From an uncultured delta proteobacterium (lineage in GTDB: Bacteria; Desulfobacterota; WTBG01; CAIYCZ01), in contig CAWDOY010000001.1 of NCBI GenBank assembly GCA_963803975.1, positions 157,463 through 221,462 of the forward strand: a DNA stretch of 64,000 nucleotides, in the 5' to 3' direction. The position numbers were made by a program, and so were the translations under genes. Below are positions 1 through 64,000 of the stretch, piece after piece. Within the stretch, counting starts at the first letter, position 1. Each line of letters starts with the position of its first letter. The notes under the pieces were generated by a model. That model searched no databases. It had not been told where the DNA came from and worked only from the letters and a program-made list of their open reading frames with translations.

Positions 1-280
1 CTTCATAGGATGTATTTATTGATTCTAATGTTATCTTGTTCAGGTTCAAGCGGTTGCGGATTACCATGTTCTTATTGCGCGGTACCGTTATATAAACTTT
101 TCTGGTATTTTTTAAAACATCGCCTTCAAGATCAAAATTTACTTTGTAGGACTCGCCGGAGGAGGTGACATCCTTTCGCGCAATGAGACTTATTGTTAAG
201 CCATCCTGCGCCAGGAGGTTAGAGATTGATCCGCTGATCAGCATAATAATTGCAATCGTAATAACCGTAACTCTTTTCAT
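1..280 (-). CDS. secreted hypothetical protein, 5' part only (runs off the window)
   Basis: Manual translation MKRVTVITIAIIMLISGSISNLLAQDG... is open to position 1; AGGAG RBS upstream; signal-peptide-like N-terminus. Confidence 0.7.
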   Translation of the reverse strand, partial: MKRVTVITIAIIMLISGSISNLLAQDGLTISLIARKDVTSSGESYKVNFDLEGDVLKNTRKVYITVPRNKNMVIRNRLNLNKITLESINTSYE

Positions 281-444
281 TTCTTGCTACTCCTTTCATT
301 AAAAAAACTTATTATCTTATTTAATATTCCCAGAGTGGGAATATTAATAGCATACAACTTGTTTTGATTCTACCATTTATCTTTTAGGCTGTGCGGAGGA
401 ATATAAACTACAGGAGCTTTGTGTTTAAAATATTATATATTTAA

Positions 445-492
445 TAAATGTAGTCTGCAGTAGAAATCTGATTTAGTCCACCTTATCAGAAG
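445..492. repeat. 48-bp site, copy A (TCTGAT-TTAGTCC...-ATCAGA hairpin)
   Basis: 43/48 identical to 8781-8828 by manual alignment. Confidence 0.9.
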
Positions 493-568
493 GCTTAACA
501 ACCGCAGCCTGGGATGCCGGGGGCAGCTGCAGGTTGATCCACTCTTCGCACAGTTATTTCTTTTGGCC
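493..568 (-). pseudogene. fragment of the solute-binding protein gene at 8973-10077
   Basis: Translates GQKK*LCEEWINLQLPPASQAAVVK versus GQKKKLCEEWINLQLSPTFQAAVVK at 9161-9236. Confidence 0.85.
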
Positions 569-655
569 CGGTCAGCGCCACTTCGAGCCCTGTATGGTTT
601 CACGGGAAGCCCTCTGTCTTTACCCGGATACTTACCCTGTCATTCAACGTCCCTG

Positions 656-1702
656 CTATTCTTTGGAAAATATCTCCAGCAGTTCATTCTTCCGCTTAAT
701 TACCGGCAGGTTATAGGGGCATTTCTCTTCACACCGGCCGCACTCCTCGCACCCCTGCCACCAGACCGTGAGCTTCCTCCACATCTCCTTCTTCTGCTCG
801 GACATCTCCTCGTAGCTGCAGCCTTTCACCATCTCCCAGGGAAGCTGAATCATAATCGGAATAAGAATATCATTGGGACAGGGCATGCAGTAGCTGCAGC
901 GGCGGCAAAAATCCTTTCCCAGCGGGGCAACCTCTTGTTCAAAACCCTTAAGCTCCTCCGGGGTGAGCGGGTCTGCGCTCTCTGCGTACCTTAGATTTTC
1001 GTTTAACTCGGCCAGGTTGGAAACGCCGTTGAGGATAAGATCAACGGGATACCCGTTCAGGAATTTAAAACATTTTTCAACACTTCTGATCACCCCGCCG
1101 GCCAGCGGCTTCATCACGATGGTGCCGATGTCCAGAGACCGGGCCAGGGGAATCAGCTCCTGCTCCGGCTCCCGCTCGATCACGTTAAACGGAAACATCA
1201 CCGTATCAAACTCACCGGTCTTCAGCAGCTCAACCATAACGGCTGGATGGTGGCTGGTGAGCCCGATAAAATCGATCATTCCCTGGTCTTTTGCTTTTTT
1301 GAAAGCATCCAGCGCTCCCCCCTTACCCATTACCTGGGGGACCTCATGGGGCTCAAGCTCATGCACCTGGTAAATCTCTATCCGGTCTGTCTGCAATTCT
1401 TTCAGGCTTTCCTCAATATCTTCCAGCACTTCATCATAGCCCCGGCGGTGAGATTTGCTGGCAAGGATGCACTCCTTGCGCCGGGTTTTCATCACCGCGC
1501 CGATGTTGGTTTCAGAATCCAGGTACACCCGTGAGGTGTCGATAAAGTTTATCCCGTAATCGAGCGCGGCGTGGAGCACCTGCTCAATGGTCTCTTCATC
1601 CTTGCCGCCCATACCCGTGGCGAGAGGGATACCGCCCAGGCCCCACCTGGTGACTTCAAGATTAGTTCTTCCCAGCCTGATCTTTTTCATGCAGTGCCTC
1701 AC
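656..1702 (-). CDS. aldo/keto reductase with C-terminal 4Fe-4S dicluster domain
   Basis: LGRTNLEV..GLGG, GINFIDTSRVY, IVMKPLAGG; C-terminal CRRCSYCMPCP and CEECGRCEEKCP. Confidence 0.9.
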   Translation of the reverse strand: MRHCMKKIRLGRTNLEVTRWGLGGIPLATGMGGKDEETIEQVLHAALDYGINFIDTSRVYLDSETNIGAVMKTRRKECILASKSHRRGYDEVLEDIEESLKELQTDRIEIYQVHELEPHEVPQVMGKGGALDAFKKAKDQGMIDFIGLTSHHPAVMVELLKTGEFDTVMFPFNVIEREPEQELIPLARSLDIGTIVMKPLAGGVIRSVEKCFKFLNGYPVDLILNGVSNLAELNENLRYAESADPLTPEELKGFEQEVAPLGKDFCRRCSYCMPCPNDILIPIMIQLPWEMVKGCSYEEMSEQKKEMWRKLTVWWQGCEECGRCEEKCPYNLPVIKRKNELLEIFSKE

Positions 1703-1834
1703 GTATAGCTATTATTAAATTCTTTTATTTCTAATAGGCTCTTTAAGACAGTCAGCCACTTTAAGGGGATACGAACAAACGCTGCTTCTTTGCTGCTTTT
1801 GGGATTATGCCAAACTCATATCTCTAAATAAACA

Positions 1835-2419
1835 TCATTTTTTTCGAAGAGCATCCCCCAGCTTTTTGCCAGCATCTTCCGCGCGATTTATGACCTCGGG
1901 CATGTCATCGACATCATTCATGCCAATTGCCTCTGCAATTTTATCTACAAGGTTCAGCCTATGGGAGCCTCCCATACAAAGTGTTAGTTCCTCTATCGTC
2001 TTTTCGTGGCCTGCCCCGGCAACAGTTGTTACAACCACGCCGAACTTCCCTGCAAGAGGCCGCTGCCCCATAAAGGGCATATCAGGGTCATACATAGGGC
2101 CGATACCCCGGTAGTAAAGAGCCAGACTCCTGTCAATAAAACATTTAACAGCACCAGAGATGTTCATAAAGTAAGTCGGTGAACCGAGAATAATCGCATC
2201 AGCACCCAATAATTTTCCGTAGAGTCCCTGCATATCATCCTCTATGGGGCACTTCCCTTCATTCATCATACATTCAGAGCATCCGGTACAGGGCTTTATT
2301 TCAAGTTTGCCCAGTTCTACAATTTCATAATCGACCCCGGATGCTTTAGCAATTTTTTTAACCAGCTTGTTTGTATTACTTTCTTCCCTTAAACCTCCAC
2401 AAATAGCTAAAATTCTCAT
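1835..2419 (-). CDS. flavodoxin-fold iron-sulfur flavoprotein (NADPH-dependent FMN reductase family)
   Basis: GGLREESNT, CTGCSECMMNEGKC compact Cys motif, ADAIILGSPTYF, KCFIDR. Confidence 0.85.
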   Translation of the reverse strand: MRILAICGGLREESNTNKLVKKIAKASGVDYEIVELGKLEIKPCTGCSECMMNEGKCPIEDDMQGLYGKLLGADAIILGSPTYFMNISGAVKCFIDRSLALYYRGIGPMYDPDMPFMGQRPLAGKFGVVVTTVAGAGHEKTIEELTLCMGGSHRLNLVDKIAEAIGMNDVDDMPEVINRAEDAGKKLGDALRKK

Positions 2420-2659
2420 AACGCATTCCTCCTGTTTTAATAAGGTCTATGATCTTTTGTTTGATAGAAACTGCCTTGTCATCTACAGGTGTAGAATTTT
2501 GCCAAGCCACTGATCATTTTATTGTTACATTGCCTGCGTTCACAACCGTTTGAGTAATCTGCCAAACTTCTTTATCTATTTTCCCTTGTCAGCCTGAAAG
2601 TGGTTACGTTGTACGGGTCAGGGCAGACACCGTGGTCACCATGGAGCGACCAATGGCGT

Positions 2660-3691
2660 CTATTCCGTGACAATAGAGACAGCCGGTAATGAGATCAATG
2701 AGGCCGGCCGAATGGTATGTAAACAATGATAATAGTTTACCAGCCAGTCATTAGACCAACCAAAGAGAGTAGTCTTGCGCACAATGGTCATGACTTCGGC
2801 TCGCGTAATTTTGGCTTCAGTCAAAACTACCTTGATATTGTTGCGACTAACGGCCAGCGTCTTAACCGCGAACAACAGAGGCCACATACAAGCCAAGCGT
2901 ATTCCATGCTGCCGCCGGGGCAAGCTCGTAATGTAGCTTAGCCCATACTGCAAATGAGCTTCTGCTTTGTTGGCCAATTGATCGATCACCTGGCTGATCT
3001 TGGCTGCATTTTCCTGGGCCAAAAGACTGTCTCGCGTTAAACCAAGCGGTTCGTAAAAAGTGCGGGGTACATACACCCACCCCCGGTCATAGTCCTTGCG
3101 CAACCCGCGAATGATATTTACTGTTTGTAATGCCAGGCCAAAATGGCGAGACAAGGGCAGCAACCTGGCTTTCCGTTTCATGATGACCGGTGAATACCAG
3201 GCGAAAAGATTGGTCAGCAGATAGCCCACACGCCCCGCCACTTGGTGCATATAGTCGTCCAGTTCCTCTTCATTATGCACCTCGGGACCATGCTCTTGCC
3301 AACGGGCCATGCCCAACGAGGTTTGGTTCACATGGCTGATAATGATCTCTTGAACTGCCGGCGGAAGCAGGCGCAGTCGTTCGAGAAGTTGTCCGGCGTG
3401 TTGGGCAACATACACCTCGGGATTACTTTCATCCAGATGTGCAATCGCGCTCGTCAGAGAAGCCGCCGGCATGGTGTCAGCTAGCACCCGGGCCCAAAGG
3501 CGCAACAGTTCCGCTTTGCGCGCCGCGGCCAAAAGATCATTGTCTTCGAGACAATCCGAAACCCGCAACAGCAAATAGGCCATCGTGACCGCGTCGCGCA
3601 GAATCAGGGGGAGCCGCTCGATGGAAAGGGCAAAGGTTCGACTTACGGCACGCAGCATTTCATTGGGGTGCATGTTAATTACTCCAGCCAT
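2660..3691 (-). CDS. squalene/phytoene synthase family protein
   Basis: VSRTFALSI, YLLLRVSDCLED, DYMHQVAGRVG, GLALQTVNIIR motifs. Confidence 0.85.
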   Translation of the reverse strand: MAGVINMHPNEMLRAVSRTFALSIERLPLILRDAVTMAYLLLRVSDCLEDNDLLAAARKAELLRLWARVLADTMPAASLTSAIAHLDESNPEVYVAQHAGQLLERLRLLPPAVQEIIISHVNQTSLGMARWQEHGPEVHNEEELDDYMHQVAGRVGYLLTNLFAWYSPVIMKRKARLLPLSRHFGLALQTVNIIRGLRKDYDRGWVYVPRTFYEPLGLTRDSLLAQENAAKISQVIDQLANKAEAHLQYGLSYITSLPRRQHGIRLACMWPLLFAVKTLAVSRNNIKVVLTEAKITRAEVMTIVRKTTLFGWSNDWLVNYYHCLHTIRPASLISLPAVSIVTE

Positions 3692-3964
3692 GTTTTAGTC
3701 GTTTTTTGGACAAGTGCAGCTCTACTAAAATTACATACCACACTTTGACACGCAAGCTGTATTTTTAGAAAAGTAATGCATTCATCTGGTAAGCAGTAAA
3801 GGAGAGGCAAGAGTGCGGAAGCGGATAGATATCAGAAGTCGCGCATTTTGAGCAATGAACTGACACCACAATATATGGGCACAAAAAGCAGGGCTGATTA
3901 AAAACCTTCAAGGATAGATTTATCACTATCCATTGCATGCAGAGGATTTGATATAATTCTAAAA

Positions 3965-5203
3965 CTAAAATTTATATCCTGCTCCAAAAGCTATTAGGTG
4001 TGCATCCCCAGTGTGTATTCTGCTTTTAAGTACTCCATCAAGAGGTCGTGCATCATAATTGCGATCCTTGATGCGAATGTAGGTATAGGATAAATCTACT
4101 GACCAGCAATCCCAGTGTACCCCGAAGCCGCAATCGAAGTGCTGCTGGTCATCCATTGGCACCAGGTAATCCACCGTACTCTTTGGAATGGGTGTGTTGT
4201 CATATACATAACCAACCCGTAGATCCAGCATACGGGTGAGCGCATACTCAAGGCCTATCTGATAGCGCCATACATCGTGCCAGTTTTTATATTTTGTTAG
4301 TTTATCTAGGCCAACGATACCGTCATCGAAATTGATTGTCACGTGATCAAAGGACCGCCAGCGGGTAAATATGGCATCAAATTCAACAGTCACTCGGTTG
4401 AGAGGCTTGAACACGACACCCAGGGAATATTCGTCTGGCAACATTAAATCTGCATGAATCGGTCCGTCGCGAAAGAGTTTGTGCAGCAGGTCGGGTTTGA
4501 TGAAATCAGCGCGGCCATCAAGATTATGCTTTATCTTGCTGCGGTAGGTGATGCCCATTGCCATCCAGTCACAAATCTCATAACGAAGTCCGAGATTAAA
4601 GCCCCAGCCGTATGAGTGGCATCTTAATGTTGAACCTACGTCAACGAGAGGAATCTTCTGCTGAAGCTTTACATCAATCCGCATTAGAGAGAAACCGCCG
4701 GCAACAGAAAAACGGTCGGTGATTTTGTACGCAATGTTGGGGTTTATTTCAAAGCTTTTGAGAAAAGCATTATAACTATTATAACGGCCAGCCCAATCAT
4801 CTTTAAATTCCGTTCCCAAACCAAACCGGGGAAAAACACCAACACCAAACCATAGGCAATCGTTTTTTTGATAGGTGAGATATCCATAAGGCAGGGAAAA
4901 CCAGTTACTCTCCAGTTCGGCGTCTTCTCTGGTGCCTAAAAAATCGGTTGTTACATGATTTCTGGGGTGGATCATTGTTCCCCCTCCAGCGATCTGCAGG
5001 CCGGGCAACTGGGTAATGCCCGCAGGATTGTAAAAAATGGCGGATGGATCATCTGCCCGCGCAATCAGAGCTGCACCAAGAGCATTGCCTCGGGCGCTTC
5101 CTGCATAAAGTGCAAACCCGGCACTATAGGATTCTTTCTCCGTTATAAACAAAAAGGTAAGAATCAGAATAATTCGAAGGAAGATGGTGAAAAGCTCTTT
5201 CAT
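3965..5203 (-). CDS. fadL: FadL/OmpP1-family outer-membrane transporter
   Basis: Signal peptide followed by AGF, DDPSAIFYNPAG motif, C-terminal YKF. Confidence 0.85.
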   Translation of the reverse strand: MKELFTIFLRIILILTFLFITEKESYSAGFALYAGSARGNALGAALIARADDPSAIFYNPAGITQLPGLQIAGGGTMIHPRNHVTTDFLGTREDAELESNWFSLPYGYLTYQKNDCLWFGVGVFPRFGLGTEFKDDWAGRYNSYNAFLKSFEINPNIAYKITDRFSVAGGFSLMRIDVKLQQKIPLVDVGSTLRCHSYGWGFNLGLRYEICDWMAMGITYRSKIKHNLDGRADFIKPDLLHKLFRDGPIHADLMLPDEYSLGVVFKPLNRVTVEFDAIFTRWRSFDHVTINFDDGIVGLDKLTKYKNWHDVWRYQIGLEYALTRMLDLRVGYVYDNTPIPKSTVDYLVPMDDQQHFDCGFGVHWDCWSVDLSYTYIRIKDRNYDARPLDGVLKSRIHTGDAHLIAFGAGYKF

Positions 5204-5549
5204 GATTTAATTTTGAACGAAATTGCGATGAGTAAAAAGTTTGTGCTCCGTAATGGAGAAAGGTTACCCTGTTTTTTATTTACCATTCTTTTTTTCTTCT
5301 TCCAATCATATATTTCAAGTTTTACCGATCAGTTAAGATTTCTCCACTATGAAGGACTACGAAGAAGATAAGAAATGGTAAACAAAAAACTCCCAAAGAA
5401 AAGGGGAGTTTTTAATTAAGATATCTTAATATAGTGTTGAACAGCTTATGCAAAGATGGGCTTGCGCTTAATAACCGTAGTCTGCAGGTCAACTGCTCGA
5501 CGTTTAGTCACGCCCAATACAGTATTCTACGCGTGATGCTTTTCACGCA

Positions 5550-6806
5550 TTACCGGCAGGATTCCCGCTCTGCATCAAGGTCATAGTTCTTTTTGAGCCA
5601 GTCAAAATCCATGGCATTGGCCTGGGCGCAGAACTCGGCCGTATCTAACTCATACTCAACACCAAATACCGCCTTCCCGGCCTTAACAAACGGCAGCAGC
5701 ATATCACATTCATCATACTCAAAGCACTGCTCGTTGAGCGCCCAGTCAAAATCATCAACCAGCTGCGATACCTGATCGAGATCATTTTTCAGACCAACCG
5801 ACAGTTCGCGGGCATGGGCGTGCTCTGCCAGCCAACGGTTAAACTGCAACTGATCATTTGCCGTCAGTGGAAATCCGCTATCATTGGTGTAGGCATCAAC
5901 ATTATCCGGCTCGACGCCGTCGCAACCCTTGCTCACCGCCATATCGAGCCGTGCATCGATCAGGGGCCCCAGGACATCAATATTTCGTATATCCAGCCAC
6001 TTTTCATCCGGCCAGCCTTCAAGCGCTTTGCCCTTCACTGACGAGGGGTATTTGTCGGCATCCGGCCGCCAGTCTTCCCAGCTACCCGCGGAAAAATAAC
6101 AAATAACTATGCGCCCGTCATTATGAAGCTGTTCGATGAGACTTGCGGAGCTGTCAAACAGGTCGATATCATACATGTCCACATCAAATGAGGTGTCAAT
6201 CGTGCCGGTAAGCTGCCACTGCCAGCTGGTGCCGGGCCTCGGCTTCCAGACAGTGGCCGGGGGATTCGTGCAGTTATCGACTATGCCGTCGCAGTTATTG
6301 TCTATGCCATCATCACACACCTCCTGAGTTCCTGGGTGCATTGCAGCATTGCTGTCATCGCAGTCGCCGCTTTTTGCCACATATCCAGCGGGTGCTGAAC
6401 ACGCAGGTGTTGACTCTACTGTATTGCCGTAACCGTCACCGTCTAGGTCACGGTAAAATGTAATTTTCAAACCCTCATCAATCTGGCCGTCACAGTTATT
6501 ATCCACTCCATCGCACACTTCCGTTGCTCCGGAATACACATTGGGGTCTGCGTCATTACAGTCAACTTCTGGTCCCACAAGCTGACACGTGAGGTAATAG
6601 CCTGCTCCCGGCTGCGACAGTGAGCAAACCTTGATGCCGTCAGAATAACCGTCGCCATCGGCATCCCGGTACCATGGCAGCTGCAATCCGGGACAGCTTT
6701 GAGTGCCATCGCACGGGTCCTTGCAGCCCACGGCACAGCACACCATTGCAGCAGCAAACAGAACATACAAACTACATCTTCCGGTAAGCATGTTTATTTC
6801 TTTCAT
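5550..6806 (-). CDS. lipoprotein with MopE-like metal-binding repeats and a GH114 (endo-alpha-1,4-polygalactosaminidase-like) domain
   Basis: YRDxDGDGY and DCND..P...EVCDGxDNNCDG repeats; SWQWQL, ICYFSAGSWEDWRPD, GVEPDN, GLKND, NEQC. Confidence 0.85.
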   Translation of the reverse strand: MKEINMLTGRCSLYVLFAAAMVCCAVGCKDPCDGTQSCPGLQLPWYRDADGDGYSDGIKVCSLSQPGAGYYLTCQLVGPEVDCNDADPNVYSGATEVCDGVDNNCDGQIDEGLKITFYRDLDGDGYGNTVESTPACSAPAGYVAKSGDCDDSNAAMHPGTQEVCDDGIDNNCDGIVDNCTNPPATVWKPRPGTSWQWQLTGTIDTSFDVDMYDIDLFDSSASLIEQLHNDGRIVICYFSAGSWEDWRPDADKYPSSVKGKALEGWPDEKWLDIRNIDVLGPLIDARLDMAVSKGCDGVEPDNVDAYTNDSGFPLTANDQLQFNRWLAEHAHARELSVGLKNDLDQVSQLVDDFDWALNEQCFEYDECDMLLPFVKAGKAVFGVEYELDTAEFCAQANAMDFDWLKKNYDLDAERESCR

Positions 6807-6907
6807 GCTCGTATATCACCATCGTATTTATCAGGGCACAAAAGCTATGCAGCACCTTCTGCCTGGTTGTGATCTGCCCTTATATGGTCTTTCGATAATC
6901 AACCCGA

Positions 6908-8420
6908 TCACTGCTGATTCCGAACACTCCCACTCGTTATCATCAGTGCGTCCACTTCGAATTTGTTTTGGTCATAGTCCCACTCTTGACTGCAGATGTC
7001 ACCGCAGGGATTATACCTTAAGCCGGATACTGGATCTATGGCTGAGCTGACCATAGAAGCGGCCCATAAGTCAACTACGACTGCGTAGTAATGCCCTACC
7101 TTAAGTGAAGGCTCGAGGATATAGGTCTTCCCCGCAAGCCCAGTCGAAGTGTGTTCAGTTGGCATTATACCTGATTCGGGCGACAGGGACTTCATTCCAC
7201 TCATCCTCTTCGCTCGCTATTGTGTTGGGAGCATCCTTGCCATAGGTCTCGCCGCTGCCCAAGTCAATCACACGCACGCGCCTTTCCCCCTATTGCAGGT
7301 GCCAGTATGGGTCTCTCCGGTGTCGATGATGTTGCAACCCACTACGGTGCGCGGCACAACATCAGTGCTCGGGTCTGCTTTCACCAGAAAGTACTTTGCA
7401 ATCATGACTTGAGCATACGTATTCCCATCCAGCAGCCTGCTGCATTTAAACACTCGGTATGAACTTCCAACCAAATGCTGGGCTGTAATAACAAGTAGGT
7501 CGCAATGACCTTCACATGAGGCGTTATTTACAGATGAGGCAAGTTTATCGAGCATTTCCAACGTCGAAGTAATTCGAATCAAGCTGCTCGTCGGGTTTTA
7601 CAATCCATTTGTCTGTTCCTGCGGTCCACGTGAGGACTGGTTTGATCGCATAGCGAGAGAAGTGCGAGATCTGGGCGGATGCGCTCGTGTTTGCCTGGTT
7701 AACGCTCGTCTCAACATAGTACGGCATGATACTCAGTAGGGGTGCCACGGGATCGTTGGGATCATCCTGCGCAGGAGGATCGTAGTACTCGTCAAGGGAT
7801 ACTATTGTCACCTCATCAGGCTCATAGCCCTCAGGAAGATCCTCTTTTGCGTAATCGATGGTGAGGGTGGCCGGCTTTGTAAACTGCAGGCCGTTTGGCT
7901 CCATTAGGTAGGCTGGCCCTACAAGGTTCTCATCTCCTGTAACCTCTGATATGGATACCTGGGTATTGTTCTCAAGCGCCCCTGCTGGAATCTCCAGGTG
8001 TGCTTTTCCCACTGCGATGGTGCCACCGCTCTGACCGATAGTTGCGGTACTCGGTGCAGACACTGATGTGGTGGTGGTTGATGGCCCACCCTCTCCAATG
8101 GTTATCGTGATCTCATCAGAACCGACTTTCCCTTTAGAATTGGTTGCCCTGACCATTATAGTATGCTCTCCCGGGCTGATTGCATCGGTCTCCATTTCAG
8201 TCCCCGTGCCCAGGATGGTGTCTTCGCTGTCTGCATACCAAACCACGGATTCACCAGAGAGCTCTCCATCCATCCGGTCTGTCGCCTCACACTTAAAGAC
8301 AATCGTTGCCCCCTCATCAAACGTGGCACCGTCTTGCGGCTCTGTGATGGTAACCTTTGGAGCACAGGCGGTACAAATAACCATCAAAACGAATAATAAT
8401 AACCCAATGGCTTTTTTCAT
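6908..8420 (-). CDS. lipoprotein with Ig/PKD-like and ZU5-like domains (frameshifted; ORF pieces 7545-8420, 7268-7582, 6908-7204)
   Basis: Lipobox CTAC; TIGQSGGTI, LEIPAGAL, PNGLQFTKPATLTI, ISHFSRYA; the join of the C-terminal pieces is inferred. Confidence 0.65.
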
Positions 8421-8496
8421 AAGGACCCCCTTTCATAATTTTAAGGTTATGGTATTGAAATACTCCTTCTGCGATCAGTATCGCTTTATGGAAAAA

Positions 8497-8533
8497 TAAA
8501 AAACCCCCATCAGTACATAGACTGATAGAGGTT
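8497..8533 (-). terminator. leader terminator-like hairpin plus U-tract upstream of the ZU5 lipoprotein gene
   Basis: Minus strand AACCTCTATCAGT-ctatgt-ACTGATGGGGGTT-TTTT. Confidence 0.6.
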
Positions 8534-8602
8534 AAATTTCTCACCCAAAAAATCATCTTCAGTGATATTCCCAATCATGGGACACCTCCGATTTACATAA
8601 AA

Positions 8603-8630
8603 ATTATACTCCCTGCATAATAGCTGTCAA
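8603..8630 (-). promoter_or_regulatory. sigma70-type promoter
   Basis: Minus strand TTGACA-N16-TATAAT. Confidence 0.65.
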
Positions 8631-8780
8631 TTAAAAAAGATAAATAAACCTATATATTGTAGTGAGAATTGGAGGGATAAAAGTGCAGCTTATGTATCAG
8701 ATGTCTTTAGTCCAGACAAGTGTAGATTACAAACGATAATAGCAAAAATATCAACTACTGAAAACTCACGATTACGTCTA

Positions 8781-8828
8781 TAAATGCAGTCTGCAGTAGG
8801 AGTCTGATTTAGTCCGCTTTATCAGAAG
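8781..8828. repeat. 48-bp site, copy B
   Basis: Direct repeat of 445-492. Confidence 0.9.
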
Positions 8829-8902
8829 CAGTTTTTACTATTTCAGATTAAATTCAACTTAGGTTCTGTGAGTGCGGGGTTACGTACTGGTTTCTACAAA
8901 TA

Positions 8903-8935
8903 AGTACGGGCAGATTATGTAACATCTGCCCGTAC
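8903..8935 (-). terminator. hairpin downstream of the solute-binding protein gene
   Basis: GTACGGGCAGAT-tatgtaac-ATCTGCCCGTAC inverted repeat. Confidence 0.6.
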
Positions 8936-8972
8936 CTGTTAACAGCGTCATGCAGCAAAATATGCTGCTACG

Positions 8973-10077
8973 TTATTTCTTGTCCCGCAGCTTTTTTGCT
9001 TCCTCCCACATCTCGCCGAATGCCTTTTCGGTCTTTTCGCTCATGACCTGCCAGATGGCAACCGTCTTAAAGTAATTGTTATTGCCGACATTAAACAGGA
9101 CCTTCTCTTCCGGGGTCACGAGGTCACCCACATTGTTGACCACCGGGGAGACGCCCTGCTGCTTGACCACTGCAGCCTGGAATGTTGGGGACAGCTGCAG
9201 GTTGATCCACTCCTCACACAGTTTTTTCTTCTGTCCTTTAGCTGCCTGGGTAATGCACCAGTAGTCGATCCAGGCAGAGCCGCCTTCTTTTGCGGTCGCC
9301 AGCTTCCAGTGGCCGCCCTTCTGGTTTGCTTTTACTACGGCAAATCCCCATGTGGTTGCCAGGGACAATTGAGGAAACTCATCAGCATTGGCTTCCCCGT
9401 CCCAGAGGCTTTTTGCGCCCTTTGCCAGTTCATTCAGTTTAGGTTGAATTTTGTTTCGGTCAAGCTTATCAATGTCAAAAATGTCCGCGTACTTATAGCC
9501 CAGCGCAAGGGCTGTTATCCAGATGTTGACTTTATGGAAGTTGTTATTGATGGTGTACTTGCCGGCATATTCCGGATTCCAGAAGATATTCCAGCTTGCC
9601 GGAGCCTCTTTTATAACGTCAGTGTTGTACGCCAGTCCATAGGGGCCGCAGTTGTACGGGAGGCCATAGCGTTTATCCCCGCTGGTGAGCGATTTGTCTG
9701 CTTTGAAAAACGGCAGCATGTGTTTGGCATTGGGAATATTTTTCATGTCAAGGGGAGATCAGCAGTACGCTGCCTTTGGTGAAGCAGTAGAACCGGGGAG
9801 TTTTCGCCATATCAGCCGGGGGTGAAATCATGTCCGCGGTACCGTTCTTGGCAGCGTTATAAAAATCTTCCTGGCCGGTGGCGTACGTGGTTTTTACCTC
9901 CACGTCCATTTTATATTTTTCTTTCACCAGGCTCTTAAAAGCTTCAATAACCGCCTTGTCGGCATAGCCTTCCCAGCAGGTGATGTTTATGGTTTCCGCT
10001 GCTGCGAACGTTGTCCCGGGCAGTCCTGCCAGCGCGAGCACCACGGCTGCCAGCATCATGAGAATTAAATTTTTCAT
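8973..10077 (-). CDS. PotD/PotF-like extracellular solute-binding protein (frameshift near 9750)
   Basis: Signal peptide, INITCWEGYAD, YGLPYNCGPYGLAYN, PASWNIFWNPEYAGK, KEGGSAWIDYW. Confidence 0.8.
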
Positions 10078-10256
10078 AGAGTCCTCCTTTAGCGGTTAAT
10101 AATAATTGAATAGCGGCTCTTTCTGGTGCAGACACCTCATGTTTCTGCGTTCACAGAAGAGCATACCCTTGCCTGAAGGCGACAGCCATACTGTTGATGT
10201 AATGGCTTATGCATCACCCCCTCTCACTTACGTCACGATTGCCATCTTAAGATATA

Positions 10257-11274
10257 TTACCAGCGGCTTGCAATAATGCCGCTGCAAAACGACAGAAGTC
10301 CGATACCCAGCAGAACCGGCGAGAGATAAAACCATGCAGGCTCTGTCGCTTTTGTGTATTCAACGGTCCGCGCATGTTTCACGATGGCTTCCACTACCCG
10401 GTCTTCGCACCGTTCTTCACTGACCCGGAAATAGCTGCCGCCGGTAGCCGCGGCAATCTCCTTCAGCGTATCTTGCTCGATCCGGGTCTTCAGATAGGTA
10501 CCTTCTTCGTCCGTGTAGTAGTCGACAATAGAGGTGCCCTCCGCGTCCCGTATGGGAATGAGCACACCCTGTCCCATGCCGGTGCCGATGGTGTATATGA
10601 ATAATTCCCAGGGCAGCCGCACGCCGGGCCGCCTCAACGAGTGCCGACGGATCATCGCTGATGTCCTCGCCGTCCGAAATGAGGATAAGCGCCCGGGCCC
10701 GTTTTACGGAAACGTCGGCAAGGAGCGCGACCCCGGTCATTATTGCCTGGCCCAGATCGCTTCCGGGTATGGTAATGGTTGTATCATTTAAATGTTTCAG
10801 CAGATACTGGCAGTAGCCGTAGTCAGTTGTGGAGGGTATTACCTCAACGCCCCTGCTGGCAAACATGAAGACCCCCACACGCTCGCCCCTGAGCGCTGAG
10901 AGGATATTCAGCGCGCAGTAGCGGGCGCGGTTGAGCCGGTTGCGCACGGGAAACAGCTTTTGCCCTTCCGGCGGAATCATTTCATCTTCTGCGAGCATTG
11001 ATTTTGAGACATCAATGCCGAGCGCGATGTCAATGCCGCCGCGATTGAAGACGGTCCGCAGGTACTGCAGCTTCGGCTCAGCCAGGCACAGAATCAGTGC
11101 TATGAGGCTGATGCTTAAAAACAGGGTTGCTGCCGCAAAGGAAGCAAGGCTCTTTTTTTTGCCGGCAAACCTGACCAGCCACTGTGATGCAGTCCGATAC
11201 GAAATCAGGGCGCAGCACACAAACAATGGCAGGATAAGCAGCAGCCAGATATATTCGGGATTGTCGAGCGCCAT
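10257..11274 (-). CDS. membrane-anchored vWA protein, MxaL/BatB-like (frameshift near 10610)
   Basis: N-terminal TM helices, MIDAS DVSKSM, GSDLGQAI, LISDGED, C-terminal TM helix. Confidence 0.85.
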
Positions 11275-11290
11275 TCTGCACAACCTATCA

Positions 11291-11439
11291 GGCTGTTGAA
11301 AAATACCCATCTGCTTCGTTGCGCTCATTCCTCGTCATTGCGACGTACGGTACAGTACGTCGCTTTCTTCAGGATTTCGCGTGCCGTGCGTCTGGATGTT
11401 TATGACCAGCCCGGGAGAAAACTACTTTTACAACAACCC
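11291..11439 (+). mobile_element. ~150-bp MITE-like element, copy 1
   Basis: Ends GGCTGTTGAAAA...TTTACAACAACC; close inverted copy at 37006-37150. Confidence 0.75.
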
Positions 11440-11441
11440 GC

Positions 11442-12200
11442 CTATTTTTTGATTTTTGTCTCTACCGGCTCCCCGGGAGCGTAGCCACCCATTTCAGGGA
11501 TGAGTGTTTCAAGATTTTCTTTCAGCGCCTGGTTTTTTTCGAGATCGGTTTTGACCGCCTCGATTTTTTTAACGTACTGCTCGCTGTTGAGCAGCTCGAA
11601 ATTCCAGCGCGGTATATTTTTATCCATGGCAGCTGCCCCGGTTTTGTCCACCGCGTCAATGGCGGCCTTGTAATCCGAGAGCGCGTCACGTATCACGCCC
11701 TGGACTTTGTCGGCGTTTTTTTCTTCATCAAGCATGACAAAGGCCTTCAGCAGCCTGGCTGAGGCGGCAACGTTATACAGCTGCCACATAACCTCCGGCC
11801 GCAGCTCACCGCCGCCGGTCAGCGTGCTGCTGCAGCGGTCAAGCATGGCGTCAAGGTGCTCCTTCAGGCGGGCGTTGTAGACAGGGACATCCTGCTCCAG
11901 CGCAGCATTATAGCGGCACATCTGGACAGATTTCAGCAGTGCCAGGGCGCTATGCCACTGCCGCTGCAGGATCCGCAGCTGCACTTCAGGCAGGGTGGCT
12001 CCGAGCTTCAGGTATGCGGCCGTTGCCCGGGCGTCATCGGTTATGGCATCAGCAGCTTCAACCTCCTGCTGAAACGTGCGGCTGTTGCGTTCGCGCTCCC
12101 TGAGGCTCTGATAACGGGAGATGTTTATGATGCTGTACAGCAGCGACAGTGCGGCCGTGAGCACGGCCCCATACATCATTAGTGTGCGTTTTCCAGTCAT
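11442..12200 (-). CDS. membrane-anchored helical/TPR-like protein, MxaK-like
   Basis: N-terminal TM helix, LYNVAA...YKAAI...PRWNFELL; lies between two vWA genes. Confidence 0.6.
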   Translation of the reverse strand: MTGKRTLMMYGAVLTAALSLLYSIINISRYQSLRERERNSRTFQQEVEAADAITDDARATAAYLKLGATLPEVQLRILQRQWHSALALLKSVQMCRYNAALEQDVPVYNARLKEHLDAMLDRCSSTLTGGGELRPEVMWQLYNVAASARLLKAFVMLDEEKNADKVQGVIRDALSDYKAAIDAVDKTGAAAMDKNIPRWNFELLNSEQYVKKIEAVKTDLEKNQALKENLETLIPEMGGYAPGEPVETKIKK

Positions 12201-12206
12201 GGTTGA

Positions 12207-13310
12207 TCAGATTTTTCTGTAATAAGGGTTTATCTGTAAAAAACAGTATATAAGGAGCGCGCAAAGGGTGCACGCGCCAAGGATCCAGCGCGTATCCTTT
12301 TTGCGCTTAACAATTTTTTCCAGGAAGCGGTTCTTTTCCATGGCATTGATTTCATTGTAAACCTCGGTGATTTTCTGCCTGCTGAAAGTCCGCGGCATGT
12401 AGAATATGTGCCCGGCCGTGGATTCTCCCTCAGGCCCTTCAAGGGCGATACGTATGTCGCTGGTGACGTCTCCCGCCACCACAATAAGATACAGTTTAAT
12501 CCCGAGCTGCTTGACCAGTGCCACCACGTTGAGAAAATTGAGCAGCCCCTTTTTCGCATCTTCCTCACTTTTGCTGGCCTCTATGCGGCCGTCGGTAAAC
12601 AGCACGATGGCCATTCCCTGCCCGAAATGAATCTTTTTCAATTTCTCCGGAATGGCTATGGAAGCGCCTGATCTGCCCACCAGCGCGTAGCGCAGGTCGT
12701 TTATCTCCTCGTAGGAGGGCTGATCTTCCTCCGGCAGCAGCATGAAGAATACGCATACGGCAAGCCAGGCAGCGTAGGACGCATTGGTTGCGCCGCCCAC
12801 GGTCAGCTCCCGGAAAATATAGGAATCAGCCCGCCTGCTCAACAGCTCAAGCTTTTGCTTCAGAATGCTCTTATCAAAAGCAGGGGGGGCGATTACCCTG
12901 GCAAAGCTTGAAAACGCCACAATGCCGATCAGATCATCCGTGCTGCGCATATCGATAAACGCGCGCGCGCCATCGAGCGCCACATCGCCGAGCGTGATGC
13001 GGCCGCCCTCATCGCCGGGCCTTCCCATGGAGCCGGAAAGATCCTGCACCAGCATGATCCATTTGGATTCAAGAAATGTCCTGTGCCAGTAGCTGGAGTA
13101 CTGGATGTTGGCTATGGCAAAAACGATGAGCACCATGACGAGCCCTGCCAGCATGTCCGCTGCGTACTTTTTTACAGGCCCTGGCTCAAGGCTGCTGCCC
13201 AGCATCGCGACCCGCGAAAATCCGGTTTTAACAGACGTTTTTTTCTGCAGGTACAGCACCGCCGGAACAAGCGCTAACAGGAGCAGTGCCCATGGGTATT
13301 GAATGCTCAT
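12207..13310 (-). CDS. vWA protein, MxaC/BatA-like
   Basis: QYPWALLLL N-terminus, MIDAS DLSGSM, DLIGIVAFS, GATN, VLFTDG, C-terminal TM helix. Confidence 0.9.
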   Translation of the reverse strand: MSIQYPWALLLLALVPAVLYLQKKTSVKTGFSRVAMLGSSLEPGPVKKYAADMLAGLVMVLIVFAIANIQYSSYWHRTFLESKWIMLVQDLSGSMGRPGDEGGRITLGDVALDGARAFIDMRSTDDLIGIVAFSSFARVIAPPAFDKSILKQKLELLSRRADSYIFRELTVGGATNASYAAWLAVCVFFMLLPEEDQPSYEEINDLRYALVGRSGASIAIPEKLKKIHFGQGMAIVLFTDGRIEASKSEEDAKKGLLNFLNVVALVKQLGIKLYLIVVAGDVTSDIRIALEGPEGESTAGHIFYMPRTFSRQKITEVYNEINAMEKNRFLEKIVKRKKDTRWILGACTLCALLIYCFLQINPYYRKI

Positions 13311-13320
13311 AGCGTGTATC

Positions 13321-14918
13321 TTACGCTGCTGCCTGCGACCCGGTCAGGTCAAGCAGACGCAGGATTTCCATTCTGATCTGATCGATCTCCGGGCAGCTTT
13401 CCTGCTCAAGGGCGACAGCGTTATCAATGGCTGCCAGCACCGTCTCCAGGGGGTCAAGATACTGCCCGGGGATATAGTTCCTGACGCTGTCGACAAAGTA
13501 GTGCGCGCTGCCGCCGGGCAGTGTACGGCTGTTGCCGTAGCGAGCCACTACATACTCGCGCAGCAGCGTTCCCGCCTCGTGAGATAGTGCCAGTGGGCGT
13601 GCGCGGGGGCAGCCTGCACCAGCACCCGCAGCCGTTCAGCAAGCAGGTCTTCTCTGGTCCGGAGCGTGAGGAGCCGCTGTTCTTGCCGCTGCCGGAAGAA
13701 TAGAACAGCTACCCATCCCAGGCACAGGATACACACCAGCAACCCTCCCGCTGCCTGCCACAGGCTGCTCTGCGCCTGGTAATGCAGGGCGGAAGCCTGA
13801 TAATCGGGCTGGACAGGCTTTGAGGGCACCAGCAGCCGGAACTCCTCTTTCACGGCCGGGACCATGGACGCGACCCGGAATGGTATTGGCCGGGTCTCCA
13901 CAGAGCGAACGGTCTCCCCCGAACAGGCGGGGCAGGTATAGCTCACGGTGACCGCCGGAATTACAAATTCGCCGGGGGCGAAGAATTTAATGCGACCCGT
14001 GATGATAACCGGGCTTTTGCTGATGACCTTGGTATAATCATAGGGGTCAAAGCTGCAGTCAAAGAGCTCCTTTTGAATAGACGCGGGCCGGAGATTGATG
14101 TTTGCAATAGAGCTGGGGTCGATGCTCACCCGGTCGGAAAACAGGATGGTAAAGGTAAACGGGACCGTGTCACCGATGCGCCCGCCACTCATGGCAAGCG
14201 CCAGCTGCACTCTGATGGAAGGCTTAAGCTCTACGAGATAGGGCCTGGCCCGGAGCACGCTGATATCTTCAGCGAGCAGGTTCAGCGCCTTGAAAAACGG
14301 GATTTCGAGAACATTCACCCGGTAGATGTTCTCTTTTTCATCGTACCCTGCCTGCGCCTGCTTCAGCAGGGCAGCTCTTCGCTCCCGGTCGGCACTTGCC
14401 TTCCACTCCAGGTCAAAAATATTGAAAAACGCCCAGGTTTTATCTTTAAGGATTATGGCCGGGTGAGTATAGAGCACCGCTTCGTCCTGGTTGAGCTGGT
14501 TTATGATTTCTTTCAGCTCATCCCGCTTCAGGCCCTCGCGCAGCCGGAAAAAGCAGGCGTCCTCGGCGATGTTTGCGTCATAAAAATAGTCAATAAGGCT
14601 GCTGCGGCTTTTAATGAGCGCTTTTGCTTTCTCCGGGATAAACGTGTCGTAGGTGTCCTCAAGTCCGTTGGCCGCACCGGCGTAGCGGGAGTCAAACACG
14701 ACGGTGAGCCACGTCATGCTGATGTCAGGCATTATTTTAGTGCTGCCATCATAAAACCAGATGTCGTCGAAGTTGAATGGGGCAGGAGCTTTTTTCTCCA
14801 GGGCGTTCGCGCTGAAGCGCGTCACTGCGGCGGCAGGAGCATGGACTGCCGAAATGCCGAGCGCCACGAGGAGCGTGATACAATATTTTTTTGTTAAGCA
14901 GTGTTTCCTACTGTGCAT
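13321..14918 (-). CDS. exported, membrane-anchored MxaA/BatD-like protein (frameshift near 13570)
   Basis: Signal peptide from MHSRKH, Ig-like APGEFVIPAVTVSY, TM helix LWQAAGGLLVCILCLGWVAVLFF. Confidence 0.6.
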
Positions 14919-14956
14919 AGAACTATAGCCGAAGATTATTTGTAATTTGTCTGTCT

Positions 14957-15092
14957 CACCAGTACCCCCTCTGACTCCCCCTTGGCCCATCGGCCGTGAG
15001 CAACTCGGCCTTGAACTCGTTGCCGAAAGGCTCAGGGCCGAACGGCAGGGGGAGAACATTGCCCCTTCTTACCAAGGAGGGGCAGGGGAGGT
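14957..15092. repeat. nested REP-like palindromic element
   Basis: CTCCCCCTTG...CAGGGGGAG and CCCCTTCTTACCAAGGAGGGG arms; the first encloses a further nested hairpin TCGGCC.TGAGC...GCTCAGGGCCGA. Confidence 0.6.
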
Positions 15093-15154
15093 CGATAAAT
15101 GCACTATAATACTTCCTGAGAGATAAATTCTCATATCTATATATGTGTAAGAAT

Positions 15155-16032
15155 CTAATAGGTTAACGGAGCCCGTTGCATGAACTCATGTAACTTGTTG
15201 GTACGGTCATCTTCAGGCGTTATCGTCACCAGGGGAATACCGGCCCGTAAGAGTCGGTTGCCCAGCGTCTCCCGCCCCTGCGCCATGGTTTCATTATAAG
15301 CCTTCCATTTGCTCACATCAAGCAGCCTGGTTGCGCCGGTTTCATAATCATAGAGCGGCAGCAGGCCCCGGGAGTACGGGGGCAGCGCCACCTCGCTTTC
15401 TTCAAGCACCTGCACTGCCTTCACATCGTGTTTGTTGGTGCCGTGGACCGTGCGGTGGAAGCTGTAGCTGAAGTCAAGCGGATACATGAAGTCCGACAGA
15501 ATAAACGTCAGGCTTTCGGGGACTTCAGTGACCAGCTTGGTCAGGGCGATCTGCAGGCTGGTGGAGCGGCACGCCACTGGTTCCGCGCGGGCAATGGCCG
15601 CAAGAATCTCCATGAAATGAGACCGGCCCATGCGCGGCGGAATATAGCTGACGATGTCATCGGCGAACAGGATCAGCCCGCAGCCGTTGTTGCTCATGAT
15701 GGCGCTGTAGGCAAGCGACACCGCGATGTGCGCCTGGAGCAAGCTCCTTGCGGCCGAAGCTCACTGATGCTGCTGATGTCGTAGAGCAGCATGACGTTGA
15801 AATAGCTTTCGGCAAGGTACTCCCGCACGTAATATTTCCCGGTCTTTGCTTTTGCCTTCCAGTCGATGTTTTTAAACGGGTCGGTCGGCTCAAGCTCCCG
15901 CAGCGACCAGAATTCATAGCCCAGGCCTTTGAAGGTGCTTTCCCAGTCACCGGGAAACGGCGCGTTCACCCGGTGATTGATAAATATATCAAGCAGCTCT
16001 TTTTTTGACAGCAGGCTCTGTTCTGTTTTCAT
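15155..16032 (-). CDS. DUF58 (MxaS-like) protein (frameshift near 15745)
   Basis: GLGYEFWSLREL...DPFKNIDWKAKAKTGKYYVREY, DISS, FILSDF. Confidence 0.9.
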
Positions 16033-16040
16033 AGTGCCCG

Positions 16041-17064
16041 TCAGTACGGCCGTATGGTCTGCAGTATCTCCTGCACCAGCATGTCGGAGGTTATCTGCTG
16101 GGAAAGGGCACTGCTGTTGAGCAGGATGCGGTGCCTGAGGACGTGAACTGCACAGGTGGCCACATCATCAAAGGTGACAAAATCCCGCTGCCGACAGAAG
16201 GCATAGGCCTTTGCCAGCGCCAGCAGCGACTCTGTCGCACGCGGCGAGGCCCCGAGCCGGATATACTGGTGCACCTCGCTGGCTGCAGCCTGCTCTTTAT
16301 AGGTTTCATTCGGCCGGGTGGCAATGCAGATATTTAAAATGTAGTTCATGACCTTCCGGCCCACCCGCACCCGGTCATGGATGAGCTGCTGGATGGCAAT
16401 AATATCCTCAAGGCTGAAAACCTTCTGCACCGCTGCTTTCAGCTGGTCGAAATTGGAATTTTTTCTCTGCATGCAGCTCAAACTCCTCATCCTTGTGCGG
16501 ATACCCGACATCATATTTTACCATGAACCGGTCAACCTGGGATTCCGCCAGGGGATAGGTGCCGATCTGCTCAATCGGGTTCTGGGTCGCCAGCACCATG
16601 AAGGGATTGGGTATCGCATAGCTCAGGCATTCGATGGTTACTTCCTTTTCCTGCATCGCCTGCAGCAGCGCGGACTGAACCTTCGGCGATGCGCGGTTTA
16701 TTTCGTCGGCGAGAAAAATGTTGCAGAAAACGGGGCCGAAGTAAAAATCAAATTTCCTGTCCTTCTCATTCCACACCATGGTGCCGGTTATGTCGCTGGG
16801 CATCTTGTCCGGGGTGAACTGGAAGCGTTTGAAATTGCCGCTGATCACTTTTGCAAAGGTTTCAACAACAAGGCTCTTTGCCAGGCCCGGGACCCCCTCC
16901 AGCAGTATATGGCCCTTTGCCAGAAGCGCATACAGTATGAGGTTGATCATCTCCTCCTGGCCGATCACAACTTTTGCGATCTCAGCTTTTACCTGCTGGA
17001 TCTGTTGTGCATACCGGGTGAACTGCTCTTTCGTGCCGTCACCCGCTGTCACCTGATTCTGCAT
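16041..17064 (-). CDS. moxR: MoxR family AAA+ ATPase (frameshift near 16460)
   Basis: HILLEGVPGLAKS, FLADEINRASPKVQSALL, ATQNPIEQIGTYPL, GASPRA, VLRHRI. Confidence 0.95.
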
Positions 17065-17106
17065 ATGAAAGGTCCCCGTTGTTACGGCATCAGCATACCA
17101 GCCATG

Positions 17107-18148
17107 CTACATATATTCAAACCGCTTGCGGTACTTTATAATCAAGATAGAGAAAAAACGGGCCGCCCAGCAGCGACGTGACAATCCCGATCTTCAGGTC
17201 AACCTTAACGATAAGCCGGACAAACAGATCGGCATAGATAATAAAGACTGCCGCCAGCAGCCCGGCAAAGAAAACGAGCTTCCGGTTGTCCGGGCCGATC
17301 AGGCTGCGCATAATGTGCGGGGCAATCAGCCCGACAAAACCGATAACTCCCGATACGGCAATCGCGCCCCCGGTCTCGATGGATGAAAATAAGAGGAGCG
17401 CATTGCGTGCCTGCTTGATATTGACGCCCAGATTGGACGCTGTTTCTTCTCCGAGCATGAGGATATTCAAATCCCTGACATAGAACAGGGTCCCTGCCAG
17501 CGCTACGACCGTGGTGGGGAATACTATGCTCACATGCTCCCAGGAGCGGTTGTTCAGATCGCCCATGAGCCAGGTCACGATCACCCGGCCCACATCAAAC
17601 TCCCTGGTGCTCAGGGTGATGACAAAGGAGGTCAGTGCGCCGAATACTAAATTGAGCGCTATCCCCGCGAGCAGCAGCGTTGATACCGATGTCTGCCCCC
17701 GGGAGGTCGCGATGGCAAAGACCATGACCAGCGTCAACACGGCAAACAGTATGGCGGCAAGGGGCAGGGCAAACAGCGAATGGGCTGCCAGGCCGGCATA
17801 GATCGCCAGCACCGCGCCCAGCGCCGCCCCTGAGTCAATACCCATAACCCCCGGGCTTGCCATGGGGTTCTTGAAGATTCCCTGCATGATGGTGCCGGCG
17901 CCGCCGAGAGAAAATCCCACCAGAAGCGCAACCAGGAAGCGGGGCAGCCTGCCGTCCCAGACGATGGCGGCTTCAACGTCGCTGACGCTTCCTGTATAGA
18001 ACCCGAGTTTTGCAAGAATAATTTTAAATACATCTATAATGGCAATGGGCCACTCCCCTGACGTCAGGGTAAAAAAACCCCCCAGTACAATGAGCCCTGA
18101 CAATGCGCCGGCCAGCAGCGCTTCTGAAGCCTTAGGGCTGTTGCGCAT
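17107..18148 (-). CDS. FecCD/BtuC-family ABC transporter permease
   Basis: RLPRFLVALLVG, QGIFKNPMASPGVMG, LGEETASNLGVN, GVIGFVGLIAPH. Confidence 0.9.
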
Positions 18149-19181
18149 ACAAAACTCCGGCAAGCAGATCGGCGCTTAAGAGCATGAACTGGGAATCAAC
18201 CCGCAGATACACCCCGGGAACATAATACACTTTTCCCTGTTTATGGCCTGCGCAAAGGAGAGAACCTTATTGGACATCAGCAGCTCTCTCAGCTTGCTTC
18301 CCCGGGGAACGATAATAACATCGGGGTTCCATTTAAGCAGTGTTTCATTATCAATCTGCGACCAGGATTTAATGCCCTGCTCAGCCCCGACATTAACGGC
18401 GCCGATGATGCTGCAGATGGAATTAAAGTTTGATGACCGGCCCGGGATATACCCGCCTTCATCGTAATAGAGCACACGAACCGGCTTGTTGCCACCGGGG
18501 ATGTCTGACTTCAGTGCCGCGATTTTTGCATCGATTAGATTAACCAGTGCCTGCGCATTGGCTCTCTTCACCGACAATTTTTCCGATGAGCAGGATCTGC
18601 TCTTTAATGGACTCAATTGATACCAAAATAGCCGAGGTCAAAACAGGGGATCTTCGCCTGTCTGAGCTTTTCTTTAAAATCAGCGCCGGAATAAAAAACG
18701 GTAAAGACCAGGTCCGGCTGAAAGCCGATAACCAGCTCTGTCTGTTTTGATTTAAAAATCGGGCCCCGCTGCCGTACTTCATCTGCAATAAAGCTGAATT
18801 CAGGATCAGCGGAAAATTCATTGAAGGCTACCAGCCGCTCACGCGGGCAGATTGCCCATAATATCTCTGCAACGCCCACCGCGTGGGGAATTATGCGCAC
18901 GGGCTGCTTCGCCAGGGTGAACGCTTTTTCTTCCTGCGGAAGGCATCAGTCTTAAAATCATACACCTTGAAGGTATAGGGTATGGTGCGCGGCCAGCTGT
19001 TGGTTTGCGCTTCACCCCTGACCAGGCTCAGCGCTTTTTTTAAATCATTCATGGGCAGGGGAGGGGAACCGTCCGGACTGCGCGCTGCCCCGCCGCGGGA
19101 GAGCAGCAGGCAGCAGAGACAGCAGGCCAGGTTACTGAGAAGCTTCGCGCACGCTGCAGACCACCGACGACTGTTATGCAT
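18132..19181 (-). CDS. BtuF-like (type III) periplasmic binding protein (several frameshifts)
   Basis: RIIPHAVGVAEILWAI, ELVIGFQPDLV, WSQIDNETLLKWNPDVII. Confidence 0.8.
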
Positions 19182-19938
19182 AAAAATCGAGAAAAGTGGC
19201 GCTGTCATTTTTGATATTCCCGTACCTGCACATCAAATACCTGTTTAATATTCTCCGGGGAGAACGCATCCTGCGGCGAGCCGGTATAAAATATTCTTCC
19301 CGCGATGAATAATTGATATCGTATCGCAGAATTTTCTGCGCAAGGTTCAGATCGTGCATGGTTACCAGGATGGTTTTGCCCTGCGCCCGCAGTTCGAACA
19401 GAATGTTCATAATTGCCAGCGTGTGCTTGATATCAAGCTCGGCGGTCGGCTCATCCAGCAGTATCAGGGATGCTTCCGTTGCCAGGGCGCGGGCGATTAT
19501 CGCCAGCTGGCCTTCTCCGCCGGACAGCTCATTGATGATTCGGTCCTTTAGTGCATACATAGCGGTCTGCTGCAATGCCCGCTCGATTATTTCCCGGTCC
19601 TTCTGCTGCACCCCTTCAAAGCGTCCCAGATGCGGGTTGCGCCCCATGGAAACAATATCAAACACCGAGATGGGAAAACTGACCGCGGTGTTTTGCGGCA
19701 CCAGCGTAACCAGCCTGCTCAGCTCTTTTCTCGGTATGGTGCGGTAGTTTTTGCCCTCTATCAGGATGGTGCCGGACTGCGGCTCCCATATCCGGCAGAC
19801 ATTTTTCAGCAGGGTTGATTTGCCGGAGCCGTTCGGGCCGATGATGCCGTGAATTTTGCAGGGTTCAAAATGGACTGAAACCCCGTCAAGGATTTTTTTA
19901 TCTTCAATTGAAAAATGGATATCCTGTATTGTGAGCAT
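19174..19938 (-). CDS. BtuD/FecE-type ABC transporter ATPase
   Basis: GPNGSGKST, GRNPH, LSGGE, LLDEPT. Confidence 0.9.
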   Translation of the reverse strand: MLTIQDIHFSIEDKKILDGVSVHFEPCKIHGIIGPNGSGKSTLLKNVCRIWEPQSGTILIEGKNYRTIPRKELSRLVTLVPQNTAVSFPISVFDIVSMGRNPHLGRFEGVQQKDREIIERALQQTAMYALKDRIINELSGGEGQLAIIARALATEASLILLDEPTAELDIKHTLAIMNILFELRAQGKTILVTMHDLNLAQKILRYDINYSSREEYFIPARRRMRSPRRILNRYLMCRYGNIKNDSATFLDFYA

Positions 19939-19950
19939 ACGGCAACAGTC

Positions 19951-20734
19951 CTATGAGCACAGCCTGAATTTGTATGCAACCGGCAGAATAAATTTTGCTA
20001 CCACGACACAGAAGAAACCAAAATATACGGATATGCTTATTGCCGCTGCTGTCAGGTCCGGGGAGAATTCAGCGGTTATGCCCAGTGCCGCCCAGATGAA
20101 AATCTGCCCCAGCAGCAGCTGAAAGTTCTGGGCCAGGGTATATATTACCCAGAAGTTCTGCGAGAGCTTGAAAATTTCGCCCCTGCGGATTTTTATCTCA
20201 ATGATTTTAAACCAGGTCCGGCCCTCAACAATCTGGGACGATCCGTCGCACACATGGTGCAGCAGATACAGTACTACCAGCAGGTGGGGAGCAAAAGAGA
20301 GGCTCTGAAAGAAGTATTTAAAAACCGGCGGAAAGCACAGCAGCAGGCAGACTGCCCCCAGGGACTGGCCGATGGCGATTGCCCACCTGCGCCCTGATTA
20401 AGCGGGGAATCTGCAGGCGCGGGTCCTGCGCGACCTCCAGCTGATCTATGAATTCCGATGTGTAGGTGCTCGAAATCATGGTTATCCCCGGATAGGCGTA
20501 TTTCACCAGCACCCCCAGGATTGCAGCAACTTTCAGCTCCTGCTCGGCCATTAAAAACATGGTATAGAGAATCACGCCGTCAAGGATGTTTTTCCCGATA
20601 GTATAGCAGATATTGCCCGCCTCGCCATAGCGATAAAAGGGCACTGAGATAAGGGCTGAAATATATAATTTTATTTTTTGCGGTAAAGCCGGGGGTGTGT
20701 AGCCGGGGTATGTTGTTGTCTGGTCTTTTTCCAT
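19951..20734 (-). CDS. uncharacterised polytopic membrane protein (frameshift near 20385)
   Basis: ORFs 20318-20818 and 19951-20253 join through hydrophobic IAIGQSLGAVCLLLCFPP...LLVVLYLLHH; several TM segments. Confidence 0.6.
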
Positions 20735-20812
20735 CTGCAGAAGCTCGGCAATGGCTCTGACCTGTTTTGAAGAATCCCGGTGGTGCTGTCTATTCGGGGA
20801 AGAAACAAACGA

Positions 20813-20853
20813 AAGCACAAAAGGGGCACTGACTGCATGCCCCTTTTGTGCTT
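20813..20853 (-). terminator. intrinsic terminator after eutBC
   Basis: 16-bp perfect inverted repeat AAGCACAAAAGGGGCA/TGCCCCTTTTGTGCTT. Confidence 0.75.
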
Positions 20854-20859
20854 CAAGGA

Positions 20860-23147
20860 TTAACTTGCCTGCATTATTTCTTTGAGCAGTTTTACCGTCA
20901 TTTTAGCAGCCTCTTCAGGCTTTGTCGCCTGGTTGGAGATGCCGCACACGACTTTCACGATATTGTGGTCGCACTTCTTTTCTGCCCAGACTGTTGCCTT
21001 GGGCGCTGCGATATACACGGAGAATGCATTCTGGCCGGTGCCCGGCCGTTCGCCAATTATATGAATAACAGCTTTGTTCTTATTCGGGTCTGATTTTCCG
21101 AACAGAATATCGCCCGCCATGTATACCCGGCCCGCACGCGGCCGCTGGTACAACAATGTTCTGCTCCCCAACGGTCAGCCTGCATCTTTGAGCTCTTTTC
21201 TCACCTCGTAATATATGGCATGAGATGTCCCTGAGCCATGATTGAATTGGCGTTTAACCCGTCAGAGATAACAATCTGCACATCAGGATCTTTCCCTGCC
21301 CATGAATCCCGCAGCTTTTCAAGGGTTGCCACTGACTGCTCGTTCAGTTGTTCACCGGTAGTGGGACGGACAATGTAGTTTTCGCGGTCCTTCGACAGGG
21401 TAGCAAGCTGAACTGCATTGGGAATGGTCTTTATAAACTCCGGGGTAAACTCCGCCCAGATAGCTTTTTTGGCATCAGCGTAGAGTTCACGTATCCTCTT
21501 GTCCAGTCCCGGATTCAGATCCCAGATATTTTTACCATATCCGGAGGCCAGAGGTACTTTGTTTCCGGTCTCAAGCCACGTATTATAAATAGCATCAAAC
21601 TTCTGTTTGCCTTCAGCATATATTTCCTGTTCAGAGCGCTTGTCGCCTTTAGCTGCGCAGAACTGATAATATACCCAGATGGGATCTCCGAAGTGCTTGG
21701 TGGGTTTGCCGTTCTTGTCAATAACCTGGATGCGCTTGAAGAATTCCCACATGGCATCATTTACCTTGAAGCCGAATTTGTTGCGCAGGCGCACATGGTC
21801 CTGGTATGAGGTAGTCAGGTAGCTCAGCATCGGGTCATTCCTGGTAGGAAGAGCCATGAGATAGGCCGGGTTTGCCGGCATAATCTGATCCTGGCACCAC
21901 TGCAAGGTCATCAAGGCTTACTGACATGTGCAGGGTGGAGCAGATATCAAGGCCGGAAGTGAGCCCCTGCAGTTTGCCCATTAATATATCTTCAAGGCAG
22001 CAGCGCACCAGCTGTTCCTTGGTTCTGAACACCTCCGGGCCGATGAAACCGGCAACATCATTAAAATGAGTATAGGCGCCCTGCGGCTGGACTTCAGCAA
22101 GGGTCTGTTTCAGCCCGCGGGCAAACCCGTACTTGCGGGATTCAAGCACCACCATGTCCACGCCTTCAGCAGCGCCGTTGGTGAAATCAGAGCCCTGGCC
22201 GGTCTCGTAATACAGCCCGTATCGTCTGATCCTTGCGGGCTTTTGCATGATTGACCATCTTTTCAACGGTCACGTCAAACACCTTGTTTGCCGCGTCAGT
22301 TCCTGCCAGGCTCTGGAAGAAAAAATCAACCAGTTCCGGCTTCTCTTTAAAAAGTTCCCCCTGCACGTCAACATGGGATAACACGCACCAGGGAACAATC
22401 CCCTTTAATTTGAACGCATCGACAACATCCTTAAGGGCTGCTTCTACTTTTGCAGTTTGTTCTTTTGTCCCGTCCACCGGGTTAGTCCCGAGCACTAAAT
22501 CGCCTACCGCGTAGGAGAATCCATTAAGTGTCTGCCAGATAATTTCCTCGGGATCATCAGTGGGGGAATTGGGCTGAATGCGGGCGCTCAGATAGCCTTT
22601 GGCCCCGATCTTGGTGCCGGGCAGCGGATTGAAGATTTTCTTGTCTACCGCAATCAGCTCCTGATTGCTCATGAGTTTGGGCATACAGCCAACCACCTCG
22701 CTGTTCATGCCGTACATGACTGCCTTGATTTCAGCTTCAGGCTTGGTCAGGAGATAGGTTTTCATCTTCCCCATGGTCCAGTCCTTAATTTTTTCGTACT
22801 GGGCCGAATCAGTTGCTTGGGCGATAAATTTGTAAAGATTGTCATTAAGCAGGGGGTGCTCCGTGATATCCTTGATTTTGGTATTAGCTAAAAGCTTACG
22901 GGCATTTTCCCTGCTGGTATTATCGTCGGCAGCATACGCCGATTGCCTGGTCACCCTCTTTAAAGGCATTTGCCGCACCGATTACCTGCTGATACAGTGT
23001 CTGGTCAAAAGAACCCTTAACCCGTTCAATATATTTGAAGACATCTTCACCGGGTTTGACGTCCTTAATGGCGATGGCACTGCTGTACGTGCTGAAAGCA
23101 AAAACCCCGAGGGCAATCATCGCTGTGATCGCAATAAATCGTTTCAT
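20860..23147 (-). CDS. eutBC: fused EutB-EutC ethanolamine ammonia-lyase with N-terminal signal peptide (5 frameshifted ORF pieces)
   Basis: EutB motifs ARIQPNSPTDD, GTNPV, YETGQGS, VAGFIGPE, LEDILMGKL, MLSYLTT; EutC motifs RPTTGEQL, DVQIVISDGL, IGERPG. Confidence 0.9.
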
Positions 23148-23256
23148 ACGCTGATCCCTCCCATATAAAATAGGTTATTCAGGTTGTTTGCGTCCTGCTC
23201 GGTAAAACCCAAGACTCAATTTTTATAATTATTTGAGCATTTACTTCTTGCGCAAG

Positions 23257-23290
23257 TAAACAACCCCGCCTTTTCAGGCGGGGTTGTTTA
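23257..23290. terminator. hairpin between the porin-like gene and eutBC
   Basis: TAAACAACCCCGCC-ttttca-GGCGGGGTTGTTTA. Confidence 0.7.
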
Positions 23291-23327
23291 GCTGTACGCT
23301 TCTTTCAAATCATAGTTGTCAGTCAGC

Positions 23328-24153
23328 TCAGAAAGCCACTTTAAGAGTAACGCCGCCATAGACCCAGCTGGAATTTGTATTTGAGTCGGGGCCGCGTGTT
23401 ATAGCATTGAAACTGCTCTGTCTGATATTGGTCTGCGCTTTATTGCTCATCGGACATGAGTAGTTAATTGACGGCACGATCGTTACAAAGCTGTTGAGCG
23501 GGATGTTGTATGCCGCCCAGATGTTGGCGTCGTGCATGGCCTCGTAGTCGTAACTCGTGCTGTTGATGCTCATGTAGCTGATCCATCCGCCCACATCCAG
23601 AGACTGTTCTCCGCAGTAACCGAAGATTTCTCGTTTGCCCGTGGAAAAAGAGTGGGATACCCCTAAATTAATATACCAGCGGTCTCCGCCCAGGGCTATT
23701 TCCCGGTATATGCTGAGGGTCGGCTTGAGCAGCACATCAAGGCCCAGGGTCGTAAACAGTTCCTGGCTGGCTCTGGTGATACGTGGAGGGATCGATATCG
23801 TAATAGATGTAGCCGAAGGTGTAGTTCAGTTTTTTCCAGCTGTTGCTGTAGGTGAGTATCCAGTCTGTTTCCCACCATTTATTCTGGGAATCTTCCCCCG
23901 GGTTCCCCTTATATGCGGTATCAAGATCGCCCCACATATTCATGCTGAACCCCTTGTAGGAAACGGTAATGGAGGGGAACATCACCAGGCTGTCCTTGCT
24001 CAGTTCATACCCTCTCCACACATACTTTGAATAGAATGTCCAGGAGAGGTTGCAGGTAGGCCGCTCCTCCTTGTCCTCCTGGGCAAGCACCGCGGTGCTG
24101 AACGAAAACACCATGAGGCCAAGCATAATTGTTAGAAGAATTTTTTTACCCAT
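23328..24153 (-). CDS. putative outer-membrane beta-barrel porin (TorF/TIGR02001-like; frameshift near 23760)
   Basis: Signal peptide, SKYVWRG, ETDWILTYS, GYIYYD, C-terminal GVTLKVAF. Confidence 0.7.
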
Positions 24154-24243
24154 TATGTACTCCTTTCATTTAGTTTTTAAGTTCTAATATCTCGCCAGTT
24201 TTCATTACATTTTCATGTGATACCTTCAACCGTACTATCAATT

Positions 24244-24696
24244 TTATTCTGCGGCTTCAGGGGCTACAATTCTTGTGCCGCTAAAGAAGAAAAAAATGGG
24301 ATCCGTGGGAACGCCCTCCCCTTTCAGCAATGCAAGCCCCACTCCTAACATGGTCTTACCTTCACTAAGTATCGCGCCGGTAAAATACATGGAGAGGCTT
24401 GAAGCAGCTATGCCGCCAACTTCCACATCGTAAGCGCTATAGGTAGTAAGAAAGTATGTGTTTGGATCCAAGACATACGTGTAATATGATCCTTTGCCAG
24501 CCCCAAGCGAAAGCAGGAACACAGTGTCTGTTTGAAAGGTAGCATCTGCATTGAGGTTTATACCGACTGATGTCATAATCGACAACCGATACACGCTTCC
24601 TGTCAGCACTGTTTGAGCGTTTGCGGCTACTGAAGAAATGCCGATTAACAGAACCGCGCAAAAGCAAATAGCTAATAGTTTTTGTTTTTTCAACAT
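24244..24696 (-). CDS. secreted hypothetical protein
   Basis: Signal peptide ending ANA-Q; GGAGG RBS. Confidence 0.7.
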   Translation of the reverse strand: MLKKQKLLAICFCAVLLIGISSVAANAQTVLTGSVYRLSIMTSVGINLNADATFQTDTVFLLSLGAGKGSYYTYVLDPNTYFLTTYSAYDVEVGGIAASSLSMYFTGAILSEGKTMLGVGLALLKGEGVPTDPIFFFFSGTRIVAPEAAE

Positions 24697-24746
24697 AGTG
24701 TCCTCCTTTTTGTTTGGTTTGTTAACAGTTCTTTACCCCTTGTTTT

Positions 24747-25208
24747 TTACTCTACAACTATTGTGCCCGTGAACTCCTTGCCTGCTTCGATTGCTCCCTT
24801 CTGCCCCGCGGCTTTCATTTGGGAAGGCCGCGTAACTGTATACTTGTATGTTCCCCTTTCAATAAAGCAGATGCTTGCCACCGCACCGAATTTAACCTTT
24901 TTGGCAATAAAAGCGCCCTTTGAATCCTTGTTGAAATTGACCGGGTTCTCGCAGGCAGTGGTTATCTCTTTATCGGGAAATATTATTGACACCGGTGCCA
25001 TGGCTTCGTTGAGCCAGATTACCGTGGTCCCGAGATTGACCTTCAGGGTTTCAGGACTAATGCCGTTGGGATAGTTAACCTTGATGACCTGGTGCCCCGC
25101 AAGTGTCTTTTCCTGGGCTGCGCCTTCCTCTTTTGCCATGGCAGTATTGAAAGGAATCAGGATTAAACCAATACAGGCAACTAATAATAAAACCTTTATT
25201 ACTTTCAT
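24747..25208 (-). CDS. secreted cupredoxin-fold-like protein
   Basis: Signal peptide; PETLKVNLGTTVIWLN and F..RGTYKY; GGAGG RBS before MKVIKV. Confidence 0.6.
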   Translation of the reverse strand: MKVIKVLLLVACIGLILIPFNTAMAKEEGAAQEKTLAGHQVIKVNYPNGISPETLKVNLGTTVIWLNEAMAPVSIIFPDKEITTACENPVNFNKDSKGAFIAKKVKFGAVASICFIERGTYKYTVTRPSQMKAAGQKGAIEAGKEFTGTIVVE

Positions 25209-25738
25209 AGATACCTCCGTGCTGATTATTTTGTTTTTGAGCTGCAAGAAAAACTTCCCCTATATAGCGTCTCTTTTAAAAAGAGTTATAAAAATTATGT
25301 TGTTCGGAAAAAAACAAGATGCCGCCGTTAGTACTTTATAGTAGCTGTAACAGCTCAGTATAAATAGTAGAGCAGCATCCTATAGCAGACGCAATCTTTG
25401 TCTCCTCAGTTAATAACCATGATGGTTTTGCCAACCATCCCCAACCCCCTGTTGCCGGAGGATTAATTTATTAAGTTTAACTAAACACCTTGATTTTATA
25501 ATGTCAAGCGTTTTTTTTATTAAATAATATAATATTTCCGCTCTACTTGTAGCCCTACGATAAGAGTTTTCAAGAAAAAATTAATTTTATATTTATAGTA
25601 ATATTAATTTATTTTGCAAATAATGTTTATTGCACGGGTGATATTTAATTGACTGTTAAGGACTTTTGATATAAGGGTACACATAATTATAATGTACCGG
25701 GTGGTGTGCAGAGAACAACTTTTTACAGGGGGTCTTGC

Positions 25739-26569
25739 ATGAAGAAGAAAATGAACAAGGCCGGAGGTGCGGCAATAGTAATTGCATTAGTATGTATTGC
25801 GGGATGCTCATTCATCGAGTTGCGCTCGCCCGTAGTTATCCATACCGGGCAGAAAGCCGGCGGCGAAGCACCAGCAGCCTCTGTTCAGACTGACACAACA
25901 GCCCTGGAACCATCACCCTCTGCAGAGGTTACGGGTGAGAGCACCTCTCCGGCAGGCATCCAGGTTTTAACTGATCAGGATCTCAGCCAGCGCCGGTATT
26001 CGTCACTTGGCCGCATTACGGTTACAAGCCCGGACAAGAAAGGGTTCACCAGCGAACAGGCAGAGAAGGATCTGAAGATAATGGCCTTCAAGCGCTTCGG
26101 CGCCCTTGCCCAGGGGATTGCTAAAATTGAATACCAGGAGAAGTCCGGGCTGTTTTCTGCAGGACAAAACATCTATCGTGAAGCATCAGCAGAGGTGATG
26201 ACCATGGCAACCGCGGGGGAGGCTGCTCAAGCAGGGGAACAGGCCTCAGTGCAAAGCGGCGGCACCATCCCTTCCCTTGAAAATATTGTTGTTGTTTCCT
26301 CTGATGAACTTTTTAACCGCAATTTCAAAGTGCTGGGCAAAGTAACGGTGCGTGACGCAACCCCCGAGGGCATGAGTGAAGAACAGGCGGTTAAATCCCT
26401 GAAAATCGAGGCCTACCGCCTTTTCGGCTCACGGGCAAAGGGACTGAGCAGTCTCAAGCTGAAAAAAGAATATCCCATCTATTTTTATAAAAAGCCGCAA
26501 TACAGCCCGCCACCGCAAGTGGCCAAGGGCTATAATAAAGCAACCGCGGAAGTTTTGTACTGGCCTTGA
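25739..26569 (+). CDS. lipoprotein with two repeated domains
   Basis: Lipobox IAGC; duplicated LG[RK][IV]TV...EQA.K.LKI.A...FG..A.G...A[ST]AEV. Confidence 0.75.
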   Translation: MKKKMNKAGGAAIVIALVCIAGCSFIELRSPVVIHTGQKAGGEAPAASVQTDTTALEPSPSAEVTGESTSPAGIQVLTDQDLSQRRYSSLGRITVTSPDKKGFTSEQAEKDLKIMAFKRFGALAQGIAKIEYQEKSGLFSAGQNIYREASAEVMTMATAGEAAQAGEQASVQSGGTIPSLENIVVVSSDELFNRNFKVLGKVTVRDATPEGMSEEQAVKSLKIEAYRLFGSRAKGLSSLKLKKEYPIYFYKKPQYSPPPQVAKGYNKATAEVLYWP

Positions 26570-26575
26570 TGTTTT

Positions 26576-26971
26576 ATGATTACAAAGCTGCTGACCGGCG
26601 CTATTATCATATGCCTTTTTTTCAGCTGCTGCCGTTTTACCAGACCCGCTAAAATCAACACAGGCCCGGAGTTCATAACCTTTGAAGCTGACCTCGGGCC
26701 TGTTCTTTTTTACCACCGCAAACACCAGCGCTCTCTGAAACAGAACTGCGTCCAGTGCCACCATAAGGGCAGCGAAAAGACCCCTGCCTGCCGGAGCTGC
26801 CATAAAAAGAAGCAAGATACTGCTGAAGAAGACCCGATCTGCTTTTTTGACGTCACGATGAACCTGTGCCGCGGGTGTCATCAGCGGGAGCGCGACCAGG
26901 AGACCTCAAAAAAAGCCCCCATCCACTGCAACGAGTGCCACGACACGAAAAAAATAAAGTGGTCAAAGTAA
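26576..26971 (+). CDS. tetraheme cytochrome c3-family protein, probable lipoprotein
   Basis: GPVLFYHRKH and four CxxCH motifs (CVQCHH, CRSCH, CRGCH, CNECH). Confidence 0.9.
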   Translation: MITKLLTGAIIICLFFSCCRFTRPAKINTGPEFITFEADLGPVLFYHRKHQRSLKQNCVQCHHKGSEKTPACRSCHKKKQDTAEEDPICFFDVTMNLCRGCHQRERDQETSKKAPIHCNECHDTKKIKWSK

Positions 26972-27181
26972 GCAACTTTTCATTGCTGAGAACTCGCCAC
27001 TCCATAAGTGACTCGTGACCCGTGGCCCGTGACCCGTACTCATCACTCAGCACTTATCTTCTGCCTGCCCCGAGCGCAGTCGACGGGGTGTCTTTTCCCT
27101 GTACGCAAAATTATCAGCGGTTTTATTTGCTTACACGCAAAACTTCTTGACGCCTGTTTGCCCCCTGATATATAACAAATT

Positions 27182-28354
27182 ATGATAAAAAATCGCTATC
27201 TGAACGAGATTATTGTAGAAGATCTGGCGGACAAGATGGTTTTTGTCGGCGGCCCCCGGCAGGTCGGTAAAACAACCCTGTCAACGGATATCGTATCCCG
27301 GCACTTTAAAAGCTATGGCTATTTCAACTGGGATAACCGGCACGACCGGAAGAAAATAATGGCTTCGGAGTGGCCGGGTGATGCCGAGTTGCTGATTCTT
27401 GATGAAATCCATAAATATAAAAAATGGAAGACCCTGTTAAAAGGCGAGTATGACAAGCTTAAGCATACCTATAAGTTTCTGGTAACCGGCAGTTCGAGAC
27501 TTGATATATACCGCAGGGGAGGCGATTCCCTGCAGGGCCGCTATCATTATTTCCGCCTGCATCCGTTTACTCTGGCTGAAATTCTTGAGAAAAAAAACCG
27601 GCTGCAGCCGTTTTCAGAGATTGTCATCGGGAATGACGATCATGCAGCAGAGCTTGAGGGGCTTATGCGCTTTGGCGGGTTCCCGGAGCCGCTTTTTAAA
27701 CAGAACACGCGCTTTTTGCGCCGCTGGCATAATGAGAAGAATGAACGGCTGTTCCGTGAAGACATCCAGGACATGGCGCTGATACGTGACCTGTCGAACA
27801 TGAAATTGCTGAGCGACCTGCTGCCGAACAAGGTCGGCTCGCTGCTGTCGATAAATGCCATCCGTGAAGACCTTGAGGTAAGCCACCGCGCAGCCGCCAG
27901 CTGGCTTGATGTGCTGGAATCGTTTCATTATCATTTCAGGATATATCCTTTTGCCGGAAGGACCATCCGTTCGATAAAAAAGGAGCCGAAGCTGTATCTG
28001 TGGGACTGGTCTGAAGTCGAAGATGAATCTGCCCGCTTTGAAAATCTCATCGCGTCCCATCTGCTGAAACTGGTGCACTTCCTTCATGATTATGAGGGAT
28101 GGAAGGCCGGGCTTTATTTTTTAAGAAATGTTGATAAAAAAGAGGTGGACTTTCTGGTGACGGTCAATGAGAAACCCTGGTTTGCCGTGGAAGTCAAACG
28201 CGCCGACCGCACTATTGCAACTCCGCTCTATTATTTTAAAGAAAAACTAAAGATTCCATATGTATATCAGGTCATCTCCCTTTCCGGCATTGATACTCTG
28301 AAAAACGGCGTGCGCCTGGTTTCTGCAGGCCGGTTTTTATCCGCGCTTCTATGA
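27182..28354 (+). CDS. AAA_14 / DUF4143 ATP-binding protein
   Basis: GPRQVGKTT, ILDEIH, VTGSS, DSLQGR, GGFPE, FEN, EVDF, VEVK. Confidence 0.9.
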   Translation: MIKNRYLNEIIVEDLADKMVFVGGPRQVGKTTLSTDIVSRHFKSYGYFNWDNRHDRKKIMASEWPGDAELLILDEIHKYKKWKTLLKGEYDKLKHTYKFLVTGSSRLDIYRRGGDSLQGRYHYFRLHPFTLAEILEKKNRLQPFSEIVIGNDDHAAELEGLMRFGGFPEPLFKQNTRFLRRWHNEKNERLFREDIQDMALIRDLSNMKLLSDLLPNKVGSLLSINAIREDLEVSHRAAASWLDVLESFHYHFRIYPFAGRTIRSIKKEPKLYLWDWSEVEDESARFENLIASHLLKLVHFLHDYEGWKAGLYFLRNVDKKEVDFLVTVNEKPWFAVEVKRADRTIATPLYYFKEKLKIPYVYQVISLSGIDTLKNGVRLVSAGRFLSALL

Positions 28355-28690
28355 TATCTCCGCCTCCCTATCCACGCACCCCGATTCCCCAATTCCCAAA
28401 TACGCCTTCCACTTTTCACCTTTCACGTTTCACATTCTTCGTTTTTCAATCTGGAATCTCAAATCTGAAATCTGCAATTTTCTACACCTATTCACCCATT
28501 CACCGACTCACCAAATTTCTCTCATCACTCGTTACTCAGCCCGTCCTCCGCAGTAGCCTGCTACGAAGGGTGGACAGAGTTCACTGTGATTTTTCTATTG
28601 CCACTTGCCTATTGCCTGACGCCTTTCGCCTCTCGCCTTTTCCGTGTCACGTGTCACGTATTCGATTCCGCAATCCGAAACCGGGAAATG
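28355..28690. repeat. mosaic array of short tandem repeats
   Basis: Blocks of TTCCCCAA, TTTCACC, AATCTGA, TCACCCAT, TTGCCTA, TCGCCTC, GTCACGT and AATCCGC units. Confidence 0.75.
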
Positions 28691-28784
28691 CTTTTGACAA
28701 TAGCGGCACTTTATGGTGTATAGGAATTGGTATGTTCGCTAGTGCTGCTGACGGGTGTATCATCTGCTTAGAGAGCTGATACTA

Positions 28785-29649
28785 ATGGAAGAAAATGGCA
28801 TTCTGCAGACATTTCGTGCGATTCGTAAATACAGCCGCTGGTTTGCTGCATTCTGGTTTATAGTCGCCGGCAGCATGCTGCTAAAGGGCATTGTTGATAT
28901 TTTCAGTGATCCGGGTAATGCCGATTCGTGGTTTTCATTACTGGCAGTCATAGGCATTTTCGCGCCTGCCTATGTTTTCTGGAAAACGCCGGACTGGATG
29001 ATCAGCAGGTTACAGGCTCAGCTGTCACAGGCCATGCAGGATCCTGCTAAAGAAATACAGGTGAAAAAGGCTGAGGCCGGTCCGGCACTGTTTGAACATA
29101 TTGAAATCAGCAATAAAAATGCAAAAGAGAAATTCGTCCAGGAGGATCAATACGGACGGGTAATTTTTGACAGCACCACGCGCCCCATACGCCTTATTTT
29201 TGGCGGCTCTTTTCTGCTAATAGGCTTGATCATCGGCGGATTAATATTTACCTTCTCAAACGATACCGGATTCTTTGAATACATCTTTGTGGGCGGATGG
29301 GTACTGTTTTGCCTGATCACCATGGGCTATGTGTATGAAGTAACCATCGATAAAAGTACCGGGCACTGCTGAGCGCAAAGCGGGCTGGTTTTTTATTGTT
29401 TTCAGGCAGCAGTTTTACCTGATGGATTTTTCGCAGGTAGCGGTGGAAAGCGCATTCTACCGGCAGCGTCATGACACCCTGAGAGACCAGTATCGCTCTG
29501 AAGACCCTACATTCAGAGTAAATCTCTGCGGCAAAAAAGAACTCAATGTGCGGGTGTTCAGCTATCTCACCGATGCCCGCAGCATGGCACAAGAGCTTGC
29601 CGCATATTTACAATTACCCCTGGAAGAGAAGACTGATATACGGGTTTAG
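28785..29649 (+). CDS. membrane hypothetical protein (frameshift near 29370)
   Basis: Four TM segments in the first ORF; coding continues in 29422-29649. Confidence 0.6.
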
Positions 29650-29696
29650 CTGCTCTGCAGAACAGGTAACAGTATTTTAAAAGGAGGCATGGTTTT

Positions 29697-30302
29697 ATGC
29701 TGAAAAAATGGATGTATCTTTGGCTGATAGTGCTGCTCATCTCTGTTGCCGCGCGGGAAAGCGCAGCCGGGGAGAAACTCATTCCTTTTGAGGATGCGGG
29801 CACGTGGGGCTATAAAAATGCCTCCGGCCAGGTGCTCATTAAACCGCGCTTCAACATGGCGAAGGCTTTTTCTCCTGAGGGGATTGCAGCAGTTGTGGAT
29901 GAGACGGGCTGGGCCTATATAAATGAAAAGGGTGAAACGGTCATCAGGCCTTTTGTCGTTGATAATGGACCTGATTATTTCAAGGAAGGATTGGCCAGAT
30001 TTAGAACTGATAACAAGTTTGGTTTCTTTGACCGCAGGGGTAAGATCATTATCAGCGCCCAGTTTGACTTTGCCTTTCCCTTTCACGAAGGACTGGCGGC
30101 TGTTTGTGCGGGATGTAATGAAGAACCAGAAGGTGAATATCATTCTGTGAAAGGCGGAACGTGGGGATATATCAATAAGCAGGGAAAAATTGTCATTCCA
30201 GCCCGATTTGAGGAGGCAGGGAATTTCGAGAAAGGGAAGGCAGCGGTAAAAGTTAAGAGTAAAAAGGTATTCGTTGATAAAAAAGGAAATATTATCAGAT
30301 AG
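29697..30302 (+). CDS. WG-repeat (KWG) secreted protein
   Basis: Repeated WGY/FGF..G..II.P.F..A..F.EGLA.V units. Confidence 0.9.
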   Translation: MLKKWMYLWLIVLLISVAARESAAGEKLIPFEDAGTWGYKNASGQVLIKPRFNMAKAFSPEGIAAVVDETGWAYINEKGETVIRPFVVDNGPDYFKEGLARFRTDNKFGFFDRRGKIIISAQFDFAFPFHEGLAAVCAGCNEEPEGEYHSVKGGTWGYINKQGKIVIPARFEEAGNFEKGKAAVKVKSKKVFVDKKGNIIR

Positions 30303-30421
30303 CGTATGCGATAGTCTGTACAAACCAACGCAAAAGTTCCGACCCTGAACTCTCTCGCCTGGTGCCTTTTCTTCCTTCGGGTCACGGGTCACGTGCCACG
30401 AGTCGCGTATTTCAATATCTA

Positions 30422-30450
30422 TTGACACCGTCAAACTAATGGAGTATTAA
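30422..30450 (+). promoter_or_regulatory. sigma70-type promoter of the riboswitch leader
   Basis: TTGACA-N17-TATTAA directly upstream of the riboswitch. Confidence 0.65.
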
Positions 30451-30454
30451 TTTT

Positions 30455-30622
30455 AACATAAAGGTACCTGCTATGGTTTAAAAGGGAAGATGGTGAGAAT
30501 CCATCATGGTCCCGCCGCTGTGATCGGGGACGAAATCCACGTAATGCCACTGTCCTGAGATGAATCGGGATGGGAAGGTTTGGAGAGTAGGATGATCCGA
30601 AAGTCAGAAGACCTGCCTTTAT
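30455..30622 (+). ncRNA. cobalamin riboswitch
   Basis: AAAAGGGAA..GGTGAGAATCC...CCCGCCGCTGTGA, GCCACTG, GGGAAGG and B12 box AAGTCAGAAGACCTGCC, upstream of cob genes. Confidence 0.95.
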
Positions 30623-30676
30623 GATAGCAGTCGCGGAACTCGATCCTTGCATAAAAGGGTGAAGTAAACTGGGTGC

Positions 30677-30718
30677 AACCCTCAGGCTGTAGTTATGACC
30701 TGAGGGTTTTTGTTTTTT
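30677..30718 (+). terminator. riboswitch expression-platform terminator
   Basis: AACCCTCAGG-loop-CCTGAGGGTT followed by a T-tract. Confidence 0.85.
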
Positions 30719-30904
30719 GAACCAGATGAACCACAGTAGGACACAGAGGTTACATTGTATAATTTTGATTTGTCTTCTGGGTCGTCCCTGTGATGTTTTA
30801 ATAATTACAGCTATTTACATAACGGTTATTCTGCCATCGGCGAGCGCTCAGAGAACCGCAGTATTGGGGGAATTAGATTCTTCTGAGATCTCAGTGGTTA
30901 TCTT

Positions 30905-31435
30905 ATGTCCGAAAAAACTCTCACACTCGTCACCGGCGGCATCAAGAGCGGAAAAAGCTCCTGGGCGCAGCAGCAGGCTGAGCGCTTAAGCGGCACCAGG
31001 GCGTTTGTCGCGACCGCACAGGCGCTTGATGATGAGATGAAAGACCGCATCGCAAAGCACCGGCAGGCACGGGGGGATGCATGGGTAACCTTTGAAGAGC
31101 CAAAAGACCTGGTGCCGCTGGTGGATGATATAACCGGCAGGTTTGATATCATCCTGATCGACTGCCTGACCATATGGCTGTCAAACCTGCTCACGATCTA
31201 CCGGATGGATGAAGAGGCGGCAGCGCAGCAGATTGCAGGGCTCAGCGCATGTTTCAGCCGGGCCGCGTCCCGGGTATTTGTTATCTCCAATGAAACCGGC
31301 ATGGGGATAATACCTGCTGATCCGCTTTCCCGGCTGTACCAGCGACTTCTGGGCAGTTTGAACAGCGAGGTTGCCGCGGCAGCGGACGAAGTTTATCTCA
31401 TGGTCTCCGGCATCCCGGTGAAGATAAAACCGTGA
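30905..31435 (+). CDS. cobU: adenosylcobinamide kinase / guanylyltransferase
   Basis: LVTGGIKSGKS, RIAKHRQAR, LIDCLTIWLSN, SNETGMGIIP. Confidence 0.95.
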   Translation: MSEKTLTLVTGGIKSGKSSWAQQQAERLSGTRAFVATAQALDDEMKDRIAKHRQARGDAWVTFEEPKDLVPLVDDITGRFDIILIDCLTIWLSNLLTIYRMDEEAAAQQIAGLSACFSRAASRVFVISNETGMGIIPADPLSRLYQRLLGSLNSEVAAAADEVYLMVSGIPVKIKP

Positions 31436-31647
31436 CTCGTGGCACGTGATTCGTGACTCGAGGAAACGAAACAAAGAGAAGTGCGGATTGCGGAACTGAA
31501 AAAGGCAACAGGCAATAGTGCACAAAGTAATTGCGGATTTGAGATTGCAGCGTGCAGATTTAAGTAAGGTACAGAAAATAAAGCTGATAGCTGACAGCTG
31601 TCAACTGATAGCTTACTTGAACAACTCAAAACTTAAAACTAAAAACT

Positions 31648-33184
31648 ATGCACTGCAGCATACTGCTTCTGGAACATCCCCGGCCTTCCTCGGCAATCCA
31701 TTTCAATGACGTGGCCAATACGCCCCTGTCATCGGGGCTTTTGAGCGGCTATATTTCATCGCTGCTTGAAGCGCGGGGCGTCTCCGTGAGCCTGCATGAA
31801 GCATATCCCTCTGCCGGGTCTTTCCAGGACTGCGCAACAGAGCTTGACCGCCTGGAGTTTAGCGTTCTGGGCGTCAACGCAGTATATCTCTGGGAGAAGA
31901 CCGAAGAGCTGTTTTCATTCTTAAAAAACTGAAGGCCCGCCGTCCGGACGTGTCCGTGATCCTGTACGGCTTTTTCCCCACCTTTTCCTTCCGTGAAATT
32001 CTTTCCCAATACCCGTTCATTGACTGCATCATTCTGGGTGAGCCCGAGGAAACTTTTGCTGACATAGCCGCAAGCCTGCAACAGGATGGCTGCATTGATT
32101 TTTCAAAAATACCGGGTCTTGCCTTTCGGGAAAACGGGAAGGTCACCACCTCGGGAGAGAGGGCGCTCATCGAGCCGCTTGACCGGCTGCCGTTCCCTGA
32201 GCGCAGCGAGCAGTTCCTGAAAACAGTCGGCGGCAATATTCTGGCCAGCCGGGGCTGCTACGGCCAGTGCAGTTTCTGCTATATAAATTATTTTTACGGG
32301 CACGGCTGCCAGTGGCGCGGCCGCTCCCCGGATAATGTGGCGCAGGAGATTGAAGAGCTGTATCCGCGCCTGCCGGAGCCCTCTATCTATTTTGTCGATG
32401 CGAATTTTTTCGGCCGCGGAAGCCTTGGCCGCACGCGCTCGCAGGCTATTGTCGAGCGCATTAAAGACTGGAGCGATCTCAGCTTCGGCATCGAGTGCCG
32501 CAGCAATGACCTGGATGAAGAACTTGTCAGCGCTATGGTGCAGGCGGGCTTGCGGCAGGTATTCCTGGGCATTGAGAGCGCATCAAAAGCATCGCTTGCG
32601 CGCATGAAAAAAGGGGTGCGGCTGGATATGCAGGCGGCGGCAGTCAAAATGCTGCAGGCCCATGGGGTAGAGATTAACCTCGGGTTTATAATGTTTGAGC
32701 CTGATACTGCGCTTGAAGATGTGCGGCTAAATTTTCAATTTTTGAAAGACAATGGCCTGCTGGACTCTCTCTCCTGCACGGCTAATGTCCTCTATCACCG
32801 GGAAATTGCACTGCAGGGAACTGAGCGTTTCAAACTGCTGCAGGCAGAAAACCGCCTGCAAAAAATCGACCCCCTGGGGTATGAAGGCAGCTACTGTTTT
32901 CTCCAGGAACCGGTCCAGTTCCTGGCAGACCTGATGGATAGCGTATGCCGGGGCTGTTTTGCAAAAAATGGATAACTGCGAGCTCCCCGATTTTCTGGGG
33001 CAGGGAAAGCTCCGCGGCAGCGCTTCGGCTGAATGCTTACCTGGTCTATTTCTTTGAAGAGGCGCTGCGCAAGCTTGAGCTGAAGGAGCTGTTGCTGACT
33101 CATGAGGAGCGCATGCGCTGGGAAGAGCGGGCCTTGGCAGTGGTCGACGGGCTGATCGTATCCGAGCGGGTGTGCCAGCTGTGA
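31648..33184 (+). CDS. B12-binding radical SAM enzyme, BzaD/BzaE-like (frameshifts near 31925 and 32960)
   Basis: N-terminal B12-binding-like region, GEPEET, ASRGCYGQCSFC, FVDANF, FLGIES; lower-ligand gene context. Confidence 0.8.
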
Positions 33185-34184
33185 AAGCTTCACCCGCAGC
33201 GGACTTTGAGCGGCTCTATGCTTTAGGGACCGGGTTCCAGGCCTCTGAAATTATTTTTACGGCAGTCAGGCTGGGGATTTTTACCGCGCTCGATGCAGGG
33301 CCGGCTACCAGTAAAAGCCTGGCCGGAAAATTACATCTCTCGCAGGATGCTCTGGCCAGGTTCATGCGCGCTTTGAAAAGCATGGGGCTGATAGCGGAGC
33401 GCAACGGGGCATACAGCAAAACCGCGCTCTCGCGGCGCTATCTGGGAGCAGCCGCAGGGAGAACTGCGGTGATATGCTGATACATCTTGAAACGCTTAAG
33501 TCTTCGTGGGCAAACCTTTCTTACAGCTTAAAGAAAGGCACCATGCATGCTCCCGCGGAAAGAAGCCCTGGCAGATTATCCGCGGCAGCTGAAGCGGTTT
33601 CTCGCTGCGATGCACGCCTCAGGCGCTGATTAAGAGCGCGGCCATAGCGAGAGCGTTTCCGCTGCGGCAGATATTGCCGCATGCTTGATATCGGCGGCGG
33701 CATGGGAACCTATGCTGTTGCCTTTGCGCAGAAAAACAGCCGCGCTGCAGGCAACAGTGTTTGATCTTGAGAGCGTGGTGCCGCACGCAAAAAAATATAT
33801 CAGGCAGTGCGGGATGGGCAGGCGCGTGAGCGTGGCTGCACGGTGAATGCCTGTCTGATCCGTTTCCGGGCAATGACTATGACCTGGTGCTGCTCTCAAA
33901 TATCCTGCATATTTATGCAGCCAGGGGATGCGCGCTTTATTATTAAAAAAGCAGCGCAGGCATTACAGCGCGGCGGCACCCTGCTGATTCATGATTATAT
34001 CACCGGCTCCGGCGACCAGATCTTTGTCTCTCTTTTTGACATGACCATGCTCACCGGGACGCCGGAAGGAAGATGCCACGCACGGACTGATCTTTGCCAA
34101 TGGATGAAGGCTGCCGGGCTTTCCCGCATCCGGACAAAAGCGGTGAATGCCGGCACTTCGATTATGTGGGGAATTAAGGAATAG
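33172..34184 (+). CDS. bzaC: SAM-dependent O-methyltransferase with dimerisation domain, BzaC-like (frameshifted)
   Basis: TAVRLGIF winged-helix N-terminus, LDIGGG.GTY, DLVLLSNILH, GGTLLIHDY; adjacent to cobT and bzaF. Confidence 0.65.
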
Positions 34185-34330
34185 GCACAAAGGCACAGAG
34201 GCAGAAGGCACAGAGGCAGATAGAGGCAAAGAGGCAGATAGGCAATAGGTAAAAGGATGAGTCATGATCGTACGGCTGAACCGAACCTTTAACCTCGAGC
34301 CTGTTCACTATTCACTGTTCACTGATAGCG

Positions 34331-35392
34331 ATGGATCTACAGACAGCACTTAACCAGGATAGAGCCGCTTGATGCGGCGTCTTTGCAGAAAGCGCAGGAG
34401 CGCCTTGACCAGCTTGCCATACCGCGCGGCAGCCTGGGGAGACTGCTTGACATCGGCAGACAAATTGCCGGCATCACCCGGCAGCTGAAGCCGCGCATTT
34501 CCCGGAAAAGAATATTTACCCTTGCCGCGGACCATGGTGTTGTCGCGGAAGGGGTGAGCGCATTTCCCAAAGAAGTGACCCCGCAGATGGTATTCAATTT
34601 TCTTCGCGGCGGAGCGGGCATCAATGTTCTGGGGCGGCATGCCGGGGCCGAGGTGCAGGTTGTTGACATCGGCGTTGATTTTGAGTTCCCGCCGCTTGAG
34701 GGTCTTATCCGGCGAAAAGTCGCGCGCGGCTCCCGGAACATGACCAGAGAGCCGGCGACTGACCAGGGATGAGGCAGTGCAGGCCATCGAGGTCGGCATA
34801 GACCTGGTGCAGCAGGCAGTTGCAGAAGGCGTTGATATTATCGGCACCGGCGATATGGGCATCGGCAACACCACCCCGAGCAGCGCTATTATCGCGGCAT
34901 TCTCCGGGCTTCCCGTGGAAAGCGTGACGAGCAGGGGCACCGGCATCAGCGATGCAGGGTCTCGCGGCCAAAATATCCGCCATAGAGCGGGCTCTGGCAT
35001 TGAACCAGCCGGACCCGCGCGACCCGCTTGACGTGCTTTCCAAGGTGGGAGGGCTTGAGATAGCGGGAATTGCAGGCCTGGTAATCGGCGCGGCAGCGCT
35101 TCGCATACCCGCGGTTATCGACGGGTTCATCTCAACGGCAGGGGCCCTGATAGCATGCGAGCTGAATCCTGTCATTGGCCAGTATTTGTTTGCCGCGCAT
35201 CTTTCAGTTGAAAAGGGGCACCGGGTAATGCTTGACAGAATGCACCTGAAGCCGCTGCTTGATCTTGACCTGCGGCTTGGCGAGGGCACGGGTGCTGCGC
35301 TGGGGATGTTTATAGTTGAAGCAGGCGTAAAAGTGCTGACAGAAATGCTCACGTTTGAAGAGGCGCAGGTTACGGATGGACAGCAGGGATAA
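34331..35392 (+). CDS. cobT: nicotinate-nucleotide-dimethylbenzimidazole phosphoribosyltransferase (frameshifted)
   Basis: [44 protein letters not shown]. Confidence 0.95.
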
Positions 35393-35688
35393 AAAAGGGT
35401 TCAAGGGTTCGAGGGTCCAAGGGGCGAAGTAAAGAGTGATGAGTTCAAGGCATAAGGCAACCCACCTTCGCGCAAGGCTACGGTGGGCAGGTAGGCACAG
35501 AGAATAAGTGCTGAGCGATGAGTGCACGATGTGAGTGAGAGAAAAGGCGGATGAATGGGTGAATGCGGAATTTCAGCTTTTCACGCTTCCAGCGTTTGAC
35601 TCGCCACTGGTCACTGGTCACGAGTCACTGAATTTAAGGTGAATGGCTCGAACGGGGTCAAGTTCAACAGAAAAGGAGATATTGCAGC

Positions 35689-36993
35689 ATGGTAACGCAG
35701 CTTGAATACGCGCGCAAAGGCACAATAACCGACATCATGAAGAAGGTGGCCGGCAAAGAAAATATGGCACCTGAGATGATGCGGGAGCTGATCAGCCAGG
35801 GGAAAATCGTGATCATTAAAAACCATCAGAACGGCTCAGCTCCGGTCGGTGTGGGCAAGGGGCTGCGTACCAAGGTCAATGCCAGCATCGGCACCTCATC
35901 CGACATCAACGATGAGGAGCTGGAAGTGCGCAAGGCCGTGGCAGCGCAGCAGGAAGGCGCTGACACGCTCATGGACCTGAGCGTGGGCGGCGATATCGAT
36001 GCCATCAGGAAGCGGGTCATTGCCAGCGTGGATATCCCGGTGGGCAATGTGCCGCTGTACCAGGCGTTCTGTGAGGCGCGGAAACGGTATAATGATGTTA
36101 CGAAGCTCGATGAGGAGCTGCTGTTTGATCTTATCGAGCAGCAGTGCGCGGACGGCATCGCCTTCATGGCCGTGCACTGCGGCATTAACCAGATGACCAT
36201 TGAGCGTCTGCGCAAGCAGGGCTACCGCTACGGCGGCCTGGTTTCAAAGGGCGGCGCCTCCATGGTTGCCTGGATGATTAAGAACAACCGGGAAAATCCG
36301 CTCTATGAAAAGTTCGACCGGGTGGTGGCGATCCTGAAAAAGTATGACACGGTATTGAGCCTGGGCAACGGCATGCGCGCCGGCGCTATCCATGATTCAT
36401 CAGACCGGGCCATGATCCAGGAGCTGATAATCAACTGCGAGCTGGCAGAGCTCGGCCGGGAGATGGGCTGCCAGACCATGGTCGAGGGGCCGGGCCATGT
36501 GCCGCTGGATGAGATTGAAGCCAACATCCTGCTGCAGAAGCGCATGAGCAATGAAGCGCCCTACTATGTGCTGGGGCCCATCACCACTGATGTCGCGCCC
36601 GGCTATGACCATATTACGGCAGCAATCGGCGCAGCCAACTCAACGCGCTACGGCGCCGACCTGATTTGCTACATAACGCCGGCAGAGCATCTGGCCCTGC
36701 CCAATGAAGATGACGTGCGCGAAGGCGTGCGCACGGCAAAAATAGCGGTCTATATCGGGGACATGATTAAATACGGCAGGCGGGAACGGGACCGGGATAT
36801 TTCAAAAGCGCGCCGCGATCTGGACTGGGAGAAGCAGTTTTCCCTGGCCCTCTACGGCGACACGGCTGCTGCTGTGCGCGCGAGCAGAAAGCCAAATTCT
36901 GAGCGCTCCTGCACCATGTGCGGCTCGTTCTGCTCCATGGACAACTGTAATGCATATTTTGCCGAAGACCTGGCGAAGAGCCCGAAGAAGTAG
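35689..36993 (+). CDS. bzaF: ThiC-family radical SAM enzyme, likely 5-hydroxybenzimidazole synthase BzaF
   Basis: RTKVNASIGTS, MVEGPGH, GYDHITAAIG, CYITPAEHL, CTMCGSFC; directly after cobT downstream of a B12 riboswitch (ThiC not excluded). Confidence 0.75.
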   Translation: MVTQLEYARKGTITDIMKKVAGKENMAPEMMRELISQGKIVIIKNHQNGSAPVGVGKGLRTKVNASIGTSSDINDEELEVRKAVAAQQEGADTLMDLSVGGDIDAIRKRVIASVDIPVGNVPLYQAFCEARKRYNDVTKLDEELLFDLIEQQCADGIAFMAVHCGINQMTIERLRKQGYRYGGLVSKGGASMVAWMIKNNRENPLYEKFDRVVAILKKYDTVLSLGNGMRAGAIHDSSDRAMIQELIINCELAELGREMGCQTMVEGPGHVPLDEIEANILLQKRMSNEAPYYVLGPITTDVAPGYDHITAAIGAANSTRYGADLICYITPAEHLALPNEDDVREGVRTAKIAVYIGDMIKYGRRERDRDISKARRDLDWEKQFSLALYGDTAAAVRASRKPNSERSCTMCGSFCSMDNCNAYFAEDLAKSPKK

Positions 36994-37001
36994 CGGGGCT
37001 G

Positions 37002-37901
37002 TCAGCGGTTTTTGTAAAATATTTTCTCAGGCTGGTCAAAAACATTCAGATGCAAGGCGCGCGAAACGCGAGGAATGAGGCGTACAGTTACCGTACGTCG
37101 CAATGACGAGGGATGAGCGCAACGAAGCAGATGGGTGTTTTTCAACAGCCTGTCAGCGGTGAAGATGAGGATGCCCAGCAGTGCGGTCAGCTCTGCTATA
37201 ATGGCTGCAGAGCCCAGCACATCACCGGTTATGCCGCCCAGTACGCGGTGTATATAGCGGCGATAGAGCAGAAGAATTGCCAGCAGCATGAGAAAGACCA
37301 GATAAAAGGACGGGAAGAACAGGCAGGGAATAAGCACCAGCGTTGCCCGGATGAACGTTGTTTTATCAATGCTTCGCGCGAACACGCTGCCGATACCTTC
37401 AGCGCGGAGATAGGGGCTGGCATAAAAAAACAGCACCTGCGCCCATCTGCCGAGAGCGGGATAGATGAGGAGCGCTGCCGGGTGATGACGGTTCAGCACC
37501 TCATCGAGCAGGGCGGTTTTGAGCAGCAGGGAAATAATCAGGGCTGTGGCCCCCATGACGCCGATGCGGCTGTCTTTCATGATTTCAAGCTTGCGCTCCA
37601 CGGTGGTGCCTGAGCTGAAGAGGGCGTCAAAGGTGTCAGCCATGCCGTCGAGGTGAAACGCGCCGGTGATAATGGTTTCCGCCGTAACAATAAGAATGGC
37701 CAGCACCAGCGTGTTGAAGGGAAAGAACGGCTGCAGCAGATACCAGAGAAAGAACAGCAGGCAGCCGATGAGATAGCCGGTCAGCGGAAAGCAGATGAGG
37801 GCTTTCTTAAGATCGACCGTGTCCGGACCGCCCGGAGACTTCAGGGGAATCCTGGTGAGAAACTGGATGGCAAATTTGAACGCGGCAATAAAATCCATCA
37901 C
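37002..37901 (-). CDS. cobS: cobamide synthase CobS; C-terminal ~50 codons derived from a MITE
   Basis: FLTRIP, ITGAFHLDGMADTFD, IMKDSRIG, GGITGDVLG. Confidence 0.95.
   Translation of the reverse strand: MMDFIAAFKFAIQFLTRIPLKSPGGPDTVDLKKALICFPLTGYLIGCLLFFLWYLLQPFFPFNTLVLAILIVTAETIITGAFHLDGMADTFDALFSSGTTVERKLEIMKDSRIGVMGATALIISLLLKTALLDEVLNRHHPAALLIYPALGRWAQVLFFYASPYLRAEGIGSVFARSIDKTTFIRATLVLIPCLFFPSFYLVFLMLLAILLLYRRYIHRVLGGITGDVLGSAAIIAELTALLGILIFTADRLLKNTHLLRCAHPSSLRRTVTVRLIPRVSRALHLNVFDQPEKIFYKNR
37006..37150 (-). mobile_element. ~150-bp MITE-like element, copy 2
   Basis: Inverted homolog of 11291-11439. Confidence 0.75.
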
Positions 37902-38064
37902 GTTTGATCCTGAGCGTGGCTGAGTTAATTAAAAAGTAATCTGGAACTCAAGAATTAGGAAAATTTATTTTTATTTTGGTGATTCGCATGAAACAACATC
38001 AATTCGGGTTAGGTTTCCTAGGTAAGTACGTACTTTACAATTTATTAGCAGTGTTTTAAACGGT

Positions 38065-39006
38065 ATGAATGAAATGATTATTGCCGCTGCCTGGGGCCTT
38101 GACGCGCTGCTTGGCGACCCGGAATTTCTTCCCCATCCAATACGGGCCATCGGCCGGCTCATCACCGCTCTTGAGCCTCCGGCCAGAAAGAGCATCGCCA
38201 GCGCCCGCATCGCGGGAATCGTGGTGGGTATCATGGTGCCGCTTATTGCTTTTGCCTGCACGTTCGCGCTCATCCTGGCGGCAATACTGGTTGATATCAG
38301 GCTCGGAACCCTGGTGTCCATATTCCTTGTCTACACCACCCTTTCAACCCGCTGCCTCGGCCAGGAGGCGCGGGCAGTGTTGCAGCGCCTTGAAACCAAT
38401 GATACAGCGGGCGCGCGGAAGCGCCTGGCGCGCATCGTCGGACGTGACACCAATAAGCTTTCTCAAGCTGAGATTGTCCGCGCCACGGTTGAGACCGTGA
38501 GCGAGAATACCGTGGACGGGATTGTCTCACCGCTGTTCTATGCTTTTTTGGGCGGCGCGCCGCTGGCCATGGCGTTCAAGGCGATAAGCACGCTTGACTC
38601 AATGGTGGGGTACAAGGATGAGCGCTACCGGGAGTTCGGCTGGTTCTCCGCGCGCCTGGATGATGCTGCCAATTATATACCGGCGCGGCTCTGCCTGCTG
38701 CTTATACCGATTGCAGCGCTCGCGGTCATGCCGGGAAGAATGATGAAGATTGTGCGGATAATGCTGCGCGACGGCAGCAAGAGCCCCAGCCCCAATGCCG
38801 GGTTTCCTGAGTCCGGTTTCGCGGCAGCGCTTGGCGTACAGCTCGGCGGAGCCTGCCGCTATAAGGGCGTTATGCATGAAAAACCTTTGCTGGGCAGCAA
38901 GGAAAAAGAACTGGCACCGGCGGATATCGCGAAAAGCATTCGGCTCATGTGGGCGACTTCGGTCGTGACGCTTCTTCTGGTGTGCTGCCGCTTTTTTTTC
39001 CGGTAA
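38065..39006 (+). CDS. cbiB: adenosylcobinamide-phosphate synthase
   Basis: LGDPEFLPHPI, IVGRDT, ETVSENTVDG, TLDSMVGY, SPNAG. Confidence 0.95.
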   Translation: MNEMIIAAAWGLDALLGDPEFLPHPIRAIGRLITALEPPARKSIASARIAGIVVGIMVPLIAFACTFALILAAILVDIRLGTLVSIFLVYTTLSTRCLGQEARAVLQRLETNDTAGARKRLARIVGRDTNKLSQAEIVRATVETVSENTVDGIVSPLFYAFLGGAPLAMAFKAISTLDSMVGYKDERYREFGWFSARLDDAANYIPARLCLLLIPIAALAVMPGRMMKIVRIMLRDGSKSPSPNAGFPESGFAAALGVQLGGACRYKGVMHEKPLLGSKEKELAPADIAKSIRLMWATSVVTLLLVCCRFFFR

Positions 39007-39067
39007 AAAATATGCATGCTGATATGCTGACAGCTGTCAGCTGATAGCTTTTCGAAGAGGCTTTTAT

Positions 39068-39694
39068 ATGAACCATCTTTCACCCCAGGACATTGAAGCA
39101 GAATCAATGCGCATTATAGACCGGGAAGCCGGGGCTCATTCATTCTACTGAAGATGAATGGACTATTGTGCGGCGGATCATTCACGCTACCGCGGACTTT
39201 GAGGTGATGAAGACCATCCGTTTTCATCCGCAGGCCATCGCAGCAGGCATTGCAGCAATGAAGCAGGGAAATCCCGTGTACACAGACACGCAGATGCTCA
39301 AAGCCGCCATCGGGAGGAAACTGCAGGAGCAGTACGGCTGCAGTGCCGTGTGCCTGGTGGCAGATGACGAGGTACAGCGCGTCAGCACGGCCTCGGGCAT
39401 AACCCGGTCCGCCGCAGCCATGCAGGCTGCCGCAGCATCGCTGCAGGGCGGCAGTCATTGCCATCGGCAATGCGCCGACAGCGCTTTTTGAAGCAATCAG
39501 GTTGTGCCGGGAAGGGGTCATGAGCCCGTCGCTCATCATCGGGATGCCGGTGGGGTTCGTGGGCGCCGCAGAGTCAAAACAGGCCCTGCTTGACGTCAGG
39601 CCTTGTGAGCATAACCATGCTGGGGAGAAAGGGCGGCACCCCGGCTGCAGTTGCAACCATAAACGCGCTCATGCAGCTCGCGGGAGGCAGGTGA
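39068..39694 (+). CDS. cbiC: cobalt-precorrin-8 methylmutase (frameshifted)
   Basis: IEAESMRII, RRIIHATADF, TRSAAAM, IGNAPTA, GMPVGFVGAAESK. Confidence 0.9.
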
Positions 39695-39695
39695 T

Positions 39696-40437
39696 ATGGC
39701 GGGGAAACTGTACGGCATCGGCGTGGGGCCCGGCGACCCTGAACTGCTCACGATAAAGGCAGTGGAAATTCTCAAGCGCTGCGGGCATATTTTTACTCCC
39801 ATCGCGAAAGAAGGCGGGGCAAGCATTGCCTTTGACATTGCACGGCGCTTTATTCCCGGCAGCAACGCCGGTCACGCGGCTGCTCTTCCCCATGATAAAG
39901 GATAAGCAGGTGCTCGAGCAGCAGTGGATGGAAAATCACCGGGCAATGGAAGCAGGTAGTGCGCGCGGGGCACGCTGCGCTTTCATCACCCTGGGAGATT
40001 CGGGAACCTACAGCACCTTCAGCGTTGTCATGCGCTATTTTAAACGCTTTGCCCCTGACATTGAGATCGAGACGGTCCCCGGCATCACGTCTTTTGCCTA
40101 TGCAGCAGCCCGCGCGGATATGCCGCTGGTGGAAGGCAATGAGATAGTGTCGGTGGTATCGGCAAACGATTCGCAGGAGCGGCTGGAGCGCATTATTGAC
40201 AGCTCTGACACCGTGGTATTCTTAAAGACCTACCGGCAGCGGGAGCGGCTGCTGAAGATGCTGCAGGACCGGGGCCTAGAGCGACTGCTGCACCTACATT
40301 CAGAAATGCGGGCTGGAAGGGGAGCGCGTCTTGCGCAATCTGGACGGGCTGGCTGCACGAGCCCTGAATATCTGTCGCTGGTTATTTTGAAAAAACCGCG
40401 CGCGGAAAACGATGACACGTCTTCGGAGCAGTCTTAG
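39696..40437 (+). CDS. cbiL: cobalt-precorrin-2 C20-methyltransferase (frameshifted)
   Basis: LYGIGVGPGDPELLTIKA, FPM, ITLGDSGTYSTF, VPGITS. Confidence 0.9.
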
Positions 40438-41492
40438 AACCGGGTATACCACCGGCACCTGCGCCGCTGCTGCGGCCAAAGGGGCGGCGCTGGTGCTTGC
40501 GGGAAAGCCTGCCACGGGAAATCGAGGTGAGCCTTCCCGGCAATGAAACGGCACGCATCCCGGTTCATGAAAGCGGCCGCGGCGGAGACGGGGCATTCTG
40601 CGAGGTGATAAAAGATGCCGGGGATGACCCGGACATCACCAATGGAGCCTGCATCCGCGCCACCATTACCCTGCGCGAGACGGATGAAATTATCATCGCG
40701 GCCGGTGCCGGGGTCGGCATGGTGACGCGGCCGGGGCTTGCGGTGGCGCCCGGAAAGCCGGCCATCAACCCGGTGCCGGAGCGCATGATCTGCGCGAGCG
40801 TGCAGGGAGGTGCTGCCCGTAGGGCAGGGGGCTCACGTGACCATCAGCGTAGCAGGCGGGGAAGAGCTGGCAAAAAAAACCCTGAACCCGCGGCTCGGCA
40901 TCAGTGGGGGGCATTTCCATACTCGGGACCACGGGGCTGGTCATTCCCTATTCTCACCAGGCATACCGGGACTCAATCGTGTGCGCTTTTGATGTGCTGC
41001 GGCCATGGGGCTTTCACAGCGCGGTGCTGTGCACCGGCCGTTCAAGCGAGAAGGAGGCGCAGCGCGTCTACAATACGCTTCCGGAAGCGGCCTTTGTTCT
41101 CATGGCGGATTATTTTTCTTTTGCCGTGCAGGAAGCAGCACGGCATGGATTGGCGCGCGATCATTATTGCCGGGTTCCCCGGGAAGCTTTTGAAGATGGC
41201 TGCGGGAGCGGAGTGTACCCATTACCGCAAAGCCGACATTGACCTTTCCCTGCTCGCCGATCTGGCGCGCCGGGCCGGGATGACCGAACATGACGCGCAC
41301 GGTATAAGCAGGGCGCACACCGCGCGCCACGCAATGGAGTTTATCCCCCCGCAGTTCCTCCGGGGAGTATGCGCGCAGCTGGCAGGCATGGTAAAAAAGA
41401 GAGTACGGGAAATCGGCGGACCTTCTCTCGTCGCAGAAGTGCTGCTGCTTTCCTATAACGGCGGAGTGCTGTTCCATGAAAAAAACCATTAG
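40412..41492 (+). CDS. cbiD: cobalt-precorrin-5B C1-methyltransferase (frameshifted)
   Basis: [48 protein letters not shown]. Confidence 0.9.
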
Positions 41493-42700
41493 TGTTGTAG
41501 GCATCGGCCTGTCACCGGAAGATCTTTCCCGCCGGGCAATCAAGGTTATTGCCGCTGCAGAGGTGCTGGTCGGCGGCAAAAGGCTGCTGGGCTATTTCCC
41601 CGGGCACACGGCGAAAAAAATAGTTCTTGACCGGCATGTGGAAGCCACCCTGAGACAGCTCAAAAAAAAGAGCAGGGGGCAGAATATCGTGGTCCTCGCA
41701 AGCGGCGACCCGAACTTCTTTGGTATTGCCCCGCCGGTCATCAGTGTGTTTGGTAAAGAGCGGGTTTCCGTGCTGCCGAATATAACCGCTTTCCAGGGAG
41801 CATTCGCCCGCAGGGGAGAGCGCTGGGATCATGCCGCCTTCATAAGCCTGCACGGCAGAGACATCTCCGGGCTGCAAAAAATCTTTTCTGCAGAAGGCCC
41901 GGTGGTTGTTTACTGTGATGATAAAAATAGTCCGGACGTTGTGGCGCGCTGGCTTATTGCTGCAGGAACCGCGTGCTGCAGCATGGCAGGCCGGGGTTTT
42001 TGAGAACCTCGGCCTGCGTGATGAACGCATATTCGGGGGAGCATTGAAAACAGTGCAGCGCCGCCGATCCGCGCCGCTGGCAATGATGATTATCAATGCT
42101 GAAAAGCTGCCTGATGCAGGGCAGCACGAGATAAGCCTGGGGATAGCGGATGAGAAGTTTGATCATGACCACGGCATGATCACCAGAAAAGATGTGCGGC
42201 TGCTGGCACTGGCACGGCTTGCCTGCGGAAACGGCCGGGTGCTGTGGGACATTGGCGCGGGCAGCGGCTCTTTGTCGATTGAGGCAGCGCGCCTCTACCC
42301 GTCTCTGCAGGTGTATGCGGTGGAGCAGGATGCCAGGCGCTTTTCACAGCTTGAAAAGAATATAATAAAATTCAGGGCGCGTACTGTAAAAGCCGTGCCG
42401 GGAAGCGCGCCTGAAGCGCTGAAAGCGCTTCCCCGGCCGCACAGCGTTTTCATCGGCGGCTCCGGCGGCAGGCTCGCAGACATTCTGAAGCAGGTAAAGA
42501 AGAGTGTCTTCCCGCAGGGGAGCGTGGTAGCAAACGCAGTGACGATCGAAACAGTGAACTGCGCTACCAGCACGCTCAAGAAGTGGGGGTGGCACTGCAC
42601 CGTCACCGCGGTGCGGCTTGAATATCTTGATAACAGCAAACAGCCGGAAATTTTCCGGGCTGAAAATCCGGTCTTCATAGTGCATGGAACACACGAGTAA
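41476..42700 (+). CDS. cbiET: bifunctional CbiE/CbiT methyltransferase/decarboxylase (frameshift near 41970)
   Basis: VLASGDPNFFGI, SLHGR; MITRKDVR, LWDIGAGSGSLSIE, FIGGSGG. Confidence 0.9.
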
Positions 42701-44591
42701 GCGCATCTCTAAAAAAACATCTGCGGCTGGCAGGGTCTGCTTTATCGGCGCGGGGCCGGGAGACCCGGAGCTTCTGACCATAAAGGGGCGTGCGGTGCTT
42801 AGCCGGGCGGACCTCATTGTTTATGCCGGCTCCCTGGTGAACCCGGCAATGCTTACCTGCGCGAAGAAAAGCGCCCGCACGCTTGACAGCGCCTCCATGA
42901 CCCTGCAGGAAATAACCGACGCAATGGTCCGCGCGGCGCGGCAGGGGCAACTGGTTGCGCGCCTGCACAGCGGCGAACCGTCAATATACGGCGCGATAGC
43001 AGAACAGATGGAGATTCTGCAGCAAAAAAACGTGGCCTATGCCGTGATCCCCGGCGTCACCGCGGCGTTTGCCGCAGCTGCAGCGCTGAAAAAAGAGTTT
43101 ACCGTGCCGGGCTTTTCCCAGACGCTCATCATTACCCGCCGGGCGGGACGGACCCCTGTCCCGGAGAAGGAAGCGCTTGCGTCTCTGGCAGCGCACCGGG
43201 CATCCATGGCGATTTATCTGAGCACCGGCATGCTTGATGATACAATACAGGAACTGCGTATAGGCGGTTATCCGGCGGATACCCCGGCAGCGGTTGTCTA
43301 CCGGGCAAGCTGGCCTGATGAAACCGTGGTGCGCGGAACGCTGGCAACCATCGCTTCTAAAGTAAAGGAGAAAAATATTCAGCGCCAGGCTCTGATTCTG
43401 GTGGGAGACGCTGTCGGGAAAAAACCGGGAGAGCGCTCACGACTGTATGCTAAAGAATTCAGCCATGGCTTTCGGCAGCTGAAAAAGAAAAAGAGAGCAG
43501 GCACTGGGATTATTGCCGTAACAGAAGACGGCGCGGGGATTGGCAGGAGCATCGTCAGCACCATGAAAAATGCGCGCCTTTTCCTGCCTGCTGCCATGAA
43601 AGGCGAGTGCAGGGGAAGAACTATTATATATTATACAAGCATGCAGGAAGCAGTGCGCGAAGTTTTTTCCTCCTGTCAGCAGATTATTTGCATCATGGCG
43701 GCAGGCATTGCCGTGCGCATGATTGCACCCTGCATTACCTCCAAGTGGGATGATCCGGCGGTGGTGGTTATGGATGACCGGGGAAAGAACATTATCAGCC
43801 TGCTGTCAGGCCACTGGGGCGGGGCCAATCAACTGGCCCGTGACCTGTCCGCAATGCTGGGCGGACACTGCGTTATTACCACGGCAAGCGATACCCGGGG
43901 GCTGCCGGCGCTGGATGTAATTGTTCAGCAGCTTGGCGCCGGAGATTTTTCAAAGAGCACGCTTAAAAAAGTGCAGGCTGAGATGATTGCCGGGAATCCC
44001 GTCGGGTTTTACCCGGCAGAGCTGCGCGCGCTGCCGGGCATGGAGGGGCATGCTCAGCTCTATTTTTATGACTCCCCCGCAGAGCTTCTTGCCTCGGGAT
44101 GCACGGCAGGCCTTCTCTTTTCCCATGACGCAAAAATACCGCAAAAAAAGAGCGGACGATTTCTTCGCATCCACCCGCGGGACCTGGCCGCCGGCATTGG
44201 CTGCAACCGGGGAGTAGCGGCACGTGACATACAGAAGGCAGTGGAAAAAATATTTAAAAAAATGAAACTCCCGATCGCTTCGTTATATTCACTGGCTACC
44301 ATTGCTGCCAAAAAGGATGAGCACGGGCTGCTGCGCTTTGCCCGGGACAATGCTCTGCCGCTGCAGTTTTATTCCGCGGCAGAATTAAACAGCGTGACAG
44401 TTCCTTCTGCTGAATCCGTGCATGCGCGCCGCGCCCTCGGCGTGCAGGGAGTTGCGGAGCCCGCAGCGCTGCTTTGCGCGCGGGGAGGGGAGCTGCTCAT
44501 GAAAAAAGAGAAGCTGGGCGAGCTGACGCTGGCCATTGCCCGCATGCCGTTTGCGCGGCTTATTGTTGAGAGAGTGCTTGCGCATGGATAA
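42684..44591 (+). CDS. cbiFG: CbiF-CbiG fusion
   Basis: FIGAGPGDPEL, YAGSLV, ARLHSGEPSIYGAI; then DPAVVV, SLLSGHWGGAN, GIGCNRG, GVAEPAA in a single frame. Confidence 0.9.
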   Translation: MEHTSKRISKKTSAAGRVCFIGAGPGDPELLTIKGRAVLSRADLIVYAGSLVNPAMLTCAKKSARTLDSASMTLQEITDAMVRAARQGQLVARLHSGEPSIYGAIAEQMEILQQKNVAYAVIPGVTAAFAAAAALKKEFTVPGFSQTLIITRRAGRTPVPEKEALASLAAHRASMAIYLSTGMLDDTIQELRIGGYPADTPAAVVYRASWPDETVVRGTLATIASKVKEKNIQRQALILVGDAVGKKPGERSRLYAKEFSHGFRQLKKKKRAGTGIIAVTEDGAGIGRSIVSTMKNARLFLPAAMKGECRGRTIIYYTSMQEAVREVFSSCQQIICIMAAGIAVRMIAPCITSKWDDPAVVVMDDRGKNIISLLSGHWGGANQLARDLSAMLGGHCVITTASDTRGLPALDVIVQQLGAGDFSKSTLKKVQAEMIAGNPVGFYPAELRALPGMEGHAQLYFYDSPAELLASGCTAGLLFSHDAKIPQKKSGRFLRIHPRDLAAGIGCNRGVAARDIQKAVEKIFKKMKLPIASLYSLATIAAKKDEHGLLRFARDNALPLQFYSAAELNSVTVPSAESVHARRALGVQGVAEPAALLCARGGELLMKKEKLGELTLAIARMPFARLIVERVLAHG

Positions 44592-45333
44592 TAAAAAAGG
44601 CATGCTATTTATCGTGGGCATCGGGCCGGGCAGCCTTGATGATATGACGCTCAGGGCTCGCGCAGTGATTGAGCGCTGTGATACCGTGGTCGGCTATACC
44701 ACCTATATCAGGCTGATCGAGCCGCTTATTGCCGGCAAGCAGGTGATTGCCAGCGGCATGACCCGGGAGCAGGAGCGCTGCTTACAGGCCCTTGATGAAG
44801 CGCGCAGCGGGAAAATCGTGGCGCTCATTTCAAGCGGTGATTCCGGGGTCTACGGCATGGCCGGCCTGGTGCTTGAGCTTTCGGGAAGAGAAAGCAGCGC
44901 TGAAGAAATCCCGATAGAAATAGTGTCCGGCGTGCCCGCGTTCATCGCCGCGGCTGCAGCGCTCGGGGCACCGCTCATGAATGATTGTGCCATAGTCTCG
45001 CTGAGCGACCTTCTGACCCCGTGGGAGACGATTGAAAAACGGCTCCTGGCAGCGGCAGCAGGAGATTTTGTGACGTGCCTCTACAACCCGAAGAGCAGCG
45101 CAAGAACCGAGCAGATAGAGCGGGCGGTAAAAATATTTCTCCGGCACCGGGGGGCGGATACACCGGCTGCTATTGTGCGGAGCGTTTCGCGGACGGAAGA
45201 AAAGATTATCAGAACCACGCTCGCGCGCGTTCCTGATTTTGACATTGACATGCTCTGCCTGGTGATTATCGGCAACAGCGCCACCGTGACGCAGGGCACG
45301 TGGATGATAACACGGCGGGGGTATGCGGTATGA
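44584..45333 (+). CDS. cbiH: cobalt-precorrin-3 C17-methyltransferase
   Basis: VGIGPG, VGYTTY, SSGDSGVYGMAG, SLSDLLTPW, YNPKS, ITRRGY. Confidence 0.95.
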   Translation: MDNKKGMLFIVGIGPGSLDDMTLRARAVIERCDTVVGYTTYIRLIEPLIAGKQVIASGMTREQERCLQALDEARSGKIVALISSGDSGVYGMAGLVLELSGRESSAEEIPIEIVSGVPAFIAAAAALGAPLMNDCAIVSLSDLLTPWETIEKRLLAAAAGDFVTCLYNPKSSARTEQIERAVKIFLRHRGADTPAAIVRSVSRTEEKIIRTTLARVPDFDIDMLCLVIIGNSATVTQGTWMITRRGYAV

Positions 45334-45869
45334 AGCAGGGCCTGGTAATCGTCAATACCGGTAATGGCAAGGGAAAAACAACTGCTGCCCTGGGGGCGGC
45401 TTTGCGGGCGGCAGGCACCGGGATGAACGTCTGCATCATCCAGTTTCTTAAAGGGAGCTGGAAATACGGCGAGCTTGAGTCTTTGAAAAAAATCCCTGCA
45501 ATTGAAATACACCAGATGGGAACAGGCTTCACCTGGGAGAAAGAATCGCTTGACGAGGACCGGAAACTCGCCCGCATTGCCTGGGACAAGTGCCGGGAAG
45601 CGGCGCTGTCAGGACAGTACGGGATGGTTATTTTTGATGAAATAAATTACGTGCTCAGCTACGGGCTGCTGGATGAGGAAGAGGTTCTGGCCTTTCTCCG
45701 GGAGCGGCCCGCGGGGCTCCACGTTATATTAACCGGCCGCAATGCACCCGAGCGTATTCAGGAGGCGGCTGACATGGTCACTGAAATGCGCGAGGTAAAG
45801 CATCACTTTAAAAAGGGCATTAAAGCGCAGCAAGGGAATAGAATATTAATAAGGGCTGGACAGGCTTAG
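45330..45869 (+). CDS. cobO: cob(I)yrinic acid a,c-diamide adenosyltransferase
   Basis: TGNGKGKTTAALG, QFLKG, FDEINY, ILTGRNAP; probable indel near the stop codon. Confidence 0.95.
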   Translation: MKQGLVIVNTGNGKGKTTAALGAALRAAGTGMNVCIIQFLKGSWKYGELESLKKIPAIEIHQMGTGFTWEKESLDEDRKLARIAWDKCREAALSGQYGMVIFDEINYVLSYGLLDEEEVLAFLRERPAGLHVILTGRNAPERIQEAADMVTEMREVKHHFKKGIKAQQGNRILIRAGQA

Positions 45870-45909
45870 GGTCAGCTAGATCAGCTATCACGAGCCTCGA
45901 GTCACGACT

Positions 45910-47418
45910 ATGTCCAGATCAATAATGTTCGTCGGCACATCTTCTGAGAGCGGTAAAAGCATTATGGCAACCGCGTTCTGCCGGATTTTAAAGAAGCGCG
46001 GCGTGCGCGTCGCGCCGTTCAAGGCGCAGAACATGGCGCTTAATTCCTATGTGACGCGGGACGGCAAAGAGATGGGCAGAGCCCAGGTGGTCCAGGCGGA
46101 AGCTGCCGGGCTTGAGCCTGATGTTGATATGAATCCCATCCTGCTCAAGCCCTCCTCTGAGATGGGGAGCCAGGTTATTGTCCAGGGCATTGTCCAGGGC
46201 ACCATGGAGGCAGCGGGCTACTATGCCATGAAGAAACTGCTCTGGCCGAAGGTTACTGAAAGCTATGACCGGCTTGCCGCTGCCTATGACTGTGTGGTGC
46301 TTGAGGGCGCGGGCAGTCCCGTGGAGATGAACCTGAAGGAAAATGACATCGTGAACATGGCCATGGCGCAGTATGCTGATGCCGGAGTAGTGCTGGTTGC
46401 CGACATTGACCGCGGCGGCGTTTTTGCCTCGATTATCGGCACTGTGGAGCTGCTGACGCCTGATGAGCGGGAGCAGCTGATTGGCATTATCATCAACAAG
46501 TTCCGCGGCGATCCGGCGCTGCTTGGTGACGGCCTCGCGTTCATTGAGCAGAAAACTTCGCGGCCGGTTCTGGGCGTTGTGCCCATGGTGCGGGACCTCT
46601 ACATACCCGGAGAGGATTCAGTGTCGCTGGACAGAAAGCGCTACAACCTGATGCATAACCGTGCCGCCGGCGCAGCAGTCGGCGTCATCCGGCTGCCGCA
46701 CATATCAAATTATACCGACTTTGACCCGCTGGAGGCGGATGTGCGGTTTACGCTCGATTATGTCACTGCGCCGCATCGCGTGAAGGATTATGACGCGGTA
46801 ATACTGCCCGGCAGCAAGAATGTCTTTTATGACCTCGGGTTTCTTCGTGAAACCGGTTTTGAACAGGCGCTCCGTGATTATCACGGCGCGGGGGGGAAGA
46901 TTGTCGGCATCTGCGGCGGCTACCAGATGCTGGGAGAGCGCATCGCAGACCCGCACGGCGTTGAGGACCAGGGTGGTGAGATAGACGGACTGGGGCTGCT
47001 CCCCGTATGTTCGATCATGGAGCAGCGCAAAATTACCTCACGGGTGCGCGCTCTGTTTCAGCTGCCCGGAACTGGAGAAAAAACAACGGTGGAAGGCTAC
47101 GAGATTCATATGGGCAGGACGTTTGCCGCAGCGGGTGCTGCTATCATGATGCTGCGAAGCAACGAGAATGCGGAAGAGGCCGGGGATAGCGCACGGCCGG
47201 ATGGCCTGGTGTGGGGCACCTATGTGCACGGATTATTTGAAAATGACGCCCTGCGGAAGCTGTTTCTCAAATGGATACTCCCCTCTGCTGCGATGTCGTC
47301 AGACGATGATTTTTCGTACCGGGCCTTCAAGGAGGAAAACTATGACAAGCTTGCTGCAGTTGTTGAGCAGCACGTAAACGTAGCCTGGCTGCTGGAAAAG
47401 ATAGGCATTGATAAATAG
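45910..47418 (+). CDS. cobQ: cobyric acid synthase
   Basis: GTSSESGKS, PFKAQNMALNS, EGAGSP, DIDRGG, GICGGYQMLG, GYEIH, GTYVHG. Confidence 0.95.
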   Translation: MSRSIMFVGTSSESGKSIMATAFCRILKKRGVRVAPFKAQNMALNSYVTRDGKEMGRAQVVQAEAAGLEPDVDMNPILLKPSSEMGSQVIVQGIVQGTMEAAGYYAMKKLLWPKVTESYDRLAAAYDCVVLEGAGSPVEMNLKENDIVNMAMAQYADAGVVLVADIDRGGVFASIIGTVELLTPDEREQLIGIIINKFRGDPALLGDGLAFIEQKTSRPVLGVVPMVRDLYIPGEDSVSLDRKRYNLMHNRAAGAAVGVIRLPHISNYTDFDPLEADVRFTLDYVTAPHRVKDYDAVILPGSKNVFYDLGFLRETGFEQALRDYHGAGGKIVGICGGYQMLGERIADPHGVEDQGGEIDGLGLLPVCSIMEQRKITSRVRALFQLPGTGEKTTVEGYEIHMGRTFAAAGAAIMMLRSNENAEEAGDSARPDGLVWGTYVHGLFENDALRKLFLKWILPSAAMSSDDDFSYRAFKEENYDKLAAVVEQHVNVAWLLEKIGIDK

Positions 47419-47512
47419 TTGAAGAGCTGTCGGAGTTGAGGAGTGCTATCAGCTTTTAACTCCTTAACTCCTAACTCCATAACTCCTAACTCGAAAGAGG
47501 GAGCAGGCTGAT

Positions 47513-48826
47513 ATGATTTCCCGTTCAAAGAAACTGTTCAGCAAAGCGCAAAAAATTATTCCCGGCGGAGTGAACAGCCCGGTCCGGGCATTCCGGGCCG
47601 TAGGCGGCAATCCCCTTTTTATCCGTCGCGGCACTGGTGCGCGAATTGAAGATGTTGACGGCACGCGCTACATAGACTATGTCTGCTCCTGGGGGCCGCT
47701 GATTCTGGGGCACGCGCATCCCGCCGTGGTCAGGGCCATTCAGAAGACTGCTGCGAGCGGCACCAGCTTTGGTGCGCCGACAGAGCTTGAGCTTGAGATG
47801 GCCGGGCTCATAACGGACGCTTTCCCGTCCATCGGGATGGTGCGCATGGTAAATTCCGGCACCGAGGCGTGCATGAGCGCAATCCGCCTGGCGCGCGCCT
47901 GCACCGGCCGCGATAAAATTGTAAAGTTTTCAGGCTGCTATCATGGTCATGCAGACGGCCTGCTGGTTGCAGCCGGCTCGGGCGCGGCGACGCTGAACAT
48001 TCCCACCAGTGAAGGAATTCCCGAAGCATATCTGGGAGAGACGCTGGTCCTGCCGTATAATGATATACCGGCGTGCGAAGCGCTGTTCGCGCAGCGTGGC
48101 AATGACATTGCCGCGCTGCTGGTAGAGCCTATAGCAGGCAACATGGGGGTGATTTATCCCCACCAGGGTTTTCTTGGCGGGCTGCGGAAAATAACCAGGA
48201 AGCACGGAAGCCTGCTTATTTTTGATGAGGTGATTACCGGGTTCAGGGTCGCCTGGGGAGGCGCGCAGACGCTTTTCAGCATCACCCCTGATATCACCTG
48301 CCTGGGAAAAATAATCGGCGGCGGGCTTCCCGTCGGCGCATACGGCGGCCGCAGAGAGATCATGCAGCAGGTGGCACCGCTCGGCGGGATGTATCAGGCC
48401 GGCACGCTCTCCGGCAATCCCGTGGCAATGGCTGCCGGCCTTGCGACGCTCAAAGAGCTGAAAAAGAAAGGCACCTACGCGCGGCTGGACAGCATGGGGA
48501 AATTGCTCTGCGCCGGCATCCGGGACCAGGCTGAAGAGCAGGGCATTACCGTGCGGGTCGAGGAGTGCGGCTCGATGTTTACCGTCTTTTTCAGCAACAC
48601 GCCGCCTGCCTGTTATGAAGACGTGCGAAGCTGCAATGTTGAGCAGTTTAAAGAATTTTTTACCGGCATGCTCAAAGAGGGAATTTATCTGCCGCCTTCA
48701 CAGTTTGAGACAGCATTTATTTCCCTGGCGCATACACGGGAAGATATTACTAAGACGATTGCGGCAGCAGGCAGGGTATTTAAGAAAATGAAGAAGTCAG
48801 AGCGGAGAACACAGAAGTCAGACTGA
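47513..48826 (+). CDS. hemL: glutamate-1-semialdehyde 2,1-aminomutase
   Basis: PGGVNSPVRAF, NSGTEA, FDEVITGFR, GKIIGGGLPVG. Confidence 0.97.
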   Translation: MISRSKKLFSKAQKIIPGGVNSPVRAFRAVGGNPLFIRRGTGARIEDVDGTRYIDYVCSWGPLILGHAHPAVVRAIQKTAASGTSFGAPTELELEMAGLITDAFPSIGMVRMVNSGTEACMSAIRLARACTGRDKIVKFSGCYHGHADGLLVAAGSGAATLNIPTSEGIPEAYLGETLVLPYNDIPACEALFAQRGNDIAALLVEPIAGNMGVIYPHQGFLGGLRKITRKHGSLLIFDEVITGFRVAWGGAQTLFSITPDITCLGKIIGGGLPVGAYGGRREIMQQVAPLGGMYQAGTLSGNPVAMAAGLATLKELKKKGTYARLDSMGKLLCAGIRDQAEEQGITVRVEECGSMFTVFFSNTPPACYEDVRSCNVEQFKEFFTGMLKEGIYLPPSQFETAFISLAHTREDITKTIAAAGRVFKKMKKSERRTQKSD

Positions 48827-49483
48827 TGACGCGTCCGTATACCATAAGCCTGAAGATTTGCGATAAGCCCTGTCTTGTTGTCGGCGGCGGCGATGTTGCC
48901 GAGCGTAAAGTAAAAACGCTGATTGCATCAGGGGCCCGTATAACGGTGGTGGCGCGTGAAGCAGGCGCAGGAATACACAAGCTGGCAGAAGACCGTGCCA
49001 TAATTATTCACCGGCGCAATGTCAGCGAAGATGATGTGCAGGGAAACTATCTGGTTATTGCCGCCACTGATGATCATGATACAAACCGGGAAATTGCCGG
49101 CTGGGCACGCCGGGCAGGGGCACTGGTCAATGTTGTGGACAGCCCCGAGGAATCGGATTTTTTTGTGCCCGCTACTGTGCAGCGGGGGGATTTAACGATC
49201 GCAATATCAACCAGCGGGAAAATACCGGCTCTTGCCCGTAAGATACGGGAAGAGCTTGAAGCGCAGTTTGGACCGGAATACGCCCTGTACGTGGAGCTTC
49301 TGGAAGAAGCGCGCAAAAGAATTTATGCCAGTGCCGCTGTTACGGAACCGGCTCAACAGCAGCATCCTGAGCGAGGCGACGGCTTTAGACCTGATCCCGC
49401 TGCTGCGGGATAATAAGCTTGCACAGGCGCGAACTGTTTTACACTCTTTTTTAAAGCAGCATGGCATTGAGGAAGCATCTTAG
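48826..49483 (+). CDS. sirC: precorrin-2 dehydrogenase / SirC-Met8-like (frameshift near 49345)
   Basis: LVVGGGDVAERK, AATDD, VNVVDSP..DF.VPA, ISTSG. Confidence 0.85.
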
Positions 49484-50397
49484 AATCGGCACCAGGAAAA
49501 GCACGCTGGCCATGATCCAGGCACGCCAGGTTCAGGAAGCCCTGGGCAGCGCCTGGCCGGACTGGACCATTGAGCTGGTACCCATAACCACCACCGGCGA
49601 CCGGTTCATCGATGTTCCCGTCGAGTCGATAGAAGGCAAAGGCATATTCCTCAAAGAGCTGGAGGAGGCGCTGCTTAATAAGACCATTGACTGCGCCGTG
49701 CATTCGATGAAAGATGTGCCGACGGAAATGCTTCCGGAACTCATGATCGGGGCGGTATTGAAAAGAGAAGATGCCCGTGACGCGCTCATTGCGGCATTCC
49801 CTCTCGCAGAGCTTCCCCGGGGTGCTGCCATCGGCACCGGAAGCAGCAGAAGGCGCTGTCAGCTCCTTCTGTGCCGGCCGGACCTTGCGATCAGGCCAAT
49901 ACGGGGCAACATTGATACCCGCATCAGGAAATGGCGGGAAGGCCGGTTCGACGGGCTGGTGCTGGCGCTGGCGGGACTTAAACGGGCCGGGATGGAGCAC
50001 CTGGCTGCGCAGGTCATCCCTGTTGAAACCATGCTGCCGGCAGCAGGGCAGGGGGCCCTCGGCATTGAAATCCGGGCTGCTGATAAAGGCCTGTTGGAGT
50101 GCATCGCGTTTCTTGATGACCGACGAGACCCATGCCGCTGTTGCTGCGGAGCGGGCATTTCTTGAAGCAGCTGGCGGCGGCTGCAGCCTGCCGATCGGCG
50201 TCTATGGAGAAGTGCGGGGAGACGTCCTGCATCTGGCCGGGCGCATTATCCAGGAAGAGAGCGATGCTGCTGCGGAAGGGATTGAATCGGGAAGTATAGA
50301 GGATGCAGCAGACATTGGCCGCAGGCTGGCAGAAAAGATATTTAAAAAGGTAATAGGAAACGTGAAACAGTGGAAAGTGGAACGTGGAAAGATGTGA
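49461..50397 (+). CDS. hemC: hydroxymethylbilane synthase (frameshift near 50125)
   Basis: [42 protein letters not shown]. Confidence 0.95.
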
Positions 50398-50477
50398 AAT
50401 ATGACTCTGACACTGTGGCATACTTGTCACCTTACACCTTTCACTTTAAACCTTCAACCCGTTTCAGGACACTATCA

Positions 50478-52032
50478 ATGAATGAGCAAAAAGGAATAGT
50501 ATATTTCGTTGGTGCCGGTCCCGGTGACCGGGGCCTTATGACGGTTAAGGGCAGGCGCATTCTGGCGCAGGCAGAAGTTGTCCTCTACGACAGCCTGGTT
50601 AATGCCAATATCCTTGACTGCTGCAGCCAGTGACGCGGAGCAGATCTGCGTGGGCAAGCGCGGGGGAGCACCGTCCCTGACCCAGGAAGAAATAAATAAC
50701 CTGCTGCTGGAAAAGGCCCGGCAGGGTAAACGGATTGTGCGCCTTAAGGGCGGAGATCCGTTTTTGTTCGGCAGGGGAGGGGAAGAGGCGCTCATACTGT
50801 CCCGGGCCGGGATACCCTTTCAGGTTGTGCCGGGCGTTCCGTCCGCTATTGCGGTGCCGGCTTATGCCGGCATTCCGGTGACCGACCGCCGCTATGCATC
50901 ATCGGTCGCCTTCATTACCGGGCACGAGAACCCCGGCAAGGACCGGCCAATAATCGCCTGGCAGGACATCGCCAATGGAGCTGAAACGCTCGTGTTCCTG
51001 ATGGGCATGCGCAATCTGTCAACCATTGTTGAGCAGCTTATCTTTAACGGCAGAAACCCGGAAACACCGGCCGCGGTGATACAGCAGGGAACGCTCGGCA
51101 GCCAGAAAGTAGTCGCGGGCACGCTTGACAGCATCTGCCGGATTGTCGAGCAGCACGCGCTGAAGCCGCCGGGGATTGTGGTGGTTGGCGAGGTGGTGAA
51201 ACTGCGGCAGGAATTGCGCTGGTTTGAGACCCTGCCGCTGTTTGGCCGGCGCATCATCATTACCCGTGAATATCAGGAGGAAGACACCTTATCAGAGCTT
51301 CTTGAAGAAAATGGCGCTGAGATAGTGCTGTTCCCGACCATATCGTTTCAGCCTCCCGACAGTTATGAAGAGGTGGACCGGGCGATTGCACAGCTCAGTG
51401 ACTTTCAGTGGATCATTTTTACCAGCTCAAACGGGGTCAGATATTTTATGGATCGGGTCTGGAGCCTGGGAAAAGATGTCAGAAGCCTCTCGCATCTTTT
51501 ATTTGCGGCTATCGGCAGCGGCACAGCACGCACCCTCATGAACCAGTATTTGAAGGCAGACCTCATCCCTGATGAATTCAGTGCTGAGGGAGTGGTGCGC
51601 GCATTCACGCAAGGGAACATAACCGGAGCCCGGATTCTCATCCCCCGGGCCCAGCAAGCGCGCGATGTGCTGGAGCAGGGCTTGCGGGCTTTGCAGAATG
51701 ACGTGCTGGCAGTGCCGGTCTATAAAACAGTGGTGCCTTCGGCCCTGCACCAGACCGAGCAGTTTGAGACGGTGCAGAATTGCGACTGCATTGTTTTTAC
51801 CAGCTCGTCAACAGTGCATAACTTTTTTGAGTACAGCACCCCCGCGGTCCTGCAGGAGCTTAAAGACATGGCAATCGCCTGCATCGGGCCCATCACCGAG
51901 GGGGCTTTGCGCAAGCATGGATTCAGCGCCGGGATAGTACCGGAGAAATATGATTTTACCTCTTTGGCTGAAGCGATAATAAAATACTACAAGGAGTTGA
52001 GGAGTGGAGGAGTTAAAGAGTTGAGGAGTTGA
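50478..52032 (+). CDS. cobA-hemD: uroporphyrinogen-III C-methyltransferase / uroporphyrinogen-III synthase fusion (frameshift near 50625)
   Basis: [49 protein letters not shown]. Confidence 0.93.
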
Positions 52033-52155
52033 AAAGGTAAAGAGGTGAAGAGTTGAGGAGTGCGAGAGAGGTGAACCTTTTAGCCTGTTAACCTTTTGTC
52101 CTTTTAACCTTAATTAACTCCGTAACTCCGCAACTCCTAAACTCCCGAACTCAAT
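51990..52155. repeat. palindromically arranged GAGTT/AACTC and AAAGG/CCTTT short-repeat array
   Basis: Purine-rich units followed by their complements; overlaps the end of cobA-hemD. Confidence 0.75.
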
Positions 52156-52160
52156 TATTT

Positions 52161-53118
52161 ATGGAACGGCTCAGACGTTTAAAAATGAAACCGGAGATGA
52201 GAGAGATGCTGCAGGAGACCGTGCTGCGCAGGGAGTCTCTCATAGCACCCTTGTTTGTTATCCATGGCACGGGCATTAAAAACCCTGTTGCAAGCATGCC
52301 GGGTGTTTTTCAGCTGTCCATTGACAACCTCATCCGGGAAGCGCGCGAGCTGCAGGATGCCGGCATCAAGGCAGTGCTCTTGTTCGGCATTCCCCGCATA
52401 AAGGATGACCGGGGCTCTGAAGCAACCAGCCCGGACGGCATCATCCAGCAGGCAGTCCGGGCACTGAAGGATGCCCTGCCGCAGATGGTCGTTATTACCG
52501 ACGTGTGCCTCTGCGAATATACCGCCCACGGCCACTGCGGCATCGTTGAAAAAGGGATTATTTTAAATGACCCCACCCGGGAGCGCCTTGCTGAAATGGC
52601 GCTCTCCCACGCGCGGGCAGGCGCTGACATGGTGGCCCCGTCCGACATGATGGACGGCACCGTGGCTGCAATCCGGCAACATTCTGGACAGTTCCGGCTT
52701 TGAAAATCTTCCTGTCATGTCCTATGCCGCGAAATTTTCCTCGGCGCTCTATGCCCCCTTCCGGGAGGCAGCGCAATCTGCGCCCGCATCCGGAGACCGG
52801 AAATCTCATCAGCTGAACGCTGCCAATGGCCGCGAGGCCCTGCGCTCACTTTCGCGGTGCGCTGCTGAGGGCGCTGATATCCTCATGGTGAAGCCGGCGC
52901 TTCCCTATCTGGATATTTTATGCAGAGCACGCACGCAATTCAACCTGCCGCTGGCGGCGTACCAGGTGAGCGGGGAATATGCCATGATACGGGCAGCAGC
53001 AGCTCAGGGATACATTGATGAAGAAAAAATTGTTCTTGAAACGCTGCTTGCCATAAAGCGTGCCGGGGCAGATTTGATTATTACCTATTTTGCAAAACAG
53101 GCGGGGAAGCTTTTATAA
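52161..53118 (+). CDS. hemB: porphobilinogen synthase (frameshift near 52680)
   Basis: [47 protein letters not shown]. Confidence 0.95.
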
Positions 53119-53149
53119 GCGAATGGGACGCAGATGGGCGCTGATTTTA

Positions 53150-53243
53150 AGGATTTTTAAAATCTCAGATTAGTCAAAACATTCGTACGCTGGCTGTGCG
53201 AAATTCATCAGGAATGAAACGAGCATTCACCGTACGTTGCAAT
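53150..53243 (-). mobile_element. degenerate partial copy of the MITE-like element
   Basis: CTCAGATTAGTCAAAACATTC...GCGAAA...GGAATGA...ACCGTACGTTGCAAT resembles 37025-37104. Confidence 0.55.
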
Positions 53244-53353
53244 CTATATATAGTTATCGGGATTGTATTGTAACCGAATGGGACGAGGATGGATGCGGAT
53301 ATTAAAGATCAGCGGGTATCAGCGAGAATCAGCGTCCACGATAAAAAGAGCAC

Positions 53354-54361
53354 ATGAAACCATTACTGACATTATTCGGCATTAACCATCGCACCGCACC
53401 CCTGTGCGTGCGCGAGCAATGCTCTTTTACCCATGAGCAGATCAGGGCCGAGCTGCAGCGCATGAGCACGATTTCCTCTGTTGACGGCTGCGTGCTGCTT
53501 TTCACCTGCAACCGGACGGAATACTATTTTATCTGCAGCGAAAAGCCCGGCCCCGTTCCCCGGAACATGCTGTTCCCTGAATCCCATATCTTCGGCAACG
53601 GGATGGGTGAGCATGTCTATTGCAAGGAGAACACAGCTGCGCTGCAGCATCTGTTCAGGGTCGCGGCAGGGCTTGACTCGCAGGTGCTGGGCGAAAATGA
53701 AGTGCTGTTCCAGGTGAAAGAGGCGTACCGGGTGTCACAGGAGACCAACTGCCTGGGAAAGAAGCTTCACCGGATTTTCGAGCAGACCTTCCGGGTGGGG
53801 AGAAAGGTGCGGCGTGAAACCGCCATTTCCAAGGGCAATGTATCCATCGCGTCGCTGGCAATAAAATATCTGGAGCGGGAGTGCGGGCTCACGGGCACCA
53901 AGGTGATGCTTATCGGGGTGAATAAGATAACCACGCAGATAGCGCAGTACCTGCTGGAGCATGCCCTGCACACCGCCTTTGTCGGCAACCGGACGTATGA
54001 AAAAGCAGCTGCGCTGGCCCGGAGCCTTGGCGGCGAGGCGTTTCATCTGGACCATCTCGAGGAGCTGATGCGGGAGGTGGATATTATCATCACCGCAACA
54101 TCAGCCCCGCATTTTATTATCAAAAAAGAAAAGGTACTGGACGCCCTCAATGCGCGCACCCGGCCCCTGTATATCATCGACCTTGCGGTGCCGCGGGATG
54201 TTGACCCCGCGCTGCAGCAGCATCCGCTGGTGCACCTGCATAACCTGGAGACGATCCAGCCGCTGGTCGATCACAATGCAGCCGCCAAGAGAGAGGAGGC
54301 GCAGAAGGCTGAAGCCATCGTAAGCGCGGAAGCGAAGCGTTTGGCGGAACGGTTTTTTTAA
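53354..54361 (+). CDS. hemA: glutamyl-tRNA reductase (short form)
   Basis: GINHRTAP..RE, TCNRTE, GLDSQVLGENE, DLAVPRDV. Confidence 0.9.
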   Translation: MKPLLTLFGINHRTAPLCVREQCSFTHEQIRAELQRMSTISSVDGCVLLFTCNRTEYYFICSEKPGPVPRNMLFPESHIFGNGMGEHVYCKENTAALQHLFRVAAGLDSQVLGENEVLFQVKEAYRVSQETNCLGKKLHRIFEQTFRVGRKVRRETAISKGNVSIASLAIKYLERECGLTGTKVMLIGVNKITTQIAQYLLEHALHTAFVGNRTYEKAAALARSLGGEAFHLDHLEELMREVDIIITATSAPHFIIKKEKVLDALNARTRPLYIIDLAVPRDVDPALQQHPLVHLHNLETIQPLVDHNAAAKREEAQKAEAIVSAEAKRLAERFF

Positions 54362-54610
54362 AAAAAGGCGAGGGGCGAGAGGCAATGGCAAGGCACGACA
54401 GGCAGGCAGGCAAGAGGTGAGTCGGTGAATGGTAAATAGGTGAAGAGGCAAAAAGAAAAGTGCTGAGTAACGAGTGATGAGGTGATATTAGTCACTGGTC
54501 ACTGCTTTAGGGTGAAGAGGGTTACTTTTATTAGCCTTTTAACCTTTTGTCCTTTTAGCCTTTCCTTTTAAAACTCCTCAACTCCATAACTCCTTAACTC
54601 TATAACTTTA
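54362..54610. repeat. mosaic array of short tandem repeats
   Basis: Shares blocks, as reverse complement, with 28355-28690. Confidence 0.75.
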
Positions 54611-54618
54611 ATAATACT

Positions 54619-55382
54619 ATGGATACTATCCCGGTTATCGCGGCGGCTTTCGGCACGTCAACACGGCTCAGGATACCTACCGGTTTTTTGAAGAACGCTT
54701 TCGCAGCGCGTTCCCGGGCCGGACTTTGTTATGGGCCTATACCTCGCGCATGCTCAGGGAGAAGATGAACCAGCGCCAGGCCGGCTGGAAAAGTCTTGAA
54801 GAGGTTTTATATGACCTGGAGCAGCAGGGGTGCGAGCGCGCCGTCATTCAATCGCTGCATGTTATCCCCGGCGTTGAATTTCATAAAATAGCAGCTGCAG
54901 CCGGCGCAACCCGCATCAGGACCGCCATCGGCAGGCCGCTGTTGTGTTCTGATGAAGACTGTACCCAGGTACTAGATGCCCTTGCCGACCGGATATTTTG
55001 CGGTGACGGACGGGCCACCGTGCTGGTCGGGCACGGCACCTATCATCTTGCTGGTTCTGTCTATGCCCGGCTTGAAAGAATCGTGAAGACACAGTACCCG
55101 GAACATGTCCATGTCAGCGTGGTTGAAGGAGAGCCATCGTGGGAGGCGGCGCGCGCCGCGCTGCAGCGCAGTGCCGCAAAAACGGTGAAATTTATCCCGC
55201 TCATGTTTGTCGCCGGGGAACATATCATGAACGATGTGCTGGGCGCCGGGTCTGATGATGAACCGTCGTGGCGGTCGCAGCTTGCAGGGCTTGAAATTGA
55301 CGGCTCTGAAAAAGGGCTGGGATTCAATGAAAAAATAGTTGCCATGTACCTTGCGCACATGAAAGCGGCACTGGAAAAGTGA
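54619..55382 (+). CDS. cbiK: sirohydrochlorin cobaltochelatase CbiK (frameshift near the 5' end)
   Basis: AAFGTS, WAYTSRM, QSLHVIPGVEF, VGHGT, PLMFVAGEH..ND, GLG. Confidence 0.9.
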
Positions 55383-55715
55383 AGCTCCCTGACTTCAAGG
55401 CGGGTCTTCCCGGAGTTTAATTATTATTTTCAGATACATGCCCTCTCGCGATGAACTGCGCATGAGTTTGCTTCTCTCTCCATCCAGTTAGCTTTAAGTT
55501 TCATTCATTCAGGATATAAAAGCTCATGGTGCAACCTGCCTTGACAATTCTGCCCCGACAAGGCATATTGATTTCTACAAATAATCAGGTTTGATTATCT
55601 ATGGAAACGATATGAATTGCAGTGACCTTTTTTTACATTCCTGCGGGAATCATAGAAAGCAGAACGGCTTTGCTTGCTATAAAATTATTTTTAAACATTC
55701 AGGAGGATATATACA

Positions 55716-55919
55716 ATGATCGTCGAGCGGCAAAAAAACGAAATAGTTATACGCATTCCGGAAAAGATTGATCCGAAAAGTTTGCAGAACTTTATTGACT
55801 ACCTGAGGGTTAAAGCAATTGTGTCGAAAAGCCGTGCTTCAAAATCCGATGTCGCCAGGATTTCCGGAGACATAAAGAAATCATGGTGGAAAAAGAATAG
55901 AAGTCGGTTTGTAAAATGA
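55716..55919 (+). CDS. putative antitoxin
   Basis: Small ORF with GGAGG RBS overlapping the downstream PIN gene by 4 bp. Confidence 0.65.
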   Translation: MIVERQKNEIVIRIPEKIDPKSLQNFIDYLRVKAIVSKSRASKSDVARISGDIKKSWWKKNRSRFVK

Positions 55920-56350
55920 AAGTAATAACCGACACCAATATCATCATTAGTGCCCTCATCAATGCAAAAGGGAGAGAAGCGGATATTATCTTAAACCCTT
56001 CCTATGCACTTGATAAGTACACCTGCTATTTTCTCTATGATGAAATTCAAAAGCACAAGGGAAAGATTTCCCGGGCAGCCGGCATAAAAGAAACTGAATT
56101 TATGGATGTATATTTCACCATAACGAAACGAATCAAATTTATTAATGAAGAACAGATTCCCGAGTCTATATGGAAAAAGGCTTTCTCGTATACAACCGGC
56201 ATAGATGAAGATGACACACCTTTTATAGCTCTTGCCTTGTATCTTGACGGGTATTTATGGACAGGTGACAAAAAGTTGATACGGGGGGTGTCTGCACGAG
56301 GGTTTAAAAAAATTCTCACAACAGATGAGATCATAAAGGGCTATTCTTAA
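55916..56350 (+). CDS. PIN-domain toxin
   Basis: ITDTNIIISAL, DEDDTPFIALA, LWTGDKKL. Confidence 0.85.
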   Translation: MKVITDTNIIISALINAKGREADIILNPSYALDKYTCYFLYDEIQKHKGKISRAAGIKETEFMDVYFTITKRIKFINEEQIPESIWKKAFSYTTGIDEDDTPFIALALYLDGYLWTGDKKLIRGVSARGFKKILTTDEIIKGYS

Positions 56351-56516
56351 CTGTCCTCAACAAACCCAATTATCAACTCCTCAACTCCTAAACCCCAAAC
56401 TCCCCAACCCCTCAAAATAGGTGCCTGTGGGGGGGTTTTCAACACCTCCCTGTCCCGAATTACCAAGGCAGAAACCAGATTTGATTTCTGCCTTTGCTAT
56501 CCAATGTTATTACTGT

Positions 56517-57518
56517 CTATTTCCCCACCCCATATATCAGCCTTGGCGTTGCGCTCACCGGGCCATGCATGGTCTTCACGCCATTAACATCCACATCCTC
56601 AAGCTGGTAGTAGTAGGTCGTTCGGTTCTTGACATCGCTGTCTGCAAACTCATACGATGTCCCGAGGCCTGAACCTACCTTTGAGGCAATGAGAGAGCTG
56701 TTTATTTTTGCATACTCGCCATCTTTTGATTCAGCGCGATAAATATTGAAGCCGAGGTTGTCGGTCTCATCGCCGGTCGTCCAGATAAGAGCCACTTTGC
56801 TGTTTCCGGGCTTTGCATCAAAGGATGCAAGGGTGATGGCAGTGGGTGTGGTCGCTGGCTCAACCGTTATGTTGTCTATCCCCATCGGATCCAGTAGAGA
56901 GCCGCGCAATCCACCAATCCGCACTGATACCACCACTTAAATAAGGAAGCCGTGAGTCAAAATTATTATCTGTAACGTCGATCTTCTGGATCCCGTCGTA
57001 GTAAACGAGGATACGGTTCCCTATGAAGGTCATCTGGAGCGTGTGCAGCCTGTGCCCACATCAGGCAGGCTGACCTGCTGCATCGGTCTCGGAAACGGTA
57101 TTATTCCTCTGATTCGCCGCCGAGGTCTGTCCAGGTTCGGAACTTCCACAGTTTCAACATATTCGGCCCGCCCACCGATCCTGCCGGGTAGACCCATGCG
57201 CCATAGTGGGCGCCCGTTGCAGGATCTACACGCCCGCCAATGCCCCCTCCGAACGCCATCACATTAGAAATCTGGATGTTCCCCTGTACCGTGTAGTCAG
57301 TCCCAACCCGGGTTAGTGGAGGGGGTATAGGCATAAGAATACTGTCTCGGGTCGCCCGACCCTTGCAGCACTAATCCCGTATCCGTCCACGTCCCCATCG
57401 CAATCTCCCAGGGAGCCAGAACACCATCGCTAAAGTCATCCGAAAAGATTACGGAACTGAAAGCAGACCCGTGAAAGAAAAATATCGATAGCAAGCAAAG
57501 CATCATTATTTTTTTCAT
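56517..57518 (-). CDS. secreted protein with conserved C-terminal FN3-like domain (frameshifted)
   Basis: Signal peptide MKKIMML...AFS, IFSDDF; C-terminus TAITLASF...WTTGDETDNLGFNIYR...HGPVSATPRLIYG. Confidence 0.75.
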
Positions 57519-57546
57519 TCTGAATCTCCTTTTTTAATTTAATGTA

Positions 57547-57586
57547 ATAAAAAACCCTCACCAGCACCAATTGCTGATTGAGAGCC
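57547..57586 (-). terminator. leader terminator-like hairpin plus U-tract
   Basis: Minus strand CTCTCAATCAGCA-attgg-TGCTGGTGAGGG-TTTTTT. Confidence 0.55.
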
Positions 57587-58010
57587 TATCCTTCAACTGA
57601 TATATAAATATTCCCGCCTCTTTCATTTCAATCACCTTTTTTTGCCCCTCTTAGTTTCTGCCAATGACTTCAACTAAGTGAGAGACTTGCGAAATTGCAA
57701 TTATTGTACGCTTATGGTGATTACACTGTCAAGTTATTAAATCGGCAAGCTTTTAAGCTTTTTTTAACAAATTTAAAAATATATTGCTATTAATTAGATG
57801 AAAATATTTTCTGAAGTGTGCTATGGAAGAAATTATCTTGAGGCAGGCTGCCTTCTCTCTTCCCCCTCCCCCCTTTCGGAGGCAATAGTTGGTATGCAAA
57901 GTGCACATATAGGAAAACGAAATTCAAAAAAAGACCAAGGGTTGTTTTAAAAGCAAGAAAAAACAAAGGGGTTGAAGATTAATGAACACACTTATGAAAG
58001 GGAGGTTGCA

Positions 58011-59036
58011 ATGAAGAGGAAAAGATTCATACAAGCAGGTATACTAATTTTGACACTTGCCTTGGGCGTTTTCTCACCAGCTCATGCCGTAATAACTGAT
58101 TCAGTTGATGGTTATGAGGTGACGTGCGGTGATATTACCAGCAATGGTGATTTATTAATTGTCTCACTGCACGTTCAGGATGGCAGCGGGGCACCGGTAC
58201 CGTGTGCCGTGGTGAAAGTAGATGCCGCATTAAAAATTAATGTAAAAATCGCGAAACAATTCAACTCAAAAAATTCAGTCAGAATATCAACCTTTTCAAC
58301 GCCCACTGATGCTGATGGTAACACAACAATCTCATTGCCGGAGATCAATGACAGCATGACGGTTGATAAAAAGCCCAAGAGGAAAGTAGAGCTGACCCTT
58401 ACCCCCAGTTGCGCAGAAATTTCACCAACAAATGTTTATATTCTCGAAGATTGCACCAATAAGGTTCCCAAAGGATCTTGCCAGGCGTCAATAACCGTCC
58501 CATCAGTTCTCAACAAAACCTATTCGTTCTGTTACTCAAGCTACGATATACCCGAAGCCGACTATGAGGGAAATTGTGGTGAGTTAGAAGAAATTTATCA
58601 TTTATTCAAGCAGCTGTTCTCCATTATCGGTATCAGCGGCTTTGAGTTTTTCGTTGAATATACTGAGCTCTATAGCTGTAATTATGAGATTGGACAGAGC
58701 AGTATTCCCACTGCTGTAACAATAGCCTCATTTAATGCTCAGCCGGACAGTGACACCGTAATCATCAAATGGACTACCGGTGATGAAACCGATAACCTGG
58801 GCTTCAATATCTATCGGTCCGGGGCAAAAAATGGCGCGTATAGTAAAATAAATAATACCCTGATTGCATCAAAAGCCGGCTCAGGTCTGGGTGCATCATA
58901 TGAATTGGTTGATGATGGTGTACAGAACAGGACAACCTATTTTTATAAACTTGAAGATGTGGATATCTACGGCGTGAAGACCATACACGGCCCGGTGCGT
59001 TCAACGCCACGGTCGATTTATAGGATGATGCAATAG
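58011..59036 (+). CDS. secreted protein with the same C-terminal FN3-like domain
   Basis: GGAGG RBS, signal peptide ending AHA; C-terminus TAVTIASF...WTTGDETDNLGFNIYR...HGPVRSTPRSIY. Confidence 0.85.
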   Translation: MKRKRFIQAGILILTLALGVFSPAHAVITDSVDGYEVTCGDITSNGDLLIVSLHVQDGSGAPVPCAVVKVDAALKINVKIAKQFNSKNSVRISTFSTPTDADGNTTISLPEINDSMTVDKKPKRKVELTLTPSCAEISPTNVYILEDCTNKVPKGSCQASITVPSVLNKTYSFCYSSYDIPEADYEGNCGELEEIYHLFKQLFSIIGISGFEFFVEYTELYSCNYEIGQSSIPTAVTIASFNAQPDSDTVIIKWTTGDETDNLGFNIYRSGAKNGAYSKINNTLIASKAGSGLGASYELVDDGVQNRTTYFYKLEDVDIYGVKTIHGPVRSTPRSIYRMMQ

Positions 59037-59051
59037 ACCAGACGCACACAC

Positions 59052-59084
59052 AAAAAGGCAGGATCACACGATCCTGCCTTTTTT
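59052..59084 (+). terminator. intrinsic terminator
   Basis: AAAAAGGCAGGATC-acac-GATCCTGCCTTTTTT. Confidence 0.8.
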
Positions 59085-59498
59085 GTATTCTCTTCAAAAC
59101 AGTTGCCTGTCCCGAATTAGACCATTTCCTTCAATGAGCTACCATTTTACGTTTTACCCGACCACCCTCGTAAATGACCAGCGGCGTGCGGGTCTGCTGC
59201 GCTATTTTCCTGGCCTGTTTTGCGGCCCGTTGCAAAGCAGCACTCACCTTCACCAGGTCTTTTTCCAGAAACTGTTTTCTTAACCGTTTTCATGTTTTGC
59301 CTCCCGCATCTATCAATATCGGGTTATTGCCTGAATTATAATATAGCAACCAATAATCAACCAGGCTTTTATAAAGTTTTGAAATATAAAATTCCGGCAC
59401 CCGGGTTCGGTGTTGTGCAAAAAGCGGGGGTATTGCGAAAAGCGGGGGTATTGTGAAAATGGTTGACCAGGGATGTGAACGGGAGCGCACAGCGCAGC

Positions 59499-59738
59499 TT
59501 TTTATCGCCTGAGCAGGAGAACCATCAGAGAGCTTGTTGAAGCCATCTTGAACACGCCCGGATTAAAATGCCCCCTGGAGCACGTGTTCCGACAGGCCCT
59601 CGCCACCTATGAGACACAAAATATATTGCGGACGCGGTCATGGGCCATTGGGGTCTGGAGGAAGGCATTTCAACAGTCTACACGTACGGCGAGAAAGACT
59701 TTAAGAAAATATCAGGCTTGCAGGTCCGCAGGCCATAA
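59499..59738 (+). pseudogene. 5'-truncated VapC/PIN toxin remnant
   Basis: Manual translation YRLSRRTIRELVEAILNTPGL...ALATYE...ADAVMGHWGLEEGISTVYTYGEKDFKKISGLQVRRP*; no N-terminal PIN motif found. Confidence 0.55.
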
Positions 59739-59983
59739 ACATTCGACGGGCTGTTGTAGCCCTTTATCACTTATCAGCAATTTATAATTTTATGGACGTC
59801 CCCCAGTTTACCCGTCAACTCTAAACTCCTCAACTCCCCAACCCCTCAACTCTAAACTCCTCAACCCCTAAACTCCTCAACTCTTTAACAGGTTGCGGCT
59901 GCTTCCTATTTTAAAAGACTTATGTCGCACACCATAGAAGGTTATAGTGATTTAAAGGATCCTGCCCTTTGCTTAAAGGTTAT

Positions 59984-61568
59984 TTATCTGACTTCAAGGC
60001 TGACTATAATGGACTCTTCAAAGCCACTAAAGCTTACTTCAGTTGTGATCAGTAAGTTCCACTCGCCTGTTGTTGCTCCTTTCTCTATGCACACCGGCAC
60101 AAAAATAAATCTTCCCACGCTTACAGCGCTCTGCCTTGAATCAATCATTACCCCGTGAGCCCCTGCCTCAGGTCCGGTAATTTCTATGCTGCTGCTTTCA
60201 GGCATGAAATGATGATCCTGTGAAGGGTACACTATCAGCCACAGACATTTCTTATCCAGCAGTATCGGACGCATGACAACCTTCCGCAGCAGGCTGGTTG
60301 CCGTAATGTTCACCACATCCTGGCACTGCTGTAACCCTTCCTTGCACACCTGCTCGTCACCACAGGGGTTCTGACCATTCACACACGTGCCATTGATGCA
60401 TTCTTCCGTTCCGTTGCAGAAAACCTTGTCATCGCAGTCAGCGTCTACGGCACACTCCTGTGGTGGAGCACTGGTCGTTGTGCTGGTGGTTAATTTGATG
60501 GTGGTAGTCGAGGTGTATCCGCCGCCACCGCCGCCACCGCCACCGCCACCATCTGTCGTCCGGCACGCTCGTCGTTGCAGGAGGGGTATAGGGCCAAGTA
60601 ACTTCTGCAGAATAATTGCTTTCCACCAGAGTTTTGTTATACGAAGTTGCTGCGAAATAATATTTCTGCCCTGCTGTTAGATTAGTAATAATGCAAGAGG
60701 TGACAGTCCTGCCCTTGACATCTATAATGTTAGTATATTTTCTTGACGCATTACCATAGTAGATTTTATAGCCTGCAATATCTGATTCTGTGCTTTGATC
60801 CCAGCCTAATGTTACCTGAGTCGTGGTTGGCGGTATCAGCGACGAGGTGCTGCTGGATGTCATGGACTGTCCAGTCGTGGTGGTTGTCGGTCGCACCGTA
60901 GTCGTTGTCGGCCGTATCGTCGTGGTGGTCTTCGGCACGCTGGTTGTCGGGATACTTGACGACATGCTGCTTGTGGTTGTCGGCCGTATTGTCGTGGTGG
61001 TCTTCGGCACGCTGGTTGTCGGGATACTTGACGACGTGCTGCTTGAGGTTGTCGGCTGCACGGTCGTGGTAGTTGTCGGTATGATTGGGAAAATTGGCGT
61101 CGTTACTGTGGGTCCGACCATCTCAATCTTTGATATCCACCAGATTTCTGTCTTCCGGTGGCACTGGTCAAGCATCATTAATGAAAGAGATTTTTATCTG
61201 GTGGCTGCCCTCTGTCAGCTCTTCAGAAAATGCATAGGTCTGCCACTGGTCGGAGTCAACATTTATCTGGTGTGGGGGATTACTATCCACCTGGCACTCC
61301 ATAACCGGGTAAACTGAGCTGACGGGTGTTCCACGCGCAACTATTCTGAACTCATAGACAGCAGCCTGGGGACACTGGAAGGAAAGGGTTTGTGCTCAGT
61401 TACAGCAGAAGTCAATAGTGCCGTCAACGTTGTCGTGGTGGTTGTCACCTGAGCGTAAAGACTCTGTGTTGAAAGTAAAAAGCCTAACGCTGGAAGTAAT
61501 ATACAAAAAACAATATAAGAAAATGAGCTTCGATTTTTAATATTAACCATTTTATCTGTTTGCTTCAT
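59984..61568 (-). CDS. secreted Thr/Ser/Pro-rich protein with FN3 domain and Cys-rich repeat (frameshifted)
   Basis: Signal peptide ending LYA-Q; PTTT linkers; VTLGWD...AGYKIYYG...NLTAGQKYYFAATSY; Gly run; CDDKVFCNGTEEC. Confidence 0.7.
60907..61050. repeat. 2 x 72-bp intragenic tandem repeat
   Basis: Encodes PTT.SS.SSSIPTTSVPKTTTTIR twice. Confidence 0.9.
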
Positions 61569-62369
61569 AAAATCTTAGATCAGTCGCTTTATGTATCGAG
61601 CAACTCAAGTTTTAAGTTGAATTTTATGAGCGTCTCCCTTTTTTTATCATTCAAACGGTTGATTTATAATTTTTCATCCTATAATTCTTGATAAAAAATG
61701 TGCCTTATTGAATTTATAATATAAATATAATGTTTATTTATATTATAAATAATTATATTTAGCATAATTTAATATAAGCAGTTTGCAAACCATTACCAAA
61801 AAGATGAAACCTTTGCAAGCATTTTTTTAAATAGTATCTGTGATCATTAACCCAGTGTGGGCATTATTGACACCGGCTCGCTAAGACCCATCATGCCTCA
61901 TTGATAAAAACGTGTCGTTTGGGCTGGTCGTAAAATACCTTGAGGAAATTACAATAACATTTCAAGAACATTACCATAATGAAAGGATTTTCAGGAAGGC
62001 AGAGAAGCGGTTATTATGGGAAGCTGCCCTGTAAATTGAGAACAAGGCAACTCCCCAACTCCTTAACTCTATAACTTTCTAATATAGGGTTCTTTAGGCG
62101 GCCGAGTATGCAACACATTGATTTCAAAGGGTCTCAAGCACAAAGAAAAGAAATATAGAAGCAGAAAAAATAGTATGGTGTTTCCAGATTGTTTTGTCCC
62201 CGGATTAATAGGTGAAAAGAAAGGGACTGTATTCCTGATTTCCTGAGTTCCAGATTGTTGTTGTCCCGCTCAAAGAAAATAGGTGCCCCTAATATCGGGT
62301 AGACTCTATAAAATGATGGTGTACTTATAATAATTTTGCAAAAGATAATATTTCTGTTATTGTAAAATG

Positions 62370-62816
62370 ATGAAAATATATCTTGATGTTTGTTGTTTGA
62401 ATAGACCCTTTGATGATTCAACACAGGACAGAATCCGTCTTGAATCGGAAGCAATTTTAACTATACTTGAACGTTGTCTTCAGGGAAATTGGTCTCTGGT
62501 AATTAGTGAGATAACGGAAGCGGAAATTGACAGAATTCCCAATAATGATCGCAAACAAAAGGTGAGATCTTTATTACTTATTCATCGTGAATATAGAATG
62601 GTTGATACTTCTATAGAAAAACGTGCAAAAGAAATTCAAAAGCTTACCGTAAAAGCTTATGATGCATTACACATTGCATGTGCAGAAAAAAGCAAGGTTG
62701 ATATTTTTCTCACAACCGATGATAGTCTTCTTAATAAAGTTTCGCGAAATAGACATGCATTAAAGGTTCGTTTAGAAAATCCCTTAAAATGGTTAACGGA
62801 GGTAATTTCACAATGA
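62370..62816 (+). CDS. PIN-domain protein
   Basis: KIYLDVCCLNRPFDD, DALHIACAE, FLTTDD. Confidence 0.85.
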   Translation: MKIYLDVCCLNRPFDDSTQDRIRLESEAILTILERCLQGNWSLVISEITEAEIDRIPNNDRKQKVRSLLLIHREYRMVDTSIEKRAKEIQKLTVKAYDALHIACAEKSKVDIFLTTDDSLLNKVSRNRHALKVRLENPLKWLTEVISQ

Positions 62817-63034
62817 ATGCTGAAAAATTAAATCCAGTAGAGATACAGGCAATAGGATTAAAAGCATTGACAAAAGCTCTTGGCCCAGTAGGTATGGTTC
62901 GTTTTTTCAAGCAATTTGAGAGTGGTTTTGGAAATTATACAAAAGAGCGTCAAAAATTACTGGGGAATATGTCTATTGAAGATGTGGTGAAAGACATAAA
63001 AAAAATACGTACAAGAGCAACCCGCAACAAGTAA
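62813..63034 (+). CDS. putative antitoxin partner
   Basis: GLKALTKALGPVGMVRF...GNYTKER; ATGA overlap with the PIN gene. Confidence 0.7.
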   Translation: MNAEKLNPVEIQAIGLKALTKALGPVGMVRFFKQFESGFGNYTKERQKLLGNMSIEDVVKDIKKIRTRATRNK

Positions 63035-63097
63035 GTTTTTACTGTGTGCTCGGTGTGATGATGTTGTTTGCGAAGGCAGTGAGATCATCGCTTATTA

Positions 63098-63436
63098 TTA
63101 TCCTCCAATGATTTCGTTTAATCCTTCGGCAACAAGAGCCATATGCTCCTCAGAAACACTGCCTATTCTTTTTCCAATACGTTTAACAGAAAGAGTGCGT
63201 ATCTGGCTAATTTTAACCCATGATCTTTTAGGCAGCTTGGCATCAGTAATTTCCATTGTCAGGGGAAAATCTGCGCGTTGCGGCTGGCTGGTAATGGCAA
63301 CGGCTATTACCGTTCCAGATCGTTCATTAAAAATATTGTGGCTTAAAACAAGAACAGGGCGCATGCCACCTTGCTCACTTCCAACAACCGGATTCAGATC
63401 TGCCCAGTAAATATTTCCTCTCAATATTCCGGCCAT
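63098..63436 (-). CDS. mazF: PemK/MazF family toxin
   Basis: [33 protein letters not shown]. Confidence 0.93.
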
Positions 63437-63663
63437 TCTTCTAACTCCGCTGAAAATCCTTCTTCGGCAAGTGATTGCTCAAAATCAGGATCAAGTTTAG
63501 AGCATTCCTGAGCAAGGCGACTTTTTCCCATTCGAAACAGTTTTTCTTCAACAGCCGCTTGAATTACTTTGCTTCTGTTGGGAAAACGGCTCGACTTTAC
63601 AAGATAATCTAAACGCTTCAGGACTTTGTTGTCGATAGTAATTGCAATTTTAGAAGCAGCCAT
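63421..63663 (-). CDS. CopG/RHH antitoxin
   Basis: KIAITID...LD.LV...[10 protein letters not shown]; overlaps mazF. Confidence 0.85.
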
Positions 63664-64000
63664 ATTTTCACCTCCGGTATGATAATACATCATACCACAA
63701 TATGATTTCAAGTATTATAATTATATGACCACGACACAGCCATAGAATCATAAAGAAATCAGAGAAAGAATCACATAACTGTGCAACAGCCGCCTGTATT
63801 TAATCAATATGTTTCAAAACACAGAGTAATCCCCGTGTTCACTGTGGTTCAGTCTGTCTTCTGACTATAATCAAAAGAAGTTTTAATTCCTGAGTTCCTG
63901 ATTATTCCCACAGAAAAAGATGTCGAGTAAGATTCGCATCTCTAAATTCCCCAATTCTTTAACTCCTTAAACTCATTTTAATAGGTGACTGACTATTTAC

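Follow-up and report, generated by a model that had tools for sequence, protein, structure and literature searches.

The DNA segment analysed here, referred to as the window, comprises 64,000 nucleotides from an uncultured delta proteobacterium (GCA_963803975.1 CAWDOY010000001.1:157463-221462). ORF calling and a profile search of the window disclosed a run of 13 genes between 24153 and 8973, all of them on the minus strand. The genes encode, in order, a porin-like protein, a fused EutB-EutC ethanolamine ammonia-lyase (EAL), a membrane protein, an ABC ATPase, a PF01497 binding protein, a FecCD permease and MoxR, followed by a DUF58 protein, an exported anchored protein, a vWA protein, a protein of 252 residues, a second vWA protein and a PF13343 binding protein (Table 1). 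All 13 members of the co-oriented run given in the original prediction were thereby confirmed, in the same order.

Table 1. Features of the ethanolamine ammonia-lyase locus, in window coordinates.
Feature	Position	Strand	Basis or remark
Outer-membrane porin-like protein (Gcw_chp/TorF-like)	23328..24153	-	Signal, C-terminal Phe; indel near 23779
Fused EutB-EutC ethanolamine ammonia-lyase	20860..23147	-	PF06751 + PF05985; five pieces; 760 aa in relatives
Lyase 24-aa Sec/SPI-type signal peptide	23076..23147	-	Homologue N-terminus comparison
Terminator-like hairpin between lyase and accessory genes	20812..20854	-	18 pairs
Half-size (~6-helix) MFS-fold membrane protein	19951..20734	-	Model pLDDT 80.7
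Type II ABC importer ATPase (BtuD/FecE-like)	19174..19938	-	Family match
Periplasmic binding protein PF01497 (BtuF/haem/siderophore class), split	18176..19208	-	Family match
FecCD/BtuC-family permease	17117..18163	-	Family match
MoxR AAA+ ATPase, split	16041..17064	-	Family match; no signal or TM helix
DUF58 (vWA-fold) protein, cytoplasmic, split	15155..16032	-	Family match; no hydrophobic segment
Exported membrane-anchored MxaA/BatD-like protein	13321..15059	-	Structure model + fold search
vWA protein 1, BatA/MxaC position	12207..13310	-	Three TM helices, intact MIDAS
252-aa N-anchored protein, MxaK/BatC position	11442..12200	-	Synteny
vWA protein 2, BatB/MxaL position, split	10257..11328	-	Intact MIDAS
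PotD/PotF-like amine-binding protein (PF13343), split	8973..10077	-	Family match
Cobalamin riboswitch + de novo cobamide/tetrapyrrole cluster, likely cofactor source	30445..55382	+	Riboswitch + profile search

Most genes of the run are split by single-base indels in the source assembly. The five ORF pieces of the lyase map end to end onto a single protein of relatives, with single-base indels, as compared to one of these relatives, near 22931, 22224, 21905 and 21209-21125. The same type of breakage is found in cobamide and haem genes elsewhere in the window and in a second lyase copy of the genome. Relatives carry unbroken lyase fusions of 752-760 residues, and the extra bases at 16472 and 19071-19213 are missing from the contigs of a public DNA run. 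The frameshifts look like assembly errors, and a pseudogene reading was dropped because the indels occur genome-wide and are absent from the other contigs. The cluster is real and conserved and not an artefact. Intact orthologues (from loci L016/L029, L006 and others) were used in place of the split genes. Public RNA runs provided matching contigs from relatives only, mostly less than 95% alike. The hairpin predicted at 20813 is present, and a hairpin followed by a T run occupies the equivalent site in 5/5 relatives printed.

An intact orthologue of the lyase matches PF06751 (1e-147) and PF05985 (9e-35); among the NCBIfam models, EutB scores above the cut-off and EutC below. The N-terminus displays the features of a Sec/SPI signal, namely a positive n-region, a hydrophobic h-region, a small residue at -3 and Ala at -1. 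It was compared to those of the 120 best homologues, 117 of which were covered in this region: Ala occupies -1 in 116/117, the -3 residue is small in 117/117, and 108 pass a hand-made signal rule, short-called starts explaining most of the other nine. The signal is 52% identical to that of a reference homologue, as against 80% over the next 100 residues, and is conserved in form rather than in sequence. Remoter fusions carry twin-arginine (Tat) signals, a few have no signal, and some eukaryotic-looking ones bear transit-like leaders. The signal-peptide EutBC fusion noticed originally is thus a conserved feature among homologues, and this N-terminal pattern makes export of the lyase from the cytoplasm very likely.

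The enzyme's active site is taken by us to comprise, in E. coli numbering, R160, Q162, N193, Y285, E287, V326, F329, D362, M392, L402 and Y404. These positions were transferred by means of the alignment of the intact orthologue to PDB 3abo, in which E. coli and Listeria EutB can be aligned from residue 52 and EutC from residue 559. All 11 are kept in 49/49 Sec lyases linked to the accessory module described below; among Tat lyases 10 are invariant and M392 is found in 47/52. The predicted product is an adenosylcobamide-dependent ethanolamine deaminase with its active-site residues retained. It shares both domains and these residues with E. coli and Listeria EutB/EutC (PDB 3abo, 2qez) but differs from them in being a single chain with a linker, in its export signal and in the absence of EutA and of a shell. 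A search for acidic, Sec-specific docking residues pointed to D74 and E588, which are common to Sec copies devoid of the module and to some Tat copies.

The same block was tabulated in 2012 as Pcar_0469-Pcar_0457 of Pelobacter carbinolicus, an organism that ferments ethanolamine (PMC3543383). That report calls the fusion unusual, notes that eutA is missing and assigns roles in ethanolamine and cobalamin import. Compared by gene table, the Pelobacter eutBC-2 cluster has the same 13 gene types, no eutA and linked cobalamin genes; the available part of the account mentions neither signal peptide nor periplasm and leaves the ATPase and vWA genes roleless. The description of the locus as a new system was therefore overstated: the gene list is already published (PMC3543383), and the new part is the link of export route with module. 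No account of an exported EAL, or of any other exported adenosylcobalamin radical enzyme, was found in the literature searched, which took in few subscription papers. The published roles agree with a cytoplasmic lyase, or one tethered facing inwards, for which the binding and membrane proteins would import ethanolamine and the ABC system cobalamin. The PotD-like character of the former, the MFS fold of the latter and the Acinetobacter EAL, which is membrane-associated without being exported (PMC9426561), are in keeping with such a layout. It is nonetheless very improbable, given an N-terminus with all three signal regions and the cleavage Ala, and relatives in which the signal is swapped for a twin-arginine type; export is the only sense such a swap can have.

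In 13/13 close genome loci the neighbours occur in the same order as far as the contigs extend, and this order persists even at no more than 25-55% identity between accessory proteins. The original prediction depended on exported EutBC being syntenic with the ABC and MoxR genes in other genomes; it holds on this point, the lyase having kept its ABC and MoxR/vWA neighbours across Desulfobacterota. Its 'orphan' solute-binding protein turned out to be a regular member of the cluster, located 5' of the lyase in most relatives; its position at the 3' end in the window distinguishes the latter from Pcar_0469-Pcar_0457. The closed genome G134 is laid out like that of Pelobacter, with two copies that both bear Sec signals.

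The transport genes can be described as follows. Orthologues of the porin-like protein exceed the PF09694 cut-off in 4/6 cases scanned. The best fold match of the membrane protein is 9jbs (Z 16.6, rmsd 3.4, 207 aligned residues), to be read against a chance Z of ~13-14 for all-helical models, and the listed matches are nearly all MFS proteins. A flippase-like family was also considered for this protein and rejected, its atlas score being below 0.9 and the fold search preferring MFS. The half-MFS is a candidate cobamide exporter or amine permease. We know of no MFS pore that passes a cobamide. The ABC trio belongs to the type II importer families of the haem, siderophore and corrinoid class. 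The best NCBIfam matches of ATPase and permease are corrinoid models, both below cut-off; the binding protein falls below all NCBIfam cut-offs and is nearer in the PDB to haem and siderophore binders than to BtuF, the PDB neighbours of the permease being haem or siderophore systems. No PotABC-type permease was found among the window ORFs scanned, and the PotD-like protein and the half-MFS could equally form an ethanolamine uptake pair.

The downstream genes present the six-gene MoxR/DUF58/anchored/vWA/TPR-position/vWA order of MxaRSACKL. The model of the anchored protein comprises a signal, two alpha/beta domains, an Ig domain with a TRAP-like Ig match in the fold search, a TM helix and a helical tail. 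A short orthologue, from which the alpha/beta domains are missing, reaches an atlas score of 0.94 against a cluster automatically named MxaA, as it does against unnamed and BatD clusters; this is a lead only. In both vWA proteins an invariant MIDAS is found along with two helices at the N-terminus and one at the C-terminus, a layout shared with Borrelia BB0173, whose vWA domain lies in the periplasm (PMC5700661). The 252-residue protein has no Pfam or NCBIfam match, and the label 'TPR-like' consequently has no family support. Each of the six MxaRSACKL genes is reported to be required for periplasmic methanol dehydrogenase to receive its Ca2+, by a mechanism that the same source describes as not yet resolved, even for Mxa (PMC12276312). 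The module resembles MxaRSACKL (with MxaJ) in gene order, in its putative periplasmic client and in a nearby 'orphan' binding protein. It differs in the absence of MxaFI and in a proposed cargo that is cobamide and not Ca2+, the likeness being one of gene order; no PQQ-enzyme domain was detected in the 69 window ORFs scanned. With Bat clusters it shares the three-TM layout, and its vWA proteins match the Leptospira BatA/BatB models below cut-off; unlike them, it has a family-specific insert in vWA protein 1 and is tied to one enzyme. A separate, generic moxR-DUF58-vWA (Bat-type) cluster is located elsewhere in the source genome, on contig C45. A plasmid search with vWA protein 1 returned one Bat-like locus and no Mxa reference.

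The distribution of the accessory genes was examined by export route of the lyase. A total of 127 distinct unbroken fusions was taken from all fetched loci, to the exclusion of frameshifted or cut lyases (e.g. L035, L084), and labeled by eye, by hand judgement of the signals, as 62 main Sec, 52 Tat, 9 without signal, 3 of a separate Sec clade and 1 unknown. Counting only loci with sufficient downstream DNA, the half-MFS gene lies 3' of 49/56 Sec lyases and of 0/43 Tat, 0/7 signal-less and 0/3 separate-clade lyases. The corresponding figures for moxR are 31/43 Sec versus 0/17 Tat, and for the anchored protein 26/36 Sec versus 0/13 Tat. In 7/7 Sec loci without the half-MFS, module genes are found elsewhere in the genome, the second copy of the source genome (contig C48) being one of these. 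The Tat locus L035 retains the porin and the amine-binding protein and lacks the module. The full-length fusion is also present on 25 rhizobial plasmids; the two examined carry a Tat-type lyase and no module gene within 34 kb. Sinorhizobium meliloti pSymA is an example of a replicon with a Tat-type lyase.

Whole genomes gave a similar picture. In three partly overlapping samples of 201, 61 and 401 genomes, with only three candidates scored per genome in the last, main-clade Sec lyases were found in 36 genomes, the N-terminus being cut off in two; the anchored protein is present in 31/36 and at least one module gene in 35/36. None of seven Tat-only genomes (73-100% complete where stated, three of them from one family) has any module gene, neither the anchored protein nor the half-MFS being found. 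Among the genomes of these samples without an exported lyase, the anchored protein was found in 0/184 and 0/50, and the 382 of the third sample gave one strong match (G492) and three weak ones. Four genomes depart from the pattern. G025 (91% complete) yielded none of three module genes; in G514 (94%) the half-MFS and ABC genes are present and the anchored protein and vWA protein 1 were not found; G236, from the small separate Sec clade (3 loci), has no module; in G492 (92%, 720 contigs) the module is present and a lyase was not found. On a quick IQ-TREE tree of 51 rows, the Tat label requires three changes, at least two of them forced by well-supported branches, and one Tat group emerges from among the solo Sec paralogues. 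As the genomes are kin, the contrast rests on about two to three independent events. The accessory genes thus appear to follow the export route of the lyase, which is new here.

The likely cofactor source is close by. The original prediction placed a cobamide cluster about 6 kb away; it starts at 6.3 kb with a cobalamin riboswitch (30445-30634), followed by cob, cbi and hem genes (30905-55382). Neither of the two cobalamin riboswitches found is 5' of the ABC genes. In EAL the cofactor is damaged during turnover, and in enterics it has to be stripped by the ATP-dependent EutA (PMC5821096). The absence of eutA and shell, first noted for the window, extends to the whole source genome (98% complete), which has no full-length EutA match and no match to BMC shell genes. 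In 6/6 genomes EutA matches were obtained that span 44-127 of the 475 positions, within ORFs of ~420 residues, and do not represent true EutA; that of the source genome covers 44/475 positions, and such matches arise in control genomes too. This absence is not special: EutA and shell genes are likewise missing from short cytoplasmic eut operons (PMC9426561, PMC5821096). The original rationale, that export removes the need for a microcompartment and keeps acetaldehyde outside, is weakened because the Acinetobacter enzyme requires neither shell nor EutA (PMC9426561). Moreover, aldehyde:ferredoxin oxidoreductase genes often flank the lyases (32/214 fetched loci, some overlapping), and on C48 Ech-like hydrogenase genes and such an oxidoreductase lie 3' of the second lyase copy; acetaldehyde is therefore probably taken back into the cytoplasm and oxidised there.

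A Sec substrate is unfolded during transit and carries no adenosylcobamide, whereas a Tat substrate can carry its cofactor. From the genes, the signal type, the conserved residues, the two modelled folds and the co-occurrence we infer the following scheme, in which we propose where the lyase resides, what is carried in every case, which protein is the client and which way each step runs. The fused lyase would be exported unfolded by Sec and would then fold in the periplasm free of cofactor. Ethanolamine would enter through the porin, be held by the PotD-like protein and be split in the periplasm into ammonium and acetaldehyde. The latter would diffuse to the cytoplasm for the oxidoreductase, and neither import of a charged amine nor export of ammonium would therefore be required. 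Since the cofactor suffers damage in turnover, while ATP and adenosylation belong to the cytoplasm, the accessory genes would service it. A cytoplasmic MoxR-DUF58 motor may act through the anchored, periplasm-facing vWA, MxaA-like and TPR-position proteins in order to open the lyase for loading and release of cobamide, in substitution for EutA and in the manner of CbbQO, which frees Rubisco from its inhibitor (PMC4660213). Like CbbQO (PMC4660213) and EutA (PMC5821096), the module would perform ATP-driven release of a dead-end ligand; these two act in the compartment of their client, while the proposed force would be transmitted through the inner membrane. Corrinoid, either spent or scavenged, might be brought back by the type II ABC importer to be adenosylated again, the half-MFS being the best candidate for adenosylcobamide export. 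Tat-type lyases would fold and be loaded in the cytoplasm, with no need of the module, and the hairpin behind the lyase could hold the helpers at lower amounts than the enzyme.

Service by the module is the simplest account of the Sec/Tat contrast, which gives separate grounds for connecting the module with cofactor loading in the periplasm. We consider it somewhat probable that the module supplies and exchanges cobamide in the periplasm for the Sec lyase. The full cycle, with a homodimeric half-MFS exporting adenosylcobamide, a trans-membrane MoxR-vWA machine loading and stripping the lyase, and the ABC system re-importing spent cofactor, is more doubtful. The original idea of adenosylcobamide loading into a periplasmic lyase has gained from the export signal, the synteny and the Sec/Tat contrast; cobamide as cargo and the lyase as client stay conjectural. 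Against a servicing module it may be said that reloading of Tat lyases, once their cofactor is damaged, would have no evident route, and that the Acinetobacter EAL needs no reactivase (PMC9426561).

The same contrast would be expected if the MoxR-vWA proteins were a dedicated helper of the periplasmic lyase for folding, oligomer assembly or metal insertion, cobamide diffusing in from the environment. MoxR/vWA systems do insert metal ions, both Ca2+ (PMC12276312) and non-haem Fe (PMC9976466), and the invariance of both MIDAS motifs fits such a role. This remains an unlikely reading, as the type II ABC system and the half-MFS show the same pattern. To our knowledge, EAL has no divalent metal site. 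Furthermore, de novo cobamide genes are neighbours of the block in the window and are placed within it in P. carbinolicus (PMC3543383).

Co-inheritance would be another way to explain the linkage, the accessory genes being passengers that comprise a scavenger of corrinoid or haem, together with an envelope chaperone of Bat type serving a different client such as the porin. The few independent events, the hairpin that parts the lyase from the accessory genes and the four genomes that break the lyase-module link (G492, G514, G236 and G025) are compatible with this. Bat-type clusters are, as far as we know, widespread and without a clear client. Such passengers are nevertheless improbable: gene order is constant from orthologues of 25-30% identity up to the source genome, which already has a generic Bat-type cluster elsewhere, and L035 shows porin and amine-binding protein persisting without the module. 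We therefore retain cobamide service by the module as the preferred reading.

All adenosylcobalamin radical enzymes known to us are cytoplasmic or organellar. An enzyme of this type exported by Sec raises the questions of how B12 exits the cytoplasm and how damaged cofactor is replaced without ATP. If true, the full cycle would represent the first periplasmic adenosylcobalamin enzyme and the first bacterial B12 exporter, and would give an assayable client to a Mxa/Bat-type module. The connection of the module with the export route, new here, makes the idea directly testable, the locus offering a client that is simple to assay and, in the Tat versions, a natural control. The ethanolamine pathway depicted for Pelobacter would also have to be revised, and an energy-saving route in low-energy sediment anaerobes would be suggested. 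A periplasmic HAD phosphatase, not found at the other loci, adjoins one of the lyases.

The source genome carries a second fused EutB-EutC lyase (contig C48); downstream of it lie six genes for an Ech-like hydrogenase and one for aldehyde:ferredoxin oxidoreductase, and similar neighbours are present in loci L031 and L035. Together these genes possibly form an energy-conserving unit converting ethanolamine to acetate and H2. In locus L205, the phosphatase could set ethanolamine free from its phosphate in the periplasm. The L218 kind of fused lyase occurs in 23 records of Sinorhizobium and in one each of Pararhizobium and Ensifer, and Sinorhizobium meliloti offers a tractable organism for testing. 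Four further fused homologues (P0122, P0126, P0183 and P0152) are eukaryotic in appearance; some display mitochondrial-transit-like leaders and in one C2-like domains precede EutBC.

Features other than the genes of the main lyase cluster
Feature	Location	Strand	Remarks
Second fused lyase, predicted Sec-type, with downstream hydrogenase and oxidoreductase genes	G000:C48:44000-53600 (L018)		lyase 74% to the orthologue, with frameshifts at both ends
Fused lyase, predicted Tat-type	L218 15965-18313		S. meliloti pSymA
Predicted exported HAD-family phosphatase	L205 3560-4873		flanked by amine-binding protein and lyase genes; one genome
Two predicted exported proteins	window 24244-25247	-	5' of porin; cupredoxin-like fold; 150-aa unknown
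Short palindromic element	window about 11289-11370		between 252-aa and vWA2 genes
Generic moxR-DUF58-Ig/TM-batA-batB cluster	G000:C45:47141-52200		separate from lyase locus
ThiC-family radical SAM gene	window 35689-36993	+	in riboswitch-led cobamide cluster
Second cobalamin riboswitch	G000:C9:74441-74631		5' of broken radical-SAM-like gene

The exported pair upstream of the porin is conserved in close relatives only (L005, L011, L016, L127, L141 and L152), and its cupredoxin-like member has paralogues on contigs C3 and C8. In the accessory module, the PF01497 binding protein is extended at its N-terminus by about 70 aa ahead of the domain (L016 13765-14050); this extension, also present in distant orthologues, is possibly a docking part. 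In four runs, contig depth at the palindromic element is very high; the element is probably a repeated intergenic one. The ThiC-family gene is presumably a benzimidazole-synthesis (Bza-type) enzyme, and the gene downstream of the C9 riboswitch is no transporter.

Follow-up and report, generated by a model that had tools for sequence, protein, structure and literature searches.

A single-chain EutB-EutC gene with a predicted Sec-type signal peptide in an uncultured delta proteobacterium

The EutB-EutC gene and its operon

The window, meaning the whole stretch of 64,000 nucleotides that was analysed, carries on its minus strand a single EutB-EutC gene (20860..23147), which appears in the ORF list and in the Pfam and NCBIfam matches as five frame pieces. 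With eight single-base indels set aside, the gene comprises 761 codons followed by a stop. From the 5' end of the gene, the pieces lie at 22920-23147, starting MKRFIAITAMIALGVFAFSTYSSA, then at 22187-22978, 21835-22266, 21201-21914 and 20860-21171, all on the minus strand. A tblastn search with the intact homologue P0001 covers residues 1-761 with five HSPs in the window. Positions 23-264, 272-366 and 365-434 of the Pfam EutB profile fall on pieces 2-4 (scores of 244, 135 and 66 bits), while positions 32-120 and 159-226 of the EutC profile fall on pieces 4-5. Residues 38-73 of the first piece align to EutB positions 3-36 (NCBIfam), which places the hydrophobic segment of this piece upstream of the entire EutB domain. 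In the fourth piece (21201-21914), EutB ends and EutC begins without a change of frame. The fusion is therefore not a product of the indels, in agreement with the earlier note, and no stop occurs between the two parts. Intact homologues of 760-761 amino acids are abundant, and a same-genus genome carries the EutB-EutC frame uninterrupted.

Three parts follow one another along the chain, all encoded on the minus strand. The EutB domain (21645..23033) spans approximately residues 39-500 of the intact protein, its coordinates being approximate owing to the indels. It is followed by a helical linker of ~70 residues (21495..21695, approximately residues 484-550), which fills the gap between the end of the Pfam EutB match at 483 and the start of the EutC match at 551, and by the EutC domain (20869..21494, approximately residues 551-759, Pfam PF05985). 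On reading the sequence, a Shine-Dalgarno-like ribosome-binding site, GGGAGGG (23156..23162, minus strand), is found 8 nt ahead of the ATG at 23147.

The gene is flanked by two strong stem-loops on the same strand. The first, directly past the stop (20812..20854), is terminator- or attenuator-like, with an 18-pair stem and a U-rich tail (-30.6 kcal/mol, z -6.7). The second (23250..23299; -35.9 kcal/mol, z -7.4) lies between the upstream gene and the EutB-EutC start. This upstream partner (23328..24153, minus strand), located by tblastn with the homologue of locus L007, encodes a small barrel protein of the outer membrane that carries a signal peptide, and is split here in two frames; its homologue at locus L008 gives a weak Gcw_chp Pfam match. 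The downstream operon partners (15155..20818, minus strand) were assigned from the Pfam matches of the intact loci L007, L008 and L056, which are syntenic with the window, and traced back by tblastn. In order, they are a multi-pass membrane protein of ~260 amino acids without a Pfam family (19951-20818), an ABC ATPase (19174-19938), a Peripla_BP_2 binding protein, a FecCD permease (17117-18163) and finally a MoxR ATPase and a DUF58/VWA protein; the binding protein and the last two lie within the same 15155..20818 segment. In the ESM Atlas, the 260-residue membrane protein falls into unnamed clusters and shows a weak likeness, at 0.94, to fragments of MOP-type exporters (Polysacc_synt_3, MatE, ANKH), a lead towards an exporter-like protein.

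Rfam searches detected no cobalamin riboswitch ahead of EutB-EutC in the window or in six related loci, and riboswitch control of the gene was rejected: the only riboswitches found control the cob cluster of the window (30445-30634) and a TonB-dependent receptor that adjoins the operon at L056. Genes for aldehyde:ferredoxin oxidoreductase (AOR) or aldehyde dehydrogenase (ALDH) occur near L007, L008, L009, L050, L053, L056, L058 and L059, and near the second copy of the source genome. This genome, scored as 98.13% complete, has two EutB loci, both of the fused type, which are diverged paralogues on separate starred branches of the tree. Its profile search returned no match to microcompartment shell genes or to the EutH permease, and for EutA only a 30-bit partial match covering 44 of 475 profile positions, which is no real EutA. 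The genome encodes TatC and has two CobA genes, one inside the window.

Fold, active site and predicted export signal

The closest homologue, P0001, is 97% identical over the 237-residue junction piece. It scores 638 bits against the NCBIfam EutB model NF011649 (cut-off 554, residues 39-500), 490.6 bits against Pfam EutB (PF06751) and 118.3 bits against Pfam EutC (PF05985, cut-off 25.8). Its score with the NCBIfam EutC equivalog NF003971, 93.6 bits, is well under the cut-off of 230. The chain of ~760 residues anticipated from the broken frames comes out at 761 residues after correction. The predicted model of P0001 (mean pLDDT 92.7, pTM 0.89) superimposes in Foldseek on E. coli EutB (3abo_A) with a TM-score of 0.90 and an rmsd of 2.1 over 460 columns and has the TIM-barrel fold; its EutC part matches 3abo_B and 7xrm_B with TM-scores of 0.69-0.71. 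The linker is modelled with high pLDDT as helices 488-498, 505-526 and 545-562.

The substrate-binding and catalytic residues of E. coli EutB, R160, Q162, N193, E287, D362 and M392, were mapped through a HMMER alignment to 3abo_A, and their conservation was counted in 48 family members. R189, E314 and D400 of the family, the counterparts of R160, E287 and D362, never vary; conservation is 90% or more at Q191, N222 and M430, the counterparts of Q162, N193 and M392. The motifs SARIQPN, GTNPV, YYETGQG, GLDICS and AYLMALP are found in the window pieces, in which all six active-site motifs are present; the retention of the substrate-binding residues, previously read from the window letters, is thus borne out across the family. 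The family also has ~11 residues inserted behind the ETGQG strand, and its EutC part is divergent.

The predicted Sec/signal-peptidase-I signal peptide (23076..23147, minus strand) comprises codons 1-24, with a predicted cut between A24 and I25. It consists of MKR, the 15-residue hydrophobic core FIAITAMIALGVFAF and STYSSA. The basic start, hydrophobic stretch and small-residue cleavage motif of a Sec signal are found in 102 of 105 full-length close homologues. In these 102, position -1 is an alanine in all but one (101/102), position -3 is S (75), C (24), G (2) or A (1), and the uncharged stretch measures 11-21 residues (median 18) and is preceded by a median charge of +2. The segment has undergone many non-synonymous changes while keeping its hydrophobicity, length and cleavage motif; the start codon proposed originally, ahead of the hydrophobic segment, agrees with this conservation as protein of the region preceding EutB. 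In the model, the segment is a low-confidence detached helix, residues 9-22 being below pLDDT 50. The twin-arginine pair is absent from the window copy and from 99 of the 102 homologues, which upholds the Sec-type assignment of the earlier note; the other three have MRR instead of MKR, a K-to-R change directly ahead of the core. A lipoprotein signal was rejected for the window copy, which has no cysteine at -3; in the 24 homologues with a cysteine at this position, it is preceded by a tyrosine in place of the G, A or S needed by a lipobox.

The reading we favour, with a probability of roughly 0.7, is that the product of the gene is an ethanolamine ammonia-lyase with EutB and EutC in a single chain behind a Sec-type signal peptide, and that this enzyme is predicted to leave the cytoplasm and act in the periplasm. 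Export to the periplasm is predicted from the sequence, and from it we infer that folding and adenosylcobalamin (AdoCbl) loading would take place outside the cytoplasm. Two considerations count against a periplasmic enzyme: we know of no route that carries adenosyl-cobamide into the periplasm, and this compartment is without ATP for an EutA-like reactivation. To our knowledge, AdoCbl radical enzymes are regarded as belonging to the cytoplasm or to microcompartments, and ethanolamine ammonia-lyase has always been described as cytoplasmic. A literature search, reaching few subscription journals, found no report of an exported or periplasmic ethanolamine ammonia-lyase, and the relevant passages of one review (PMC5821096) mention neither a fused nor an exported lyase.

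Related enzymes and a possible periplasmic mechanism

The family was surveyed at 55 species-representative loci from at least six phyla. Twenty of them carry an RR Tat motif, 12 an RK variant, mostly with a lipobox, two a single-R lipobox form and 16 a Sec-like signal; five are of unresolved signal type. The Tat motif was scored by its S/T-R-R-x-F-L-type consensus ahead of a mildly hydrophobic core. Orthologues from Bacteroidota, Ignavibacteriota and Planctomycetota have twin-arginine or lipoprotein signals in place of the Sec signals of the clade to which the window copy belongs, and export therefore appears to be a trait of the family. On the tree, only three changes are needed between the Sec-like and the Tat/lipoprotein forms. 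Carriers include cultured Flavobacteriia (Leeuwenhoekiella, Polaribacter, Saonia, Muriicola and Robertkochia); one close homologue, P0112, comes from Geomonas. Among the matches listed, all of at least 120 homologues are one chain.

Canonical EutB and EutC (E. coli, Salmonella, Listeria; PDB 3abo, 5ysr, 7xrm and 2qez) share both domains, the fold and the six residues with the family. They are separate polypeptides, whereas the window family joins them in one chain through the ~70-residue helical linker, adds an N-terminal export signal, lacks the microcompartment-targeting N-terminus of EutC and has an EutC part below the NCBIfam equivalog cut-off. The canonical system also has EutA, a shell and EutH, all three of which are missing from the source genome. 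Signal-less fused proteins (P0138, 707 residues; P0141, 693 residues; the canonical-type fusions P0175-P0223) are likewise single-chain EutB-EutC, but have no N-terminal hydrophobic or Tat segment and are placed by the tree outside the exported clade. The linker of P0138 and P0141 is of the same type as in the window family, and these two are 38-39% identical. The signal is absent from four more distant fused relatives (P0138, P0141, P0127 and P0132), and fusion alone therefore does not imply export.

Fused eutBC genes were already noted in 2012 in Pelobacter carbinolicus, described as having only fused, duplicated copies (eutBC-1, Pcar_0491; eutBC-2, Pcar_0467) and no eutA, in strains that grow by ethanolamine splitting (PMC3543383). 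The neighbours described there are a periplasmic binding protein, a multi-transmembrane protein, a corrinoid-type ABC transporter, VWFA proteins, an ATPase and cobalamin biosynthesis genes; by this published description, the gene layout of the window is the same. The passage on these genes and four rows of the supplement make no mention of a signal peptide or of export of the Pelobacter proteins.

The same paper speculated that the two Pelobacter paralogues differ in substrate (PMC3543383), and the window enzyme might likewise be an exported B12 radical lyase that physiologically acts on a different vicinal amino alcohol, or on a related small amine, and not on free ethanolamine. The two diverged paralogues of the source genome, the insertion after the ETGQG strand and the divergent EutC part would fit such a shift. 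We nevertheless consider it unlikely, as the whole family conserves the six residues that correspond to the ethanolamine-binding positions of E. coli EutB and the AOR and ALDH neighbours fit acetaldehyde as the product.

The operon of the ~260-residue membrane protein, the BtuFCD-like transporter and the MoxR module accompanies 13 of the 16 Sec-like loci, and is missing at the other three, vs none of the 34 Tat, RK or lipoprotein loci. Since the tree offers only two independent pairs for this comparison (sign test p 0.5), the association is a clade-level pattern and not a statistical result. The presence of a Peripla_BP_2/FecCD/ABC ATPase transporter in the operon of the Sec-type clade, with the riboswitch-controlled TonB-dependent receptor adjoining it at L056, raises the idea that the protein is exported and no longer catalytic, and that it binds or scavenges corrinoids as a partner of the adjacent importer. 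This is quite improbable: a mere binding protein would not keep catalytic and substrate-binding residues invariant across six phyla, no transporter of this kind lies near any of the 34 Tat, RK or lipoprotein loci, and aldehyde-oxidising enzymes recur as neighbours.

A slightly smaller chance still is given to the hydrophobic N-terminus being an uncleaved membrane anchor or the outcome of a mis-called start, with the catalytic body in the cytoplasm. Export of the family members is predicted from sequence, fused relatives without any signal exist, and three database gene calls (P0020, P0106 and P0108) begin inside or after the hydrophobic stretch. Against this, the basic residues ahead of the core would leave the body outside by the positive-inside rule, S/C-x-A precedes a highly conserved mature start in 101 of 102 homologues, a ribosome-binding site stands ahead of the first ATG, and the canonical SRRxFL motifs of the Tat-type orthologues are sensible only for export.

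For the exported lyase, the pre-protein would cross SecYEG unfolded and be cut after Ala24, and the mature protein would fold and bind adenosyl-cobamide in the periplasm. There, ethanolamine would be split into ammonium and acetaldehyde, the latter diffusing inward to be oxidised by the cytoplasmic AOR or ALDH encoded near many copies. The periplasm would thereby keep acetaldehyde out of the cytoplasm, a role usually given to the microcompartment. More speculatively, the co-operonic BtuFCD-like ABC importer may return spent corrinoid for re-adenosylation by CobA, and the ~260-residue membrane protein and MoxR/VWA module may help to deliver or exchange the cofactor. A wider proposal, offered tentatively as possible rather than probable, is that this would be the first AdoCbl radical enzyme working outside the cytoplasm, with a Sec-type clade possessing its own periplasmic B12 logistics that jointly replace EutA. 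In it, the importer, not under riboswitch control, would recycle spent corrinoid, the membrane protein, with its exporter-like features, would deliver adenosyl-cobamide outward, the MoxR/VWA module would load or exchange the cofactor, and the periplasm would act as the acetaldehyde compartment instead of a microcompartment.

Two known systems offer partial parallels. The corrinoid reductive dehalogenases PceA/RdhA are corrinoid enzymes at the outer face of the cytoplasmic membrane, exported by Tat with the cofactor bound, whereas the window gene has a Sec-type signal; they perform cob(I)alamin chemistry with Fe-S clusters and no adenosyl-radical chemistry. Periplasmic methanol and methylamine dehydrogenases turn a small C1-C2 substrate, by oxidation or deamination, into a toxic aldehyde outside the cytoplasm with MxaRSACKL-type MoxR/VWA helpers. 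They share with the window gene a MoxR ATPase and VWA proteins in the same operon, but use PQQ with Ca, or TTQ, as cofactors and are unrelated to EutBC as proteins.

As far as is known, AdoCbl radical enzymes depend on cytoplasmic adenosylation and ATP-driven reactivases. If a widespread exported lyase is true, the periplasm must have adenosyl-cobamide available and a way of handling it, radical chemistry and cofactor repair must be manageable there without ATP, and some bacteria would make toxic, volatile acetaldehyde outside the cytoplasm rather than within a protein shell. The natural split between Tat-type and Sec-type members would provide a ready comparison for the site of cofactor loading. 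Moreover, 'eutB' matches in sediment and marine metagenomes need not mean ethanolamine uptake or microcompartments.

Frameshifts in the window copy

Frame switches in tblastn place eight single-base indels between 21124 and 22935. The earlier note was correct that indels break the frame, but the damage is heavier than it implied. An extra base is found near 22932, 22225, 21901, 21129 and 21124, and a cluster of missing bases near 21209, 21178 and 21148. Short-read contigs of close relatives from four public runs have the opposite indel at all eight places; these contigs are 90-99% alike and do not stem from the source organism, and the five places between 21124 and 21209 are covered by one contig of one run only. 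The corrected frame is 2286 nt long, i.e., 761 amino acids and a stop. Since the same kind of split affects seven of nine neighbouring genes, the indels probably stem from assembly error, and on comparison with these relatives the eight frameshifts are most likely assembly errors and not gene decay.

That the window copy is a true pseudogene inactivated by its frameshifts has the slimmest chance of all, in spite of eight indels in 2.3 kb (five within 90 nt) and contigs that come from relatives, as in-frame nonsense substitutions are absent, identity to P0001 stays at 83-100% within the five pieces (with its minimum across the indel cluster), the same splitting is seen in seven of nine neighbours and in the second paralogue, which lies on another contig, in a genome scored as 98% complete, and the net correction gives exactly 761 codons.

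Contigs of the metatranscriptome run X16 span parts of 21205-22931 at 90% likeness or more; they are not counted as evidence of expression because they come from relatives and could include DNA. The public runs sharing sequence with the window, on which no conclusion is based here as to habitat, are mostly labelled as sediment metagenomes, with a maximum of 0.32 of the sampled words in any run.

Fusion, active site and signal sequence

The EutB-EutC gene (23147-20860, minus strand) appears in the window as five ORF pieces that overlap one another and fall in different frames, numbered here in gene order. Piece 1 (22920-23147, minus) begins with MKRFIAITAMIALGVFAFSTYSSA, is preceded by a GGGAGGG element 8 nt 5' of its ATG, and its residues 38-73 align to positions 3-36 of the NCBIfam EutB model. 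In the Pfam profiles, pieces 2 (22187-22978, minus) and 3 (21835-22266, minus) cover EutB positions 23-264 and 272-366, piece 4 (21201-21914, minus) covers EutB 365-434 as well as EutC 32-120, and piece 5 (20860-21171, minus) covers EutC 159-226; the NCBIfam assignments are consistent with these. Since piece 4 joins the EutB end to the EutC start in one frame, the fusion is independent of the reading of the frameshifts, and the single-chain EutB-EutC described in the earlier note is confirmed.

The closest intact homologue, P0001 (761 residues), scores 638 bits on the NCBIfam EutB model (cut-off 554) and lies above the cut-off of both Pfam models (EutB and EutC), while its EutC part reaches 93.6 bits against an NCBIfam equivalog cut-off of 230. 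Its best phmmer matches among PDB sequences are Listeria EutB (E 9e-67), E. coli EutB (8e-58) and E. coli EutC (2e-12). The active site of E. coli EutB, which we take to comprise R160, Q162, N193, E287, D362 and M392, is identical in P0001 at all six positions of the phmmer alignment. Across a family alignment of 48 sequences R189, E314 and D400 do not vary and Q191, N222 and M430 reach a conservation of 90% or more, in keeping with the claim that the substrate-binding residues are retained. An AlphaFold2 model of the fused protein built on this alignment (mean pLDDT 92.7, pTM 0.89) falls below a pLDDT of 50 at residues 9-22 only; the ~70-residue linker between the two domains is helical and modelled with confidence, and the signal segment is a detached, low-confidence helix. 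Foldseek superposes the model on 3abo_A with a TM-score of 0.90 and an rmsd of 2.1, and on the EutC chains 3abo_B and 7xrm_B with TM-scores of 0.69-0.71, diol and glycerol dehydratases being distant next matches (0.51). Judged from sequence and predicted fold, the fused protein looks like a working ethanolamine ammonia-lyase.

Signal statistics were drawn from 102 of 105 full-length close homologues, anchored on the conserved mature start [IV][TA]IK(D)VKPGEDVF; the three left out are gene calls starting inside or after the hydrophobic stretch. Position -1 is an alanine in 101 of the 102, and position -3 is S (75), C (24), G (2) or A (1). The longest run without charged or strongly polar residues has a median of 18 (range 11-21), and the net charge ahead of the uncharged stretch has a median of +2. 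Signal peptidase I substrates have an n-h-c layout and obey the (-3,-1) rule; this is the predicted organization of the 102 N-termini. An RR pair occurs in three of them, as MRR for MKR directly at the core, and the expectation of a Sec-type signal without a twin-arginine motif holds. At the DNA level, the 24 signal codons differ from those of seven related loci by many non-synonymous changes, and keep their length, hydrophobic character, ATG-AAR-MGN (Met-Lys-Arg) start and cleavage motif. Signal peptides evolve in this way, residues changing while length, hydrophobicity and cleavage motif are kept. At the sequence level, the interpretation of the earlier note is supported.

Origin of the frame breaks

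With P0001 as tblastn query, its residues 1-761 are covered by the window in five HSPs. A three-frame reading of the junctions places single-base indels near 22932, 22225 and 21901, and five more clustered at 21209-21124. These breaks are most likely assembly errors, and the organism itself very probably carries an intact gene. Contigs of close relatives (90-99% alike) from four runs, three of DNA and one of RNA, carry the opposite indel at all eight sites; for the first three the opposite state is seen in at least two runs each, and the five-indel cluster is covered by one contig, from one run. The net correction of -2 bases turns 2288 nt into 2286 nt, that is 761 codons and a stop, the length of P0001. 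As these contigs come from relatives, a real pseudogene in this organism keeps a small probability. Further observations also favour assembly error: over the five pieces the protein is 83-100% identical to P0001, the tblastn alignment contains no nonsense substitution, and a same-genus genome carries an unbroken 778-codon open frame (86% identity). Moreover, the defect is shared by other genes. Along the long operon (8976-25247, minus) nearly every gene is spread over at least two frames (seven of the nine neighbours comparable with intact homologues), and a second paralogue on another contig of the genome, C48, is likewise frameshifted. This points to single-base indel errors pervading the assembly, so that ORF-based readings of this genome need homologue-guided correction.

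Family distribution and predicted export routes

The junction piece, used as a query for longer proteins, gave 2966 matches at E <= 0.001 among 3547 candidates; among the matches listed, all 120 homologues possess both Pfam domains and 105 of the 120 are at least 740 residues long, mostly 760. Against 1.84 billion cluster representatives, P0001 has 1356 matches at E <= 0.001, 212 of them at E <= 1e-30, including several full-length fused clusters of ~690-840 residues. Two cluster representatives, P0122 (1110 residues) and P0247 (1144 residues), carry the fused body after N-terminal extensions of 400-480 residues that show no resemblance to the bacterial signals. In species-representative genomes, 55 related loci were found in Desulfuromonadota and Thermodesulfobacteriota MAGs, Geobacter, Acidobacteriota, Planctomycetota (Pirellula), Ignavibacteriota, Balneolota and many Bacteroidota, with Leeuwenhoekiella, Polaribacter, Saonia, Muriicola and Robertkochia as cultured carriers in the latter. 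The distribution is patchy: of 41 genomes from relatives of the window's organism, 11 carry the gene (10 of 25 genera). The window's genome holds two fused copies and no other EutB gene.

The N-termini of the 55 loci were sorted after extending ORFs to the first ATG. A twin-arginine motif (SRRDFL..., TRREFL..., LTRRRVLQTG...) is found at 20 loci from Bacteroidota, Ignavibacteriota, Planctomycetota and a deltaproteobacterial MAG (L058), and its RK variant at 12 from Flavobacteriia, Saprospiraceae and Balneolota, followed by an L/F-x-G-C lipobox in nine of the 12. Two Bacteroidota loci combine a single R with a lipobox, 16 (Desulfuromonadota, Thermodesulfobacteriota, Acidobacteriota and others) are Sec-like as in the window, and five, truncated or with no ATG found, were assigned no class. 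By these predicted signals, export is a family trait that follows three routes. The four more distant fused relatives P0138, P0141, P0127 and P0132 have no export signal, nor do canonical-type fusions (33-35% identity).

A maximum-likelihood tree (quick method) was computed without the signal columns and rooted on the signal-less fused P0138 and P0141. The Planctomycetota Tat forms branch first, followed by a clade of 20 Sec-like rows and the Tat-bearing L058, whose sister clade unites the Tat, RK and lipoprotein forms from Bacteroidota, Ignavibacteriota and Balneolota; as few as three label changes between Sec-like and Tat/lipoprotein are enough. With this root, the Sec type would seem to have arisen from an ancestral Tat route, a direction that we infer from a tree with four long branches flagged unreliable and that depends on the outgroup. 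TatC is encoded in the window's own genome, hence the Sec-type signal is not owed to a missing Tat system. The L058 gene (9941-12281), a deltaproteobacterial relative with a twin-arginine signal (MTRRNFLVMVGAGG...) in an otherwise Sec-type clade, has an outer-membrane barrel, SBP_bac_6 and aldehyde:ferredoxin oxidoreductase (AOR) genes as neighbours and lacks the TM260, BtuFCD and MoxR genes described below. It constitutes the most informative natural contrast on cofactor loading.

Operon, putative pathway and genome context

Operon order was derived from the intact syntenic loci L007, L008 and L056, with tblastn back to the window. All on the minus strand, a small outer-membrane barrel protein gene and EutBC are followed by TM260 (19951-20818; also L007:12400-13191), a ~260-residue multi-pass membrane protein with no Pfam family, then by an ABC ATPase, a Peripla_BP_2 binding protein, a FecCD permease, a MoxR ATPase, a DUF58/VWA protein, more exported or VWA proteins and an SBP_bac_6 binding protein. 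Upstream of the barrel gene, the operon head (24247-25247, minus) encodes two signal-peptide proteins of 150 and 166 residues with no Pfam family. TM260 contains the conserved stretches SVPFYRYGEIGNI and HHVCDGSAQIVEGRTWFKI and weakly resembles MOP-type exporter fragments in the ESM Atlas. It adjoins 13 of 16 Sec-like loci but none of the 34 Tat/RK/lipoprotein loci, where EutBC is solitary among unrelated neighbours. With almost all of the Sec-like loci in a single clade, only two independent contrasts are available (p 0.5), and the association is to be read as a clade-level pattern. Two very stable stem-loops on the mRNA strand bracket EutBC inside the operon, one downstream with a U-rich tail (20812-20854, minus; -30.6 kcal/mol, z ~ -7) and one upstream (23250-23299, minus; -35.9 kcal/mol, z ~ -7); they may serve differential expression or transcript stabilisation.

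We put at roughly 0.7 the probability that the window protein is exported and is a periplasmic, B12-dependent ethanolamine ammonia-lyase. The pre-protein would be exported through Sec, cleaved after A24, and would fold and bind its cofactor in the periplasm, where ethanolamine would be deaminated. Such an enzyme would depend on a supply of adenosyl-cobamide to that compartment and would have to withstand mechanism-based inactivation there with no ATP. The ammonium would be taken up, and acetaldehyde would diffuse into the cytoplasm to be oxidised by AOR or aldehyde dehydrogenase (ALDH). Genes for AOR or ALDH recur in EutBC neighbourhoods, and those read have no signal peptide. More speculatively, the BtuFCD-like importer might bring spent corrinoid back for re-adenosylation by CobA, and TM260 and the MoxR/VWA module might deliver or exchange the cofactor.

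An earlier paper on fused eutBC, in a passage on these genes, notes the missing eutA, reports the same kinds of neighbours as at the window gene and makes no mention of a signal peptide (PMC3543383). Passages of a review on fusion, periplasm and signal describe no fused or exported lyase (PMC5821096), and full-text searches, with subscription journals mostly outside their coverage, turned up no publication in which an ethanolamine ammonia-lyase is exported or periplasmic. The enzyme kind and the EutB-EutC fusion are already known; neither the export nor the Sec-type variant accompanied by a transporter operon appears to have been described so far.

In the window's genome (scored 98.13% complete), EutA is limited to a 30-bit partial match, and searches for shell proteins, a PduO-type adenosyltransferase and EutH gave no match. 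Neither EutBC nor its ABC transporter has a riboswitch ahead of it, whether in the window or in the six related loci compared. A cobalamin riboswitch (30445-30634, plus; 118 bits) is followed in the window by an anaerobic cobamide biosynthesis cluster (region to 50162) with CobU, CobT, CobS, CbiB, several corrin methylases, CbiG, CobA/BtuR, CobQ and haem-branch genes; its ThiC-family radical-SAM gene (35689-36990) is possibly a benzimidazole synthase. In the Acidobacteriota MAG locus L056, a cobalamin riboswitch (8077-8249, minus) controls a divergent TonB-dependent receptor gene adjoining the EutBC operon. The second paralogue (C48, 51405-53540, minus; loci L001 and L060) is Sec-type, diverged and closest to the homologue P0105, and adjoins an Ech-like hydrogenase module and a ferredoxin-fused AOR. 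Unrelated to EutBC, the window also encodes a GH114 glycoside hydrolase fused to MopE-type metal-binding repeats (5553-6806, minus) and a class III multihaem cytochrome c (26576-26968, plus).
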